Assembly: GCA_002269645.1 (NCBI GenBank)
Contig: NIVC01000645.1
Coordinates: 1 to 64,000 of the forward strand
Direction: 5' to 3'
Origin: Macrostomum lignano
Lineage: Eukaryota
Length of the DNA stretch: 64,000 nucleotides
Shown here: positions 1 to 64,000 of the stretch, piece by piece
How the letters are laid out: every line of letters begins with the position of its first letter
Position numbering within the stretch: the stretch's first letter is position 1
Notes under the pieces: model-generated
Databases searched by the model: none
Told to the model about the DNA's origin: nothing
What the model saw: the letters and a program-made list of their open reading frames with translations, nothing else
Position numbers and translations under genes: made by a program

Positions 1-2125
1 CGATGTGATGTAATCTGATGTGACTGGCTTTGAATCTAATGAGACTGACTATCAATCTAATGAGACTGGCTATCAATCTAATGAGACTGGCTATCAATCT
101 AATGAGACTGGCTATCAATCTAATGAGACTGAGACTGGCTATCCTAATGCTGGCTATCATCTAATGAGACTGGCTATCAATCTAATGAGACTGGCTATCA
201 ATCTAATGAGACTGGCTATCAATCTAATGAGACTGGCTATCAATCTAATGAGACTGGCTATCAAAATCTAATGAGACTGGCTATCAATCTAATGAGACTG
301 GCTATCAATCTAATGAGACTGGCTATCAATCTAATGAGACTGGCTATCAATCTAATGAGACTGGCTATCAATCTAATGAGACTGGCTATCAATCTAATGA
401 GACTGGCTATCAATCTAATGAGACTGGCTATCAATCTAATGAGACTGGCTATCAATCTAATGAGACTGGCTATCAATCTAATGAGACTGGCTATCAATCT
501 AATGAGACTGGCTATCAATCTAATGAGACTGGTATCAATCTAATGAGACTGGCTATCAATCTAATGAGACTGGCTATCAATCTAATGAGACTGGCTATCA
601 ATCTAATGAGACTGGCTATCAATCTAATGAGACTGGCTATCAATCTAATGAGACTGGCTATCAATCTAATGAGACTGGCTATCAATCTAATGAGACTGCT
701 ATCAATCTAATGAGACTGGCTATCAATCTAATGAGACTGGCTATCAAACTAATGTAATGAGACTGGCTATCAATCTATCTAATGAACTGGCTATCAATCT
801 AATGAGACTGGCTATCAATCTAATGAGACTGGCTATCAATCTAATGAGACTGGCTATCAATCTAATGAGACTGGCTATCAATCTAATGAGACTGGCTATC
901 AATCTAATGAGACTGGCTATCAATCTAATGAGACTGGCTATCAATCTAATGAGACTGGCTATCAATCTAATGAGACTGGCTATCAATCTAATGAGACTGG
1001 CTATCAATCTAATGAGACTGGCTATCAATCTAATGAGACTGGCTATCAATCTAATGAGACTGGCTATCAAACTAATGTAATGAGACTGGCTATCAATCTT
1101 ATCTAATGAAACTGGCTATCAAACTAATGTAATGAGACTGGCTATCAATCTTATCTAATGAAACTGGCTATCAAACTAATGTAATGAGACTGGCTATCAA
1201 TCTTATCTCATGAGACTGGCTATCAATCTAATGAGACTGGCTATCAATCTAATGAGACTGGCTATCAATCTAATGAGACTGGCTATCAATCTAATGAGAC
1301 TGGCTATCAATCTAATGAGACTGGCTATGAATCTAATGAGACTGGCTATCAATCTAATGAGACTGGCTATCAATCTAATGAGACTGGCTATCAATCTAAT
1401 GAGACTGACTATCAATCTAATGAGACTGGCTATCAATCTAATGAGACTGGCTATCAATCTAATGAGACTGACTATCAATCTAATGAGACTGGCTATCAAT
1501 CTAATGAGACTGGCTATCAATCTAATGAGACTAGCTATCAATCCTATCTAATGAGACTGGCTATCAATCTTATCTAATGAGACTGGCTATCAATCTTATC
1601 TAATAAGACTGGCTATCAATCTTATCTAATGAGACTGGCTATCAATCTAATGAGACTGGCTATCAATCTAATGAGACTGGCTATCAATCTTATCTAATGA
1701 GACTGGCTATCAATCTTATCTAATGAGACTGGCTATCAATCTTATGTAATGAGACTGGCTATCAATCTAATGAGACTGGCTATCAATCTAATGAGACTGG
1801 CTATCAATCTAATGAGACTGAGACTGGCTATCAATCTAATGAGACTGGCTATCAATCTAATGAGACTGGCTATCAATCTAATGAGACTGGCTATCAATCT
1901 AATGAGACTGGCTATCAATCTAATGAGACTGGCTATCAATCTAATGAGACTGGCTATCAATCTAATGAGACTGGCTATCAATCTAATGAGACTGGCTATC
2001 AATCTAATGAGACTGGCTATCAATCTAATGAGACTGGCTATCAATCTAATGAGACTGGCTATCAATCTAATGAGAATGACTATCAATCTAATGAGAATGG
2101 CTATCAATCTAATGAGACTGGCTAT
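1..2125. repeat. 21-bp minisatellite (CTAATGAGACTGGCTATCAAT)n with 26-bp variants; same family as the SDHA intron-2 array
   Basis: Direct tandem repeat visible; runs off the left end of the window; ends in the same unique junction (GGCTATTCGAATAAT) as the array at 11020-11950. Confidence 0.97.
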
Positions 2126-2230
2126 TCGAATAATTATCGAGCGCAACTCGTCTGGCCCTGCCAGTTGGTGGGCACGCATGTCGTAGTGCACAGTGGGCAG
2201 CACAGGGATTGGCTCCAGGGTCAGGTCCAC
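2126..2230 (-). pseudogene. Duplicated dead fragment of SDHA exon-2 3' end plus intron-2 junction
   Basis: Aligns by eye to about 11946-12060 ([16 protein letters not shown].. versus [16 protein letters not shown]); carries a 5-bp deletion and the donor CAG|GCGAGT is mutated to CAG|ACGAGT. Confidence 0.9.
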
Positions 2231-2238
2231 TATACTGC

Positions 2239-2245
2239 TATAAAT
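2239..2245 (+). promoter_or_regulatory. Candidate TATA box (TATAAAT) of the repeat-exon gene
   Basis: TATAAAT about 150 bp upstream of ATG 2391; motif and position only. Confidence 0.4.
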
Positions 2246-2390
2246 ATACTGCCGCCCCAGTCCGCGAGCTTCTCCGATTTCCAGACACACGCTTGTCAAG
2301 CTTGCTGTGGAGAATATTGTGCAAGTTCGCACTTTGTCGCTGAACAATCAACAACCGCAGGCTATTCTTTTTATTTGGTCAAGCAAGAGA

Positions 2391-5300
2391 ATGCCGCTGA
2401 AGGGCAGAGCAGCTGCAGTGAGCAGCTTGTTGCTGCTCGTTTTGCTTCTGGTTGGCACTCGCTGCCAAGCCAGACCAGTTCCAGGATCAGGTGAGTATAA
2501 GCAGGCTTGGCTTGACTGACTACTCTATGTAGCAAACAGAGTAACTAATATTGTGCTTGCATAGCAACACTTGATTACCGTACACTCGAAGGACCTCCTT
2601 TGAAACCCGCAACATTACAGAGTCTGATGATGACCACGAGGAACTTTTTCCAGAAGAGGAAGAAGAGGAAGAAGAAGAAGAGCCTTCTACAGGTGAAGAA
2701 GGTGACGAGAGGCATGGAGGAGGAAGTGTCGTTACAGCAAGAAGTGAGTAACGGGTTTTCCACTGCTTAGCTCGTACTATTAAAGATGAAACTGGGTACT
2801 CTGTCCTAATAACAGCGGAATAATTGAAACGCTTCAGTTCTGCAACAGCTCAAAACCAGCCGAGATGAAACCTCAAAAGACTTCCTAAAAGGTAAATGCA
2901 ACAAATATGTCACAAAAAACAACCATTCAACACGCTCGAAGCGCCATTTATAGGCTGAAAGAAAAGCGCAAAACTACATTCAAAACGCAAAGGTTATGTA
3001 AGGCCACTAATCTAATGGGACATGGCGACATTTCTGACACACTTTAGCATGAAATTGATCAAGAAGTTTGACTGTTTCAGAGAAGAACAAGAAGAGGATG
3101 ATTGTAGGCGGCTCCGAGAGCTCCCTGCCGCCTCAGTTTAGAAGTGAGTATCAGCGCCATGACTCACAATGGCGACATTTCTGACACACTTTAGCATGAA
3201 ATTGATCAAGAAGTTTGACTGTTTCAGAGAAGAACAAGAAGAGGATGATTGTAGGCGGCTCCGAGAGCTCCCTGCCGCCTCAGTTCAGAAGTGAGTATCA
3301 GCGCCATGACTCACAATGGCGACATTTCTGACACACTTTAGCATGAAATTGATCAAGAAGTTTGACTGTTTCAGAGAAGAACAAGAAAAGGATGATTGTA
3401 GGCGGCTCCGAGAGCTCCCTGCCGCCTCAGTTTAGAAGTGAGTATCAGCGCCACGACTCACAATGGCGACATTTCTGACACACTTTAGCATGCAATTGTT
3501 CAAGAAGTTTGACTGTTTCAGAGAAGAACAAGAAGAGGATGATTGTAGGCGGCTCCGAGAGCTCCCTGCCGCCTCAGTTCAGAAGTGAGTATCAGCGCCA
3601 TGACTCACAATGGCGACATTTCTGACACACTTTAGCATGAAATTGATCAAGAAGTTTGACTGTTTCAGAGAAGAACAAGAAAAGGATGATTGTAGGCGGC
3701 TCCGAGAGCTCCCTGCCGCCTCAGTTTAGAAGTGAGTATCAGCGCCACGACTCACAATGGCGACATTTCTGACACACTTTAGCATGCAATTGATCAAGAA
3801 GTTTGACTGTTTCAGAGAAGAACAAGAAGAGGATGATTGTAGGCGACTCCGAGAGCTCCCTGCCGCCTCAGTTCAGAAGTGAGTATCAGCGCCCATGACT
3901 CACAATGGCGACATTTCTGACACACTTTAGCATGCAATTGATCAAGAAGTTTGACTGTTTCAGAGAAGAACAAGAAGAGGATGATTGTAGGCGGCTCCGA
4001 GAGCTCCCTGCCGCCTCAGTTTAGAAGTGAGTATCAGCGCCATGACTCACAATGGCGACATTTCTGACACACTTTAGCATGAAATTGATCAAGAAGTTTG
4101 ACTGTTTCAGAGAAGAACAAGAAGAGGATGATTGTAGGCGGCTCCGAGAGCTCCCTACCGCCTCAGTTCAGAAGTGAGTATCAGCGCCATGACTCACAAT
4201 GGCGACATTTCTGACACACTTTAGCATGAAATTGATCAAGAAGTTTGACTGTTTCAGAGAAGAACAAGAAGAGGATGATTGTAGGCGGCTCCGAGAGCTC
4301 CCTACCGCCTCAGTTCAGAAGTGAGTATCAGCGCCATGACTCACAATGGCGACATTTCTGACACACTTTAGCATGAAATTGATCAAGAAGTTTGACTGTT
4401 TCAGAGAAGAATAAGAAAGGATGATTGTAGGCGGCTCCGAGAGCTCCCTGCCGCCTCAGTTTAGAAGTGAGTATCAGCGCCATGACTCACAATGGCGACA
4501 TTTCTGACACACTTTAGCATGCAATTGTTCAAGAAGTTTGACTGTTTCAGAGAAGAACAAGAAGAGGATGATTGTAGGCGACTCCGAGAGCTCCCTGCCG
4601 CCTCAGTTCAGAAGTGAGTATCAGCGCCATGACTCACAATGGCGACATTTCTGACACACTTTAGCATGCAATTGATCAAGAAGTTTGACTGTTTCAGAGA
4701 AGAACAAGAAGAGGATGATTGTAGGCGGCTCCGAGAGCTCCCTGCCGCCTCAGTTTAGAAGTGAGTATCAGCGCCATGACTCACAATGGCGACATTTCTG
4801 ACACACTTTAGCATGAAATTGATCAAGAAGTTTGACTGTTTCAGAGAAGAACAAGAAGAGGATGATTGTAGGCGGCTCCGAGAGCTCCCTACCGCCTCAG
4901 TTCAGAAGTGAGTATCAGCGCCATGACTCACAATGGCGACATTTCTGACACACTTTAGCATGAAATTGATCAACAAGTTTGACTGTTTCAGAGAAGAACA
5001 AGAAGAGGATGATTGTAGGCGGCTCCGAGAGCTCCCTACCGCCTCAGTTCAGAAGTGAGTATCAGCGCCATGACTCACAATGGCGACATTTCTGACACAC
5101 TTTAGCATGAAATTGATCAAGAATTTTGACTGTTTCAGAGAAGAACAAGAAGAGGATGATTGTAGGCGGCTCCGAGAGCTCCCTACCGCCTCAGTTTAGA
5201 AGTGAGTATCAGCGCCCATGACTCACAATGGCGACATTTCTGACACACTTTAGCATGAAATTGATCAAGAAGTTTGACTGTTTCAGAGAAGAACAAGAAA

Positions 5301-6642
5301 AGGATGATTGTAGGCGGCTCCGAGAGCTCCCTGCCGCCTCAGTTTAGAAGTGAGTATCAGCGCCATGACTCACAATGGCGACATTTCTGACACACTTTAG
5401 CATGAAATTGATCAACAAGTTTGACTGTTTCAGAGAAGAACAAGAAGAGGATGATTGTAGGCGGCTCCGAGAGCTCCCTGCCGCCTCAGTTCAGAAGTGA
5501 GTATCAGCGCCACGACTCACAATGGCGACATTTCTGACACACTTTAGCATGAAATTGATCAAGAAGTTTGACTGTTTCAGAGAAGAACAAGAAAGGATGA
5601 TTGTAGGCGGCTCCGAGAGCTCCCTACCGCCTCAGTTTAGAAGTGAGTATCAGCGCCATGACTCACAATGGCGACATTTCTGACACACTTTAGCATGAAA
5701 TTGATTAAGAAGTTTGACTGTTTCAGAGAAGAACAAGAAGAGGATGATTGTAGGCGGCTCCGAGAGCTCCCTGCCGCCTCAGTTTAGAAGTGAGTATCAG
5801 CGCCACGACTCACAATGGCGACATTTCTGACACACTTTAGCATGAAATTTATCAAGAAGTTTGACTGTTTCAGAGAAGAACAAGAAGAGGATGATTGTAG
5901 GCGGCTCCGAGAGCTCCCTGCCGCCTCAGTTCAGAAGTAAGTATCAGCGCCATGACTCACAATGGCGACATTTCTGACACACTTTAGCATGAAATTGATC
6001 AAGAAGTTTGACTGTTTCAGAGAAGAACAAGAAGAGGATGATTGTAGGCGGCTCCGAGAGCTCCCTAACGCCTCAGTTTAGAAGTGAGTATCAGCGCCAT
6101 GACTCACAATGGCGACATTTCTGACACACTTTAGCATGAAATTGATCAACAAGTTTGACTGTTTCAGAGAAGAACAAGAAGAGGATGATTGTAGGCGGCT
6201 CCGAGAGCTCCCTGCCGCCTCAGTTTAGAAGTGAGTATCAGCGCCATGACTCACAATGGCGACATTCTGACACACTTTAGCATGCAATTGTTCAAGAAGT
6301 TTGACTGTTTCAGAGAAGAACAAGAAGAGGATGATTGTAGGCGGCTCCGAGAGCTCCCTACCGCCTCAGTTCAGGAGTGAGTATCAGCGCCATGACTCAC
6401 AATGGCGACATTTCTGACACACTTTAGCATGCAATTGTTCAAGAAGTTTGACTGTTTCAGAGAAGAACAAGAAGAGGATGATTGTAGGCGGCTCCGAGAG
6501 AAACGAATCAAATAAGAAGAAAAAAGTTCAAGTACACAAGGCCGGCGGAAATGGTGAGAAAAAGTCCGGCGGGAGAGGTGCCAAAAAGCAGCATCTGAAG
6601 GGACCTAGCAAAGGAAAGCCGCAGGGCAAGCATCAGCCTTAA
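2391..6642 (+). CDS. Putative secreted repetitive precursor protein with about 27 exons: signal-peptide exon 2391-2490, exon 2 (2565 or 2621)-2743, exon 3 (2838 or 2849)-2891, 23 tandem 63-nt exons starting 3081..6314, terminal exon 6461-6642
   Basis: Exon 1 reads MPLKGRAAAVSSLLLLVLLLVGTRCQARPVPGS (hydrophobic signal-like) followed by GTGAGT. Every 147-bp unit has TGTTTCAG|63 nt|GT(G/A)AGT. Only phase 1 is open in all variants and it is continuous with the Lys/Gly-rich terminal exon ending TAA at 6642. Confidence 0.75.
3020..6500 (+). repeat. 147-bp tandem repeat, about 24 copies, each one exon (63 nt) plus one intron (84 nt)
   Basis: Exon starts read at 3081, 3228, 3375, 3522, 3669, 3816, 3964, 4111, 4258, 4405, 4551, 4698, 4845, 4992, 5139, 5287, 5434, 5581, 5727, 5874, 6021, 6168, 6314 and 6461. 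Confidence 0.97.
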
Positions 6643-7956
6643 GGTAGGTAGGCCCTATGGAATTACATTTATGTGTGAGTGTTAAAAACATTTTGAATCT
6701 GATTTTAAAGCGAAACTACTAACTGATGAAGGGCCCGGAGAGACAGGTCATAACAAGGGACTTGTTTATTTATTAGCATTTTAGAAATACTTCGTGCATG
6801 CTGACCCTTTCTACTCTTTTCTTTCAGGTGCCGACGGTTAAAGTCAGAATTTAATTCTGCGAGGCTGATGATGCGAAACATGACCAGACAAACTATGACA
6901 ATTATTTTTCCTTGATTCGGTAAAAGTGAACAAACGTTTCTTTTTTCTCCCCGATAATTCGCACCCAGTCGCTTTTTGGAAGCGCAGCCTTCAACGTAAC
7001 TATTATGCGATGGAGGAAGGAAATAAATTAAGCCAGAACTCAATAACGAACCCTTTCGATTCTTAAAGTGTGGCAGTGGTTATTCAAGCAAATTTCCAAA
7101 AAATGATTAATTGTTTGTGCTTTTTTATTTCAGGAAACGAAACTAATCGGATTTCATAATTGACAATTTCCAACTCTTGACAAAGCTTTACGCCAAGAGT
7201 ACATGTATTTTTGAAGGGCTTTTCATGTACATCAGCACTCTGTGTATGTTCTGTTTCAGATTTAGCGATTACCGCATTAATGAGATGAAAGATTTCAATG
7301 CATTTTTGTTAGTTTGGCTAGCCTTTAACCTGCCTAGCTGTCTGAGGAACCTGTCACAAGCGTACCAATCGAGGCTATGCGTGTGCTGTTTGTTGTTGTT
7401 AAACGGGGTGCTAGCGGGGATCAGCCCAAGTGACGTTGGCTCCACCGCTTGAACAGGCAACGTCAAGATTGAATCCCTTCAGTGGGGATCGGAGCCGTTG
7501 AAAGATTTGGAAACTCCTGCAGGATTTGTTGTCCTCACTGCAAAGGCTCATAATTACGAATATTTTCACGGCTTGGCTCTGCTAATCCAAGCTCTGCAGT
7601 GGACCCGCAATCTCGGCCAGACACAAGTGAAATTTAACTATCCATCAGGCAGGGTCGAACGTGAGCGGACGACACAAAGAGCGAGATCAATGGCGCCATC
7701 CGCGGGCACTTGGTCCAGCTCCAGCAAACAGGTGCATGAGAGCCTAGCCTACACATATGCTTTACGGCAATATATCACATGTATTTACATGTATATTATT
7801 ACATGTAAGGGCAACTATGAGGATATAGTTAACCCACAGACTGCAGCCTGAATTGCCGCACTCATCTCGCAAAAGTACACGGGGTGTCTGGAGTTCTGAC
7901 ACTTAAACCCAGAGCAAAAAGGGGGCTTTGGTGTCATTTTGAAGCGGCGCATTCTT

Positions 7957-8317
7957 TATTATTATTAGAGGCAGGGGGTTGTGTGCACCCTGGCGCACTT
8001 TAAGCGACATAGGCACACAACCGGCGAGAGGCATTACTGCCCATTCCGCCGACTCCCCTGAGCAGGCATACAAGCGCGCGGATACGTACGCAGGCAGACA
8101 CTCACACAGGAGTGTACAGCGGCCCTAACTTTATTTTATCGTTAGGTATGTACACTTCACTGCGCCTTGGGGGGTTGGCTCTCAAGGCCGTTAATTGCAC
8201 GAGCAGAGCCAAGCCGAGATTCTAATTCAGACCCAAATTAATGCGACTGCACTTGGAATCGAGCCTGGGTCGCTGGCACACCAGAGCCTGCGCTAGACCG
8301 CTGGGCTACGGCCCCCC
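7957..8317 (-). mobile_element. tRNA-derived SINE family A, full copy with 13-bp TSD
   Basis: Minus-strand 5' end GGGGGGCCGTAGCCCAGCGG (A box) ... GGCTCGATTCC (B-box-like); (TAA)n tail; TSD GCGGCGCATTCTT at 7944-7956 and 8318-8330; second copy at 38905. Confidence 0.85.
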
Positions 8318-8449
8318 GCGGCGCATTCTTCCTAGTATATTAAATCTCGCATATTTTGATCATTTCATTCAAAATTTGCTTTATAAAGCATCGCAATGTC
8401 ACTGATAGTCTAGCGAAATTGACAACCTACATAGAAAGTGATGGTTTGC

Positions 8450-9400
8450 CTCTCATGGATAAACCTTCTTAACATAGTCGTCACATGTAGCAACTCGCTT
8501 CTTCCACCGCTTGAGCATGGATGGCGTCAGTCGCATCAAAATAGCTTTGGCTCGAAAGACCTTGGGAAAGAATTCACCGGACCTTGTCTTAAAACGGCTC
8601 TTCAGCTGCAGAAAAATAAAGAAATCGGCAGGCTCCAGATCCGTTGAGTGTAGATTTTGAAAATTGCCTCAAAGTGGTGGTTTAAAAATCATCTACGGGT
8701 TTGCTTTTTGGTTTGATAGCGGCCTACGTTGGTTCACAGACAGTTTCGATCTAGTGCAGTAAATCATGCCGTTTACCTGATGGGCAAGTTCACGTTTATC
8801 TTGTAGTCGTATTACATCAAGGTGCAAAATGCGCTGCACAATGACGCATCCATCGGAAACGACACAAGAAACATTGGAAATGAAGTTTGTAAGTTGTTTT
8901 TTTTAAGCAAACCCCTCACTGTTTTTGAGCACAATTCTTCGCAAAGCAACCGTTTAAGCTGTAATTTCCGGCTCAGCTGGACCAAGAGTGGCAATTCTAT
9001 TCTCCCATAACTCCTTTTTCCCAGCCTTCTCCGACTGTAGCTTAGCCAGGGATAGCATTCAATTGCCAGCCAGCAGACCATGCAAAACAATGAAACCTTC
9101 GAGGTCATTCTGTCTGGCAAGCTGCGAGCTACCTTGAGCGACTCTTCGAGGTCGTTCTGTCTGGAAAGTAATAACATGCGAGGACATACTGGAGTTTGAA
9201 AAAATTAATATCTTAACTTTCAGCGTCTACTAAAGGAGCTTAGAATAAGTAAACAAGAGCGTTTGTCTTCTTTCTGCCCCTGCCTCTCGGTCTGCCAGTC
9301 TGTCTTCTGTATGCTTCGCATTGGAAGGCTCAAGTCATAAAGTGAGGGAGGTCCAATGTCTTGAAGAATACAAAATCGATGCTTTGAGACAAGAGACGGT
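8450..9400 (-). mobile_element. Degenerate mariner (Tc1/mariner) transposase relic, central and C-terminal part
   Basis: Minus-strand translation gives LHSTDLEPADFFIFLQLK (cf. mariner YSPDLAPxDFxLF) and MLKRWKKRVATCDDYVKK (cf. RWxKCVxxxGDYFEK); many stops and frameshifts; no TIR seen. Confidence 0.55.
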
Positions 9401-10075
9401 GCGCGCACCAGTGGGCTGCACTGCAAGTCTGCAACAAATTGGCTCCTAGAAGCAACACACTATAGCTACGCCCCCCGCATATTTTTATTGCTTCTTCCGT
9501 TTTTCATTCACTCCTGTGAATTCCGAAACTGCAAAATAAAGAGCTGAAGGCAGTCAATTTTTTAGATCTAAACAAATATACGAGTAACGTAAAGTCTCAA
9601 CAACAACAGTGCCGTTCGGTTTTGATGAAGCTAAAACAATAAAGTCTATTTTTTATTTAAATTCGTCAACGTATTTTGTTTTACTAATATGTTTCTATCT
9701 GAAAGGAGCATATCGCACACTGTAACACAAAGTTTCATAGAATATTCCAAATTCCAAGGACAAAGTTGCTGACAGTTTAAGTGCTACTTCTAAGCATTTA
9801 GTGAGTAAAAATGAAAACTGTGTTCAAAACTCACGCTAACTAATAAACTAATAAATAAACAAAGTTTCATTTTCTAAACGAATATTGTCCAGACCTACAT
9901 ATATATAAGCTATGCTTCACTCTAACAGTAGCAAACTAAACTGAACAGGGGTTAGTAGGAACAACGGGACTCGCACACGCGCACAAATGTGCAATGAAAG
10001 TGCAACTTACAGTACGCGGCTATCAGTTCGCTAGTGAACTTTATCGAACAATCAGTTAATCAAACTCGATGGGGT

Positions 10076-13000
10076 TCAATAAGCCCGAATCTTCGGCGGC
10101 ACTGTCGGGCAGTCCTTCTGGTCGAGGGTCTTGTCAATGACCGGCCGGTACTTGAGCGTCACCTTGCCGGTGGCCTCGTCCATGAAGCACAGCGTGTGCT
10201 TGCGCCAGTGCTGCTCGAACGGCCGCTTGGTCTGGCCATCGGTCGGCTTGGTGTAGTCGAACTCGTCGATTCGATCTTTGAAGTCTTCGCGGGCGTGGGC
10301 GCCGCGCGACTCATTGCGGGCCTCGGCAGCGTACACAGTCTGCGTTGAGAGGGCGGGAGCGGCTGGGTTTCACGGTTGAGATTAGATTTAATTGCGGGGG
10401 GGGCAGGTAAGATTGGAGATAAAAGGTGCGATGATATTTAGGGGTGACATAAGAGTCGAAAGATGAAACCTGGATGCGAAGTCTGAGAAGACTAAGAGAT
10501 TCTAAGGGAAGGAGAAGGGCTCACCTGTCCAGCATTGAGCATCAGATTCTGCAGCTCCAGCGTCTCAACCAGATCGGAGTTCCAAATCAGGCTGCGGTCG
10601 GTGACCTTCAGATCGGCCATCCGTTTGTAGATTGCGTCGAACTCCTGGCAGCCGCGCTTCAGGGTGGGGCCGTCGCGGAACACGGCGGCGTTGCTCTGCA
10701 TGGCCTTCTGCAGGTCCAGCCGCAGCTGCGCCGTTGGGGTGTCGCCTTTGGCGTTGCGCAGCCGGTCGATGTTGGCTACGGAGGCCTCACCGGAGTCGGA
10801 GCGGAGAGGCGCCTGCTTCTCCCCAGGCCGGTTCTCCTTGGCGATGGTGTGCGCGCAGGCGCGGCCGAACACGACCAGATCCAGCAGAGAGTTGGCGCCG
10901 AGGCGGTTGGCGCCGTGCACCGACACGCAGGCGGCCTCGCCAGCGGCGTACAGGCCGGGGATCACCACGTCGGAGCCTTTCTGGGCATCGTAGGTGATGG
11001 CCTGCGGGAGGGGGACAGGAGACTGGCTATGAATCTAATGAGACTGGCTATGAATCTAATGAGACTGCCTTTCAATCTAATGAGACTGGCTATCAATCTA
11101 ATGAGACTGGTTATCAATCTAATGAGACTGGCTATCAATCTAATGAGACTGGTTATCAGTCTAATGAGACTGGCTATCAATCTAATGAGACTGGCTATCA
11201 ATCTAATGAGACTGGCTATCAATCTAATGAGACTGGCTATCAATCTAATGAGACTGGCTATCAATCTAATGAGACTGGCTATCAATCTAATGAGACTGGC
11301 TATAAATCTTATCTAATGAGACTGGCTATCAATCTTATCTAATGAGACTGGCTATCAATCTTATCTAATGAGACTGGCTATCATTCTTATCTAATGAGAC
11401 TGGCTATCAATCTTATCTAATGAGACTGGCTATCGATCTTATCTAATGAGACTGGCTATCAATCTTATCTAATGAGACTGGCTATCAATCTTATCTAATG
11501 AGACTGACTATCAATCTTATCTAATGAGACTGGCTATCAATCTTATCTAATGAGACTGGCTATCAATCTTATCTAATGAGACTGGCTATCGATCTTATCT
11601 AATGAGACTGACTATCAATCTTATCTAATGAGACTGGCTATCAATCTTATCTAATGAGACTGGCTATCAATCTTATCTAATGAGACTGGCTATCAATCTA
11701 ACGAGACTGGCTATCAATCTAATGAGACTGGCTATCAGTCTAATGAGATTGGCTATCAATCTAATGAGACTGGCTATAAATCAAATGAGACTGGCTATCA
11801 ATCTAATGAGACTGGCTATCAATCTAATGAGACTGGCTATCAATCTAATGAGACTGGCTATCAATCTCATGAGACTGGCTATCAATATTATCTAATGAGA
11901 CTGACTATCAATCTAATGAGACTGGCTATCAATCTAATGAGACTGGCTATTCGAATAATCATGGGGCGCAACTCGCCTGGCCCTGCCAGTTGGTGGGCAC
12001 GCCGCCCATGTTGTAGTGCACAGTGGGCAGCACAGGGATTGGCTCCCGGGTCACGTCCACCCCGGCAAAGATGTGAGCGGTCTCGGAGATGCCCGGCAGG
12101 CGGCTGCGCAGCTGTTCAGGCGGCAGGTGGTGCAGCTGCAGGAAGATGTGGTCCTTGTCCTTGCCAACTCCGCGGCCCTCGCGAATCTCGATGGTCATGG
12201 CGCGAGACACCACGTCGCGGCTGGCCAAGTCTTTGGCAACAGGAGCGTAGCGCTCCATGAACCTTTCGCCCTCGCTATTAACCAAGTAGCCGCCTTCGCC
12301 GCGGCAGCCCTCGGTGATGAGGCAGCCAGCTCCATAGATGCCAGTAGGATGGAACTGGACAAATTCCATGTCCTGGTTGGGCAGGCCAGCGCGGCTGACC
12401 ATGGCAGTGCCATCGCCAGTGCAGGTGTGCGCTGAGGTGCACGAGAAGTAGCACCGACCATAGCCTCTGCGGTTCAGGTGGAAGTGAATGACTGCTTTGT
12501 CTTAGGAGTACAAGTTTTCATTCCAACTGAACCTTATATTTAACAATTTCCTACTTATATATCTGATAGTAGTCTGAAGTGAGTATTAAGTCAGTTAAAT
12601 TTAGCAGCTTCACCCTCCATTGTTAAGAAGAAAAAAGCATGAAATTAAGTTTTAAAAGCAACCTATAGCTAGCTAATTCTTTGCTACAGGCACTTAGTGC
12701 ACTAGATTGATGAGCCTTAGTGAACCAATCAATTTAATTTTTTATTAGATAAGATTGCCATCTATAAAAATACCCCTTGGCAATAAACTAAGTAATGAAA
12801 TAATAAAAATCTAACAATTAGTAGCAAACCTAGTTTTAATGAGTCTATAGTAAAAAGTAAATAATATTTAAAAAAATAATATTGACTGATTTATTGAGAT
12901 TTTAGTTATAAAAAGCATAAGCTATCAGAGTTACATTAGAGCAAATAGAAAATAAACTAAGGATTGACCAACTATGATTTTTTCATGCGTGATTGGAACT

Positions 13001-14290
13001 AGACCATGTGTGAAACCATGTGTGACTATGATTTTTTTTACATTTTATTTGAACACAGAACTATGTTTTAATATTACTGTCTAAAAATTTTTATTGATTT
13101 TTAAGATTTTTATGATTGTAAGTTATGAAAGATTGGGAAAGAATTCAATCAAAACAATGTTTATATATGCAAGCAATAAAGTTCACAAGTTCATAGTTTA
13201 TAAGTAAGAAGCTATTACATTATCTTTATTATAAATTAAAATTGATTAAAATCATTTGCTTATATAACTATTAATTATATACTTAATTATAAAGAATCTA
13301 GACCATATATTTCTAGTTTTAGTTAGTCTAGATTTGCTAATTATAAGAAAAATAAAATATTTATTATTCAATGTTACATATATGATATTTTAATATTTTT
13401 ATAAATTATTGTAAATATCTATTAATTAAACTTTTTAAATACTTAATAACTTTATATAGGCCTAATTTGGTTTCAAAGCTAAGAGAAGGCCAAAAAATTC
13501 GAAACTTTTACTGTGTATAAGCCAAAGGTCAAATTCCAAAGTCAAGTCAAACGTAATAAACAATAATGACTAGTATCAATACTCACCCAGTAGCCAAAAC
13601 AGTATTCTTTGATTGAAACCTATGAATTGTGCCATCTTCCAAATTCAAGGCAATGACACCTTTGCAGATTCCATCTTCATAGATAATGTCCAGAGCAAAA
13701 TACTCAACAAAATAGTCGCAGCCATACTTCAATGACCTGCCATACAAGGTATGCAACATTGAATGTCCAGTTCGATCTGCCACTGCACAGCAACGATGGG
13801 CCTGGCCTCCTTGGCCATAGTTGATGCTCTGACCACCAAAAGCACGCTGGTAAATCCGGCCATTTTCTAAACGACTAAATGGCATACCATAGTTTTCCAG
13901 CTCGATCACAGCCTTGGGCGCCTGCTCGCACATGTAGTGAATAGCATCTTGGTCACCTAGCCAGTCAGAACCCTTCACCGTATCATACATGTGGAATCGC
14001 CAGTCATCAGCCTCCATGTTTCCCAGTGCGGCATTGATTCCACCCTGCGCTGCAACAGTATGGGATCGAGTAGGAAACAGCTTTGTTACGCATGCTGTCT
14101 TGAATCCTTCATTAGCGAGTCCGAAAGCAGCACGCAAACCAGCGCCACCAGCTCCAACGACTACAGCATCATAGACATGGTCAATGACAGGATATTGCGA
14201 TGTTATTGAACTGGTAGTTGCATTGCGATGCAAGCGCTGGTTAAAACCAACGATATTTCTCAGTCTTAAAATTCGCCCTAATTTTAACAT
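10076..14290 (-). CDS. SDHA: Succinate dehydrogenase flavoprotein subunit, mitochondrial precursor; exons 14290-13587, 12466-11977, 11001-10525, 10339-10076; 644 aa
   Basis: FAD-binding VVVGAGGAG, covalent FAD-His motif [44 protein letters not shown]. Exon lengths 704+490+477+264=1935 nt join in frame with AG acceptors and GT/GC donors. Confidence 0.97.
11020..11950. repeat. 21/26-bp minisatellite filling SDHA intron 2
   Basis: Tandem ATGAGACTGGCTATCAATCT(TATCT)A occupies nearly all of intron 11002-11976. Confidence 0.97.
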
Positions 14291-15309
14291 TTTCTACTTG
14301 ATAGGCGTATTGCCAATAAAAGTACACAACCTGTTTTAGAATAACGAAAACCAAGTAATTTTTGAAGGGCAAATGTGTGTACGGTAAAAATAAACCTATT
14401 TCAAAATATAGTCAAACTTTAATTTAAACGTAAAAGTGACTTTAAAAAAAATTAAGAACATAATATTACCACCTAACTGTTCTTCGTTATACAAACACTG
14501 AATTTTTTAGCCTATTAGTATTAATGCTTAGTTATACTGAAAACTTGCCGAGTTTATACTTTTCAGAGGGAAATAAGAAAAACAATTAATATTAAAAAAT
14601 AACAATTTTTTAGTTTCTAGGAGCTAGTTTCCAGTCAATGCAGCTCTGAATCAGTCACTTCTAGAGCTGATGTGTAAATTAGTATCAATTCAAAAAACTT
14701 TCCAGGACGGAGACGCAAATCTGGCGGAGAACGCTCATCGAAAATCAGCTAACATACCCAACCCTGAAGTGAGTATTCCTTCACTTCAACCCTCTCGATT
14801 GGGACCAGACCCTGAAAAGCATCTTGAGGCCTAATTTATTAAGACTACAGCTAATACAAGCATAAAGACAAGACGACTAAATACTAAAGGACTACAAAAA
14901 TAGAAGGATGCAATTACACTCAAAATCTATGGAAATTGTAATTGACGGCCACTTTTCTAAACAATGTCACTTTTGAATGGATGCACGTGGAAATTTCTTT
15001 TTTTCGCTGAGACCTTCGAAATTTATTCCCCTTTAAGATAAAATAGCATTCGCGGATTTGGCTTAACTTTTTTTAAATTTCACTTTTCTTAAGGCAACCC
15101 ATTTATTCATCAACAAATATATATGCCTTTACTATCTAAAACTAGTTACGAGCCTTAAACTCCATTTCTAACTCTTCGAAGGGTTTAATTAGCCGTGTAG
15201 AATGTTTAAACAATATAACGAAATTTAAATTGAAAATCGGTAGTATCCAGCAAAATATTTATCTAAAGTGGCCTTCAAAACTTTTTTCCGTGAAAAGTGA
15301 GTGTCGCGT

Positions 15310-15870
15310 CCTGTATATACATGTATGTTGCTTTAGAGCCTCGCACCATGTCGCGAATGAACGTCACGCATCTGCGGCGCTGGCATCAGACAGCAGGCAG
15401 TCGACAAAACGCCAAGTGCAGCGGATCTGCCCCCACCGGTAGGGTGCCTGCAGCGTCAGCAGCAGCACCTCCTGCACCCAGTTGCGGGGAGTACGTCTTG
15501 GCACGGATGATGTGTCCTGCCAGCTGGAGTTGCCGACGGCGCAGCAGTTCGCTTGGACGGACCAGTCCGGCGCGGTGATACAATGCCGCGTTTGTCACTC
15601 GCTCGTAGCCGATCTTGAAGGCGGCGCGCAGCAGGCCAGCGTGCGCGACGTCAACTTGTTGCTCGAGCGAATCCGTCAGCGTCCAGGTCTCGGCCTTGTA
15701 CCACAGGACAGTCTATCGAACACTGCCAGTGACAATGCCGCCTTCTGGCGGTCAGGTAGTGTCTCGGACTGCGGGACTACCCTGGCAGAACAGAAGGCAG
15801 CCCAGGCAAGCCCGCGCGGCGATGCCGCAAATCTTTGCGACGCCAGGAACCAGACCGCTCGCTACTCTGA
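15310..15870 (-). mobile_element. 5'-truncated, degenerate non-LTR retrotransposon (LINE) 3' end
   Basis: Minus-strand translation GLAWAAF...VLWYKAETWTLTDSLEQQVDVAHAGLLRAAF..VTNAALY..LLRRRQLQLAGHIIR resembles the post-RT C-terminal region of RTE-type LINEs; frameshifted. Confidence 0.75.
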
Positions 15871-16109
15871 GTGAAAAGTCGACTTCAAAGCCAAAAGCTG
15901 TCAGACGAAGCGATCATTGGGGACTGAGAAGCCCAGTTACATGTACTTTGACTGCAGATTTACTCAAGGCTGCAAAATCCAATGACCAAAATTTAAATTT
16001 AAAATAAGTATTGAAGTGCTGGATTGCTATTGTGAAGCTTCAAAGGTCCCGAGGCTCGCGATGGAGAGGGTCGCAGTTTGCCGACACCTGATGTTACAGG
16101 GTACATGTA

Positions 16110-16780
16110 CAATGCATGCACAACTGTACAATGAGTGTACATCTACATTCTGCACTGACCAATTGATCGTGCAATTTGAGTTCTTCTTAATTACACTTGG
16201 ATTCTTACGCTGTATTGATTTGATTCTTTAGCTTTTTCAGATTTTTCTTCGGTATTCAATATGCATGTAAGATGCATCTCGTACGTCTTGTATGTTTGGC
16301 TTTAATGTCATCGAGCTCATTAATCATGCTTTATGATAAACAGAGAAGAACTACAGGGTATGGCAAGGCTAAAGTTTCCGTATCAAAGCAGCCAACTGCA
16401 TGCAATGCTGTTGAACCGTACTCAAGCAGTCCTCAGACGTATCGTTTGACTCAATGAAAAATAAAAATAATTGATTGCATGAGGGAAACTCACAATTGAT
16501 AAATAGCTGTAGACAACTCGCTGCTTGAATATCGTTGGAGGAAAATGACGAGTTGTCGGGCGAATGTCGTGTTCAGGGCACAAAGCAACTTGCACTTTTA
16601 TGGACACATTTTGAAATCCATCGACCATAAAATTCCTCTTGACTATATGGATCGAAGGAGAACCAACAGCTCGTCCACGGCAGGGAAAATGGTAACAGTG
16701 ATTTCAAGTTTCAAGCTCATTTGGATATTCTTGTCGTTAACAGTAAACTCAGCCTATAAACTTTTGTAACATCCCTCGTA
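16110..16780 (-). mobile_element. Degenerate mariner relic, left TIR and N-terminal transposase region
   Basis: Minus strand begins TA-CGAGGGATGTTACAAAAGTTT, resembling mariner TIRs; weak degenerate translation (KQRVV.., EDCLSTVQ, TEEKSEK..NPSV). Confidence 0.4.
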
Positions 16781-17262
16781 CATCTCAACTCAGAAGGGAT
16801 CAGCTTCACAAAGGATCTAAAAACCATTCGAACTCAAAATGATGCACCCAATTATATTTAGACTGGGGCAGACCACAGCCAAGGGTATTTTGTTATTGCG
16901 TCGGTTAAAAGTGCATCCCAAGGAAGCGACGCACCAGACAGGGTTTAAAGGACGGACGGGATATGATATACGACTCTCACACAGCAAACGGCCTGCATGC
17001 TCCCTGAGGTTGACCTCATGCGCGTGCATGTATTGCTGGTTCCAGAAGGGCTAATTGTACAATTTTTGACTTATCGTCCAATGCAGCAGCTGACAGAAAA
17101 TTGGCTGCATTTTGGAAGCCGAGTTCGGGTCTGCTTTGGAGAGGATGTTCAGGCCACGAAGAGAATATATCAGCTAAATGTGGGTTTCAGTTTTTTGGCA
17201 GTTAGAAATTGATTATGCTCCCTCAGAGTGACATAGTGGAAATATACTTCGTAGTACTTGTA

Positions 17263-18845
17263 GAGTTGCTGAGATGCCAAGGATCACAGGGGAGTTGCTG
17301 AGATGCCAAGGATCACAGGGGAGTTGCTGAGATGCCAAGGATCACAGGGGAGTTGCTGAGATGCCAAGGATCACAGGGGAGTTGCTGAGATGCCAAGGCT
17401 CACAGGGGAGTTGCTGAGATGCCAAGGATCACAGGGGAGTTGCTGAGATGCCAAGGATCACAGGGGAGTTGCTGAGATGCCAAGGATCACAGGGGAGTTG
17501 CTGAGATGCCAAGGCTCACAGGGGAGTTGCTGAGATGCCAAGGCTCACAGGGGAGTTGCTGAGATGCCAAGGCTCACAGGGGAGTTGCTGAGATGCCAAG
17601 GCTCACAGGGGAGTTGCTGAGATGCCAAGGCTCACAGGGGAGTTGCTGAGATGCCAAGGCTCACAGGGGAGTTGCTGAGATGCCAAGGCTCACAGGGGAG
17701 TTGCTGAGATGCCAAGGCTCACAGGGGAGTTGCTGAGATGCCAAGGATCACAGGGGAGTTGCTGAGATGCCAAGGATCACAGGGGAGTTGCTGAGATGCC
17801 AAGGCTCACAGGGGAGTTGCTGAGATGCCAAGGATCACAGGGGAGTTGCTGAGATGCCAAGGCTCACACGGGAGTTGCTGAGATGCCAAGGATCACAGGG
17901 GAGTTGCTGAGATGCCAAGGCTCACAGGGGAGTTGCTGAGATGCCAAGGCTCACAGGGGAGTTGCTGAGATGCCAAGGCTCACAGGGGAGTTGCTGAGAT
18001 GCCAAGGATCACAGGGGAGTTGCTGAGATGCCAAGGCTCACAGGGGAGTTGCTGAGATGCCAAGGCTCACAGGGGAGTTGCTGAGATGCCAAGGATCACA
18101 GGGGAGTTGCTGAGATGCCAAGGATCACAGGGGAGTTGCTGAGATGCCAAGGCTCACAGGGGAGTTGCTGAGATACCAAGGATCACAGGGGAGTTGCTGA
18201 GATGCCAAGGCTCACACGGGAGTTGCTGAGATGCCAAGGATCACAGGGGAGTTGCTGAGATGCCAAGGCTCACAGGGGAGTTGCTGAGATGCCAAGGCTC
18301 ACAGGGGAGTTGCTGAGATGCCAAGGCTCACTGGGGAGTTGCTGAGATGCCAAGGATCACAGGGGAGTTGCTGAGATGCCAAGGATCACAGGGGAGTTGC
18401 TGAGATGCCAAGGCTCACAGGGGAGTTGCTGAGATGCCAAGGCTCACAGGGGAGTTGCTGAGATGCCAAGGATCACAGGGGAGTTGCTGAGATGCCAAGG
18501 CTCACACGGGAGTTGCTGAGATGCCAAGGATCACAGGGGAGTTGCTGAGATGCCAAGGCTCACAGGGGAGTTGCTGAGATGCCAAGGCTCACAGGGGAGT
18601 TGCTGAGATGCCAAGGATCACAGGGGAGTTGCTGAGATGCCAAGGCTCACACGGGAGTTGCTGAGATGCCAAGGATCACAGGGGAGTTGCTGAGATGCCA
18701 AGGCTCACAGGGGAGTTGCTGAGATGCCAAGGCTCACAGGGGAGTTGCTGAGATGCCAAGGCTCACAGGGGAGTTGCTGAGATGCCAAGGATCACAGGGG
18801 AGTTGCTGAGATGCCAAGGCTCACAGGGGAGTTGCTGAGATGCCA
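17263..18845. repeat. 29-bp minisatellite (GAGTTGCTGAGATGCCAAGG[A/C]TCACAGGG)n
   Basis: Direct tandem repeat, about 54 copies. Confidence 0.97.
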
Positions 18846-20409
18846 CCAATCAATGTGACATGCTGATATTTCGAGGCTCAAGAGGGATGCGGATATCTCA
18901 GGCAAGAAAGCTGTCTTTCAGGACTAAACCTTCTCTGCTTTTAAATTTATCCTTTTGAAACCAGCAATATTTATTGACTCTTGGCGTAATGTTTTTGAAA
19001 ACAATATTTTCCCTATTTTGTTGCCCCCCACAACGACAACAGTTGAGGAGGGGGAAGGAGTTTTGTGCTGTTTTCCGCGATAAAATAGCTGGTCACGAGA
19101 AAATTACACGCGGAACATGACAGTGGCTTCACAACATCCTGCGTTTATTGTTGAATCTTTATAATCAGTTCTGTTGTTCTACCTAGTGATTAATTCGGGA
19201 GGGATAAACCGACTTCCGGGGTCAAACAACACACGCCTGCTCCAGCTTCTTGGCCTGCGATGGGGAAAAAACTCAACTTTCTAAATATAACCCTCGAAAT
19301 ATATAATTTCATTGAAAACAAAAAGGAAGGAAAACAGTCCCTGAAGTGCACATATAGATTTAGCTGACTATTTTGCTTTCATTTTGAAAACACCACTCCC
19401 AACTGTGTCGCTGCAGAAGCTCTGAAAGCCCCCCCCCCGTCGGGAACCGATCTGGACTGCATGGTAGCGGAAAGGCAATCTTCTTGCGCTTTGAAAAGGC
19501 GCCGCTCTCTCTCCTTGGGGAATAGGGATCTGGTGGGTCGTAGCTTCCTCAGCGGCATACCATGAGCTGGCGCTAGTTGCTGCAACTTGTGCGGCCGTCG
19601 TGTGGGGCGAAATTGGATTTCTTTACTGCACCGCACGGGGGATTCTCTGCGGTGCTCCGCTTTTATTACAGAAGCATGGGAGCCAATTATGGGAAAAAAG
19701 TTCTCTCTGGCGATCTGGGCGCGCTGACAGTCTGACTTCTGAGGCTTTCCAATGCAAATTGTAACTGCATTTTGCTTCCTTCCATTCTGTAACTCGTCAT
19801 AAATTTGAACCGTGTGCTCATTAAAAAATTCGAGAGCTCGATCAGGTTCTCAAAACTTAAGCGGGAACAAACTCCCACAAAGAACCAACTACGAGTAATG
19901 ATGGGACCTTTCGTCAGGGAGACTGCATGGGAACTAGTCAATTTCATTTAATATCTAGCAGTGATATTTTATGTTATCCCCCGTTCCCCAGGTCATGGAT
20001 GCATGCATGAGAGCATGGCAGCAATGCGTAAGCCAGGAACCAAGACAAGAGGCACGCTCGTACTTTAGCGTCTGAATATGAATGAATCCTCGAATGTCCT
20101 TATTTGAAGAAATTCAGCTCTCTTTGCCAAGTTGTAGCCTGTAGTGCTAGCGGACCCAGCATTCGAATGAGTTTTTTCCTCAAGGCCAGCTGTGTCATTA
20201 ATCTTAGAATGAAATCACAACGCTTTTTAAAATGGGTATATTATTTGTCTCCATGGATGCTTTGTGTTCTGCAAATTTCCTATTCCAAAACCTATTCCAA
20301 CCAATCTATCTAAAGTACGAACGAAGATTTCGCAAACTTCTCCGGAACTCGAGAACCCTCGACTAGAAGTGGTTTTGAAGTTTTGAAGAAAGCTTAGAAC
20401 GGTACCGGT

Positions 20410-20716
20410 TGGGATATACTGATGGGATATGGGTCAGACTTCGGACCAAAAGAAAAGGGACTGTCGATAGCATCAGTATTCCCCGGGAGTGGCCCGGACT
20501 TCAATTTGATTTCCTCGGCTTTGCCACCCAAACCCATTGCGAGATGTGGAGTAGAGTGTCACTGAGAGGCAATCTGAGTTTGAACCGGTGTGAACTGAAG
20601 CAATGCAGAGTTAAGTGTCTTGCTCAAGAATACAAATTGTTCCGATTGGATCGAGAATCGAACCCCTGACCTTTCAGTCGTGAGTCCGACGCTCTTAACC
20701 ACTAGGCTACAACCCC
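20410..20716 (-). mobile_element. tRNA-derived SINE family B with CORE-like central domain
   Basis: Minus strand GGGGTTGTAGCCTAGTGGTTAAGAGCGTCGGACTCACGACTGAAAGGTCAGGGGTTCGATTC (A and B boxes), then CTTGAGCAAGACACTTAACTC resembling the SINE CORE motif; 3' end uncertain. Confidence 0.65.
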
Positions 20717-20796
20717 TTACAAGGGGATGGGAATGCATAGCTAGGTATAGTATAGAATAAGCTGTAATCCATTGTTGCCTTCTTAGGTGCTTACAC

Positions 20797-22285
20797 GAGC
20801 ATTTCTCATGGACACAGCCGATTCCACATGACGTATTGAGCCTTTCTCATGGACACAGCCGATTCTTTATGATGTAGCGAGCATTTCTCATGGACACAGC
20901 CGATTCTGCATGACGTAGCGAGCATTTCTCATGGACACAGCCGATTCCACATGACGTAGTGAGCCTTTCTCATGGACACAGCCGATTCTTTATGATGTAG
21001 CGAGAATTTCTCATGGACACAGCCGATCCTGCATGACGTAGCGAGCATTTATCATGGACACAGCCGATTCTGCATGACGTAGCGAGCATTTCTCATGGAC
21101 ACAGCCGATTCTGCATGATGTAGCAAGCATTTCTCATCGACACAGCCGATTCTGCATGACGTAGCGAGCATTTCTCATCGACACAGCCGATTCTGCATGA
21201 CGTAGCGAGCATTTCTCATCGACACAGCCGATTCTGCATGACGTAGCGAGCATTTCTCATCGACACAGCCGATTCTGCATGACGTAGCGAGCATTTCTCA
21301 TGGATACAGCCGATTCTGCATGACGTAGCGAGCATTTCTCATGGACACAGCGGATTCTGCATGATGTAGCGAGCATTTCTCATCGACACAGCCGATTCTG
21401 CATGACGTAGCGAGCATTTCTCATGGATACAGCCGATTCTGCATGACGTAGCGAGCATTTCTCATCGACACAGCCGATTCTGCATGACGTAGCGAGCATT
21501 TCTCATGGACACAGCGGATTCTGCATGATGTAGCGAGCATTTCTCATGGACACAGCCGATTCTGCATGACGTAGCGAGCATTTCTCATGGATACAGCCGA
21601 TTCTGCATGACGTAGCGAGCATTTCTCATGGACACAGCCGATCCTGCATTACGTAGCGAGCATTTCTCATGGACACAGCCGATTCTTTATGATGTAGCGA
21701 GAATTTCTCATGGACACAGCCGATCCTGCATGACGTAGCGAGCATTTCTCATAGACACAGCCGATTCTGAATGACGTAGTGAGCCTTTCTCATGGACACA
21801 GCCGATTCTGAATGACGTAGTGAGCCTTTCTCATGGACACAGCCGATTCTGCATGACGTAGCGAGCATTTCTCATGGACACAGCCGATTCTGCACGACGT
21901 AGCGAGCATTTCTCATGGACACAGCCGATTCTTTATGATGTAGCGAGAATTTCTCATGGACACAGCCGATTCTTTATGACGTAGCGAGCATTTCTCATAA
22001 ACACAGCCGATTCTGAATGACGTAGTGAGCATTTCTCATAAACACAGCCGATTCTGAATGACGTAGTGAGCCTTTCTCATGGACACAGCCGATTCTGCAT
22101 GACGTAGCGAGCATTTCTCATGGACACAGCCGATTCTGCACGACGTAGCGAGCATTTCTCATGGACACAGCCGATTCTGAATGACGTAGTGAGCATTTCT
22201 CATGGACACAGCCGATCCTGCATGACGTAGCGAGCATTTCTCATGGACACAGCCGATTTTTCATGACAGCGAGCATTTCTCATGG
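20797..22285. repeat. 41-bp minisatellite (GAGCATTTCTCATGGACACAGCCGATTCTGCATGACGTAGC)n
   Basis: Direct tandem repeat with variant units. Confidence 0.97.
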
Positions 22286-23008
22286 TCAAATCTGATTCTA
22301 AAAACAGTCCAGTGTTGTTTTTCGTCGTGTCTAAGTAAACCAAAATCTCAATACCCTTTTACCTGCCAGTCAATCCTCAGTCACTTATAGATACCAACTC
22401 TTTGAAAAGATCACCAAAACAGGAAATCGACAGCCGCAATATCTTATCAACTTCCGGTGGGGGCTGGCACGGTCAATTTTGCTAAGAAATCAATGAGAGC
22501 TGCTACCCTCATGAAGAAAGGTATAAGAGCATCATAAACTAACGGTAGAATCCCAAAAAAGTAATTGCAATCATCTAAAAGTGCATACGGCTCAAACGTG
22601 CAGAGTCACTTGATTGAATATTCGAGTCCCAACTGCCCCGGAGTTGATGGGTGGCGCTTGAACAGAATTTAAAATATTTATCAAGCCCCGCTCTCAAACA
22701 GGAAGACTGGAGAAAATTATGTGCTCAGATCTGATTTTCACTCCACGTTGCCCCAGCATTCTCTGCATCCCTCCGTCTCCTTACTCTGTCATTTTGCAAG
22801 CAGGTGACTAATGACCTGGACGGATTTTGAAAGCTCAGAATGCATAGTTCCCTATATTTTCAGAGCAGTGTTGCAATCTAGCATCAATCTTTATCTCAAA
22901 CTGACTCAGTCGGTTCGCAAATTTCTCAACTGGAAAGCTCGTCTACTAAATAATGAAAACCTTTTGTCGTCTTTTGTTTCGAGCGAGCAAGTTAAAGCAG
23001 TGAGTTCT

Positions 23009-23400
<392 letters not shown>

Positions 23401-23844
23401 GAGCTGGCAGAGGGTGAACTCCCCAGTAAGATCAGGGCTGAATAATTCATCAGCAGCAAGAAGAGACGCAAAGGCTTCACAAGTAACATTGGCTTTCTCC
23501 TAAAAGCAGGAAAATTTGGATTTTCGATCGCAGCACTTTCGAAGCCGCATAGAAGCAGTGACAGCCGAAGCCGATATGGTGAATTCGTTTACAAGTCCTG
23601 GATAGAAAACTGCGATCGATTCCTCGTGCCTAAAGAAGTCGCAGAAATTCTACATCAGTGGCATCAATACGGCTCGCACAGTGAAGCTGCCAAGAGTATG
23701 GAGTATGGTGCTGTTACAGTGCGTACTGTACACGCAGAATTGTGTTTTGAATAGCACACCTGAATTGGTTGCGTCTTTTTTTAATCGAATTCTTTTTTAC
23801 CATTGACAAGTTCTTCGATTTCAGGACGTGTCAGATTTGACTCA

Positions 23845-25045
23845 ATGGTATCAATGTCTCTGGTTATCAATCTGTCTCTGGTTATCAATTTGTCTATGGT
23901 ATCAATTTGTCTATGGTATCAATTTGTCTATGGTATCAATATGTCTCTGGTTATCAATTTGTCTATGGTATCAATTTGTCTATGGTATCAATTTGTCTAT
24001 GGTATCAATTTGTCTCTGGTTATCAATTTGTCTATGGTATCAATTTGTCTATGGTATCAATTTGTCTATGGTATCAATATGTCTCTGGTTATCAATTTGT
24101 CTATGGTATCAATTTGTCTATGGTATCAATTTGTCTATGGTATCAATTTGTCTCTGGTTATCAATTTGTCTATGGTATCAATTTGTCTATGGTATCAATT
24201 TGTCTACGGTATCAATTTGTCTCTGGTTATCAATTTGTCTATGGTATCAATTTGTCTATGGTATCAATTTGTCTCTGGTTATCAATTTGTCTATGGTATC
24301 AATTTGTCTATGGTATCAATTTGTCTATGGTATCAATATGTCTCTGGTTATCAATTTGTCTATGGTATCAATTTGTCTATGGTATCAATTTGTCTATGGT
24401 ATCAATTTGTCTCTGGTTATCAATTTGTCTATGGTATCAATTTGTCTATGGTATCAATTTGTCTACGGTATCAATTTGTCTTTGGTTATCAATTTGTCTA
24501 TGGTTATGAATTTGTCTATGGTATCAATTTGTCTCTGGTTATCAATTTGTCTATGGTATCAATTTGTCTATGGTATCAATTTGTCTATGGTTATGAATTT
24601 GTCTATGGTTATCAATTTGTCTATGGTATCAATTTGTCTATGGTATCAATTTGTCTATGGTATCAATTTGTCTATGGTATCAATTTGTCTATGGTTATGA
24701 ATTTGTCTATGGTTATAAATTTGTCTCTGGTTATCAATTTGTCTATGGTATCAATTTGTCTATGGTATCAATTTGTCTATGGTTATGAATTTGTCTATGG
24801 TTATCAATTTGTCTATGGTATCAATTTGTCTATGGTATCAATTTGTCTATGGTTATGAATTTGTCTATGGTTATAAATTTGTCTCTGGTTATCAATTTGT
24901 CTATGGTATCAATTTGTCTATGGTATCATTTGTCTACGGTATCAATTTGTCTATGGTATCAATTTGTCTATGGTATCAATTTGTCTGTGGTATCAATTTG
25001 TCTCTGGTATCAATTTTTCTATGGTATCAATTTGTCTATGGTATC
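23845..25045. repeat. 17-bp minisatellite (GGTATCAATTTGTCTAT)n, left part
   Basis: Tandem repeat interrupted by the LTR element; resumes at 29686. Confidence 0.97.
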
Positions 25046-28000
25046 TGTAGTGACTCAGACAAAATCGGAGGGTTTGCGAGTGCACGAAGAATCTTAGAAA
25101 TGGGCCGACTTGCCCTGCAAGTATATTTATATATGTGAAGAGTAAGTGCGCGTGAGTCTTACGTAATACATTGCAACACGTGACTAATAATATTTGCGCG
25201 CCAATATTGTACGCTCGTACATCGCACTGAACTACACTACATCTCTCCTCAAATACGGCTTAAAAGCAAACTTTTAAAGTTGGGTTTAAAAAATCTGTTT
25301 TTGTTAAATTTCATTCTGTTACAAATTTAGCAAAAGTCCAGCAAAAAATACAAAAAATCAGATGCTACCGTTTAACAAAAACCTTTTTCAAGCCTTGTAG
25401 TTCACGTTCACCTTCGCCGCCCGGGGATGTGGCCGCAACGCAATGGGCGAGGCCGCTCGCTCGCCTGCGGCTGGCTGCGGCGGAGGCGCATTCACTTCCG
25501 GTTGCGGCATCGCTGCCAGCTCGCCCAGATTGTCAGGCTCGGACTCCGGTGCCACTCGCTTTAGGTCGGTGCAGTGCCGCCTGCAAACTCTGGCACCCTG
25601 TCGTATCGTCGCCGAGTCCGCCTTGATCTCCTCGATGAGCCAGGGGTCCCACTCGAACGGCGTGTCTCCCTTGAGCGGATTCAGTCGCCGCCGCAGCACT
25701 GTGTCGCCAACCTTGAGCTTGTGCGGTCTCGCCAGTCGCTTCCGGTCTGTGTAGAGCTTGCCTTGCGCCTTTCGAAGTGCGTCGCGCTGCCGAAGCTGCC
25801 GGTCTGCGATGGCCACCGGTCTCGACGGTCTGACCGACGGGATGGAGTCGTTCAGCACGCGACCCATGAGGAGCTCGGCAGGCGCCCGTCCAGTTGTTCG
25901 CTGAGGCGTGCACCGATAGGCCAGCAGCCACTCGTCAAGGGCCGCTCTCCAGTCGCGCTTCTGTGCGATCGCAGCGCGCACCACCTTGTTGATGGAACGA
26001 TTCAAACGCTCGGTGGCGCCGTTGGCCTGTGGATGTAACGGTGTGATGAGGCGCTGCCGAATTCCGTAGCTGTCCAGGAAGCTCTTGAACTGGGCTGAAG
26101 AGAACGGTGGGCCGTTGTCAGTAACTAACGTTTGAGGGATTCCAAACCGGACGAATGAACTCCTCAGTCGAGGGATTAGCGCCTCAGCCGTCGTGGTCTG
26201 GACAACCTCCACCTCGGGAATCGGGAGTATTGATCGACGCAGACTAGCAGCATGCTGCCTTGAATGGGTCCTAGCAGATCCGCCCCGAGCGTCAGCCAGG
26301 CCGCCTTCGGGATGGGCGTCGGCTTTAGCGGTGATGCAGTCACGTCAGCGGCATGCGAGGTCGCCAGGCAGGCCCGGCACGTGGCTATGAAGCGCTCCGT
26401 CTCCAGTTGCATCCTTGGCCACCAGACCTTGGTGTTCAGCCGGTCCAGCGTCTTACGTGTGCACTGGTGCCCCCGGTGCGCTAGATCCAGTACAAGCCGT
26501 CGGAGCGCCACCGGGACGATGATCCGCTGGCCCCGTAGGAGCACCCCGTCCACTGCCGACAGTTCGTGACGCAGCGCATGCAGCGACCGCAGTTCTGCTG
26601 ACTCCAGGCTCCACCGCCCTGTCTCTAAGGCGCGAATCGCCGCTTGAATTGTTGCGTCCTTTTGCGAGCTGTTCTGTACGCTGGTCAGTGACAGCGCATT
26701 TAGTACGGCCGCCTGTACAACAGCGGCGATGGAAAGTGCATCCAGCTCTTCGCCCACATTCGGTGCGGGTGTCGGCAGTGGCTGTCGGCTGAGCACGTCT
26801 GCCGGGTTGAGCGGGCCCGGCTGGTACTCGACTGTGAATTTCATATGCTGAATGCGCAATGCCATCCTTTCGATTCTCGGAGGGGGTCTCGAACTGCTGC
26901 CGAACAGAGCAACCAGTGGCTTGTGGTCGGTTTGCACCGTGAACATCGGCGCGCCGTGGAGGTAGAATTGAAACTTTAAACAGCCGAACTTCACGGCCAA
27001 CGCCTCTTTCTCTGTTTGGGAATAGCGTTGCTCAACGTTCGACAGTGTCCGGCTAGCGTATGCAATGGGCCGCCTGGTTCCGTCCGATTGTGTCTGTGAC
27101 AGGATTGCACCCAGCCCCGCTGGCCCAGCGTCGACAATGAGTTGCGTCGGAAGGCGATGGTTGAAAAAGGCAAGAGAGCCACTTGACGCGATTTGAGATT
27201 TGATGTCGCTGAAGGCTTGTCTTTCCAGATCGGCCCATGCCCAGGGCTGGCCCTTCCTTGTCAGGTTGCGCAGCGGCTTTGCCAGGTCCGCCAGCCTCGG
27301 GGTGAATGCGGCCAGGTAGTTGACAAGTCCCAAGAACGAGCGCACCTCCGTGACATTCGTTGGCTCTGCAAATGCATTAACTGCCTCTAGCTTTGACTCG
27401 GTTGGCCTGACTCCGTCCTTCGACAATCGCATCCCCATGAAGGTGACTTGCGTTCGTGCCAGCTTGCACTTGGCCGGGTTGAGCGTCAGTCCGTGCTGCG
27501 CCAGCCGCTGGAGGCACTCCCGCAGATTGTTGTGATGCTCCGCCACGCTGTGGCCATAGACAATAATGTCATCGTGGATCCATTTTACTTTTGAAAGTCC
27601 AGCCAGCACGGATGACATAACAGCTTGAAGAATTTCCTGCGCCGTTGATAGCCCCATGCAGAGTCTCGTCAGCCGCCGAAGACCTCGAGGCGTTGAAAAA
27701 GTTAGAAGATGCCGGCACTCCTCTGACACAGGGATTTGATAGAATGCTTTTGCGACGTCCAACTCTGAGAACAGCGTCGCTCCTGCCATGTCGCCTGTTA
27801 CCTCCTCAAAGGTCGGTATTGGGTGTCGCTCCCTGACGACAGACTTGTTTAGCTCCCTCAGATCCTGAGTGATCCTGATCTCGCCAGGAGCTTCTTTGGG
27901 GACGACGACGATACGAGAAACCCACGGGCAGGGTCCCTCCACTGGCTCAATGATGCCTTGTTCTTCTAGGTACTGGAGCTCGGCGTCCACTGCTGGAGCG

Positions 28001-29685
28001 AGGTGAATTGGCACTCTTGATGGTGGATGGCACACTGGTCTTGCGCCCTCTTCCAGGAAGATGCGGGCTGCGTAGTTCTTAAGACAGCCGATTCCGTCGA
28101 AGGCCTGTGCATTTTCCTTGAGGATTTCGTCTAAAGATGGAGCACCTGGGGACTGCCGAAGGTCTTTTGGAACGCCGGCTAGCAGCCTGTCAGTCGGACA
28201 CTCCGAGCGTAGCTCACACGCTGCCTTGTCTTCCGGGCCGACTCGCAGAACTCCTAGGTCTTCCGCGCTCCTGCGGCCTATTATGCAAGCACCCTTTCCG
28301 TCCAGCACCAGGAACGGAAGCGTCTCCTGGCAACCGAAAACGCTGACCTGTAGGTCGGTCTTGCCGAGCAGCTTCAGTGGCTGTTGGCTTCCATAGGGAT
28401 AGACCCGATCACTGGCTGCTTGGAGCCTGGCCTTCTGTGGCATCCTTTCGAAGGCCTCCCTGTCGATGATGTTGCAGGCCGCTCCACTGTCGATAAGCAG
28501 GGTTGTCTTGAATCCGTTGACGGTGGCTTGAGTCCATGCTGATCCGCTATTTCGGAGGCTGAAAAGCTCGTGCTCAGTGGATTTGTCCTGCAGATATTCG
28601 ACTTGCCCGTAGGAGCGATCGTCCGGTTCGTTGACAGCTCTCACGGGTATTCTGGACGTTCCCCGACATGCCCGGGCGAAATGGCCAATCTTACCGCAGC
28701 GTCGACATGCCTTGTCTCTAGCAGCCTCGCACGTTCGATGACCCGGCCGTCCGCAGCGCTCGCAGCTGATGCCACCGTCCTTCATTGCAGGATCCCTTCT
28801 GAATGGCTGCGACGGTCGTGCTCGGGGTGGGCCTAGCGCAGCCACGTTCGCGGTCGTCATGGCGGCGGCGCCACCTGAGCTGTTTTCTTCCATGGCCTGA
28901 GCCTGTTGCTCCGCAGCTTCCCTTGCTCGGATTCGCTTCAGTACGTCAGCTAGACAGATATCGTTCAGCTGAAGGAGCTCCCTTCTGATCTTCTCCGATC
29001 GGTAGTGGGCGACCACCTTGTCCCTGATGAGAGAGTCCCGTAGTTCTCCGAATTCGCATTGATCCGCGGCCTTGCGCAGCCGATGGTACCACGCATCGAT
29101 GGACTCCCCCTCCTCCTGTCTGCAGGTCTCGAATTGGTACCGGAGGAAGACGACGCTGTTTTTCTGGTCGAAGATCTCTTGTAGCTTTTGGATGAGCTCG
29201 TTTGTAGATTTTCCTTTTTGAACACTGTTGTCTTCCATAAAGTCTTCCAACTTCTCTCCCGCTGTGTAGACCAGCAACTCCAGCTGTTGTGTCGCATCTG
29301 TGATGCCAGCAGCGCGAATGTAGCTATTGAACCTCCGTGCCCAAGTCTTCCATCTCTGGGCTCGTGTGAGTGGATCGCTATCGATATCAAATGCATCTGG
29401 TGCAGTGAGTTGCAAAGCTTGGGCCATGTTTGTGTGGCTGGAACCGCGCTGGGTTAGAGAGTGATGATCAGTCAATAGTTTGCTCGCGACGCCATGTAGT
29501 GACTCAGACAAAATCGGAGGGTTTGCGAGTGCACGAAGAATCTTAGAAATGGGCCGACTTGCCCTGCAAGTATATTTATATATGTGAAGAGTAAGTGCGC
29601 GTGAGTCTTACGTAATACATTGCAACACGTGACTAATAATATTTGCGCGCCAATATTGTACGCTCGTACATCGCACTGAACTACA
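25046..29685 (-). mobile_element. Full-length Ty3/Gypsy (Mag-like) LTR retrotransposon, 4640 bp
   Basis: Two 191-bp LTRs, identical by eye (25046-25236, 29495-29685), ends TGTAG...CTACA; TSD GTATC on both sides; PBS TGGCGTCGCGAG next to the 5' LTR; PPT GAGGAGAGATGTAG next to the 3' LTR; domain order gag-PR-RT-RH-IN. Confidence 0.97.
25388..29427 (-). CDS. Gag-Pol polyprotein with one 1-nt frameshift in integrase (about 26216)
   Basis: CCHC knuckle CRRCGKIGHFARAC, protease LIDSGA, RT WIHDDII, RNase H DAGPAGLG...TDHKPL, integrase H..HQ/C..C, TDNGPPF, HPQANGATER. Confidence 0.93.
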
Positions 29686-29907
29686 GTATCAATTTGCCTA
29701 TGGTATCAATTTGTCTCTGGTATCAATTTGTCTCTGGTATCAATTTGTCTCTGGTTATCAAATTGTCTTTGGTATCAATTTGTCTATATGGTATCAATTT
29801 GTCTATGGTATCAATTTGTCTCTGGTATCAATTTGTCTCTGGTATCAATTTGTCTCTGGTTATCAAATTGTCTTTGGTATCAATTTGTCTCTGGTATCAA
29901 TTTGTCT
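29686..29907. repeat. 17-bp minisatellite, right part
   Basis: Same unit as 23845-25045. Confidence 0.95.
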
Positions 29908-30299
29908 ACTGCTTCCTATTCAGCTCCAAAGCCTCTGGAAGCAAATTCGGTACTTCGAATGCTGCAGTTTTTTTTGTTGATCAACTGCTTTGCGCCGCAA
30001 CTGCGAAAGGGAGGGCAGTAAAAGCACGCAGAAATAAAATAATATGGCACTGCAGAGCACTGCCTCCCGGCTTTTCTGTGTACTTTAGCTTGGAAACGGT
30101 TTTCAATTGTTTCTAGTGCCACACAAAGCAACACAGACATTTTTATAGCGTTTGAATTGCTCAAAAACTGGATGGAAAAAGTAGAGAACGGAACTAGACA
30201 AATGAGAGGCTGGATTATCGAATGTTTGCGACATGTAAATTATTATATATATAATATACTTTACATATCTCTGAGACCCTGGAAAAACGGTTGTGACAT

Positions 30300-32962
30300 A
30301 GAGATGACAGAGACAAGGAGGTGAAAGGGCAAGGGACATGACATCTAACAGTGAGATGACAGAGACAGGGGCACAGGCAGGGAGGTGACAGAGACAGGGG
30401 GCACAGGCAGGTGATGACAGAGACAGGGGGCACAGGCAGGGAGGTGACAGAGACAGGGGCACAGGCAGGGAGGTGACAGAGACAGGGGGCACAGGCAGGT
30501 GATGACAGAGACAGGGGGCACAGGCAGGGAGGTGACAGAGACAGGGGGCACAGGCAGGTGATGACAGAGACAGGGGGCACAGGCAGGTGATGACAGAGAC
30601 AGGGGGCACAGGCAGGGAGGTGACAGAGACAGGGGGCACAGGCAGGTGATGACAGAGACAGGGGGCACAGGCAGGTGATGACAGAGACAGGGGCACAGGC
30701 AGGGAGGTGACAGAGACAGGGGGCACAGGCAGGTGATGACAGAGACAGGGGGCACAGGCAAGTGATGACAGAGACAGGGGGCACAGGCAGGTGATGACAG
30801 AGACAGGGGGCACAGGCAGGTGATGACAGAGACAGGGGGCGCAGGCAGGGAGATGACAGAGACAGGGGGCACAGGCAGGTGATGACAGAGACAGGGGGCA
30901 CAGGCAGGTGATGACAGAGACAGGGGGCACAGGCAGGTGATGACAGAGACAGGGGGCACAGGCAGGTGATGACAGAGACAGGGGGCGCAGGCAGGGAGAT
31001 GACAGAGACAGGGGGCACAGGCAGGTGATGACAGAGACAGGGGGCACAGGCAGGGAGATGACAGAGACAGGGGGCACAGGGCAGGGAGATGACAGAGACA
31101 GGGGGCACAGGCAGGGAGATGACAGAGACAGGGGGCACAGGCAGGTGATGACAGAGACAGGGGGCGCAGGCAGGGAGATGACAGAGACAGGGGGCACAGG
31201 CAGGGAGATGACAGAGACAGGGGGCACAGGGCAGGGAGATGACAGAGACAGGGGGCACAGGCAGGGAGATGACAGAGACAGGGGGCACAGGCAGGGAGAT
31301 GACAGAGACAGGGGGCACAGGCAGGGAGATGACAGAGACAGGGGGCACAGGCAGGGAGATGACAGAGACAGGGGGCACAGGCAGGGAGATGACAGAGACA
31401 GGGGGCACAGGCAGGTGATGACAGAGACAGGGGGCGCAGGCAGGGAGATGACAGAGACAGGGGGCGCAGGCAGGGAGATGACAGAGACAGGGGGCACAGG
31501 GCAGGGAGATGACAGAGACAGGGGGCACAGGCAGGCAGATGACAGAGACAGGGGGCGCAGGCAGGTGATGACAGAGACGGGGCACAGGCAAGGAGATGGC
31601 AGGGACAACAGGCAGATGACAGAGACAGGGGGCGCAGGCAGGTGATGACAGAGACAGGGGGCGCAGGCAGGTGATGACAGAGACAGGGGGCGCAGGCAGG
31701 TGATGACAGAGACAGGGGCACAGGCAAGGAGATGGCAGGGACAACAGGCAGATGACAGAGACAGGGGGCGCAGGCAGGTGATGACAGAGACGGGGCACAG
31801 GCAAGGAGATGGCAGGGACAACAGGCAGATGACAGAGACAGGGGGCGCAGGCAGGTGATGACAGAGACGGGGCACAGGCAAGGAGATGGCAGGGACAACA
31901 GGCAGATGACAGAGACAGGGGGCGCAGGCAGGTGATGACAGAGACAGGGGGCGCAGGCAGGTGATGACAGAGACGGGGCACAGGCAAGGAGATGGCAGGG
32001 ACAACAGGCAGATGACAGAGACAGGGGGCGCAGGCAGGTGATGACAGAGACGGGGCACAGGCAAGGAGATGGCAGGGACAACAGGCAGATGACAGAGACA
32101 GGGGGCGCAGGCAGGTGATGACAGAGACAGGGGGCGCAGGCAGGTGATGACAGAGACAGGGGGCACAGGCAGGTGATGACAGAGACAGGGGGCGCAGGCA
32201 GGTGATGACAGAGACAGGGGGCGCAGGCAGGTGATGACAGAGACGGGGCACAGGCAAGGAGATGGCAGGGACAACAGGCAGATGACAGAGACAGGGGGCG
32301 CAGGCAGGTGATGACAGAGACAGGGGGCGCAGGCAGGTGATGACAGAGACGGGGCACAGGCAAGGAGATGGCAGGGACAACAGGGAGATGACAGAGACAG
32401 GGGGCACAGGCAGGGAGATGACAGAGACGGGGCACAGGCAGGGAGATGACAGAGACGGGGCACAGGCAGGGAGATGACAGAGACGGGGCACAGGCAAGGA
32501 GATGGCAGGGACAACAGGGAGATGACAGAGACAGGGGGCACAGGCAGGGAGATGACAGAGACGGGGCACAGGCAGGGAGATGACAGAGACGGGGCACAGG
32601 CAGGGAGATGACAGAGACAGGGGGCGCAGGCAGGGAGATGACAGAGACGGGGCACAGGCAGGGAGATGACAGAGACGGGGCACAGGCAGGGAGATGACAG
32701 AGACGGGGCACAGGCAGGGAGATGACAGAGACAGGGGGCGCAGGCAGGGAGATGACAGAGACGGGGCACAGGCAGGGAGATGACAGAGACGGGGCACAGG
32801 CAAGGAGATGGCAGGGACAACAGGGAGATGACAGAGACAGGGGGCACAGGCAGGGAGATGACAGAGACGGGGCACAGGCAGGGAGATGACAGAGACGGGG
32901 CACAGGCAAGGAGATGGCAGGGACAACAGGGAGATGACAGAGACAGGGGGCACAGGCAGGGA
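30300..32962. repeat. About 29-30-bp minisatellite (GATGACAGAGACAGGGGGCACAGGCAG[GT/GGA])n with higher-order variants
   Basis: Direct tandem repeat; source of the spurious 886-968 aa ORFs. Confidence 0.97.
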
Positions 32963-33486
32963 GCTGAGGGCAGGTATCCAACTGTACTGTCCTTGCAGCA
33001 GCCAATCAAACGCGACCGGAGCGCATTCTGAGGCCGGCCACCTCCCCAATGGCTGTCCTGCAGTCAAATATCTAATCGAGCTCTCCCAGAGAAATCAGGA
33101 AGGACGAGAAGCGAAGAGGAGTTGGTTGAGTCTGCAACACCCGCTATAAACCCAGCGCATTGCATGTTTAGCCTTGAAAATTTAATAATAACGCAATCCG
33201 AAATTGAAACAGGCCTTTCAATCAGTAACTTCATCAGTAATTTCATCATCACATCTTGATGCAAGGCTATTGGTAAGTTAATTAGAGGCTAGGGTACTTA
33301 ATTAGGTAGGATTCGAAATCCAGCCGGCGAAAATTGCTCAAATGTTTTTGTCTTATTTTTTAATTATAATTTACTCTTCATTTTAACGGTTTTTTTTATT
33401 TCATGGAATTGAAGGATTTCCAACCCAGACCCGGATTCAGACCTGCGAATCTCAAGAGCGCGTTTCTGAAGCTGAAGCCGCCCCTG

Positions 33487-34050
33487 AGGTTTAGGTTAGG
33501 GTGTTAGGGTTTAGGTTAGGGTGTTTGGGTTTAGGTTAGGATGTCAAAGTTTAGCTTGGGGTGCTTAGGTTTAAGTTGAGGGTGTTAGATCTAGGTTAGG
33601 GTGTTTAGGTTTAGTTTAGGGCGTTTGGGTTTAGGTTAGGGTGTTTGGATTTAGGTTAGGGTGTTTGGGTTTAGGTTAGAGTGTTTGGGTTTAGGTTAGG
33701 GTGTTTGGATTTAGGTTAGGGTGTTTGGATTTAGGTTAGGGTGTTTGGGTTTAGGCTAGGGTGTTTGGGTTTAGGTTAGGGTGTTTGGGTTTAGGTTAGA
33801 GTGTTTGGGTTTAGGTTAGAGTGTTTGGGTTTAGGTTAGAGTGTTTGGGTTTAGGCTAGGGTGTTTGGGTTTAGGTTAGGGTGTTTGGGTTTAGGTTAGA
33901 GTGTTTGGGTTTAGGTTAGGGTGTTTGGATTTAGGTTAGGGTGTTTGGGTTTAGGTTAGGGTGTTTGGGTTTAAGGTAGGGTGTTAGGGTGTTAGGTTAG
34001 GGTTGTAGAATTTAGGTTAAGGGTGTCAGGGTTTAGGTGAGGGTTAGGTT
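33487..34050. repeat. Interstitial telomere-like 20-bp minisatellite (TTTAGGTTAGGGTGTTTGGG)n
   Basis: 20-bp periodicity; the unit contains TTAGGG and a TTTAGG variant. Confidence 0.9.
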
Positions 34051-35049
34051 AGGTTCGGCAGTTAATTATCGTTCACCCTATAGTCTACTGAGCAACTTGT
34101 ATTCACATATACTGCACATATACTACACATATACTAGGGGGCTTAGGGAAATCGCAACCAGCTTCAGCCGGAGTTGAAACCCATTAGTTGGACTTGACTT
34201 GGCTGCAAGGCGGACCAAAAACGCAGTGACGGAGGCGAGCGTCGCCCGTTCCGCTAAATCCCAGAAAATCCCGCATTAGGCCGGGCCGCGGGTCTGCCGA
34301 ACACTAAAGAAAAAAGTTTAAAAAGTTCCGACTGAAGTTTTGTGAATCAAGGTAGTGAATCCAGCGTGGCAGGTGCGCAGAAGAACGAAGGTGAATCAAA
34401 CGACCCGTGTAAAGTAATACGAATTGTACAAGTCTGACACTGCCGCGTGTAATTGGGCCGCGAGAGCGCGAGAGCGAGACAAGAAGGGCTAATTGGCGCT
34501 TATCAGCAAGTGTGATTGAGAATCCGACTTCAGAAATGATTTGTCTGTCTTTGATCGAGAGTTCTCATTTCACCACATTCAGCAGCGACTCTGTGGCGAG
34601 CCCCGCTTATCTCAATAGCTGAAAAGTGCATTGAGTTTCTTATATCAGTAAGAGTTTTATCAGTGCCAGCTGCCAGAGATTCAATGACTCATTCAAAGTA
34701 CACTGTTTTTGAAGGACGCAGTTTTCGTGACATCAGTTGCTATTTTTGGAATATTTAAAAGTTCTTCAATCGAAATTAAAAGCCGAGAGCCAAAAATTCA
34801 AGCTATTTGTTGAAATGAAAAAATGATCAAATGAATTCTAAAAAATATTTTTTACTCTCTTTAATTTGTAGTTGGGCTTAAACATCTTCATTTCGAAGAA
34901 AATTTAAAAGGAAAATTAAAGCTAGACGAAAAATCTTCGCCCAAGTTCGGAAGACAAAAAGGAAGTAATAAAAATTTACTCGAATAAATTGTACGTGTAG
35001 AAATCTTTGTACAGTCAGAATGGTTAGTCCCCCTCACCCATCCACCCCC

Positions 35050-35555
35050 TTCCTCTGAGGTTGGCATCCAACCTCAGGATTGGAATCTCGGCCACCCCCT
35101 GAGAATTGGCATCTCGGCCACCCATGAGGATTGGCATCTCGGACACTCCCTGAGGATTGGCATCTCGGACAACCCCTGAGGATTGGCATCTCGGCCACCC
35201 TCTCCCACTGAGGATTGGAATCTCAGCCACCCATGAGGATTGGCATCTCGGACACCCCCTGAGGATTGGCATCTCGGACACCCCCTGAGGATTGGCATCT
35301 CGGACACCCCCTGAGGATTGGCATCTCAGACACCCCCTGAGGATTGGCATCTCGGACACCCCCTGAGGATTGGCATCTCAGACACCCCCTGAGGATTGGC
35401 ATCTCGGACACCCCCTGAGGATTGGCATCTCAGACACCCCCTGAGGATTGGCATCTCGGACACCCCCTGAGGATTGGCATCTCGGCCATTCCCTCCCCTG
35501 AGGATTGACATCTCGGCCATTCCCTCCCCTGAGGGTTGGCATCTCGGCCACCCCC
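35050..35555. repeat. 26-bp minisatellite (GGATTGGCATCTCGGACACCCCCTGA)n
   Basis: Direct tandem repeat. Confidence 0.95.
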
Positions 35556-35805
35556 GTAAGCGTGGCAATTCGAAAGCTGAAGCTTCAGACTGCCTTAATA
35601 TTTTTCTTTTTTTAAAATTTGAGAATAAGTTATTCCGAGCGTTAAGCTTCGACTTCAACAGGCTTATCTTTTTGACCTGTTTCGTGGGCGTCTGCTCGAA
35701 ATCTCCAACTGCTAAATTTCACATTTCAAAAGGCCTGAAAATTTCCTTTGTCAATCATTTTCGACAAAGATCCGATATTTTCTGCCCGTGCGTTTGCTTT
35801 CGTTT

Positions 35806-36450
35806 CGGTACCCGGTGAAGCCGGTACCCGGTGAAGCCGGTACCCGGTGAAGCCGGTACCCGGTGAAGCCGGTACCCGGTGAAGCCGGTACCCGGTGAAG
35901 CCGGTACCCGGTGAAGCCGGTACCCGGTGAAGCCGGTACCCGGTGAAGCCGGTACCCGGTGAAGCCGGTACCCGGTGAAGCCGGTACCCGGTGAAGCCGG
36001 TACCCGGTGAAGCCGGTACCCGGTGAAGCCGGTACCCGGTGAAGCCGGTACCCGGTGAAGCCGGTACCCGGTGAAGCCGGTACCCGGTGAAGCCGGTACC
36101 CGGTGAAGCCGGTACCCGGTGAAGCCGGTACCCGGTGAAGCCGGTACCCGGTGAAGCCGGTACCCGGTGAAGCCGGTACCCGGTGAAGCCGGTACCCGGT
36201 GAAGCCGGTACCCGGTGAAGCCGGTACCCGGTGAAGCCGGTACCCGGTGAAGCCGGTACCCGGTGAAGCCGGTACCCGGTGAAGCCGGTACCCGGTGAAG
36301 CCGGTACCCGGTGAAGCCGGTACCCGGTGAAGCCAGTACCCGGTGAAGCCGGTACCCGGTGAAGCCGGTACCCGGTGAAGCCGGTACCCGGTGAAGCCAG
36401 TACCCGGTGAAGCCGGTACCCGGTGAAGCCGGTACCCGGTGAAGCCGGTA
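35806..36450. repeat. Highly homogeneous 16-bp minisatellite (CCGGTACCCGGTGAAG)n, about 40 copies
   Basis: Direct tandem repeat ending about 85 bp before the GPCR ATG. Confidence 0.98.
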
Positions 36451-36534
36451 TCCGGGAAGCCAGTGCCCGAAAGCTACAGCATACAGCTGGAATGTGAAGC
36501 GCTCACACGCCATTATCACACCGTTTTCAGAGCC

Positions 36535-37677
36535 ATGTTCGATGAGAACCACACCGACGATGTGCCCTTCGGCATGGTGTACATTGTGCACGGGAACTGC
36601 ACTGAGCCGCAGACGCCGCTATTCCACGCGGACAATGGTCCCACGCAGGTGATGCTGGACAGCCTCTACTTCATCAAGTGCATCGCGGCCATGATCGGGC
36701 TCATGGTGAATCTGGTCTCCATCAAGGTGTTCCTATCATTCAAGCGTCGAAGCCTGTTCATCTCGATGATATTCTACCTGAGCTGCTGCGAGGTCTGCTT
36801 CAACAGCTGCGGCCTGTCATTCGAGCTGTTTTACCTGCTGGTTGGGAGCACCAATAGTCACCTGATGCCCATCGGCAGTTCTCTCGCTGTAGCCCAGTTC
36901 CTCATCTACCTGGTGTGCCAGGTGGTCTGGATCATCTACAAATCCTCGCTGATCCTGCGCAACTGGATCATCGTGCTCATCGCCTGGCGCCGCTACCGCG
37001 CCATCAGCGCCAGCCTGAGCAGCCAGCGGAGCCAGTCGCGCCGCTCCTTCCGGCTGAGCCTGCTGCTCATCGGCCTGCTGGCGGCGCTGCTGACGACTCC
37101 GCGTGCCTTCGAGCTTGCCTACTTCCTGTGCGCCGAGTCGCGGCAGATCGTGCGCCTGGCGCCGGCCGCGTTCGCGCACAGCCGCAGGTACAGCGCCTAC
37201 CCGAAGCTGTTCTTCGTCCTGACGTCTCCGATGCCCATCGTGTGCCTGCTGGTGATCAGCACGCTGATGACCTGCAGCCTGCGGGCAGCCGCCAATACCG
37301 CCAACGTCCTGCAGGTGCCGATCAGCAACAGCGTGAGCAGCACTCGCGACCGTGAGTCGACCAACTCAACCTCGATGCGTCATCGACGAAGCCAGAGCGA
37401 CGCCGTCAACCGCACAGTGCTGGTGCTCTGCGGCAGCTTCGTGCTCTGCGAGCTGCCCATGCTAATTGCTGGCATCATCAAGGACTTCGAGTGCGGCGAC
37501 CACTGTATGAAGGTGCACGTGTTCAGCGGCGTGGCCAACACCCTCACTAGCATGGACTCCTTCGCCAACTTTGTTGTCTACGTGGTTTCGATTCCATCGT
37601 TTCGCAACAAGCTGAGGCCCTGCTCAGCTGGAGAGCAGCGGTCTCGGGAGGAGTCCGTGCAGTTGAGGCGGATATGA
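36535..37677 (+). CDS. Class A (rhodopsin-like) peptide GPCR, FMRFamide/allatostatin-receptor-like orphan; single coding exon, 380 aa
   Basis: Seven hydrophobic segments; N-terminal sequons NHT and NCT; TM1 GLMVNLVS; TM3 end AWRRYRAI; TM6 FVLCELP; TM7 DSFANFVVY; TTTTCAG acceptor-like site just before ATG 36535. Confidence 0.88.
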   Translation: MFDENHTDDVPFGMVYIVHGNCTEPQTPLFHADNGPTQVMLDSLYFIKCIAAMIGLMVNLVSIKVFLSFKRRSLFISMIFYLSCCEVCFNSCGLSFELFYLLVGSTNSHLMPIGSSLAVAQFLIYLVCQVVWIIYKSSLILRNWIIVLIAWRRYRAISASLSSQRSQSRRSFRLSLLLIGLLAALLTTPRAFELAYFLCAESRQIVRLAPAAFAHSRRYSAYPKLFFVLTSPMPIVCLLVISTLMTCSLRAAANTANVLQVPISNSVSSTRDRESTNSTSMRHRRSQSDAVNRTVLVLCGSFVLCELPMLIAGIIKDFECGDHCMKVHVFSGVANTLTSMDSFANFVVYVVSIPSFRNKLRPCSAGEQRSREESVQLRRI

Positions 37678-37724
37678 CAGACAAGTGGATAGCCAGGGCG
37701 GTGCAACACCACAGACGCAGTAGA

Positions 37725-38390
37725 ACAGAGGCAGATAGGCGGAGTAGGAGGGGCATGGGGTAGAGAGGCGGAGGAGAAGGGGCACGGGGCGGAGAGGCAG
37801 AGGAGGAGGGGCACGGGATAGAGAGGCGGAGGAGGAGGGGCACGGGGTAGAGAGGCAGAGGAGGAGGGGCACGGGATAGAGAGGCGGAGGAGGAGGGGTA
37901 CGGGATAGAGAGGCGGAGGATAATGGGCTCGGGGTGGAGAGGCAGAGGAGGAGGGGCACGGGATAGAGCGGCGGAGGAGGAGGGGCACGGGGTAGAGAGG
38001 CAGAGGAGGAGGGGTACGGGATAGAGCGGCGGAGGAGGAGGGGCACGGGGTAGAGAGGCAGAGGAGGAGGGGCACGGGGCGGAGAGGCAGAGGAGAAGGG
38101 GCACGGGGACGGAGAAGCAGAGGAGGAGGGGCACGGGATAGAGAGGCGGAGGAGGAGGGGCACGGGGCGGAGAGGCAGAGGAGAAGGGGCACGGGGACGG
38201 AGAAGCAGAGGAGGAGGGGCACGGGATAGAGAGGCAGAGGAGAAGGGGCACGGGGACGGAGAAGCAGAGGAGGATGGGTACGGGATAGAGAGGCGGAGGA
38301 GAAGGGGCACGGGGCTGAGAGGTTGGAGGAGGGGCACGGGGTAGAGAGGCAGAGGAGGAGGGGTGCGGGGCAAGGAGGCGGAGGGGGCGG
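37725..38390. repeat. Purine-rich about 30-bp minisatellite (AGAGGCGGAGGAGGAGGGGCACGGG..)
   Basis: Direct tandem repeat right after the GPCR stop. Confidence 0.93.
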
Positions 38391-38904
38391 TAACGAAGGA
38401 ATCGCGCTGTTTGCTATTCGAAAGTCAAGATTATTATGCGTGTTGCACCCTTCTGCTAAAGCTGTCTGCTGTAAGGTCAAGGAAAAAAATTATTACATTC
38501 TTACATTTTTTTCAGTGAAATTTAGCGTTGTTGTGCACTCTGCATAGTGGAGATTTGTGATCAAGACAATTCTATTATTGTTTCTTGGAATTTATTAAAG
38601 AAGAAATTTACTCCTTTATCGTACGTGGCACTTCGCAACCGTAAAACACAGGTGAACACTATTTGTTAAACAGCACAACCGTGACACACTTATATCTATA
38701 TGATTCCAATATAAACTCTCTGTGTAAGTATTGTGTGCAATACGAGTCTAAAGTTCGATACTGAAATAGATGTTTTGTGATAGATATAGCGAATGTTTTA
38801 TGTTAAACACCAATAAAAAATAGGCTTTAGCTTTCGCATCAGCGTATTGAGTAAACGGCAGACTTTATTGTCATTCTTGATTGATCAAATCGAGGCGGCA
38901 AGGA

Positions 38905-39146
38905 GGGCCGTAGCCCAGTGGTCTGGCGCAGCGCTCTGATGTGCCAGCGGCCCATGGCTCGATTCCAAGTGCGATCACATTAATTTGAGGCTAAATAGGA
39001 ATCCCGGCTTGGCTCTGCTCGTGCAATTAACAGCCTGAGGACCAACCCCCAATGCACAGTGAAGTGTACATGCTCGCCGGTTGTGTGACACAGTGTCGCT
39101 TAAAATGCGCCTGGGTGCATACAGCCCCCAGCCTCTAATAAAAATA
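38905..39146 (+). mobile_element. SINE family A, second (internally shorter) copy
   Basis: GGGCCGTAGCCCAGTGGTCTGGCGCAG...GGCTCGATTCCAAGTG...CCTCTAATAAAAATA matches the reverse complement of 7957-8317 but lacks about 120 bp. Confidence 0.85.
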
Positions 39147-39229
39147 TTTCTGTTTTTCTTCCTTTTTTTCTCAGGTGGATTTCCCAAAGCAGAATTTTCT
39201 AAAGAAGGGTTTCCGAAGGGAAGGTTTTC

Positions 39230-40332
39230 CAAAGGAGGGTTTCTCAAAGGAGGGACTCAAAAAAGAAATTCACATAGGAGGGGTTCTCAAACAGGAGATT
39301 CCAAAAAAAGGGATTTCCAAAGCAGGGATTCCCAAAGGAGGGATTCTCAAAGGAGGGATTCCCAAAGCAGGGATTCCCAAAGCAGGGATTCCCAAAGCAG
39401 GGATTCCCCAAAGCAGGGATTCCCAAAGCAGGGATTCCCAAAGCAGGGATTCCCCAAAGCAGGGATTCCCAAAGCAGGGATTCCCAAAGGAGGGATTCCC
39501 AAAGCAGGGATTCCCAAAGGAGGGATTCCCAAAGGAGGGATTCTCAAAGAAGGGATTCCCAAAGCAGGGTGTGACGTATTAATGTGGCGGCCTCGAGAAT
39601 AATCAGCGAAGGCAAATGAATACGGCAGAGGCAATTTTGTAGCGGTAGCACTTGGCAATAATATCAGTTAATGCGATCAATTGCCGCAGACTTGGTTTAT
39701 TGGAACGGTGAGTTAGATAGCTTAGGTAGTAGAAGTGGCGTGACTGAGAGTGGCAGAGGCGTGTCCTAGGGCCGTGGCGTAGTGAGGCAGGAAGAGAGAG
39801 CAACCAAACAAGAGTGCCGGGCGGCAAGGGTCTACAGGCGGGGACGCAAAGCCAGGATCCAAGATAACCCGGAGCGCACGGCCAGACAGAACTGATAAGG
39901 AGCGGGCTGGGGTGGGCGCGCGAGGAGAACTTAGCATAATTAATGCGCGGCTTTTCTATTGGCCGGCTGGCAAAAACAGAAAACAGAAATTATCGATCGC
40001 GCACTGTACGCAGGCTTTACAGATTAAAATTCTTTGGGCACTACTTTAAGCAGACGTGAGAGAACGAAACTAATAATATTATAGATTGGTACCGTATGTC
40101 AAAACGGCCCTTGGCGGGGCTACTTAAACTGACAACGTCACACAGGGATTTCCTAAAGCAAGGATTTCCCAAAGCAGAGATTTCCCAAAGCAGGGATTTC
40201 CCAAAGCAGGGATTCCCGTAGGAGGGATTCCCAAATGGGGGATTCCTAAAGGAGGAATTCCCAAAGGAGGGATTCCCAAAGAAAGGATTCCCAAGGCAGG
40301 GACTTACCAAAGCAGGGATTCCCAAAGGAGGG
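39230..40332. repeat. About 15-bp minisatellite (GGGATTCCCAAAG[C/G]A)n interrupted by a solo LTR
   Basis: Array halves at 39230-39569 and 40143-40332. Confidence 0.92.
39570..40142. mobile_element. Solo LTR, 573 bp
   Basis: Ends TGTGACGT...ACGTCACA (8-bp terminal inverted repeat, TG..CA); flanked by the 5-bp direct repeat CAGGG (39565-39569, 40143-40147); AATAAA on the minus strand. Confidence 0.8.
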
Positions 40333-40875
40333 GTTATTTTCTGTCAATAGCCGGCAGTTTGCACACCGAGGAAAAACGAGACGGCGCGAGTGGATGAAGA
40401 GTCACCAGAAAGGAAAATCTTGAAAATCTCGGTGCACCCTTTTGACGTACGCCAAAAACGCCTGCAAATCGAGAAGTGGGGGGTTTTGTGCTCATAAAAC
40501 ATTTGACTTCCTCGATCTGGACCATTGCACTTCATCTGCGGAACTCAATTCCCCAGGGGATTGTTGGCGCCTGCAGAGAGACCCGCATGGAGCCAGATCA
40601 AGAAGTTGGTCGGCCAGCTTTCCAGGGAACATCGACTAATGGAAAGGACAAGTTAGCCGATGAGGCTGCGAGATTCTGGGCAGACAGAGATACGGCTGAT
40701 GGAGATCTGATCCACTTCTGATTGACTTGGAGTGCCTGGCACACATTTGCGCAAAGTGGACTCGTCTGGCAAATCAGTGAAAATAATACCCATCAGCAGC
40801 AGTGAGTGGCTTGCACTTTTGTAGCCGAATGCGATTGCAAATTTGGAGACTGCGAACTCCTAGGAGAAGGGCAGC

Positions 40876-41572
40876 GAGAGGGAAAGAAAGAGGGAGAAGG
40901 CGATGGAGAGAGACAGAGAGAATAGGAGAGGGAGAGGGAGGAGAGGAGAGGGAGAGAGAGGGTAGGAGAGGGAGAGGGAGGAGAGGGGGAGAGAGGAGAG
41001 GGAGAAAGAGGAGAGGGAGAGAGGGGGAGAGAGGAGAGGGGGAGAGAGGAGAGGGAGGAGAGGGGGAGAGAGGAGACGGAGAGAGGAGAGGGAGAGAGGA
41101 GAGGGAGGAGAGGGGGAGAGAGGAGAGGGAGGAGAGGGAGAGAGGAGAGGGAGGAGAGGGGGAGAGAGGAGAGGGAGGAGAGGGGGAGAGAGGAGAGGGA
41201 GAGAGGAGAGGGAGGAGAGGGGGAGAGAGGAGAGGGAGGAGAGGGAGAGAGGAGAGGGAGGAGAGGGGAGAGAGGAGAGGGAGGAGAGGGAGAGAGGAGA
41301 GGGAGGAGAGGGGGAGAGAGGAGAGGGAGGAGAGGGAGAGAGGAGAGGGAGGAGAGGGGGAGAGAGGAGAAGGAGAAAGAGGAGAGAGAGAGAGGAGAGG
41401 GAGGAGAGGGGGAGAGAGGAGAGGGAGGAGAGGGAGAGAGGAGAGGGAGGAGAGGGGGAGAGAGGAGAGGGAGGAGAGGGAGAGAGGAGAGGGAGGAGAG
41501 GGGGAGAGAGGAGGAGAAAGAGGAGAGGGAGAGAGGAGAGGGAGAGAGGGGGAGAGAGGAGAGGGAGAGAGA
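40876..41572. repeat. GA-rich low-complexity tandem repeat
   Basis: (GAGAGGAGAGGGAGGAGAGGG..)n. Confidence 0.95.
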
Positions 41573-41964
41573 CAACCTTACTCCAAACTCCAAAAGCTTC
41601 ATCAAATGATGTCTCCTGGTAGCCCCATCTGACCATCTGACCGAGCTCTCCCAGTCTGAACTCTCGTGATTTGTCAAGTCAACAGAACAACAGCGAACGC
41701 AGACAAAACTGCGGGAAAAGCCAATGAAGCCAAGAATCAAGCCTAAGCCCTCTGGTTCATTCGTTTTCAGCAGCAGCAACATGTTTCTGTTTCATGTTTC
41801 TGTGTTGCTTTTCAAAATCTAACCGCTCACTTCCGACATTTCGCAGTTTGATCCAACCGTTTCTGTCTACTAAAACTCGCATTTGTGCTGGGTGAGCTTT
41901 TAATAGCTTTTCCTGGACTGCAGAGTCTAAACAGGAAACTGGTAGAAAGTCTAACAACAACAAA

Positions 41965-41999
41965 CAAATAAACTAACTAACTAACTAACTAACTAACTG

Positions 42000-42030
<31 letters not shown>

Positions 42031-42051
42031 GACTAACTAACTAACTAACTG

Positions 42052-42118
<67 letters not shown>

Positions 42119-42119
42119 G

Positions 42120-42162
<43 letters not shown>

Positions 42163-42163
42163 G

Positions 42164-42222
<59 letters not shown>

Positions 42223-42227
42223 GACTG

Positions 42228-42266
<39 letters not shown>

Positions 42267-42267
42267 G

Positions 42268-42298
<31 letters not shown>

Positions 42299-42355
42299 GA
42301 CTAACTGAATAACTAACTAACTAACTGACTAACTAACTAACTAACTAACTGACTG

Positions 42356-42394
<39 letters not shown>

Positions 42395-42399
42395 GACTG

Positions 42400-42466
<67 letters not shown>

Positions 42467-42467
42467 G

Positions 42468-42498
<31 letters not shown>

Positions 42499-42663
42499 GA
42501 CTAACTAACTGACTAACTAACTAACTAACTACCTAACTAACTGACTAACTGACGAACTAACTAACTAACTGACTAACTAACTAACTAACTAACTGACTGA
42601 CTAACTAACTAACTAACTAACTAACTGACTAACTGACTAACTAACTAACTAACTGACTAACTG

Positions 42664-42714
<51 letters not shown>

Positions 42715-42771
42715 GACTAACTGACTAACTAACTAACTAACTGACTAACTGACTAACTAACTAACTAACTG

Positions 42772-42810
<39 letters not shown>

Positions 42811-42997
42811 GACTAACTAACTAACTAAATAACTAACTAACTAACTAACTAACTAAGTAACTAACAAACTAACTAACTAACTAACTAACTAACAAACTAA
42901 CAAACAAACTAAATATATAAATAAATAACTAACTAACTAACTAACTAACTAACAAACAAACAAACTAACAAACAAACAAACTAAATATATAAATAAA

Positions 42998-43029
<32 letters not shown>

Positions 43030-43089
43030 AAACAAACAAACAAACAAACAAACAAACTAACAAACAAACAAACTAAATATATAAATAAA

Positions 43090-43127
<38 letters not shown>
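41965..43127. repeat. (AACT)n microsatellite
   Basis: Direct observation. Confidence 0.98.
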
Positions 43128-43974
43128 GCTACATGCTAACTAGCTAGCTAGCCCTTGGCTCAAAAGTACTCAAAATTGAATGAATTTCTTCCAGCTAAGA
43201 AAACCTGATAGAATAAAAGTCCTCAGTGCTGTAAACAAGCTTATTTGCTAGTCGGCGCAGATGAAGAGAGACGGAGACAAAGACTCAAAGAGGCAGGCAG
43301 CTGCAGCAAGGATTATTAACACAGCCTTCGTTCTTCGCCAGGTGGACGGAAAAGCTCGCCAAAAGAGGATTTTCGGGATAAGCCAGAAGGGGATAAAGAA
43401 GAGGGAGACGGAGCGAGGGAAAAACGAATATCAAAAGAAATTCTCAGGTAGATCTCAGTGCACGCGGGCTTAATTATAAAATGATGGATTTTGCTGCAGG
43501 TTGCTTGCGGCCTCTGAAAGCATAATTAATGAGCTCAGTTAGTCAGTCAAGCATAAGCAGCAGCTCTGTTTGGTTGGTCATTTCCCACTAATAATGCCTG
43601 CGATTTGCAGTTCCAATAACTTTGTTTCTGTTGAGATAAGGATTCATGAAATGATCTTTTGTTAATTTACCAAGTTAACTTTTGTAAATCACCAGTTTAT
43701 GTTAATGAAGATGGAACAAGGGACATACAGTCAAATAGCATTCTGGTCCATTATATATCGTATCAATATTCACTTTGATCCGGCTATCAAAGTCTTCGAT
43801 TTGAGCAGCTCTAGAAAAAAATACACTGAACAAGTACAGAGTGAGCTTAGAAAATGAGAAACAATCGTTCTAGGAAACATTTAGAGAGCAAAAGCAAATG
43901 CTGCAATCAAATTAGCAGTCACACGACTCCACTATTGATTAGCTGCGTGACAGCAGGTAGCCTGGTACGTTCTG

Positions 43975-45677
43975 TCTGTCTCCCTGTCTCTCTCCCTGTC
44001 TCTATCCCTGTCTCTCTCCCTGTCTATCCCTGTCTCTCCCTGTCTCTCCCTGTCTCTCCCTGTCTCTCCCTGTCTCTCTCACTTTCTCTCCCTGTCTCTC
44101 CCTGTCTCTCCCTGTCTCTTTCCCTGTCTCTCTCCCTGTCTCTCTCCCTGTCTCTCTCCCTGTCTCTCTCCCTGTCTCTCTCCCTGTCTCTCTCCCTGTC
44201 TCTCTCCCTGTCTCTCTCCCTGTCTATCCCTGTCTCTCCCTGTCTCTCCCTGTCTCTCCCTGTCTCTCTCACTGTCTCTCCCTGTCTCTCCCTGTCTCTC
44301 ACTGTCTCTCCCTGTCTCTCTCACTGTCTCTCCCTGTCTCCCCCTGTCTCTCCCTGTCTCTCCCTGTCTCTCTCCCTGTCTCTCTCCCTGTCTTTCTCCC
44401 TGTCTCTCTCCCTGTCTCTCTCCCTGTCTCTCTCCCTGTCTCTCCCTGTCTCTCTCCCTGTCTCTCTCTCTCTCTCTGTCTCTCTCCCTGTCTCTCTCCC
44501 TGTCTCTCCCTGTCTCTCTCCCTGTCTCTCTCCCTGTCTCTCTCCCTGTCTCTCTCCCTGTCTCTCTCCCTGTCTCTCTCCCTGTCTATCCCTGTCTCTC
44601 CCTGTCTCTCCCTGTCTCTCACTGTCTCTCCCTGTCTCTCTCACTGTCTCTCCCTGTCTCTCCCTGTCTCTCCCTGTCTCTCTCACTGTCTCTCTCACTG
44701 TCTCTCCCTGTCTCTCCCTGTCTCTCTCCCTGTCTCTCTCCCTGTCTCTCTCCCTGTCTCTCTCCCTGTCTCTATCCCTGTCTCTCCCTGTCTCTCCCTG
44801 TCTCTCCCTGTCTCTCTCACTGTCTCTCCCTGTCTCTCTCCCTGTCTCTCCCTGTCTCTCCCTGTCTCTCTCACTGTCTCTCCCTGTCTCTCCCTGTCTC
44901 TCCCTGTCTCTCCCTGTCTCTCTCCCTGTCTCTCTCCCTGTCTTTCTCCCTGTCTCTCTCCCTGTCTCTCTCCCTGTCTATCCCTGTCTATCCCTGTCTC
45001 TCTCCCTGTCTCTCTCCCTGTCTCTCCCTGTCTCTCTCCCTGTCTATCCCTGTCTCTCCCTGTCTCTCCCTGTCTCTCTCCCTGTCTCTCTCCCTGTCTA
45101 TCCCTGTCTCTCCCTGTCTCTCCCTGTCTCTCTCCCTGTCTCTCTCCCTGTCTATCCCTGTCTCTCCCTGTCTCTCCCTGTCTCTCCCTGTCTCTCTCAC
45201 TGTCTCTCCCTGTCTCTCTCCCTGTCTCTCACTGTCTCTCCCTGTCTCTCTCACTGTCTCTCTCCCTGTCTCTCTCCCTGTCTCTCTCCCTGTCTATCCC
45301 TGTCTCTCCCTGTCTCTCCCTGTCTCTCTCCCTGTCTCTCTCCCTGTCTCTCCCTGTCTCTCCCTGTCTCTCCCTGTCTCTCTACCTGTCTCTCTCCCTG
45401 TCTCTCCCTGTCTCTCTCCCTGTCTCTCTCCCTGTCTCTCCCTGTCTCTCCCTGTCTATCCCTGTCTCTCTCCCTGTCTCTCTCCCTGTCTCTCCCTGTC
45501 TCTCTCCCTGTCTCTCTCCCTGTCTCTCCCTGTCTCTCTCCCTGTCTCTCTCCCTGTCTCTCCCTGTCTATCCCTGTCTATCCCTGTCTCTCTCCCTGTC
45601 TCTCTCCCTGTCTCTCTCCCTGTCTCTCCCTGTCTCTCTCCCTGTCTCTCTCCCTGTCTATCCCTGTCTCTCCCTGC
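43975..45677. repeat. 10/12-bp repeat (CTGTCTCT[CT]CC)n
   Basis: Direct observation. Confidence 0.97.
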
Positions 45678-46069
45678 GTGTCTTAGTTGAAGTTGATACA
45701 AACTTTGCTGCAAATTTCTAGTGATAAATTTTGCAACCTTTTTAATAGACTTGCGTGTAGAATTTTGAGCTATAAAATAATCATCCTTTTGGGTTTATCG
45801 CTACCGAAGCGAGAGCTAAAGAGCCATTGGCTGCAGAAGTAAACAATACACAGACAGTATTGGGAAAACTGCTGCGAGCTGTTGAGGCTCTGAAGGGGAA
45901 TTCAAAGGTCGAGAATTAATTTCATAATTCATAAATGAAAGCGATTTGATCGACTGATAACAATGATCAGTTTATTATATTCTCGATTTTCTGACCAATT
46001 TTTATAATTCCCAGTTTTGGTAATAATTGATTAAAGCTAAAATAAGGCTTTAATTTTGAGACAGCTCTT

Positions 46070-46810
46070 ACCACATTCATCCACATTCACTCTCATTCAC
46101 CCATTCACTCTCATTCACCCAAATTCACTCTCATTCCCCCACATTCACTCTCATTCACCCAAATTCACTCTCATTCATCCACATTCACTCTCATTCACCC
46201 ATTCACTCTCATTCACCCAAATTCACTCTCATTCCCCCACATTCACTCTCATTCACCCAAATTCACTCTCATTCCCCCACATTCACTCTCATTCACCCAA
46301 ATTCACTCTCATTCACCCACATTCACTCTCATTCACCCACATTCACTCTCATTCACCCACATTCACTCTCATTCACCCATTCACTCTCATTCACCCAAAT
46401 TCACTCTCATTCACCCACATTCACTCTCATTCACCCATTCACTCTCATTCACCCACATTCACTCTCATTCCCCCACATTCACTCTCATTCACCCAAATTC
46501 ACTCTCATTCACCCAAATTCACTCTCATTCCCCCACATTCACTCTCATTCACCCACATTCACTCTCATTCACCCATTCACTCTCATTCACCCACATTCAC
46601 TCTCATTCACCCACATTCACTCTCATTCCCCCACATTCACTCTCATTCACCCAAATTCACTCTCATTCACCCAAATTCACTCTCATTCCCCCACATTCAC
46701 TCTCATTCACCCACATTCACTCTCATTCACCCATTCACTCTCATTCACCCAAATTCACTCTCATTCACCCACATTCACTCTCATTCACCCACATTCACTC
46801 TCACTCACCC
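46070..46810. repeat. 20-bp minisatellite (CACATTCACTCTCATTCACC)n
   Basis: Direct observation. Confidence 0.96.
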
Positions 46811-47017
46811 GCCTTCACTCTTACTCAAAAATCAAACCAGTAAGAAAAATGATCGTCCTGCATGAGCAACCGACACTTGCTACTGAGATTAGTAGGCCAA
46901 GAGGGAAAATGAATGCAATTGAAAATGGTATACAATCAATAAATAGTTTAAATAATATTTTCAAAATTAAAATTTTTGTTTTATATTTGAATTTATATTT
47001 AAATCGATAATAACAGT

Positions 47018-47868
<851 letters not shown>

Positions 47869-48399
47869 GTGAACATTTTGGTAGTTTGTAATTTCGGGTG
47901 CAGGCCGATGGGGGTGCATTGAAATCATCAGGCCAAGTTAATGGCCCTTCGTTGTTGGGCAACCAGAAATTTCAAATCTAGTTTGTTCTTTCCTAAAGGT
48001 TCATAGCTCGTACTCTCGGTGATTCCGATGCAGTGTTTTTCGCGAAGCTCCTAGCTTTAGTATAGAAAAAAATAAGCGCTGTATTAAGTCCTAATAAATC
48101 ATCCTTGCACCTCATTTTGTCTCCGAGTTGCTTGTTCATCCTGGCAACTGTGTATAGTCTTGACTGCTGTAGGGTCCTTGGTCGATGCTGTAGACTGTTT
48201 TGGCCTTTCGTATTCAAGTCTCTCTTTGTTCCTGCAACTCAGCACCCGATGTCCACCTCACGTCGATAATCAGCCACTTTCTGCACGCTTAGTAGTGACG
48301 AAAGCAAAAATTTCATGCAAAACAACAGGCTTAGCTTTCTAAAATCCGTATAAAAAGTCAATGACTGTCATACACAAAACTGAGTCTTTGTCATGAATT

Positions 48400-49277
48400 T
48401 TATAAGGTCGCTAATTGCTTTAGGTCTGTTGGAAAAGTTTTTCTCAAATGTAACTTAACAGCCAGTCTCATTTCAGGCAAAGCTTCAGAATACTCCAGCT
48501 CGACCATGAACTCGCAGATGGTGAGGGCCGTTGGCGGGTCGCTGCGGCTCACAACTCGAACCCGAGAGCCGAAAGCGCCGCAGGTGAAGTTGGCCACGGA
48601 GAACGGAGCGCTGAGCCTCACCTGGTTGCACACGGACCCGTCAACCAGCAGGTCGAACTTGTTGAGCCTCTCAGCGCAGCAGTCCTGCCTGTTGTGGATG
48701 GTGACGAAGGACACGAGAGACGGAGCTGTGAGGCCGGCTTCCCACCACTCGTTAGCATTGAACTGAGTGTGAGAGCAGGAGTCGGACCACAGAGACTGGC
48801 TCGTGTTACCGTCGATGGCTCTGTTGCATGGGTAGAACCATTTCGGACTGGTTGAGCTCTGGCTGCAGTCCGCAACAGGCAGCTTCTTGAAATCTGATCG
48901 AGAGACAACAAATGAGTTGTACTTATTAGACACAATGAAGGAGTTTCAGTAACTATTGGCATAAGAGAAAAACCACCAAAAGTGAGCTAAAGCAGCAGAA
49001 ACGCACCCAGCACGAAGACGTCGCACTTGCCGGTGCTGACCCAGGCGCTGGCATCGTAAAACGCCTGCAGGTCGAACAGCCGACACGCTCCGAGCAGCCA
49101 GTTGAAGCCGAAGCAGCCCGGCCTGTGGCTGCACACGAAGCCGCAGCTGATCTCGCTGGATCCGGGCTGCGAAAGAAACCCCAGAGGAGCGACAGCGCTG
49201 CCGGTCCTGGCCGCGGTGAACTGGACAGCCTGGCTGGGCACAATGCAGGCAAGCCGGCTGCTGGGTGGTGCTGCCAA
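48400..49277 (-). CDS. PAN/apple-like + F-type lectin (FTP) domain protein; exons about 49277-49007 and 48893-48400; 5' end unresolved
   Basis: SEISCGFVCSHRPGCFGFNWLLGACRL (PAN-like cysteine pattern). Splice CTG G|gtgcgt...gatcag|AT TTC keeps frame. RAIDGN..CSHT..EWW..IHNRQDCCAERL fits the F-type lectin H-x26-R-x-D-x4-R motif. No in-frame ATG located. Confidence 0.78.
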
Positions 49278-49661
49278 TGAATGACAGCTAAGGCAGCTGC
49301 AATTTGCCTGGTGTAGGTTTAAAAGGAAGGCAAGATAGCAGGTTTACCTAGGCTGTTTTGCCTAATGCATGCAGCTGTCTTCTTTCGCTCGAGTTGCCGG
49401 GACACCGATAGACCGATAAACGCTTTGTCAGCTGCCTACGCGTGTAGATGCTCGCATCCAGATCTGCTTCCACCTCGCCATCGATCAGTCTCTCTTAAGA
49501 AGTTCAGCATGAGTATGTTTTGCAGCGGGCTTGAGTGGAGCGAAAACAAGCACTTCTCTACAATAGCTATGATTGAAATTTGCAGAGGCTTCAACAAACG
49601 GCGCCATCTTCTCAGGCGAACTGCTGTAGTGTAGCTGATGATTGACTCGATATGATGAAAT

Positions 49662-50488
49662 TCTGGGCCAGCCTCCCACATCCTCGGTTTATGGGCCAGC
49701 CTCCCAGATCCTCAGTTACTGGGCCAGCCTCCCAGATCCTCAGTTACTGGGCCAGCCTCCCACATCCTCGGTTTTTGGGCCAGCCTCCCACATCCTCAAA
49801 TACTGGGCCAGCCTCCCAGATCCTCAGTTACTGGGCCAGCCTCCCACATCCTCAAATACTGGGCCAGCCTCCCAGATCCTCAGTTACTGGGCCAGCCTCC
49901 CAGATCCTCAGTTACTGGGCCAGCCTCCCACATCCTCAAATACTGGGCCAGCCTCCCAGATCCTCAGTTACTGGGCCAGCCTCCCACATCCTCAAATACT
50001 GGGCCAGCCTCTCACATCCTCAGTTACTGGGCCAGCCTCCCACATCCTCAAATACTGGGCCAGCCTCCCACATCCTCAAATACTGGGCCAGCCTCCCACA
50101 TCCTCAAATACTAGGCCAGCCTCCCACATCCTCAAATACTGGGCCAGCCTCCCACATCCTCAAATACTGGGCCAGCCTCCCAGATCCTCAGTTACTGGGC
50201 CAGCCTCCCAGATCCTCAAATACTGGGCCAGCCTCCCACATCCTCAAATACTGGGCCAGCCTCCCACATCCTCAAATACTGGGCCAGCCTCCCACATCCT
50301 CAAATACTGGGCCAGCCTCCCACATCCTCAAATACTGGGCCAGCCTCCCAGATCCTCAGTTACTGGGCCAACCTCCCACATACTCAGTTACTGGGCCAGC
50401 CTCCCAGATCCTCAGTTACTGGGCCAGCCTCCCAGATCCTCAGTTACTGGGCCAGCCTCCCACATACTCAGTTACTGGGCCAGCCTCC
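49662..50488. repeat. 28-bp minisatellite (TACTGGGCCAGCCTCCCA[G/C]ATCCTCA[GT/AA])n
   Basis: Direct tandem repeat. Confidence 0.96.
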
Positions 50489-50870
50489 TAGAGTGTCAGT
50501 TTCTGGGCCAGCGCTCTGACTATGCGAACCCGGAGTTGGAGAAGAAGTCGCGGCTTGACGGAGACGCCAAAGTGAAGCCGACCTCAACGAATCCATTCGG
50601 GTCAAACGAGTTTGTGGCCGGAGATGTGGAGCACTCATAGTCAGATGAAGCTCTCCTGAAGTACAGGCCCCATATACCAGTCCAGCCGTCCCAAAAACCC
50701 GCACAAAGAACTGTGGAGTTACAGTTGTAGGATTCGATCACCGTTGCCTCCACTCGGACAGTCCGCTTGAGCCTGAGCAGCCACGTGAGTCCCTGCTGCA
50801 CGCTCGCGACAAATGGGATCTGACAAATGGGAAAAGCGGGTCGCTTTTTATTGTAGTGGAGGATCATCAC

Positions 50871-51243
50871 TCCTTGGCTGGCTCTAGATCTCCTTGACTG
50901 GCTCTAGATCTCCTTGGCTGGCTCTAGATCTCCTTGGCTGGCTCTAGATCTCCTTGACTGGCTCTAGATCTCCTTGGCTGGCTCTAGATCTCCTTGGCTG
51001 GCTCTAGATCTCCTTGGCTGGCTCTAGATCGCCTTGGCTGGCTCTAGATCTCCTTGGCTGGCTCTAGATCTCCTAGGCTGGCTCTAGATCTCCTAGGCTG
51101 GCTTTAGATCTCCTTGGCTGACTCTAGATCTCCTTGGCTGGCTCTAGATCTCCTTGGCTGGCTCTAGATCTCCTTGGCTGGCTCTAGATCTCCTTGGCTG
51201 GCTCTAGATCTCCTTGGCTGGCTCTAGATCTCCTTGGCTGGCT
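50871..51243. repeat. 20-bp minisatellite (TCCTTGGCTGGCTCTAGATC)n
   Basis: Direct tandem repeat. Confidence 0.96.
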
Positions 51244-52212
51244 CCAGAGTGGCAGGCAGACAGATGGCCCATGGCTCATGGCCACCTCAGTAGCTCGCAT
51301 ACGCAAAATGAAAAAAGATCAATGATAGACCTGTTGCATCCGCAAAACAGGTCTACACAAGAGAATGCCAAGTGGCAATGCCAGGCTTCAGCAATCCAGT
51401 CCGCATCTTGTTGCAGATTATATTGACGCCAAGGACTACTCAAGTAGAGCTTCTGGAGGAATTTCTTCTGATAGGAAGCTCGCCAAGTCAATGCCTTTCT
51501 TACAGCTCTATTCATATTCATGGAGCTTTTCTTTTATAAAATTAGGATTCTATGTTAAATTTATGTCTCACTGCCAAATGGTCACACTTTATTTTTAAGA
51601 CCACGAAAAGAACGAATGATCATTTTTGCAACATTTCAATTTAGAACTCCGAATATGGTAATTAATGCTTGAAATCTATTGTACGATTCGCAAGAATTCT
51701 ATTCAATTTTCAAAGGGTCAAATTTCTAGAACGCGAAACTGTCACCTACCCAAAATAACCTGATTCTCGCAAGATTTTCCTATAAATACAAGCCAAAATC
51801 CGAGCTAAAAATCTCAGACTCGGAGCAGCCTCTGAAGAGCTTAAGCTTGCGGGAGAAGCTAATCGAGGCTACATGTCTGAGGGAGACAAATACCGTTCGG
51901 GAAGCCTTTGTTCGAGCCTGTGTTATTTGATTGATTGAGAGCGATTTTATTGCCGGCCGTTATTGATCATTTGATTTTACTGAGTTTATTGAACTTGAGG
52001 CCTCCCATTTTCCTAAGGGATTGGATAGGATCTGGGGACCGATTCCGATACCCTTAAAGGATTATCGATTGATTGATTTGGATTATCCTAGAGTAACCGA
52101 TAGGAGCACACTACTCCGATTTCGTTATTTCTAGAAGACGCCCTTTCTGGAGGACCTCGTTATTGCTATAGAAAGTTGACTTTGTTATTACTCGTAGGGC
52201 GCATCTTTGATA

Positions 52213-53695
52213 CTGATTTCTGCACTCGAGGAATATATTGATTTCTGCACTCGAGAAATGTATTGATTTCTGCACTCGAGAAATGTATTGATTTCTGCCC
52301 TCGAGAAATGTATTGATTTCTGCCCTCGAGAAATGTATTGATTTCTGCACTCGAGGAATAGATTGATTTCTGCCCTCGAGGAATAGATTGATTTCTGTAC
52401 TCGAGGAATGTATTGATTTCTGCCCTGGAGGAATGTATTGATTTCTGCACTCGAGGAATGTATTGATTTCTGCACTCGAGGAATGTATTGATTTCTGCAC
52501 TCGAGGAATGTATTTATTTCTGCACTCGAGGAATATATTGATTTCTGCACTCGAGGAATATATTGATTTCTGCACTCGAGGAATGTATTGATTTCTGCAC
52601 TCGAGGAATGTATTGATTTCTGCACTCGAGGAATGTATTGATTTCTGCCCTCGAGGAATAGATTGATTTCTGCCCTCGAGGAATAGATTGATTTCTGCAC
52701 TCGAGGAATGTATTGATTTCTGCCCTGGAGGAATAGATTGATTTCTGCCCTGGAGAAATAGATGATTTCTGCCCTCGAGGAATGTATTGATTTCTGTCCT
52801 CGAGGAATGTATTGATTTCTGCACTCGAGGAATAGATTGATTTCTGCACTCGAGGAATGTATTGATTTCTGCACTCGAGGAATGTATTGATTTCTGCCCT
52901 GGAGGAATAGATTGATTTCTGCACTCGAGGAATGTATTGATTTCTGCCCTGGAGGAATAGATTGATTTCTGCCCTGGAGGAATGTATTGATTTCTGCCCT
53001 GGAGGAATAGATGATTTCTGCCCTCGAGGAATGTATTGATTTCTGCACTCGAGGAATATATTGATTTCTGCCCTCGAGGAATGTATTGATTTCTGTCCTC
53101 GAGGAATGTATTGATTTCTGCACTCGAGGAATGTATTGATTTCTGCCCTGGAGGAATAGATTGATTTCTGCACTCGAGGAATGTATTGATTTCTGTCCTC
53201 GAGGAATGTACTGATTTCTGCACTCGAGGAATAGATTGATTTCTGCACTCGAGGAATGTATTGATTTCTGCCCTGGAGGAATGTATTGATTTCTGCCCTG
53301 GAGGAATAGATGATTTCTGCCTCGAGGAATGTATTGATTTCTGCACTCGAGGAATATATTGATTTCTGCCCTCGAGGAATGTATTGATTTCTGCCCTGGA
53401 GGAATGTATTGATTTCTGCCCTGGAGGAATAGATTGATTTCTGCACTCGAGGAATGTATTGATTTCTGCCCTGGAGGAATGTATTGATTTCTGCCCTGGA
53501 GGAATAGATTGATTTCTGCACTCGAGGAATATATTGATTTCTGCCCTCGAGGAATAGATTGATTTCTGCACTCGAGGAATGCATTGATTTCTGCACTCGA
53601 GGAATGTATTGATTTCTGCACTCGAGGAATGTATTGATTTCTGCACTCGAGGAATGTATTGATTTCTGCACTCGAGGAATGTATTGATTTCTGCA
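52213..53695. repeat. 25-bp minisatellite (TATTGATTTCTGCACTCGAGGAATG)n
   Basis: Direct tandem repeat. Confidence 0.96.
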
Positions 53696-54015
53696 GCTTT
53701 TCTTGCAACTTGACACAAAAAGAACTCAAATTTCTAGAGGCAGATTTCTAAATTCAAAGTTCATTAGCAACAGCCAGCTTCGCCTGTTTGTTTGTTTATT
53801 GATAACGCCATGAAAATGCACAAGTCAAAGATGCAGCAATTTAGGGAAATTTATTAATTAGACTTACAAAATTCACGAGCTCAGTACAAATGATTCCCAA
53901 CATTGCTTGAGTTATTACGGTTAATATTTTAGTTACTAAAATTTCGGGTGAATAACACTATAAAAAGTACTTTATAATGATTTTTTAACTAAACCGGGTT
54001 TTACACGCCCAGTGC

Positions 54016-55650
<1,635 letters not shown>

Positions 55651-55949
55651 GAGGGGAATATAACGCAATGAAATAAATGACAAAGTAGGTTACCAATGGT
55701 AAAAAAGCAAGGTGAAAAAAGTAATCTGATAAAGTGTCACAAAATCTGTATTTGAATTTTTTAGTCTCACAGCTGATTGCGCAAAAATGAAAGAGTGAAA
55801 ATAAAAAATAATGTAACTGGACATTTTTAGAACAATAACTCTCAATTTAGAAGATTTTCAGCAACCGATCACCTTAAAGCACCAGATAATGCCAATAAGG
55901 TCATGTGAAGATTGAATCTGAATAATAATTAAATACCATTTAGATTGCT

Positions 55950-57290
55950 CTCGCCTCCAGTGCTCACAATCTCGCTCTAGTGCTCACAATCTCACTCTAA
56001 TGCTCACAATCTCACTCTAGTGCTCACAATCTCACTCTAATGCTCACAATCTCACTCTAGTGCTCACAATCTCACTCTAATGCTCACAATCTCACTCTAG
56101 TGCTCACAATCTCACTCTAGTGCTCACAATCTCACTCTAGTGCTCACAATCTAACTCCAGTGCTCACAATCTCACTCTAGTGCTCACAATCTCACTCCAT
56201 TGCCTCCAATCTCACTCCAGTGCTCAAAATCTCACTCCAGTGCTCTCAATCTCGCCTCCAGTGCTCACAATCTCACTCTAATGCTCACAATCTCACTCTA
56301 GTGCTCACAATCTCACTCTAGTGCTCACAATCTCACTCTAGTGCTCACAATCTCACTCTAGTGCTCACAATCTCACTCCAGTGCTCACAATCTCACTCTA
56401 GTGCTCACAATCTCACTCTAGTGCTCACAATCTCACTCCAGTGCTCACAATCTCACTCTAGTGCTCACAGTCTCACTCTAGTGCTCACAATCTCACTCTA
56501 GTGCTCACAATCTCACTCCAGTGCTCACAATCTCACTCTAGTGCTCACAATCTCACTCCATTGCCTCCAATCTCACTCCAGTGCTCAAAATCTCACTCCA
56601 GTGCTCTCAATCTCGCTCTAGTGCTCACAATCTCACTCTAATGCTCACAATCTCACTCCAGTGCTCACAATCTCACTCTAATGCTCACAATCTCACTCTA
56701 GTGCTCACAATCTCACTCTAGTGCTCACAATCTCACTCTAGTGCTCACAATCTCACTCCAGTGCTCACAATCTCACTCTAGTGCTCACAATCTCACTCCA
56801 TTGCCTCCTATCTCACTCCAGTGCTCAAAATCTCACTCCAGTGCTCTCAATCTCGCTCTAGTGCTCACAATCTCACTCTAATGCTCACAATCTCACTCTA
56901 GTGCTCACAATCTCACTCTAGTACTCACAATCTCACTCTAGTACTCACAATCTCACTCCAGTGCTCACAATCTAACTCCATTGCCTCCAATCTCACTCCA
57001 TTGCCTCCAATCTCACTCCAGTACTCACAATCTCACTCCAGTGCTCACAATCTAACTCCATTGCCTCCAATCTCACTCCATTGCCTCCAATCTCACTCCA
57101 GTGCTAACAATCTCACTCCATTGCCTCCAATCTCACTCCAGTGCTCACAATCTCACTCCATTGCCTCCAATCTCACTCCAGTGCTCACAATCTCGCTCTA
57201 GTGCTCACAATCTCACTCCAGTGCCCCTAATCTCACTTCAGTGCTCAAAATCTCACTCCAGTACTTACAATATCACTCTAGTGCTCATGC
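55950..57290. repeat. 20-bp minisatellite (GTGCTCACAATCTCACTCTA)n
   Basis: Direct tandem repeat. Confidence 0.96.
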
Positions 57291-57304
57291 TCAGCCCTAC
57301 TCCC

Positions 57305-58579
<1,275 letters not shown>

Positions 58580-58584
58580 CTAGA

Positions 58585-59160
58585 GCTAGGGGGACAAGGC
58601 AGAGGGGAATAGGACAAGACAGATAGGGAGAGGACACGGCAGATGGGGAGAGGACAAGGCAGGGGGGAGGACACGGCAGATGGGGAGAGGACACGGCAGA
58701 TGGGGGAGGACAAGACAGGTGGGGAGAGGACAAGACAGATGGGGGAGGACAAGGCAGGGGGGGAGGACAAGACAGATGGGGAGAGGACAAGACAGATGGG
58801 GAGAGGACAAGGCAGGGGGGAGGACAAGACAGATGGGAGAGGACAAGGCAGGGGGGAGGACAAGACAGATGGGGAGAGGACAAGACAGATGGGGGAGGAC
58901 AAGACAGATGGGGGAGGACAAGACAGATGGGGGAGGACAAGACAGATGGGGGAGGACAAGACAGATGGGGGAGGACAAGACAGATGGGGGAGGACAAGAC
59001 AGATGGGGGAGGACAAGACAGATGGGGGAGGACAAGACAGATGGGGGAGGACAAGACAGATGGGGAGAGGACAAGGCAGGTGGGGAGAGGACAAGGCAGG
59101 TGGGGAGAGGACAAGACAGGTGGGGAGAGGACAAGACAGGTGGGGAGAGGACACGGCAGA
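58585..59160. repeat. 19/20-bp minisatellite (GGGG[A]GAGGACAAGACAGAT)n
   Basis: Direct tandem repeat. Confidence 0.95.
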
Positions 59161-59749
59161 GAAGCCACAGCTAGCACAATTATCACACAAAAATAAAAAA
59201 TAGCAGACACCCATTTGCTAATAAAAGGCATGCAGTCTTACGCACTCAATATATTTAAAAGATAAGCTTAGTTCATGATTTTGCAATAAAACTCAAACAG
59301 TGAGTTAACAACTGATTCGTAAATAGCTAGAAAGGATACAAACATCGAGTGGGAAAAAACTAAATTAAAATTGTATACTTTAAAATTGACATTAGATGAA
59401 AAAAATTGAAACAGAACTGACAAAGACAATTCGAATTGAATTCAGATTGGTTAACGGTAAACTACCGTAATAGAAGTGAAATACGTAGTTTCCGCATAAA
59501 AATAAGGCATTGATAAGCATTGATTGCTACGTAATAAACGTCAGGAGGGTATGGAGAAAATTAAAGTCTACTTGATAAACAGTAAAAATTATAACTGATT
59601 GATTGACTGATTGTATGCAAATAAATAAGCTCTTTTGATGTAGTAAGCACAATAGCATGTAGTTCAGGCTATACTAACTGATACTAAGGTGGTTTATAAA
59701 GCGATGTGTATAGATAAATGTTCACCCTGATAATTTCAATCAACTGCCC

Positions 59750-60005
59750 AGAATGTACGCACTGGGCTGGGGGGACGGAAGGGAGGGGCCGAGAGTGTAC
59801 ACACTCGGCTAGGCTGGGGGAAGGGAGGGAGGGTTGACACACTGGGCTGGGCTGGGGGAGAGAGAAGGGGTTGAGTGTACACACTAGCCTGGGCTGGGGG
59901 ACGGGAGGGAGGGGTTGAGGGTGTACATACTGGGGTGGGCTGGGGGGACGGAAGGGAGGGGTTGAGAATGTACGCACTGGCTGGGGGGCGGAAGGGAGGG
60001 GTTGA
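59750..60005. repeat. Degenerate about 45-bp G-rich repeat (GTACACACTGGGCTGGG..GGAAGGGAGGGGTTGA)
   Basis: About 5-6 imperfect copies. Confidence 0.8.
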
Positions 60006-60569
60006 GAATTTATGGTGAAAACTTTTGAAGCAAATAACATAATAGCGTAATTAGGATATAATTTACAGTAGTAGCAGGATGTGCACTTCAAAAAAGCATA
60101 TACGAATACTTTACCATATATACAGAAGATATACTGCCTGTAAGCTGATGCGAAATAAACATAAACAGAAAAAGTGGAGAGAACATGTACAGATGCAGGT
60201 AGATGCTCAGTGCCAAAGGTAGGTTTAATAAGCGACGAACGCAACAGAGAGAGAGAGCGAATATTAAAGCATTAATAAAAGGCCAATCAAGCAAAAATTC
60301 TTGCTAACCTAACAAGCTATAAACAAAAAACTAATAACACTTGTGATTAAAAATCGATTTGTACACACGGTTAGAAGTGAAACAAAAGAAACAAATGAGG
60401 CCTGGCAAAAAGCGAAAACAAACACAATTTAACTTCCGCATTTGGTCCACACAAAATAAAAAACTTGAAACAAAGTATTAAGGTTTCGCTGCACAGAAGC
60501 TGACAGAGCACAAATCAACAAGATGGTCAGATAATTAATGCACCATCTGCGATGGCTCTAATAGCTGCC

Positions 60570-60715
60570 AACTGTCACTGTAACACCCCACAGAAACTAG
60601 CAATGTCACTGTAACACCCCACAGAAACTAGCAATGTCACTGTAACACCCCACAGAAACTAGCAATGTCACTGTAACACCCCACAGAAACTATAGAAATG
60701 TCACTGTAACACCCA
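60570..60715. repeat. 31-bp tandem repeat (AATGTCACTGTAACACCCCACAGAAACTAGC)n downstream of the CACHD1 stop
   Basis: About 4.5 copies; shares the core CACTGTAACACCCC with the intronic array at 61430-61950. Confidence 0.9.
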
Positions 60716-60746
60716 AGCGGTGCCCAGAAGCCATGCCCAGGTCAGC

Positions 60747-63683
<2,937 letters not shown>

Positions 63684-63819
63684 CTAGGAGGACTTTTCAT
63701 CATAAGATTGTTTTCTATCCTTAGAGATCTGGGATCTTGGATGACTATTTAGGGGATTCTTGGGAACTTCTATCATAGATGGGACCTGGGAGGATTCCAG
63801 ATGCGATTTGGGAAGGATT

Positions 63820-64000
63820 CTAGATGGGATTTGACAGAATTCTAGATGGGATTTGACAGGATTCTAGATGGGATTTGACAGGATTCTAGATGGGATTTGA
63901 CAGAATTCTAGATGGGATTTGACAGGATTCTAGATGGGATTTGACAGAATTCTAGATGGGATTTGACAGGAGTCTAGATGGGATTTGACAGGATTCTAGA
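63820..64000. repeat. 22-bp minisatellite (ATTCTAGATGGGATTTGACAGG)n in a CACHD1 intron
   Basis: Runs off the right end of the window. Confidence 0.93.

What the first reader, a model, noticed from the sequence alone, without database searches (positions are those of the whole stretch)
2391..6642. Hidden gene: a 147-bp satellite is a tandem array of symmetric 63-nt exons encoding a repeated-peptide secreted precursor
Seen: each unit is TGTTTCAG|AGAAGAACAAGAAGAGGATG...CAGTT(T/C)AGAA|GTGAGT, a 63-nt exon and an 84-nt intron, with 23 full copies plus a terminal exon. Phase 0 hits TGA, phase 2 hits TAG in the TTT variants, and phase 1 is open. Spliced units read KKNKKRMIVGGSESSLPPQFR. Exonic variation is mostly synonymous (AAG/AAA, CTG/CTA, TTT/TTC, AAC/AAT, AGA/AGG) against two replacement types (G>D in units 6 and 11, P>T in unit 21). 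The donor variant in unit 20 is GTAAGT, still canonical. Upstream is a signal-peptide-like exon and downstream a Lys/Gly-rich tail with a stop. Established: prohormone convertases cut at KR/RR/KK sites and neuropeptide precursors often carry many peptide copies, usually within large exons. Inference: either a precursor releasing about 23 copies of non-amidated MIVGGSESSLPPQF, or an uncleaved cationic secreted protein (adhesive, seminal or antimicrobial). One peptide per exon would let splicing or unequal crossover set peptide dose. I do not recognise the peptide.
Basis: partly seen in the sequence, partly recalled or inferred. Interest (0 to 1): 0.88.

Follow-up and report, generated by a model that had tools for sequence, protein, structure and literature searches.

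The report
Flatworm gene built from satellite-like exons
A 147-base "satellite" in the flatworm Macrostomum lignano is really the core of a gene: 23 near-identical tiny exons, each with its own intron, that together encode a secreted, very basic protein repeating one 21-residue unit, probably cut into many copies of a 14-residue peptide of unknown function.

Summary
The array is real: TRF finds 3022-6500, period 147, 23.7 copies. Each unit is a 63-nt phase-1 exon plus an 84-nt GT..AG intron. It follows a TATA box, a signal-peptide exon and two more phase-1 exons, and ends in a terminal exon with a stop at 6640-6642.

The genome is Macrostomum lignano Mlig_3_7. A paralogue 20 kb upstream of sister copies is already in UniProt as fragmentary predicted proteins. 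My hand-built splice model reproduces them exactly, including one exon-to-exon junction inside the array.

Coding is supported:
- 194 of 227 exons encode the same 21-mer.
- 150 of 169 variant copies are synonymous in the claimed frame only.
- Multi-base exon indels are multiples of 3, while introns carry a 2-nt indel.
- Old diverged paralogue exons keep IVGGSESSL.PQFR through synonymous changes.

These are 1-nt homopolymer deletions that differ between near-identical copies, so they are probably PacBio consensus errors.

Function is unresolved. A convertase-cleaved polyprotein is my preferred reading and an uncleaved polycation is the rival. The kind is known (iterated exon-intron modules, multi-copy precursors); this combination is a new variant.

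The parts
2239..2246 (+). TATA box (TATAAATA) of the core promoter
   Evidence: Read directly. Homology between this gene and the paralogue begins about 10 nt upstream of this box and runs through the 5'UTR (alignment).
2391..2490 (+). Exon 1 (coding part), MPLKGRAAAVSSLLLLVLLLVGTRCQA|RPVPGS: signal peptide, ends in phase 1, donor GTGAGT
   Evidence: It is 93% identical to the paralogue's exon 1, against 82-84% for the flanking intron and upstream DNA. The 7 differences are 4 synonymous and 3 replacement, with none in the hydrophobic core.
2621..2743 (+). Exon 2, 123 nt, phase 1-1, acidic pro-region (ten consecutive Glu)
   Evidence: (acceptor TTACAG, donor GTGAGT) and the translation. The homologous 90-nt exon is used in P0001.
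2838..2891 (+). Exon 3, 54 nt, phase 1-1 (LQQLKTSRDETSKDFLK)
   Evidence: The homologous 63-nt exon is used in P0001.
3022..6500 (+). 147-bp tandem array: 23 units of a 63-nt exon (first 3081-3143, last 6314-6376) plus an 84-nt intron. Each exon encodes KKNKKRMIVGGSESSLPPQFR in phase 1.
   Evidence: TRF, unit table, translation, variant spectrum.
4405..4466 (+). Unit 10 exon, 62 nt: 1-nt deletion in an A run that breaks the frame
   Evidence: The sister copy on C827 has the intact 63-nt exon with AAAA at the same unit.
5581..5642 (+). Unit 18 exon, 62 nt: 1-nt deletion in an A run that breaks the frame
   Evidence: The sister copy on C827 has AAAA here but a different 1-nt deletion (CC to C) in the same exon.
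6461..6642 (+). Terminal coding exon: a truncated repeat (KKNKKRMIVGGSE) followed by a Lys/Gly-rich tail and stop TAA at 6640-6642
   Evidence: The reading frame is intact in 5 of 6 genomic copies. Differences among copies are 3 synonymous and 1 replacement.
7022..7027 (+). AATAAA, the only poly(A) signal-like hexamer within 750 nt after the stop

Best explanation
The 147-bp array is the repetitive core of a protein-coding gene of the flatworm Macrostomum lignano.

Gene structure. Transcription starts downstream of a TATA box at 2239. Splicing joins a signal-peptide exon, two short pro-region exons, 23 near-identical 63-nt exons (each separated by an 84-nt intron) and a terminal exon. Every internal exon is a multiple of 3 in phase 1-1. 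The product is a secreted, disordered, very basic protein: about 635 aa if all 23 units are intact, pI about 11.3. It consists of an acidic pro-piece, 23 copies of KKNKKR-MIVGGSESSLPPQF-R and a Lys/Gly-rich tail.

Evolution. The whole exon-plus-intron module evolves in concert by unequal crossing-over, which changes the number of units (11-39 in other copies of the locus).

Inferred mechanism. Subtilisin-like proprotein convertases cut after the KKR and RKK clusters in the secretory pathway. A carboxypeptidase then trims the basic residues. The basic linker is consumed and about 23 copies of the 14-residue, non-amidated peptide MIVGGSESSLPPQF (1449 Da) are released per precursor.

The two 62-nt exons in the window are most likely long-read consensus errors rather than real frameshifts.

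What is shown and what is inferred:
- Shown: the exon-intron anatomy, the frame, the family and the purifying-selection signature.
- Inferred: secretion, cleavage and the identity of the active product. The biological role of the peptide is not known.
For: Anatomy:
- The unit structure and the phase are consistent from exon 1 to the stop.

Independent gene models:
- A spliced N-terminal query hits the M. lignano UniProt entries P0001 and P0002 and their cluster members P0006-P0008.
- My hand-built splice model of the paralogue on C827 reproduces P0001 residues 33-207 letter for letter, including the junction ...SSLPPQFR|KKNKKRMIVGG between two array exons.
- The introns validated in this way are 62-142 nt with GT..AG ends, like the array introns.

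Frame-specific constraint:
- 211 of 227 exons are 63 nt long, and 194 of 227 encode the same 21-mer.
- In phase 1, 10 of 19 variant types and 150 of 169 variant copies are synonymous. The other two frames give 2/19 and 5/19.
- All multi-base exon length variants are multiples of 3 (-3 in 5 units, +6 in 3 units), whereas 74 introns carry a 2-nt deletion.
- Older diverged exons at C827:313581-313667 and C827:316737-316820 have unalignable introns. They still keep IVGGSESSL[PA]PQFR, with ATT>ATC, GTA>GTG and TCC>TCT.
- Terminal-exon differences are 3 synonymous to 1 replacement. Exon 1 differences are 4 to 3.

Frameshifts as errors:
- All the 1-nt deletions lie in homopolymer runs.
- They differ between the near-identical C645 and C827 copies at units 10 and 18.
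- They are as frequent per base in exons as in introns.
- The C827 copy has five such deletions within its 182-nt terminal exon.
- The assembly is PacBio/Canu polished with short reads (PMC5730564).

Precursor reading:
- The product has a signal peptide and an acidic pro-piece of net charge -17.
- The linker consists only of basic residues plus one Asn, arranged as two multibasic sites.
- AlphaFold gives no fold for the repeats, and Pfam and PDB give no domain.
Against: - No RNA or peptide data could be examined. The UniProt models may be partly ab initio: P0008 reads through the TATA box.
- No model of the window's own gene type was found in the protein databases.
- As assembled, the window copy stops after nine repeats.
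- The 1-nt deletions at units 19 and 21 are shared by contigs C3555 and C644, so some frameshifts may be real.
- The peptide has no C-terminal Gly for amidation.
- In the older paralogue exons the KR directly before IVGG is replaced by ISKAPQV. The cleavage site itself is therefore less conserved than the peptide core and the KKN.K cluster.
- Within arrays, exons are no more conserved than introns (97-99% each). Identity alone says nothing here.
Confidence: 0.55

Rival explanations
1. Same gene and same splicing, but the product is not cut. It acts as a whole as a secreted polycation: 23 BBXBBB-type basic clusters spaced by 15 neutral residues, net charge about +115. In that form it would be a structural or adhesive component, for example a cohesive or mucus, secretory-granule, eggshell or seminal matrix protein. 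It would bind polyanions such as sulfated glycans, with the poly-Glu pro-piece acting as an internal counter-ion.
For: - The composition is pI 11.3 with 26% Lys+Arg, and the repeats are predicted disordered.
- M. lignano is known to use an extremely Lys/Arg-rich repetitive secreted protein, Mlig-ap1, as a cohesive glue component that interacts with negatively charged sugars (PMC6410801).
- The basic cluster at the start of every exon is the most widely conserved feature across old paralogue exons, while the KR|M site is not.
- There is no amidation signal.
Against: - The neutral 14-mer is under sequence-specific constraint: high-frequency variants are all synonymous and IVGGSESSL.PQF is kept in old paralogues. 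Purely compositional structural repeats usually tolerate more change.
- The linker looks like two back-to-back multibasic convertase sites.
- It is not Mlig-ap1 or Mlig-ap2: it lacks their lectin, vWD, EGF and TSP domains and their repeat sequence.
Confidence: 0.3
2. The window copy is a decaying, non-functional duplicate of a functional gene elsewhere in this recently polyploid genome. On this reading its two frameshifts are real, and its transcript would be truncated after nine repeats or removed by nonsense-mediated decay.
For: - Two 62-nt exons are present in the window.
- The locus exists in at least five copies.
- 5'-truncated arrays fused directly to a 21-bp minisatellite exist on C800, so partial dead copies do occur.
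- The frameshifts at units 19 and 21 are shared by C3555 and C644.
Against: - The promoter, exons 1-3 and introns 1-3 are 100% identical to those of the sister copies.
- All splice sites are intact.
- The terminal exon is intact.
- The deletions are single bases in homopolymers and are discordant between near-identical copies. They occur at the same rate in introns.
Confidence: 0.1
3. A non-coding 147-bp satellite whose open frame and splice-like motifs are accidental and are simply propagated by array homogenisation.
For: - The unit length equals a nucleosome core.
- Exons and introns are equally homogenised.
- The genome is about 15% tandem repeat (PMC5730564), and the window alone holds dozens of minisatellites.
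Against: - The frame of the array matches the phase handed on by three upstream exons and runs into a terminal exon with a stop.
- Annotated spliced protein models exist for the paralogue.
- The frame-specific synonymous bias and the multiples-of-3 exon indels argue for coding.
- Diverged single-copy exons of the same design with unrelated introns exist elsewhere in the locus.
- The array is confined to one locus family on five contigs rather than dispersed.
Confidence: 0.03

Closest known systems
Spider silk genes with iterated exon plus homogenised-intron modules (flagelliform spidroin; Argiope MaSp2)
   Same: Introns delimit each repeat unit of a secreted repetitive protein. Introns within a gene are about as similar to each other as the exons are (97.6% on average in MaSp2, PMC9779670; 97-99% here). 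Whole modules are homogenised and change in number by unequal crossing-over.
   Different: There is no sequence relationship. The modules here are tiny (63 + 84 nt against hundreds of bases). The repeat here is one exact 21-mer with multibasic linkers, not Gly/Ala/Pro silk motifs. The host is a flatworm, not an arthropod.
Multi-copy peptide precursors cut by proprotein convertases (for example FMRFamide-type neuropeptide precursors, yeast alpha-factor, fungal Kex2-processed repeat proteins, insect apidaecin precursors; named from my own knowledge)
   Same: A signal peptide, an acidic pro-piece, and many identical peptide copies separated by Lys/Arg sites.
   Different: In those precursors the copies usually lie within one or a few large exons; here there is one copy per exon. 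There is no amidation Gly and no homology. Processing has not been shown.
Xenopus caerulein precursor genes
   Same: Each copy of a secreted skin peptide is encoded by its own small exon, so the number of copies can vary by exon duplication or skipping.
   Different: Those genes have a few copies, unrelated peptides and longer non-homogenised introns. They do not form a satellite-like array.
Schistosome micro-exon genes (MEGs)
   Same: A flatworm gene for a secreted protein, with a signal-peptide exon followed by short symmetric exons that can be skipped without breaking the frame. The MEG definition used here is exons of 3-81 bp, symmetrically placed (bioRxiv 10.1101/2023.06.21.545858).
   Different: MEG introns are long (up to 5 kb) and their exons are not tandem copies of each other. 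Here the introns are 62-189 nt and the exons are near-identical. There is no sequence similarity.
Mlig-ap1, the Lys/Arg-rich cohesive adhesion protein of M. lignano (PMC6410801)
   Same: Same species. Both are secreted, repetitive and extremely basic.
   Different: Mlig-ap1 is very large (its KR regions alone exceed 3,600 aa) and has C-type lectin, vWD, C8, TIL and EGF domains and a different repeat (SRKPRRKNRKSRKP). None of these features is present here.

Membership tests
Non-coding satellite or minisatellite DNA | Head-to-tail array of homogenised units | tested here: met
   TRF gives period 147, 23.7 copies and 97% matches.
Non-coding satellite or minisatellite DNA | No coding or splicing constraint on the unit | tested here: not met
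   There is a frame-specific synonymous bias. Exon indels are multiples of 3 while introns carry a 2-nt indel. Spliced protein models exist for the paralogue.
Convertase-processed multi-copy peptide precursor | N-terminal signal peptide | tested here: met
   By inspection only, since no SignalP was available. The n-region is MPLKGR, the h-region is 16 hydrophobic residues and the c-region is TRCQA|R. The h-region is conserved in the paralogue through synonymous changes and modelled as a helix. UniProt names P0002 'Secreted protein'.
Convertase-processed multi-copy peptide precursor | Repeated peptide copies, each flanked by di- or multibasic sites | tested here: met
   There are 23 copies of F-RKK-N-KKR-M. 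Across the genome, 194 of 227 units are identical at the protein level.
Convertase-processed multi-copy peptide precursor | Mature peptides detectable; expression in regulated-secretory cells | not testable with these tools
   No transcriptome, in situ or peptidome data could be reached. The peptide string is absent from the paper library.
Convertase-processed multi-copy peptide precursor | C-terminal Gly as amidation donor (common, not obligatory) | tested here: not met
   The peptide ends ...PPQF-R, with no Gly before the basic site.
Iterated exon plus homogenised-intron repeat genes (spidroin-type architecture) | An intron delimits every repeat unit, and introns within the gene are highly similar | tested here: met
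   There is one 84-nt intron per unit. Mean pairwise intron identity is 98.1% in the window. The comparison value is 97.6% in MaSp2 (PMC9779670).
Iterated exon plus homogenised-intron repeat genes (spidroin-type architecture) | Homology to spidroin terminal domains or repeats | tested here: not met
   No Pfam family is above its cut-off and there is no PDB relative.
Schistosome micro-exon genes | Secreted product; internal exons short and symmetric | tested here: met
   All internal exons are 54-123 nt, multiples of 3 and in phase 1-1. The array exons (63 nt) fall inside the 3-81 bp range quoted in bioRxiv 10.1101/2023.06.21.545858, but exon 2 (123 nt) does not.
Schistosome micro-exon genes | Long introns; membership of a MEG sequence family | tested here: not met
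   Introns are 62-189 nt. The only relatives found are M. lignano proteins.
Mlig-ap1 / Mlig-ap2 adhesion proteins | Lectin, vWD, TIL, EGF or TSP domains and their specific repeats | tested here: not met
   The Pfam scan is empty. The domain list and repeat of Mlig-ap1 and Mlig-ap2 come from PMC6410801.
Trypsin-like serine protease (because of R|IVGG) | Peptidase S1 domain following the IVGG N-terminus | tested here: not met
   There is no Trypsin family hit and no protease among the PDB hits even at E=10. The resemblance is limited to 4-6 residues.

The most novel reading that the evidence does not exclude
The locus is a peptide-dose device for a previously unknown flatworm signalling or secretory peptide family with the core IVGGSESSLPPQF. 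Each copy sits on its own skippable 63-nt exon inside a recombination-prone 147-bp module. The number of peptides per precursor would then be set on two time scales. Unequal crossing-over sets it between subgenomes and individuals (11-39 units observed). Exon skipping sets it within an animal. Because tandem-repeat masking removes such genes from annotations, more coding satellites of this kind may be hidden in the 15% of this genome that is tandem repeat.
Probability: 0.2. Interest if true: 0.75.

Novelty: new variant of a known kind. Interest (0 to 1): 0.5.

Why it matters
1. It shows concretely that a satellite-looking array can be a gene. The published M. lignano annotation masked tandem repeats with TRF and dropped transcripts that overlap repeat annotation (PMC5730564). 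Genes of this design are therefore systematically at risk of being lost, in a genome that is about 15% tandem repeat.

2. It defines a lineage-restricted secreted protein or peptide family in a genetically tractable flatworm. The family has at least two gene types, A and B, plus older diverged exons. RNAi, in situ hybridisation and transgenesis are available in this species, so function can be tested directly.

3. It is a compact natural system for studying concerted evolution of exon-intron modules and copy-number change between the subgenomes of a recent polyploid.

4. It is also a caution: 1-nt homopolymer errors in long-read assemblies of repeats can imitate pseudogenisation.

Tried and rejected
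- A full-length spliced product (593 aa) searched against 5.8 billion proteins found nothing. Annotated relatives are short fragments outside the length filter.
- A C-terminal query gave only the weak, diverged P0009.
P0001 was used instead and found only M. lignano proteins plus one Symbiodinium protein.
- An exact look-up of P0001 in assemblies found nothing on record.
- Comparing exon with intron identity within arrays as a coding test is uninformative, because both are 97-99% homogenised.
- The idea that IVGG marks a serine-protease-derived exon or a zymogen mimic has no Pfam or PDB support. It remains speculation only.
- Identity with the adhesive proteins Mlig-ap1 or Mlig-ap2 is rejected on domains and repeat sequence.
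- An RNA-family explanation is excluded: there are no Rfam hits in 1-9000.
- There is no long unspliced ORF on either strand of the array: nothing of 110 aa or more between 2494 and 6705.
- Literature searches for the peptide, for the UniProt accessions and for M. lignano neuropeptide, seminal-fluid and satellite work found no description of this gene.
- The Wasik 2015 genome paper is not held in the library. I therefore could not establish how the UniProt models were made.


Full report
**1. What is in the sequence**

Tandem Repeats Finder reports an array at 3022-6500 with period 147, 23.7 copies and 97% matches. A pattern search finds 23 units of TTTCAG | exon | GT[AG]AGT, with exon starts from 3081 to 6314 spaced 146-148 nt apart. 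A further exon at 6461 begins like the others and then diverges into a Lys/Gly-rich tail that ends at TAA 6640-6642.

Upstream lie these features:
- a TATA box at 2239-2246;
- an ATG at 2391;
- a 100-nt exon ending at 2490 before GTGAGT;
- an exon at 2621-2743 (123 nt);
- an exon at 2838-2891 (54 nt).

Exon 1 ends in phase 1 and every later exon is a multiple of 3, so a single frame runs from the ATG into the array and on to the stop.

One thing was missed. Units 10 (4405-4466) and 18 (5581-5642) are 62 nt, with AAGAAAAGG shortened to AAGAAAGG. If every exon is included, the frame breaks at unit 10 and a stop follows at once. Leaving out those two exons gives a 593-aa open product.

**2. Which organism and how many copies**

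The window's assembly has 764,410,778 bases in 5,269 contigs. The published Macrostomum lignano Mlig_3_7 assembly has 764,424,970 bases in 5,270 scaffolds, including a 14,192-base mitochondrial genome (PMC10468722). The difference is exactly that mitochondrial genome. The only protein relatives found are M. lignano entries. The organism is therefore this free-living flatworm, a recent hidden polyploid whose assembly holds 180-312 Mb of near-identical duplicated sequence (PMC5730564).

The 147-bp unit occurs at least 245 times, but only on contigs C645 (the window), C827, C800, C3555 and C644. After fetching these regions two gene types appear.

'Gene B' is the window's type. Exons 1-3 and their introns are 100% identical among copies.

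| Contig | Units |
|---|---|
| C645 (window) | 23 |
| C827 | 23 |
| C800 | 23 |
| C644 | 39 |
| C3555 | at least 27 (cut by the contig end) |

'Gene A' lies about 20 kb upstream of gene B on C827, C3555 and C800. It has a diverged 5' part and 37, 11 and 15 units respectively.

C800 also carries two 5'-truncated arrays, of 18 and 13 units, fused directly to a 21-bp minisatellite. Unit number therefore varies from 11 to 39 among copies of one locus, as expected from unequal crossing-over.

**3. Is it spliced and coding?**

*Independent gene models.* A spliced N-terminal query (exons 1-3 plus two repeats) hits UniProt A0A1I8IUW5 (P0001, E=2e-35) and A0A1I8FPF1 (P0002, named 'Secreted protein'). 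The cluster mates are P0006-P0008.
- I built a splice model of gene A on C827 by hand: exon 1, then exons of 90, 63, 57 and 87 nt, a 69-nt first array exon, then a 63-nt array exon. All have GT..AG borders and introns of 62-142 nt.
- Its translation equals P0001 residues 33-207 exactly, including the junction ...SSLPPQFR|KKNKKRMIVGG between two array exons.
- P0006 is the same protein without the 69-nt exon.
- These database models begin with translated 5'UTR, and P0008 even reads through the TATA box. I could not find out how they were made. They are therefore supporting evidence, not proof of transcription.

*Substitution spectrum.* Among 227 exons, 211 are 63 nt long, and 194 of the 227 encode the identical 21-mer KKNKKRMIVGGSESSLPPQFR.
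- Of 19 single-base variant types in the 63-nt exons, 10 are synonymous in phase 1, and they account for 150 of 169 variant copies.
- Only 21% of possible changes are synonymous (binomial p=0.0025; p=0.065 against a transitions-only expectation).
- In the other two frames only 2/19 and 5/19 types are synonymous (2 and 14 copies).
- Every variant that has spread widely (TTT/TTC, CTG/CTA, AAG/AAA, CAG/CAA) sits at a third codon position of the claimed frame.

*Length variation.* Multi-base exon length variants are -3 nt (five units, KKNKKR to KKNKR) and +6 nt (the first exon of gene A). Meanwhile 74 introns carry a 2-nt deletion, 82 against 84 nt.

*Old paralogue exons.* The weak hit P0009 led to exons at C827:313581-313667 and C827:316737-316820.
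- They are 78-nt phase-1 exons encoding KKNKKISKAPQVIVGGSESSL[PA]PQFR, with canonical splice sites and introns that do not align with the array introns or with each other.
- Against the array exon, the core IVGGSESSLPPQFR differs only by ATT>ATC, GTA>GTG and TCC>TCT, all synonymous.

*Flanking exons.*
- Exon 1 is 93% identical between genes A and B, against 82-84% for the adjacent intron and upstream DNA. The differences are four synonymous and three replacement, none in the hydrophobic core.
- The terminal exon differs among copies by three synonymous changes and one replacement.

*Negative controls.*
- There is no ORF of 110 aa or more on either strand inside the array.
- There is no Rfam family in 1-9000.
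- Identity within arrays is equal for exons and introns (97-99%). The whole module is homogenised, and identity alone is not evidence of coding.

I put the probability that this is a spliced protein-coding gene at about 0.9.

**4. The two frame-breaking exons**

- All eight frame-breaking exons in the family are 1-nt deletions in short homopolymers: AAAA to AAA, GG to G, CC to C.
- The window and C827 copies are otherwise almost identical, unit for unit. Yet at unit 10 C827 has the intact AAAA, and at unit 18 it has AAAA but a different deletion.
- One-base length deviations are as frequent per base in introns as in exons, about 6 per 10,000 bases (from the counts).
- The C827 copy has five homopolymer deletions within its 182-nt terminal exon, while five other copies are intact.
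- The assembly was made from PacBio reads with Canu and polished with short reads (PMC5730564). By inference, short reads cannot be placed uniquely in such an array.

I therefore read the window's frameshifts as probable consensus errors. The deletions at units 19 and 21 are shared by C3555 and C644. Some may therefore be real, or the two contigs may derive from the same reads.

**5. The product and how it probably works**

With all 23 units intact the conceptual protein is about 635 aa. It consists of:
- a signal peptide, MPLKGR + 16 hydrophobic residues + TRCQA|R;
- a 66-residue acidic pro-piece with ten consecutive Glu and net charge -17;
- 23 copies of KKNKKR-MIVGGSESSLPPQF-R;
- a basic tail.

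Overall pI is 11.3 and net charge about +115.

No Pfam family passes its cut-off. No solved structure is related. AlphaFold2 on P0001 gives mean pLDDT 56, with helices only for the signal peptide and a short pro-region segment, and no structure for the repeats (a single-sequence model, so weak evidence).

The linker between peptide cores is R-K-K-N-K-K-R, that is, two multibasic sites separated by one Asn. By established knowledge, subtilisin-like proprotein convertases cut after paired basic residues and carboxypeptidases trim the exposed basic residues. The simplest mechanism is therefore a polyprotein that yields about 23 copies of MIVGGSESSLPPQF (1449 Da, net charge about -1), or an RKKN-extended form.

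- For this reading: the sequence-specific conservation of the neutral 14-mer.
- Against it: there is no amidation Gly, and in the old paralogue exons the KR before IVGG is replaced, while the KKN.K cluster and the core are kept.

The rival is an uncleaved polycation acting as a structural or adhesive matrix protein. M. lignano does use an extremely Lys/Arg-rich cohesive protein, Mlig-ap1 (PMC6410801). This gene is not Mlig-ap1 or Mlig-ap2, because the domains and the repeat differ.

I give the cleaved precursor about 0.5-0.55 and the uncleaved protein about 0.3. The biological role is unknown in either case. No paper in the library mentions the peptide or the UniProt accessions.

**6. Comparison with what is known**

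- Repeat units delimited by introns that are themselves homogenised are documented in flagelliform and Argiope MaSp2 spidroin genes (PMC9779670).
- Multi-copy peptide precursors are classical. From memory, Xenopus caerulein genes place each peptide copy on its own small exon.
- Schistosome micro-exon genes share the flatworm lineage, the signal-peptide exon and the short symmetric skippable exons. They have long introns and non-repeated exons (bioRxiv 10.1101/2023.06.21.545858).

This locus combines these features in an extreme, compact form: one peptide per 63-nt exon, in a 147-bp module repeated up to 39 times. I class it as a new variant of a known kind, without sequence relatives outside M. 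lignano.

It is 'hidden' in a practical sense. The published annotation masked tandem repeats and excluded transcripts that overlap repeat annotation (PMC5730564). The window's gene type was not found in the protein databases searched.

**7. Verdict**

It is correct except for the two 62-nt exons.
- The structural interpretation is supported. The functional one remains open.
- Interest is moderate at 0.5. This is a clean, instructive case in a tractable model animal, but the principle is known and the function unknown.

Noticed in passing
window 12-2125 and 2130-2230; compare window 11019-12100: The 21-bp minisatellite (AATCTAATGAGACTGGCTATC) just upstream of the gene also sits in an intron of the neighbouring SDHA gene. 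The stretch between it and the TATA box carries, on the minus strand, a fragment of an SDHA exon ([13 protein letters not shown]...). It is 95% identical over 76 nt to 11925-12000. The gene's upstream region therefore looks like a duplicated piece of SDHA intron plus exon.
   Followed up: partly
window 10492-14293, minus strand: Exons of succinate dehydrogenase flavoprotein subunit (Pfam FAD_binding_2, E=4e-56 for 13583-14293). The gene lies tail-to-tail with the repeat gene.
   Followed up: partly
G000 C827:331565-331741 (sister copy of the terminal exon): Five 1-nt homopolymer deletions lie within 182 nt that are intact in five other copies, which points to poor local consensus quality in that contig. 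The same region of C827 also reads about 2.8 kb of N.
   Followed up: yes
G000 C800:~126250-128900 and ~133700-135650: Two 5'-truncated arrays of 18 and 13 units, each with a terminal exon and downstream sequence. Each is joined directly to the 21-bp minisatellite, 17 nt before the first exon, with no promoter or signal-peptide exon. They are either dead partial duplicates or assembly artefacts.
   Followed up: partly
G000 C827:313096-317700: A string of diverged, single-copy exons of the same design: a basic cluster, then ..GG[SD]ESS..PQ.., in phase 1. They lie between the gene A array and gene B and are partly represented by UniProt A0A1I8FQA5 (P0009). Gene A's array has no terminal exon of the gene B kind, so these exons may be its 3' part.
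   Followed up: partly
protein P0003 / P0004 (Symbiodinium natans CAE7229251): A dinoflagellate protein carries three tandem copies of M[VS]IGGD[ED]SSLPPEYR, strikingly like MIVGGSESSLPPQFR (phmmer E=4e-6 against 1.8 billion proteins). The rest of the protein is unrelated. Whether this is chance, convergence or a shared short motif is unresolved.
   Followed up: partly
window 25388-29607, minus strand: Ty3/gypsy-type LTR retrotransposon coding region: a 1143-aa ORF with RVT_1, RNase H and integrase zinc-binding domains, plus an adjacent 318-aa integrase-like ORF.
   Followed up: partly
window 54016-54492, minus strand: Intronless Mago nashi gene (Pfam E=3e-74), embedded between minisatellites.
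   Followed up: partly
window 36427-37677 (+), 57305-58579 (-) and 48400-48945 (-): Three further coding stretches: a single-exon rhodopsin-family GPCR-like ORF of 416 aa; a 424-aa ORF with a ricin-type lectin domain plus DUF3472; and an exon with an F5/8 type C (discoidin) domain.
   Followed up: partly
window 33488-34044: Degenerate telomere-like 20-bp minisatellite (GGTTTAGGTTAGGGTGTTTG) in an interstitial position. More generally the window holds dozens of separate minisatellite arrays, in line with the roughly 15% tandem-repeat content reported for this genome (PMC5730564).
   Followed up: no
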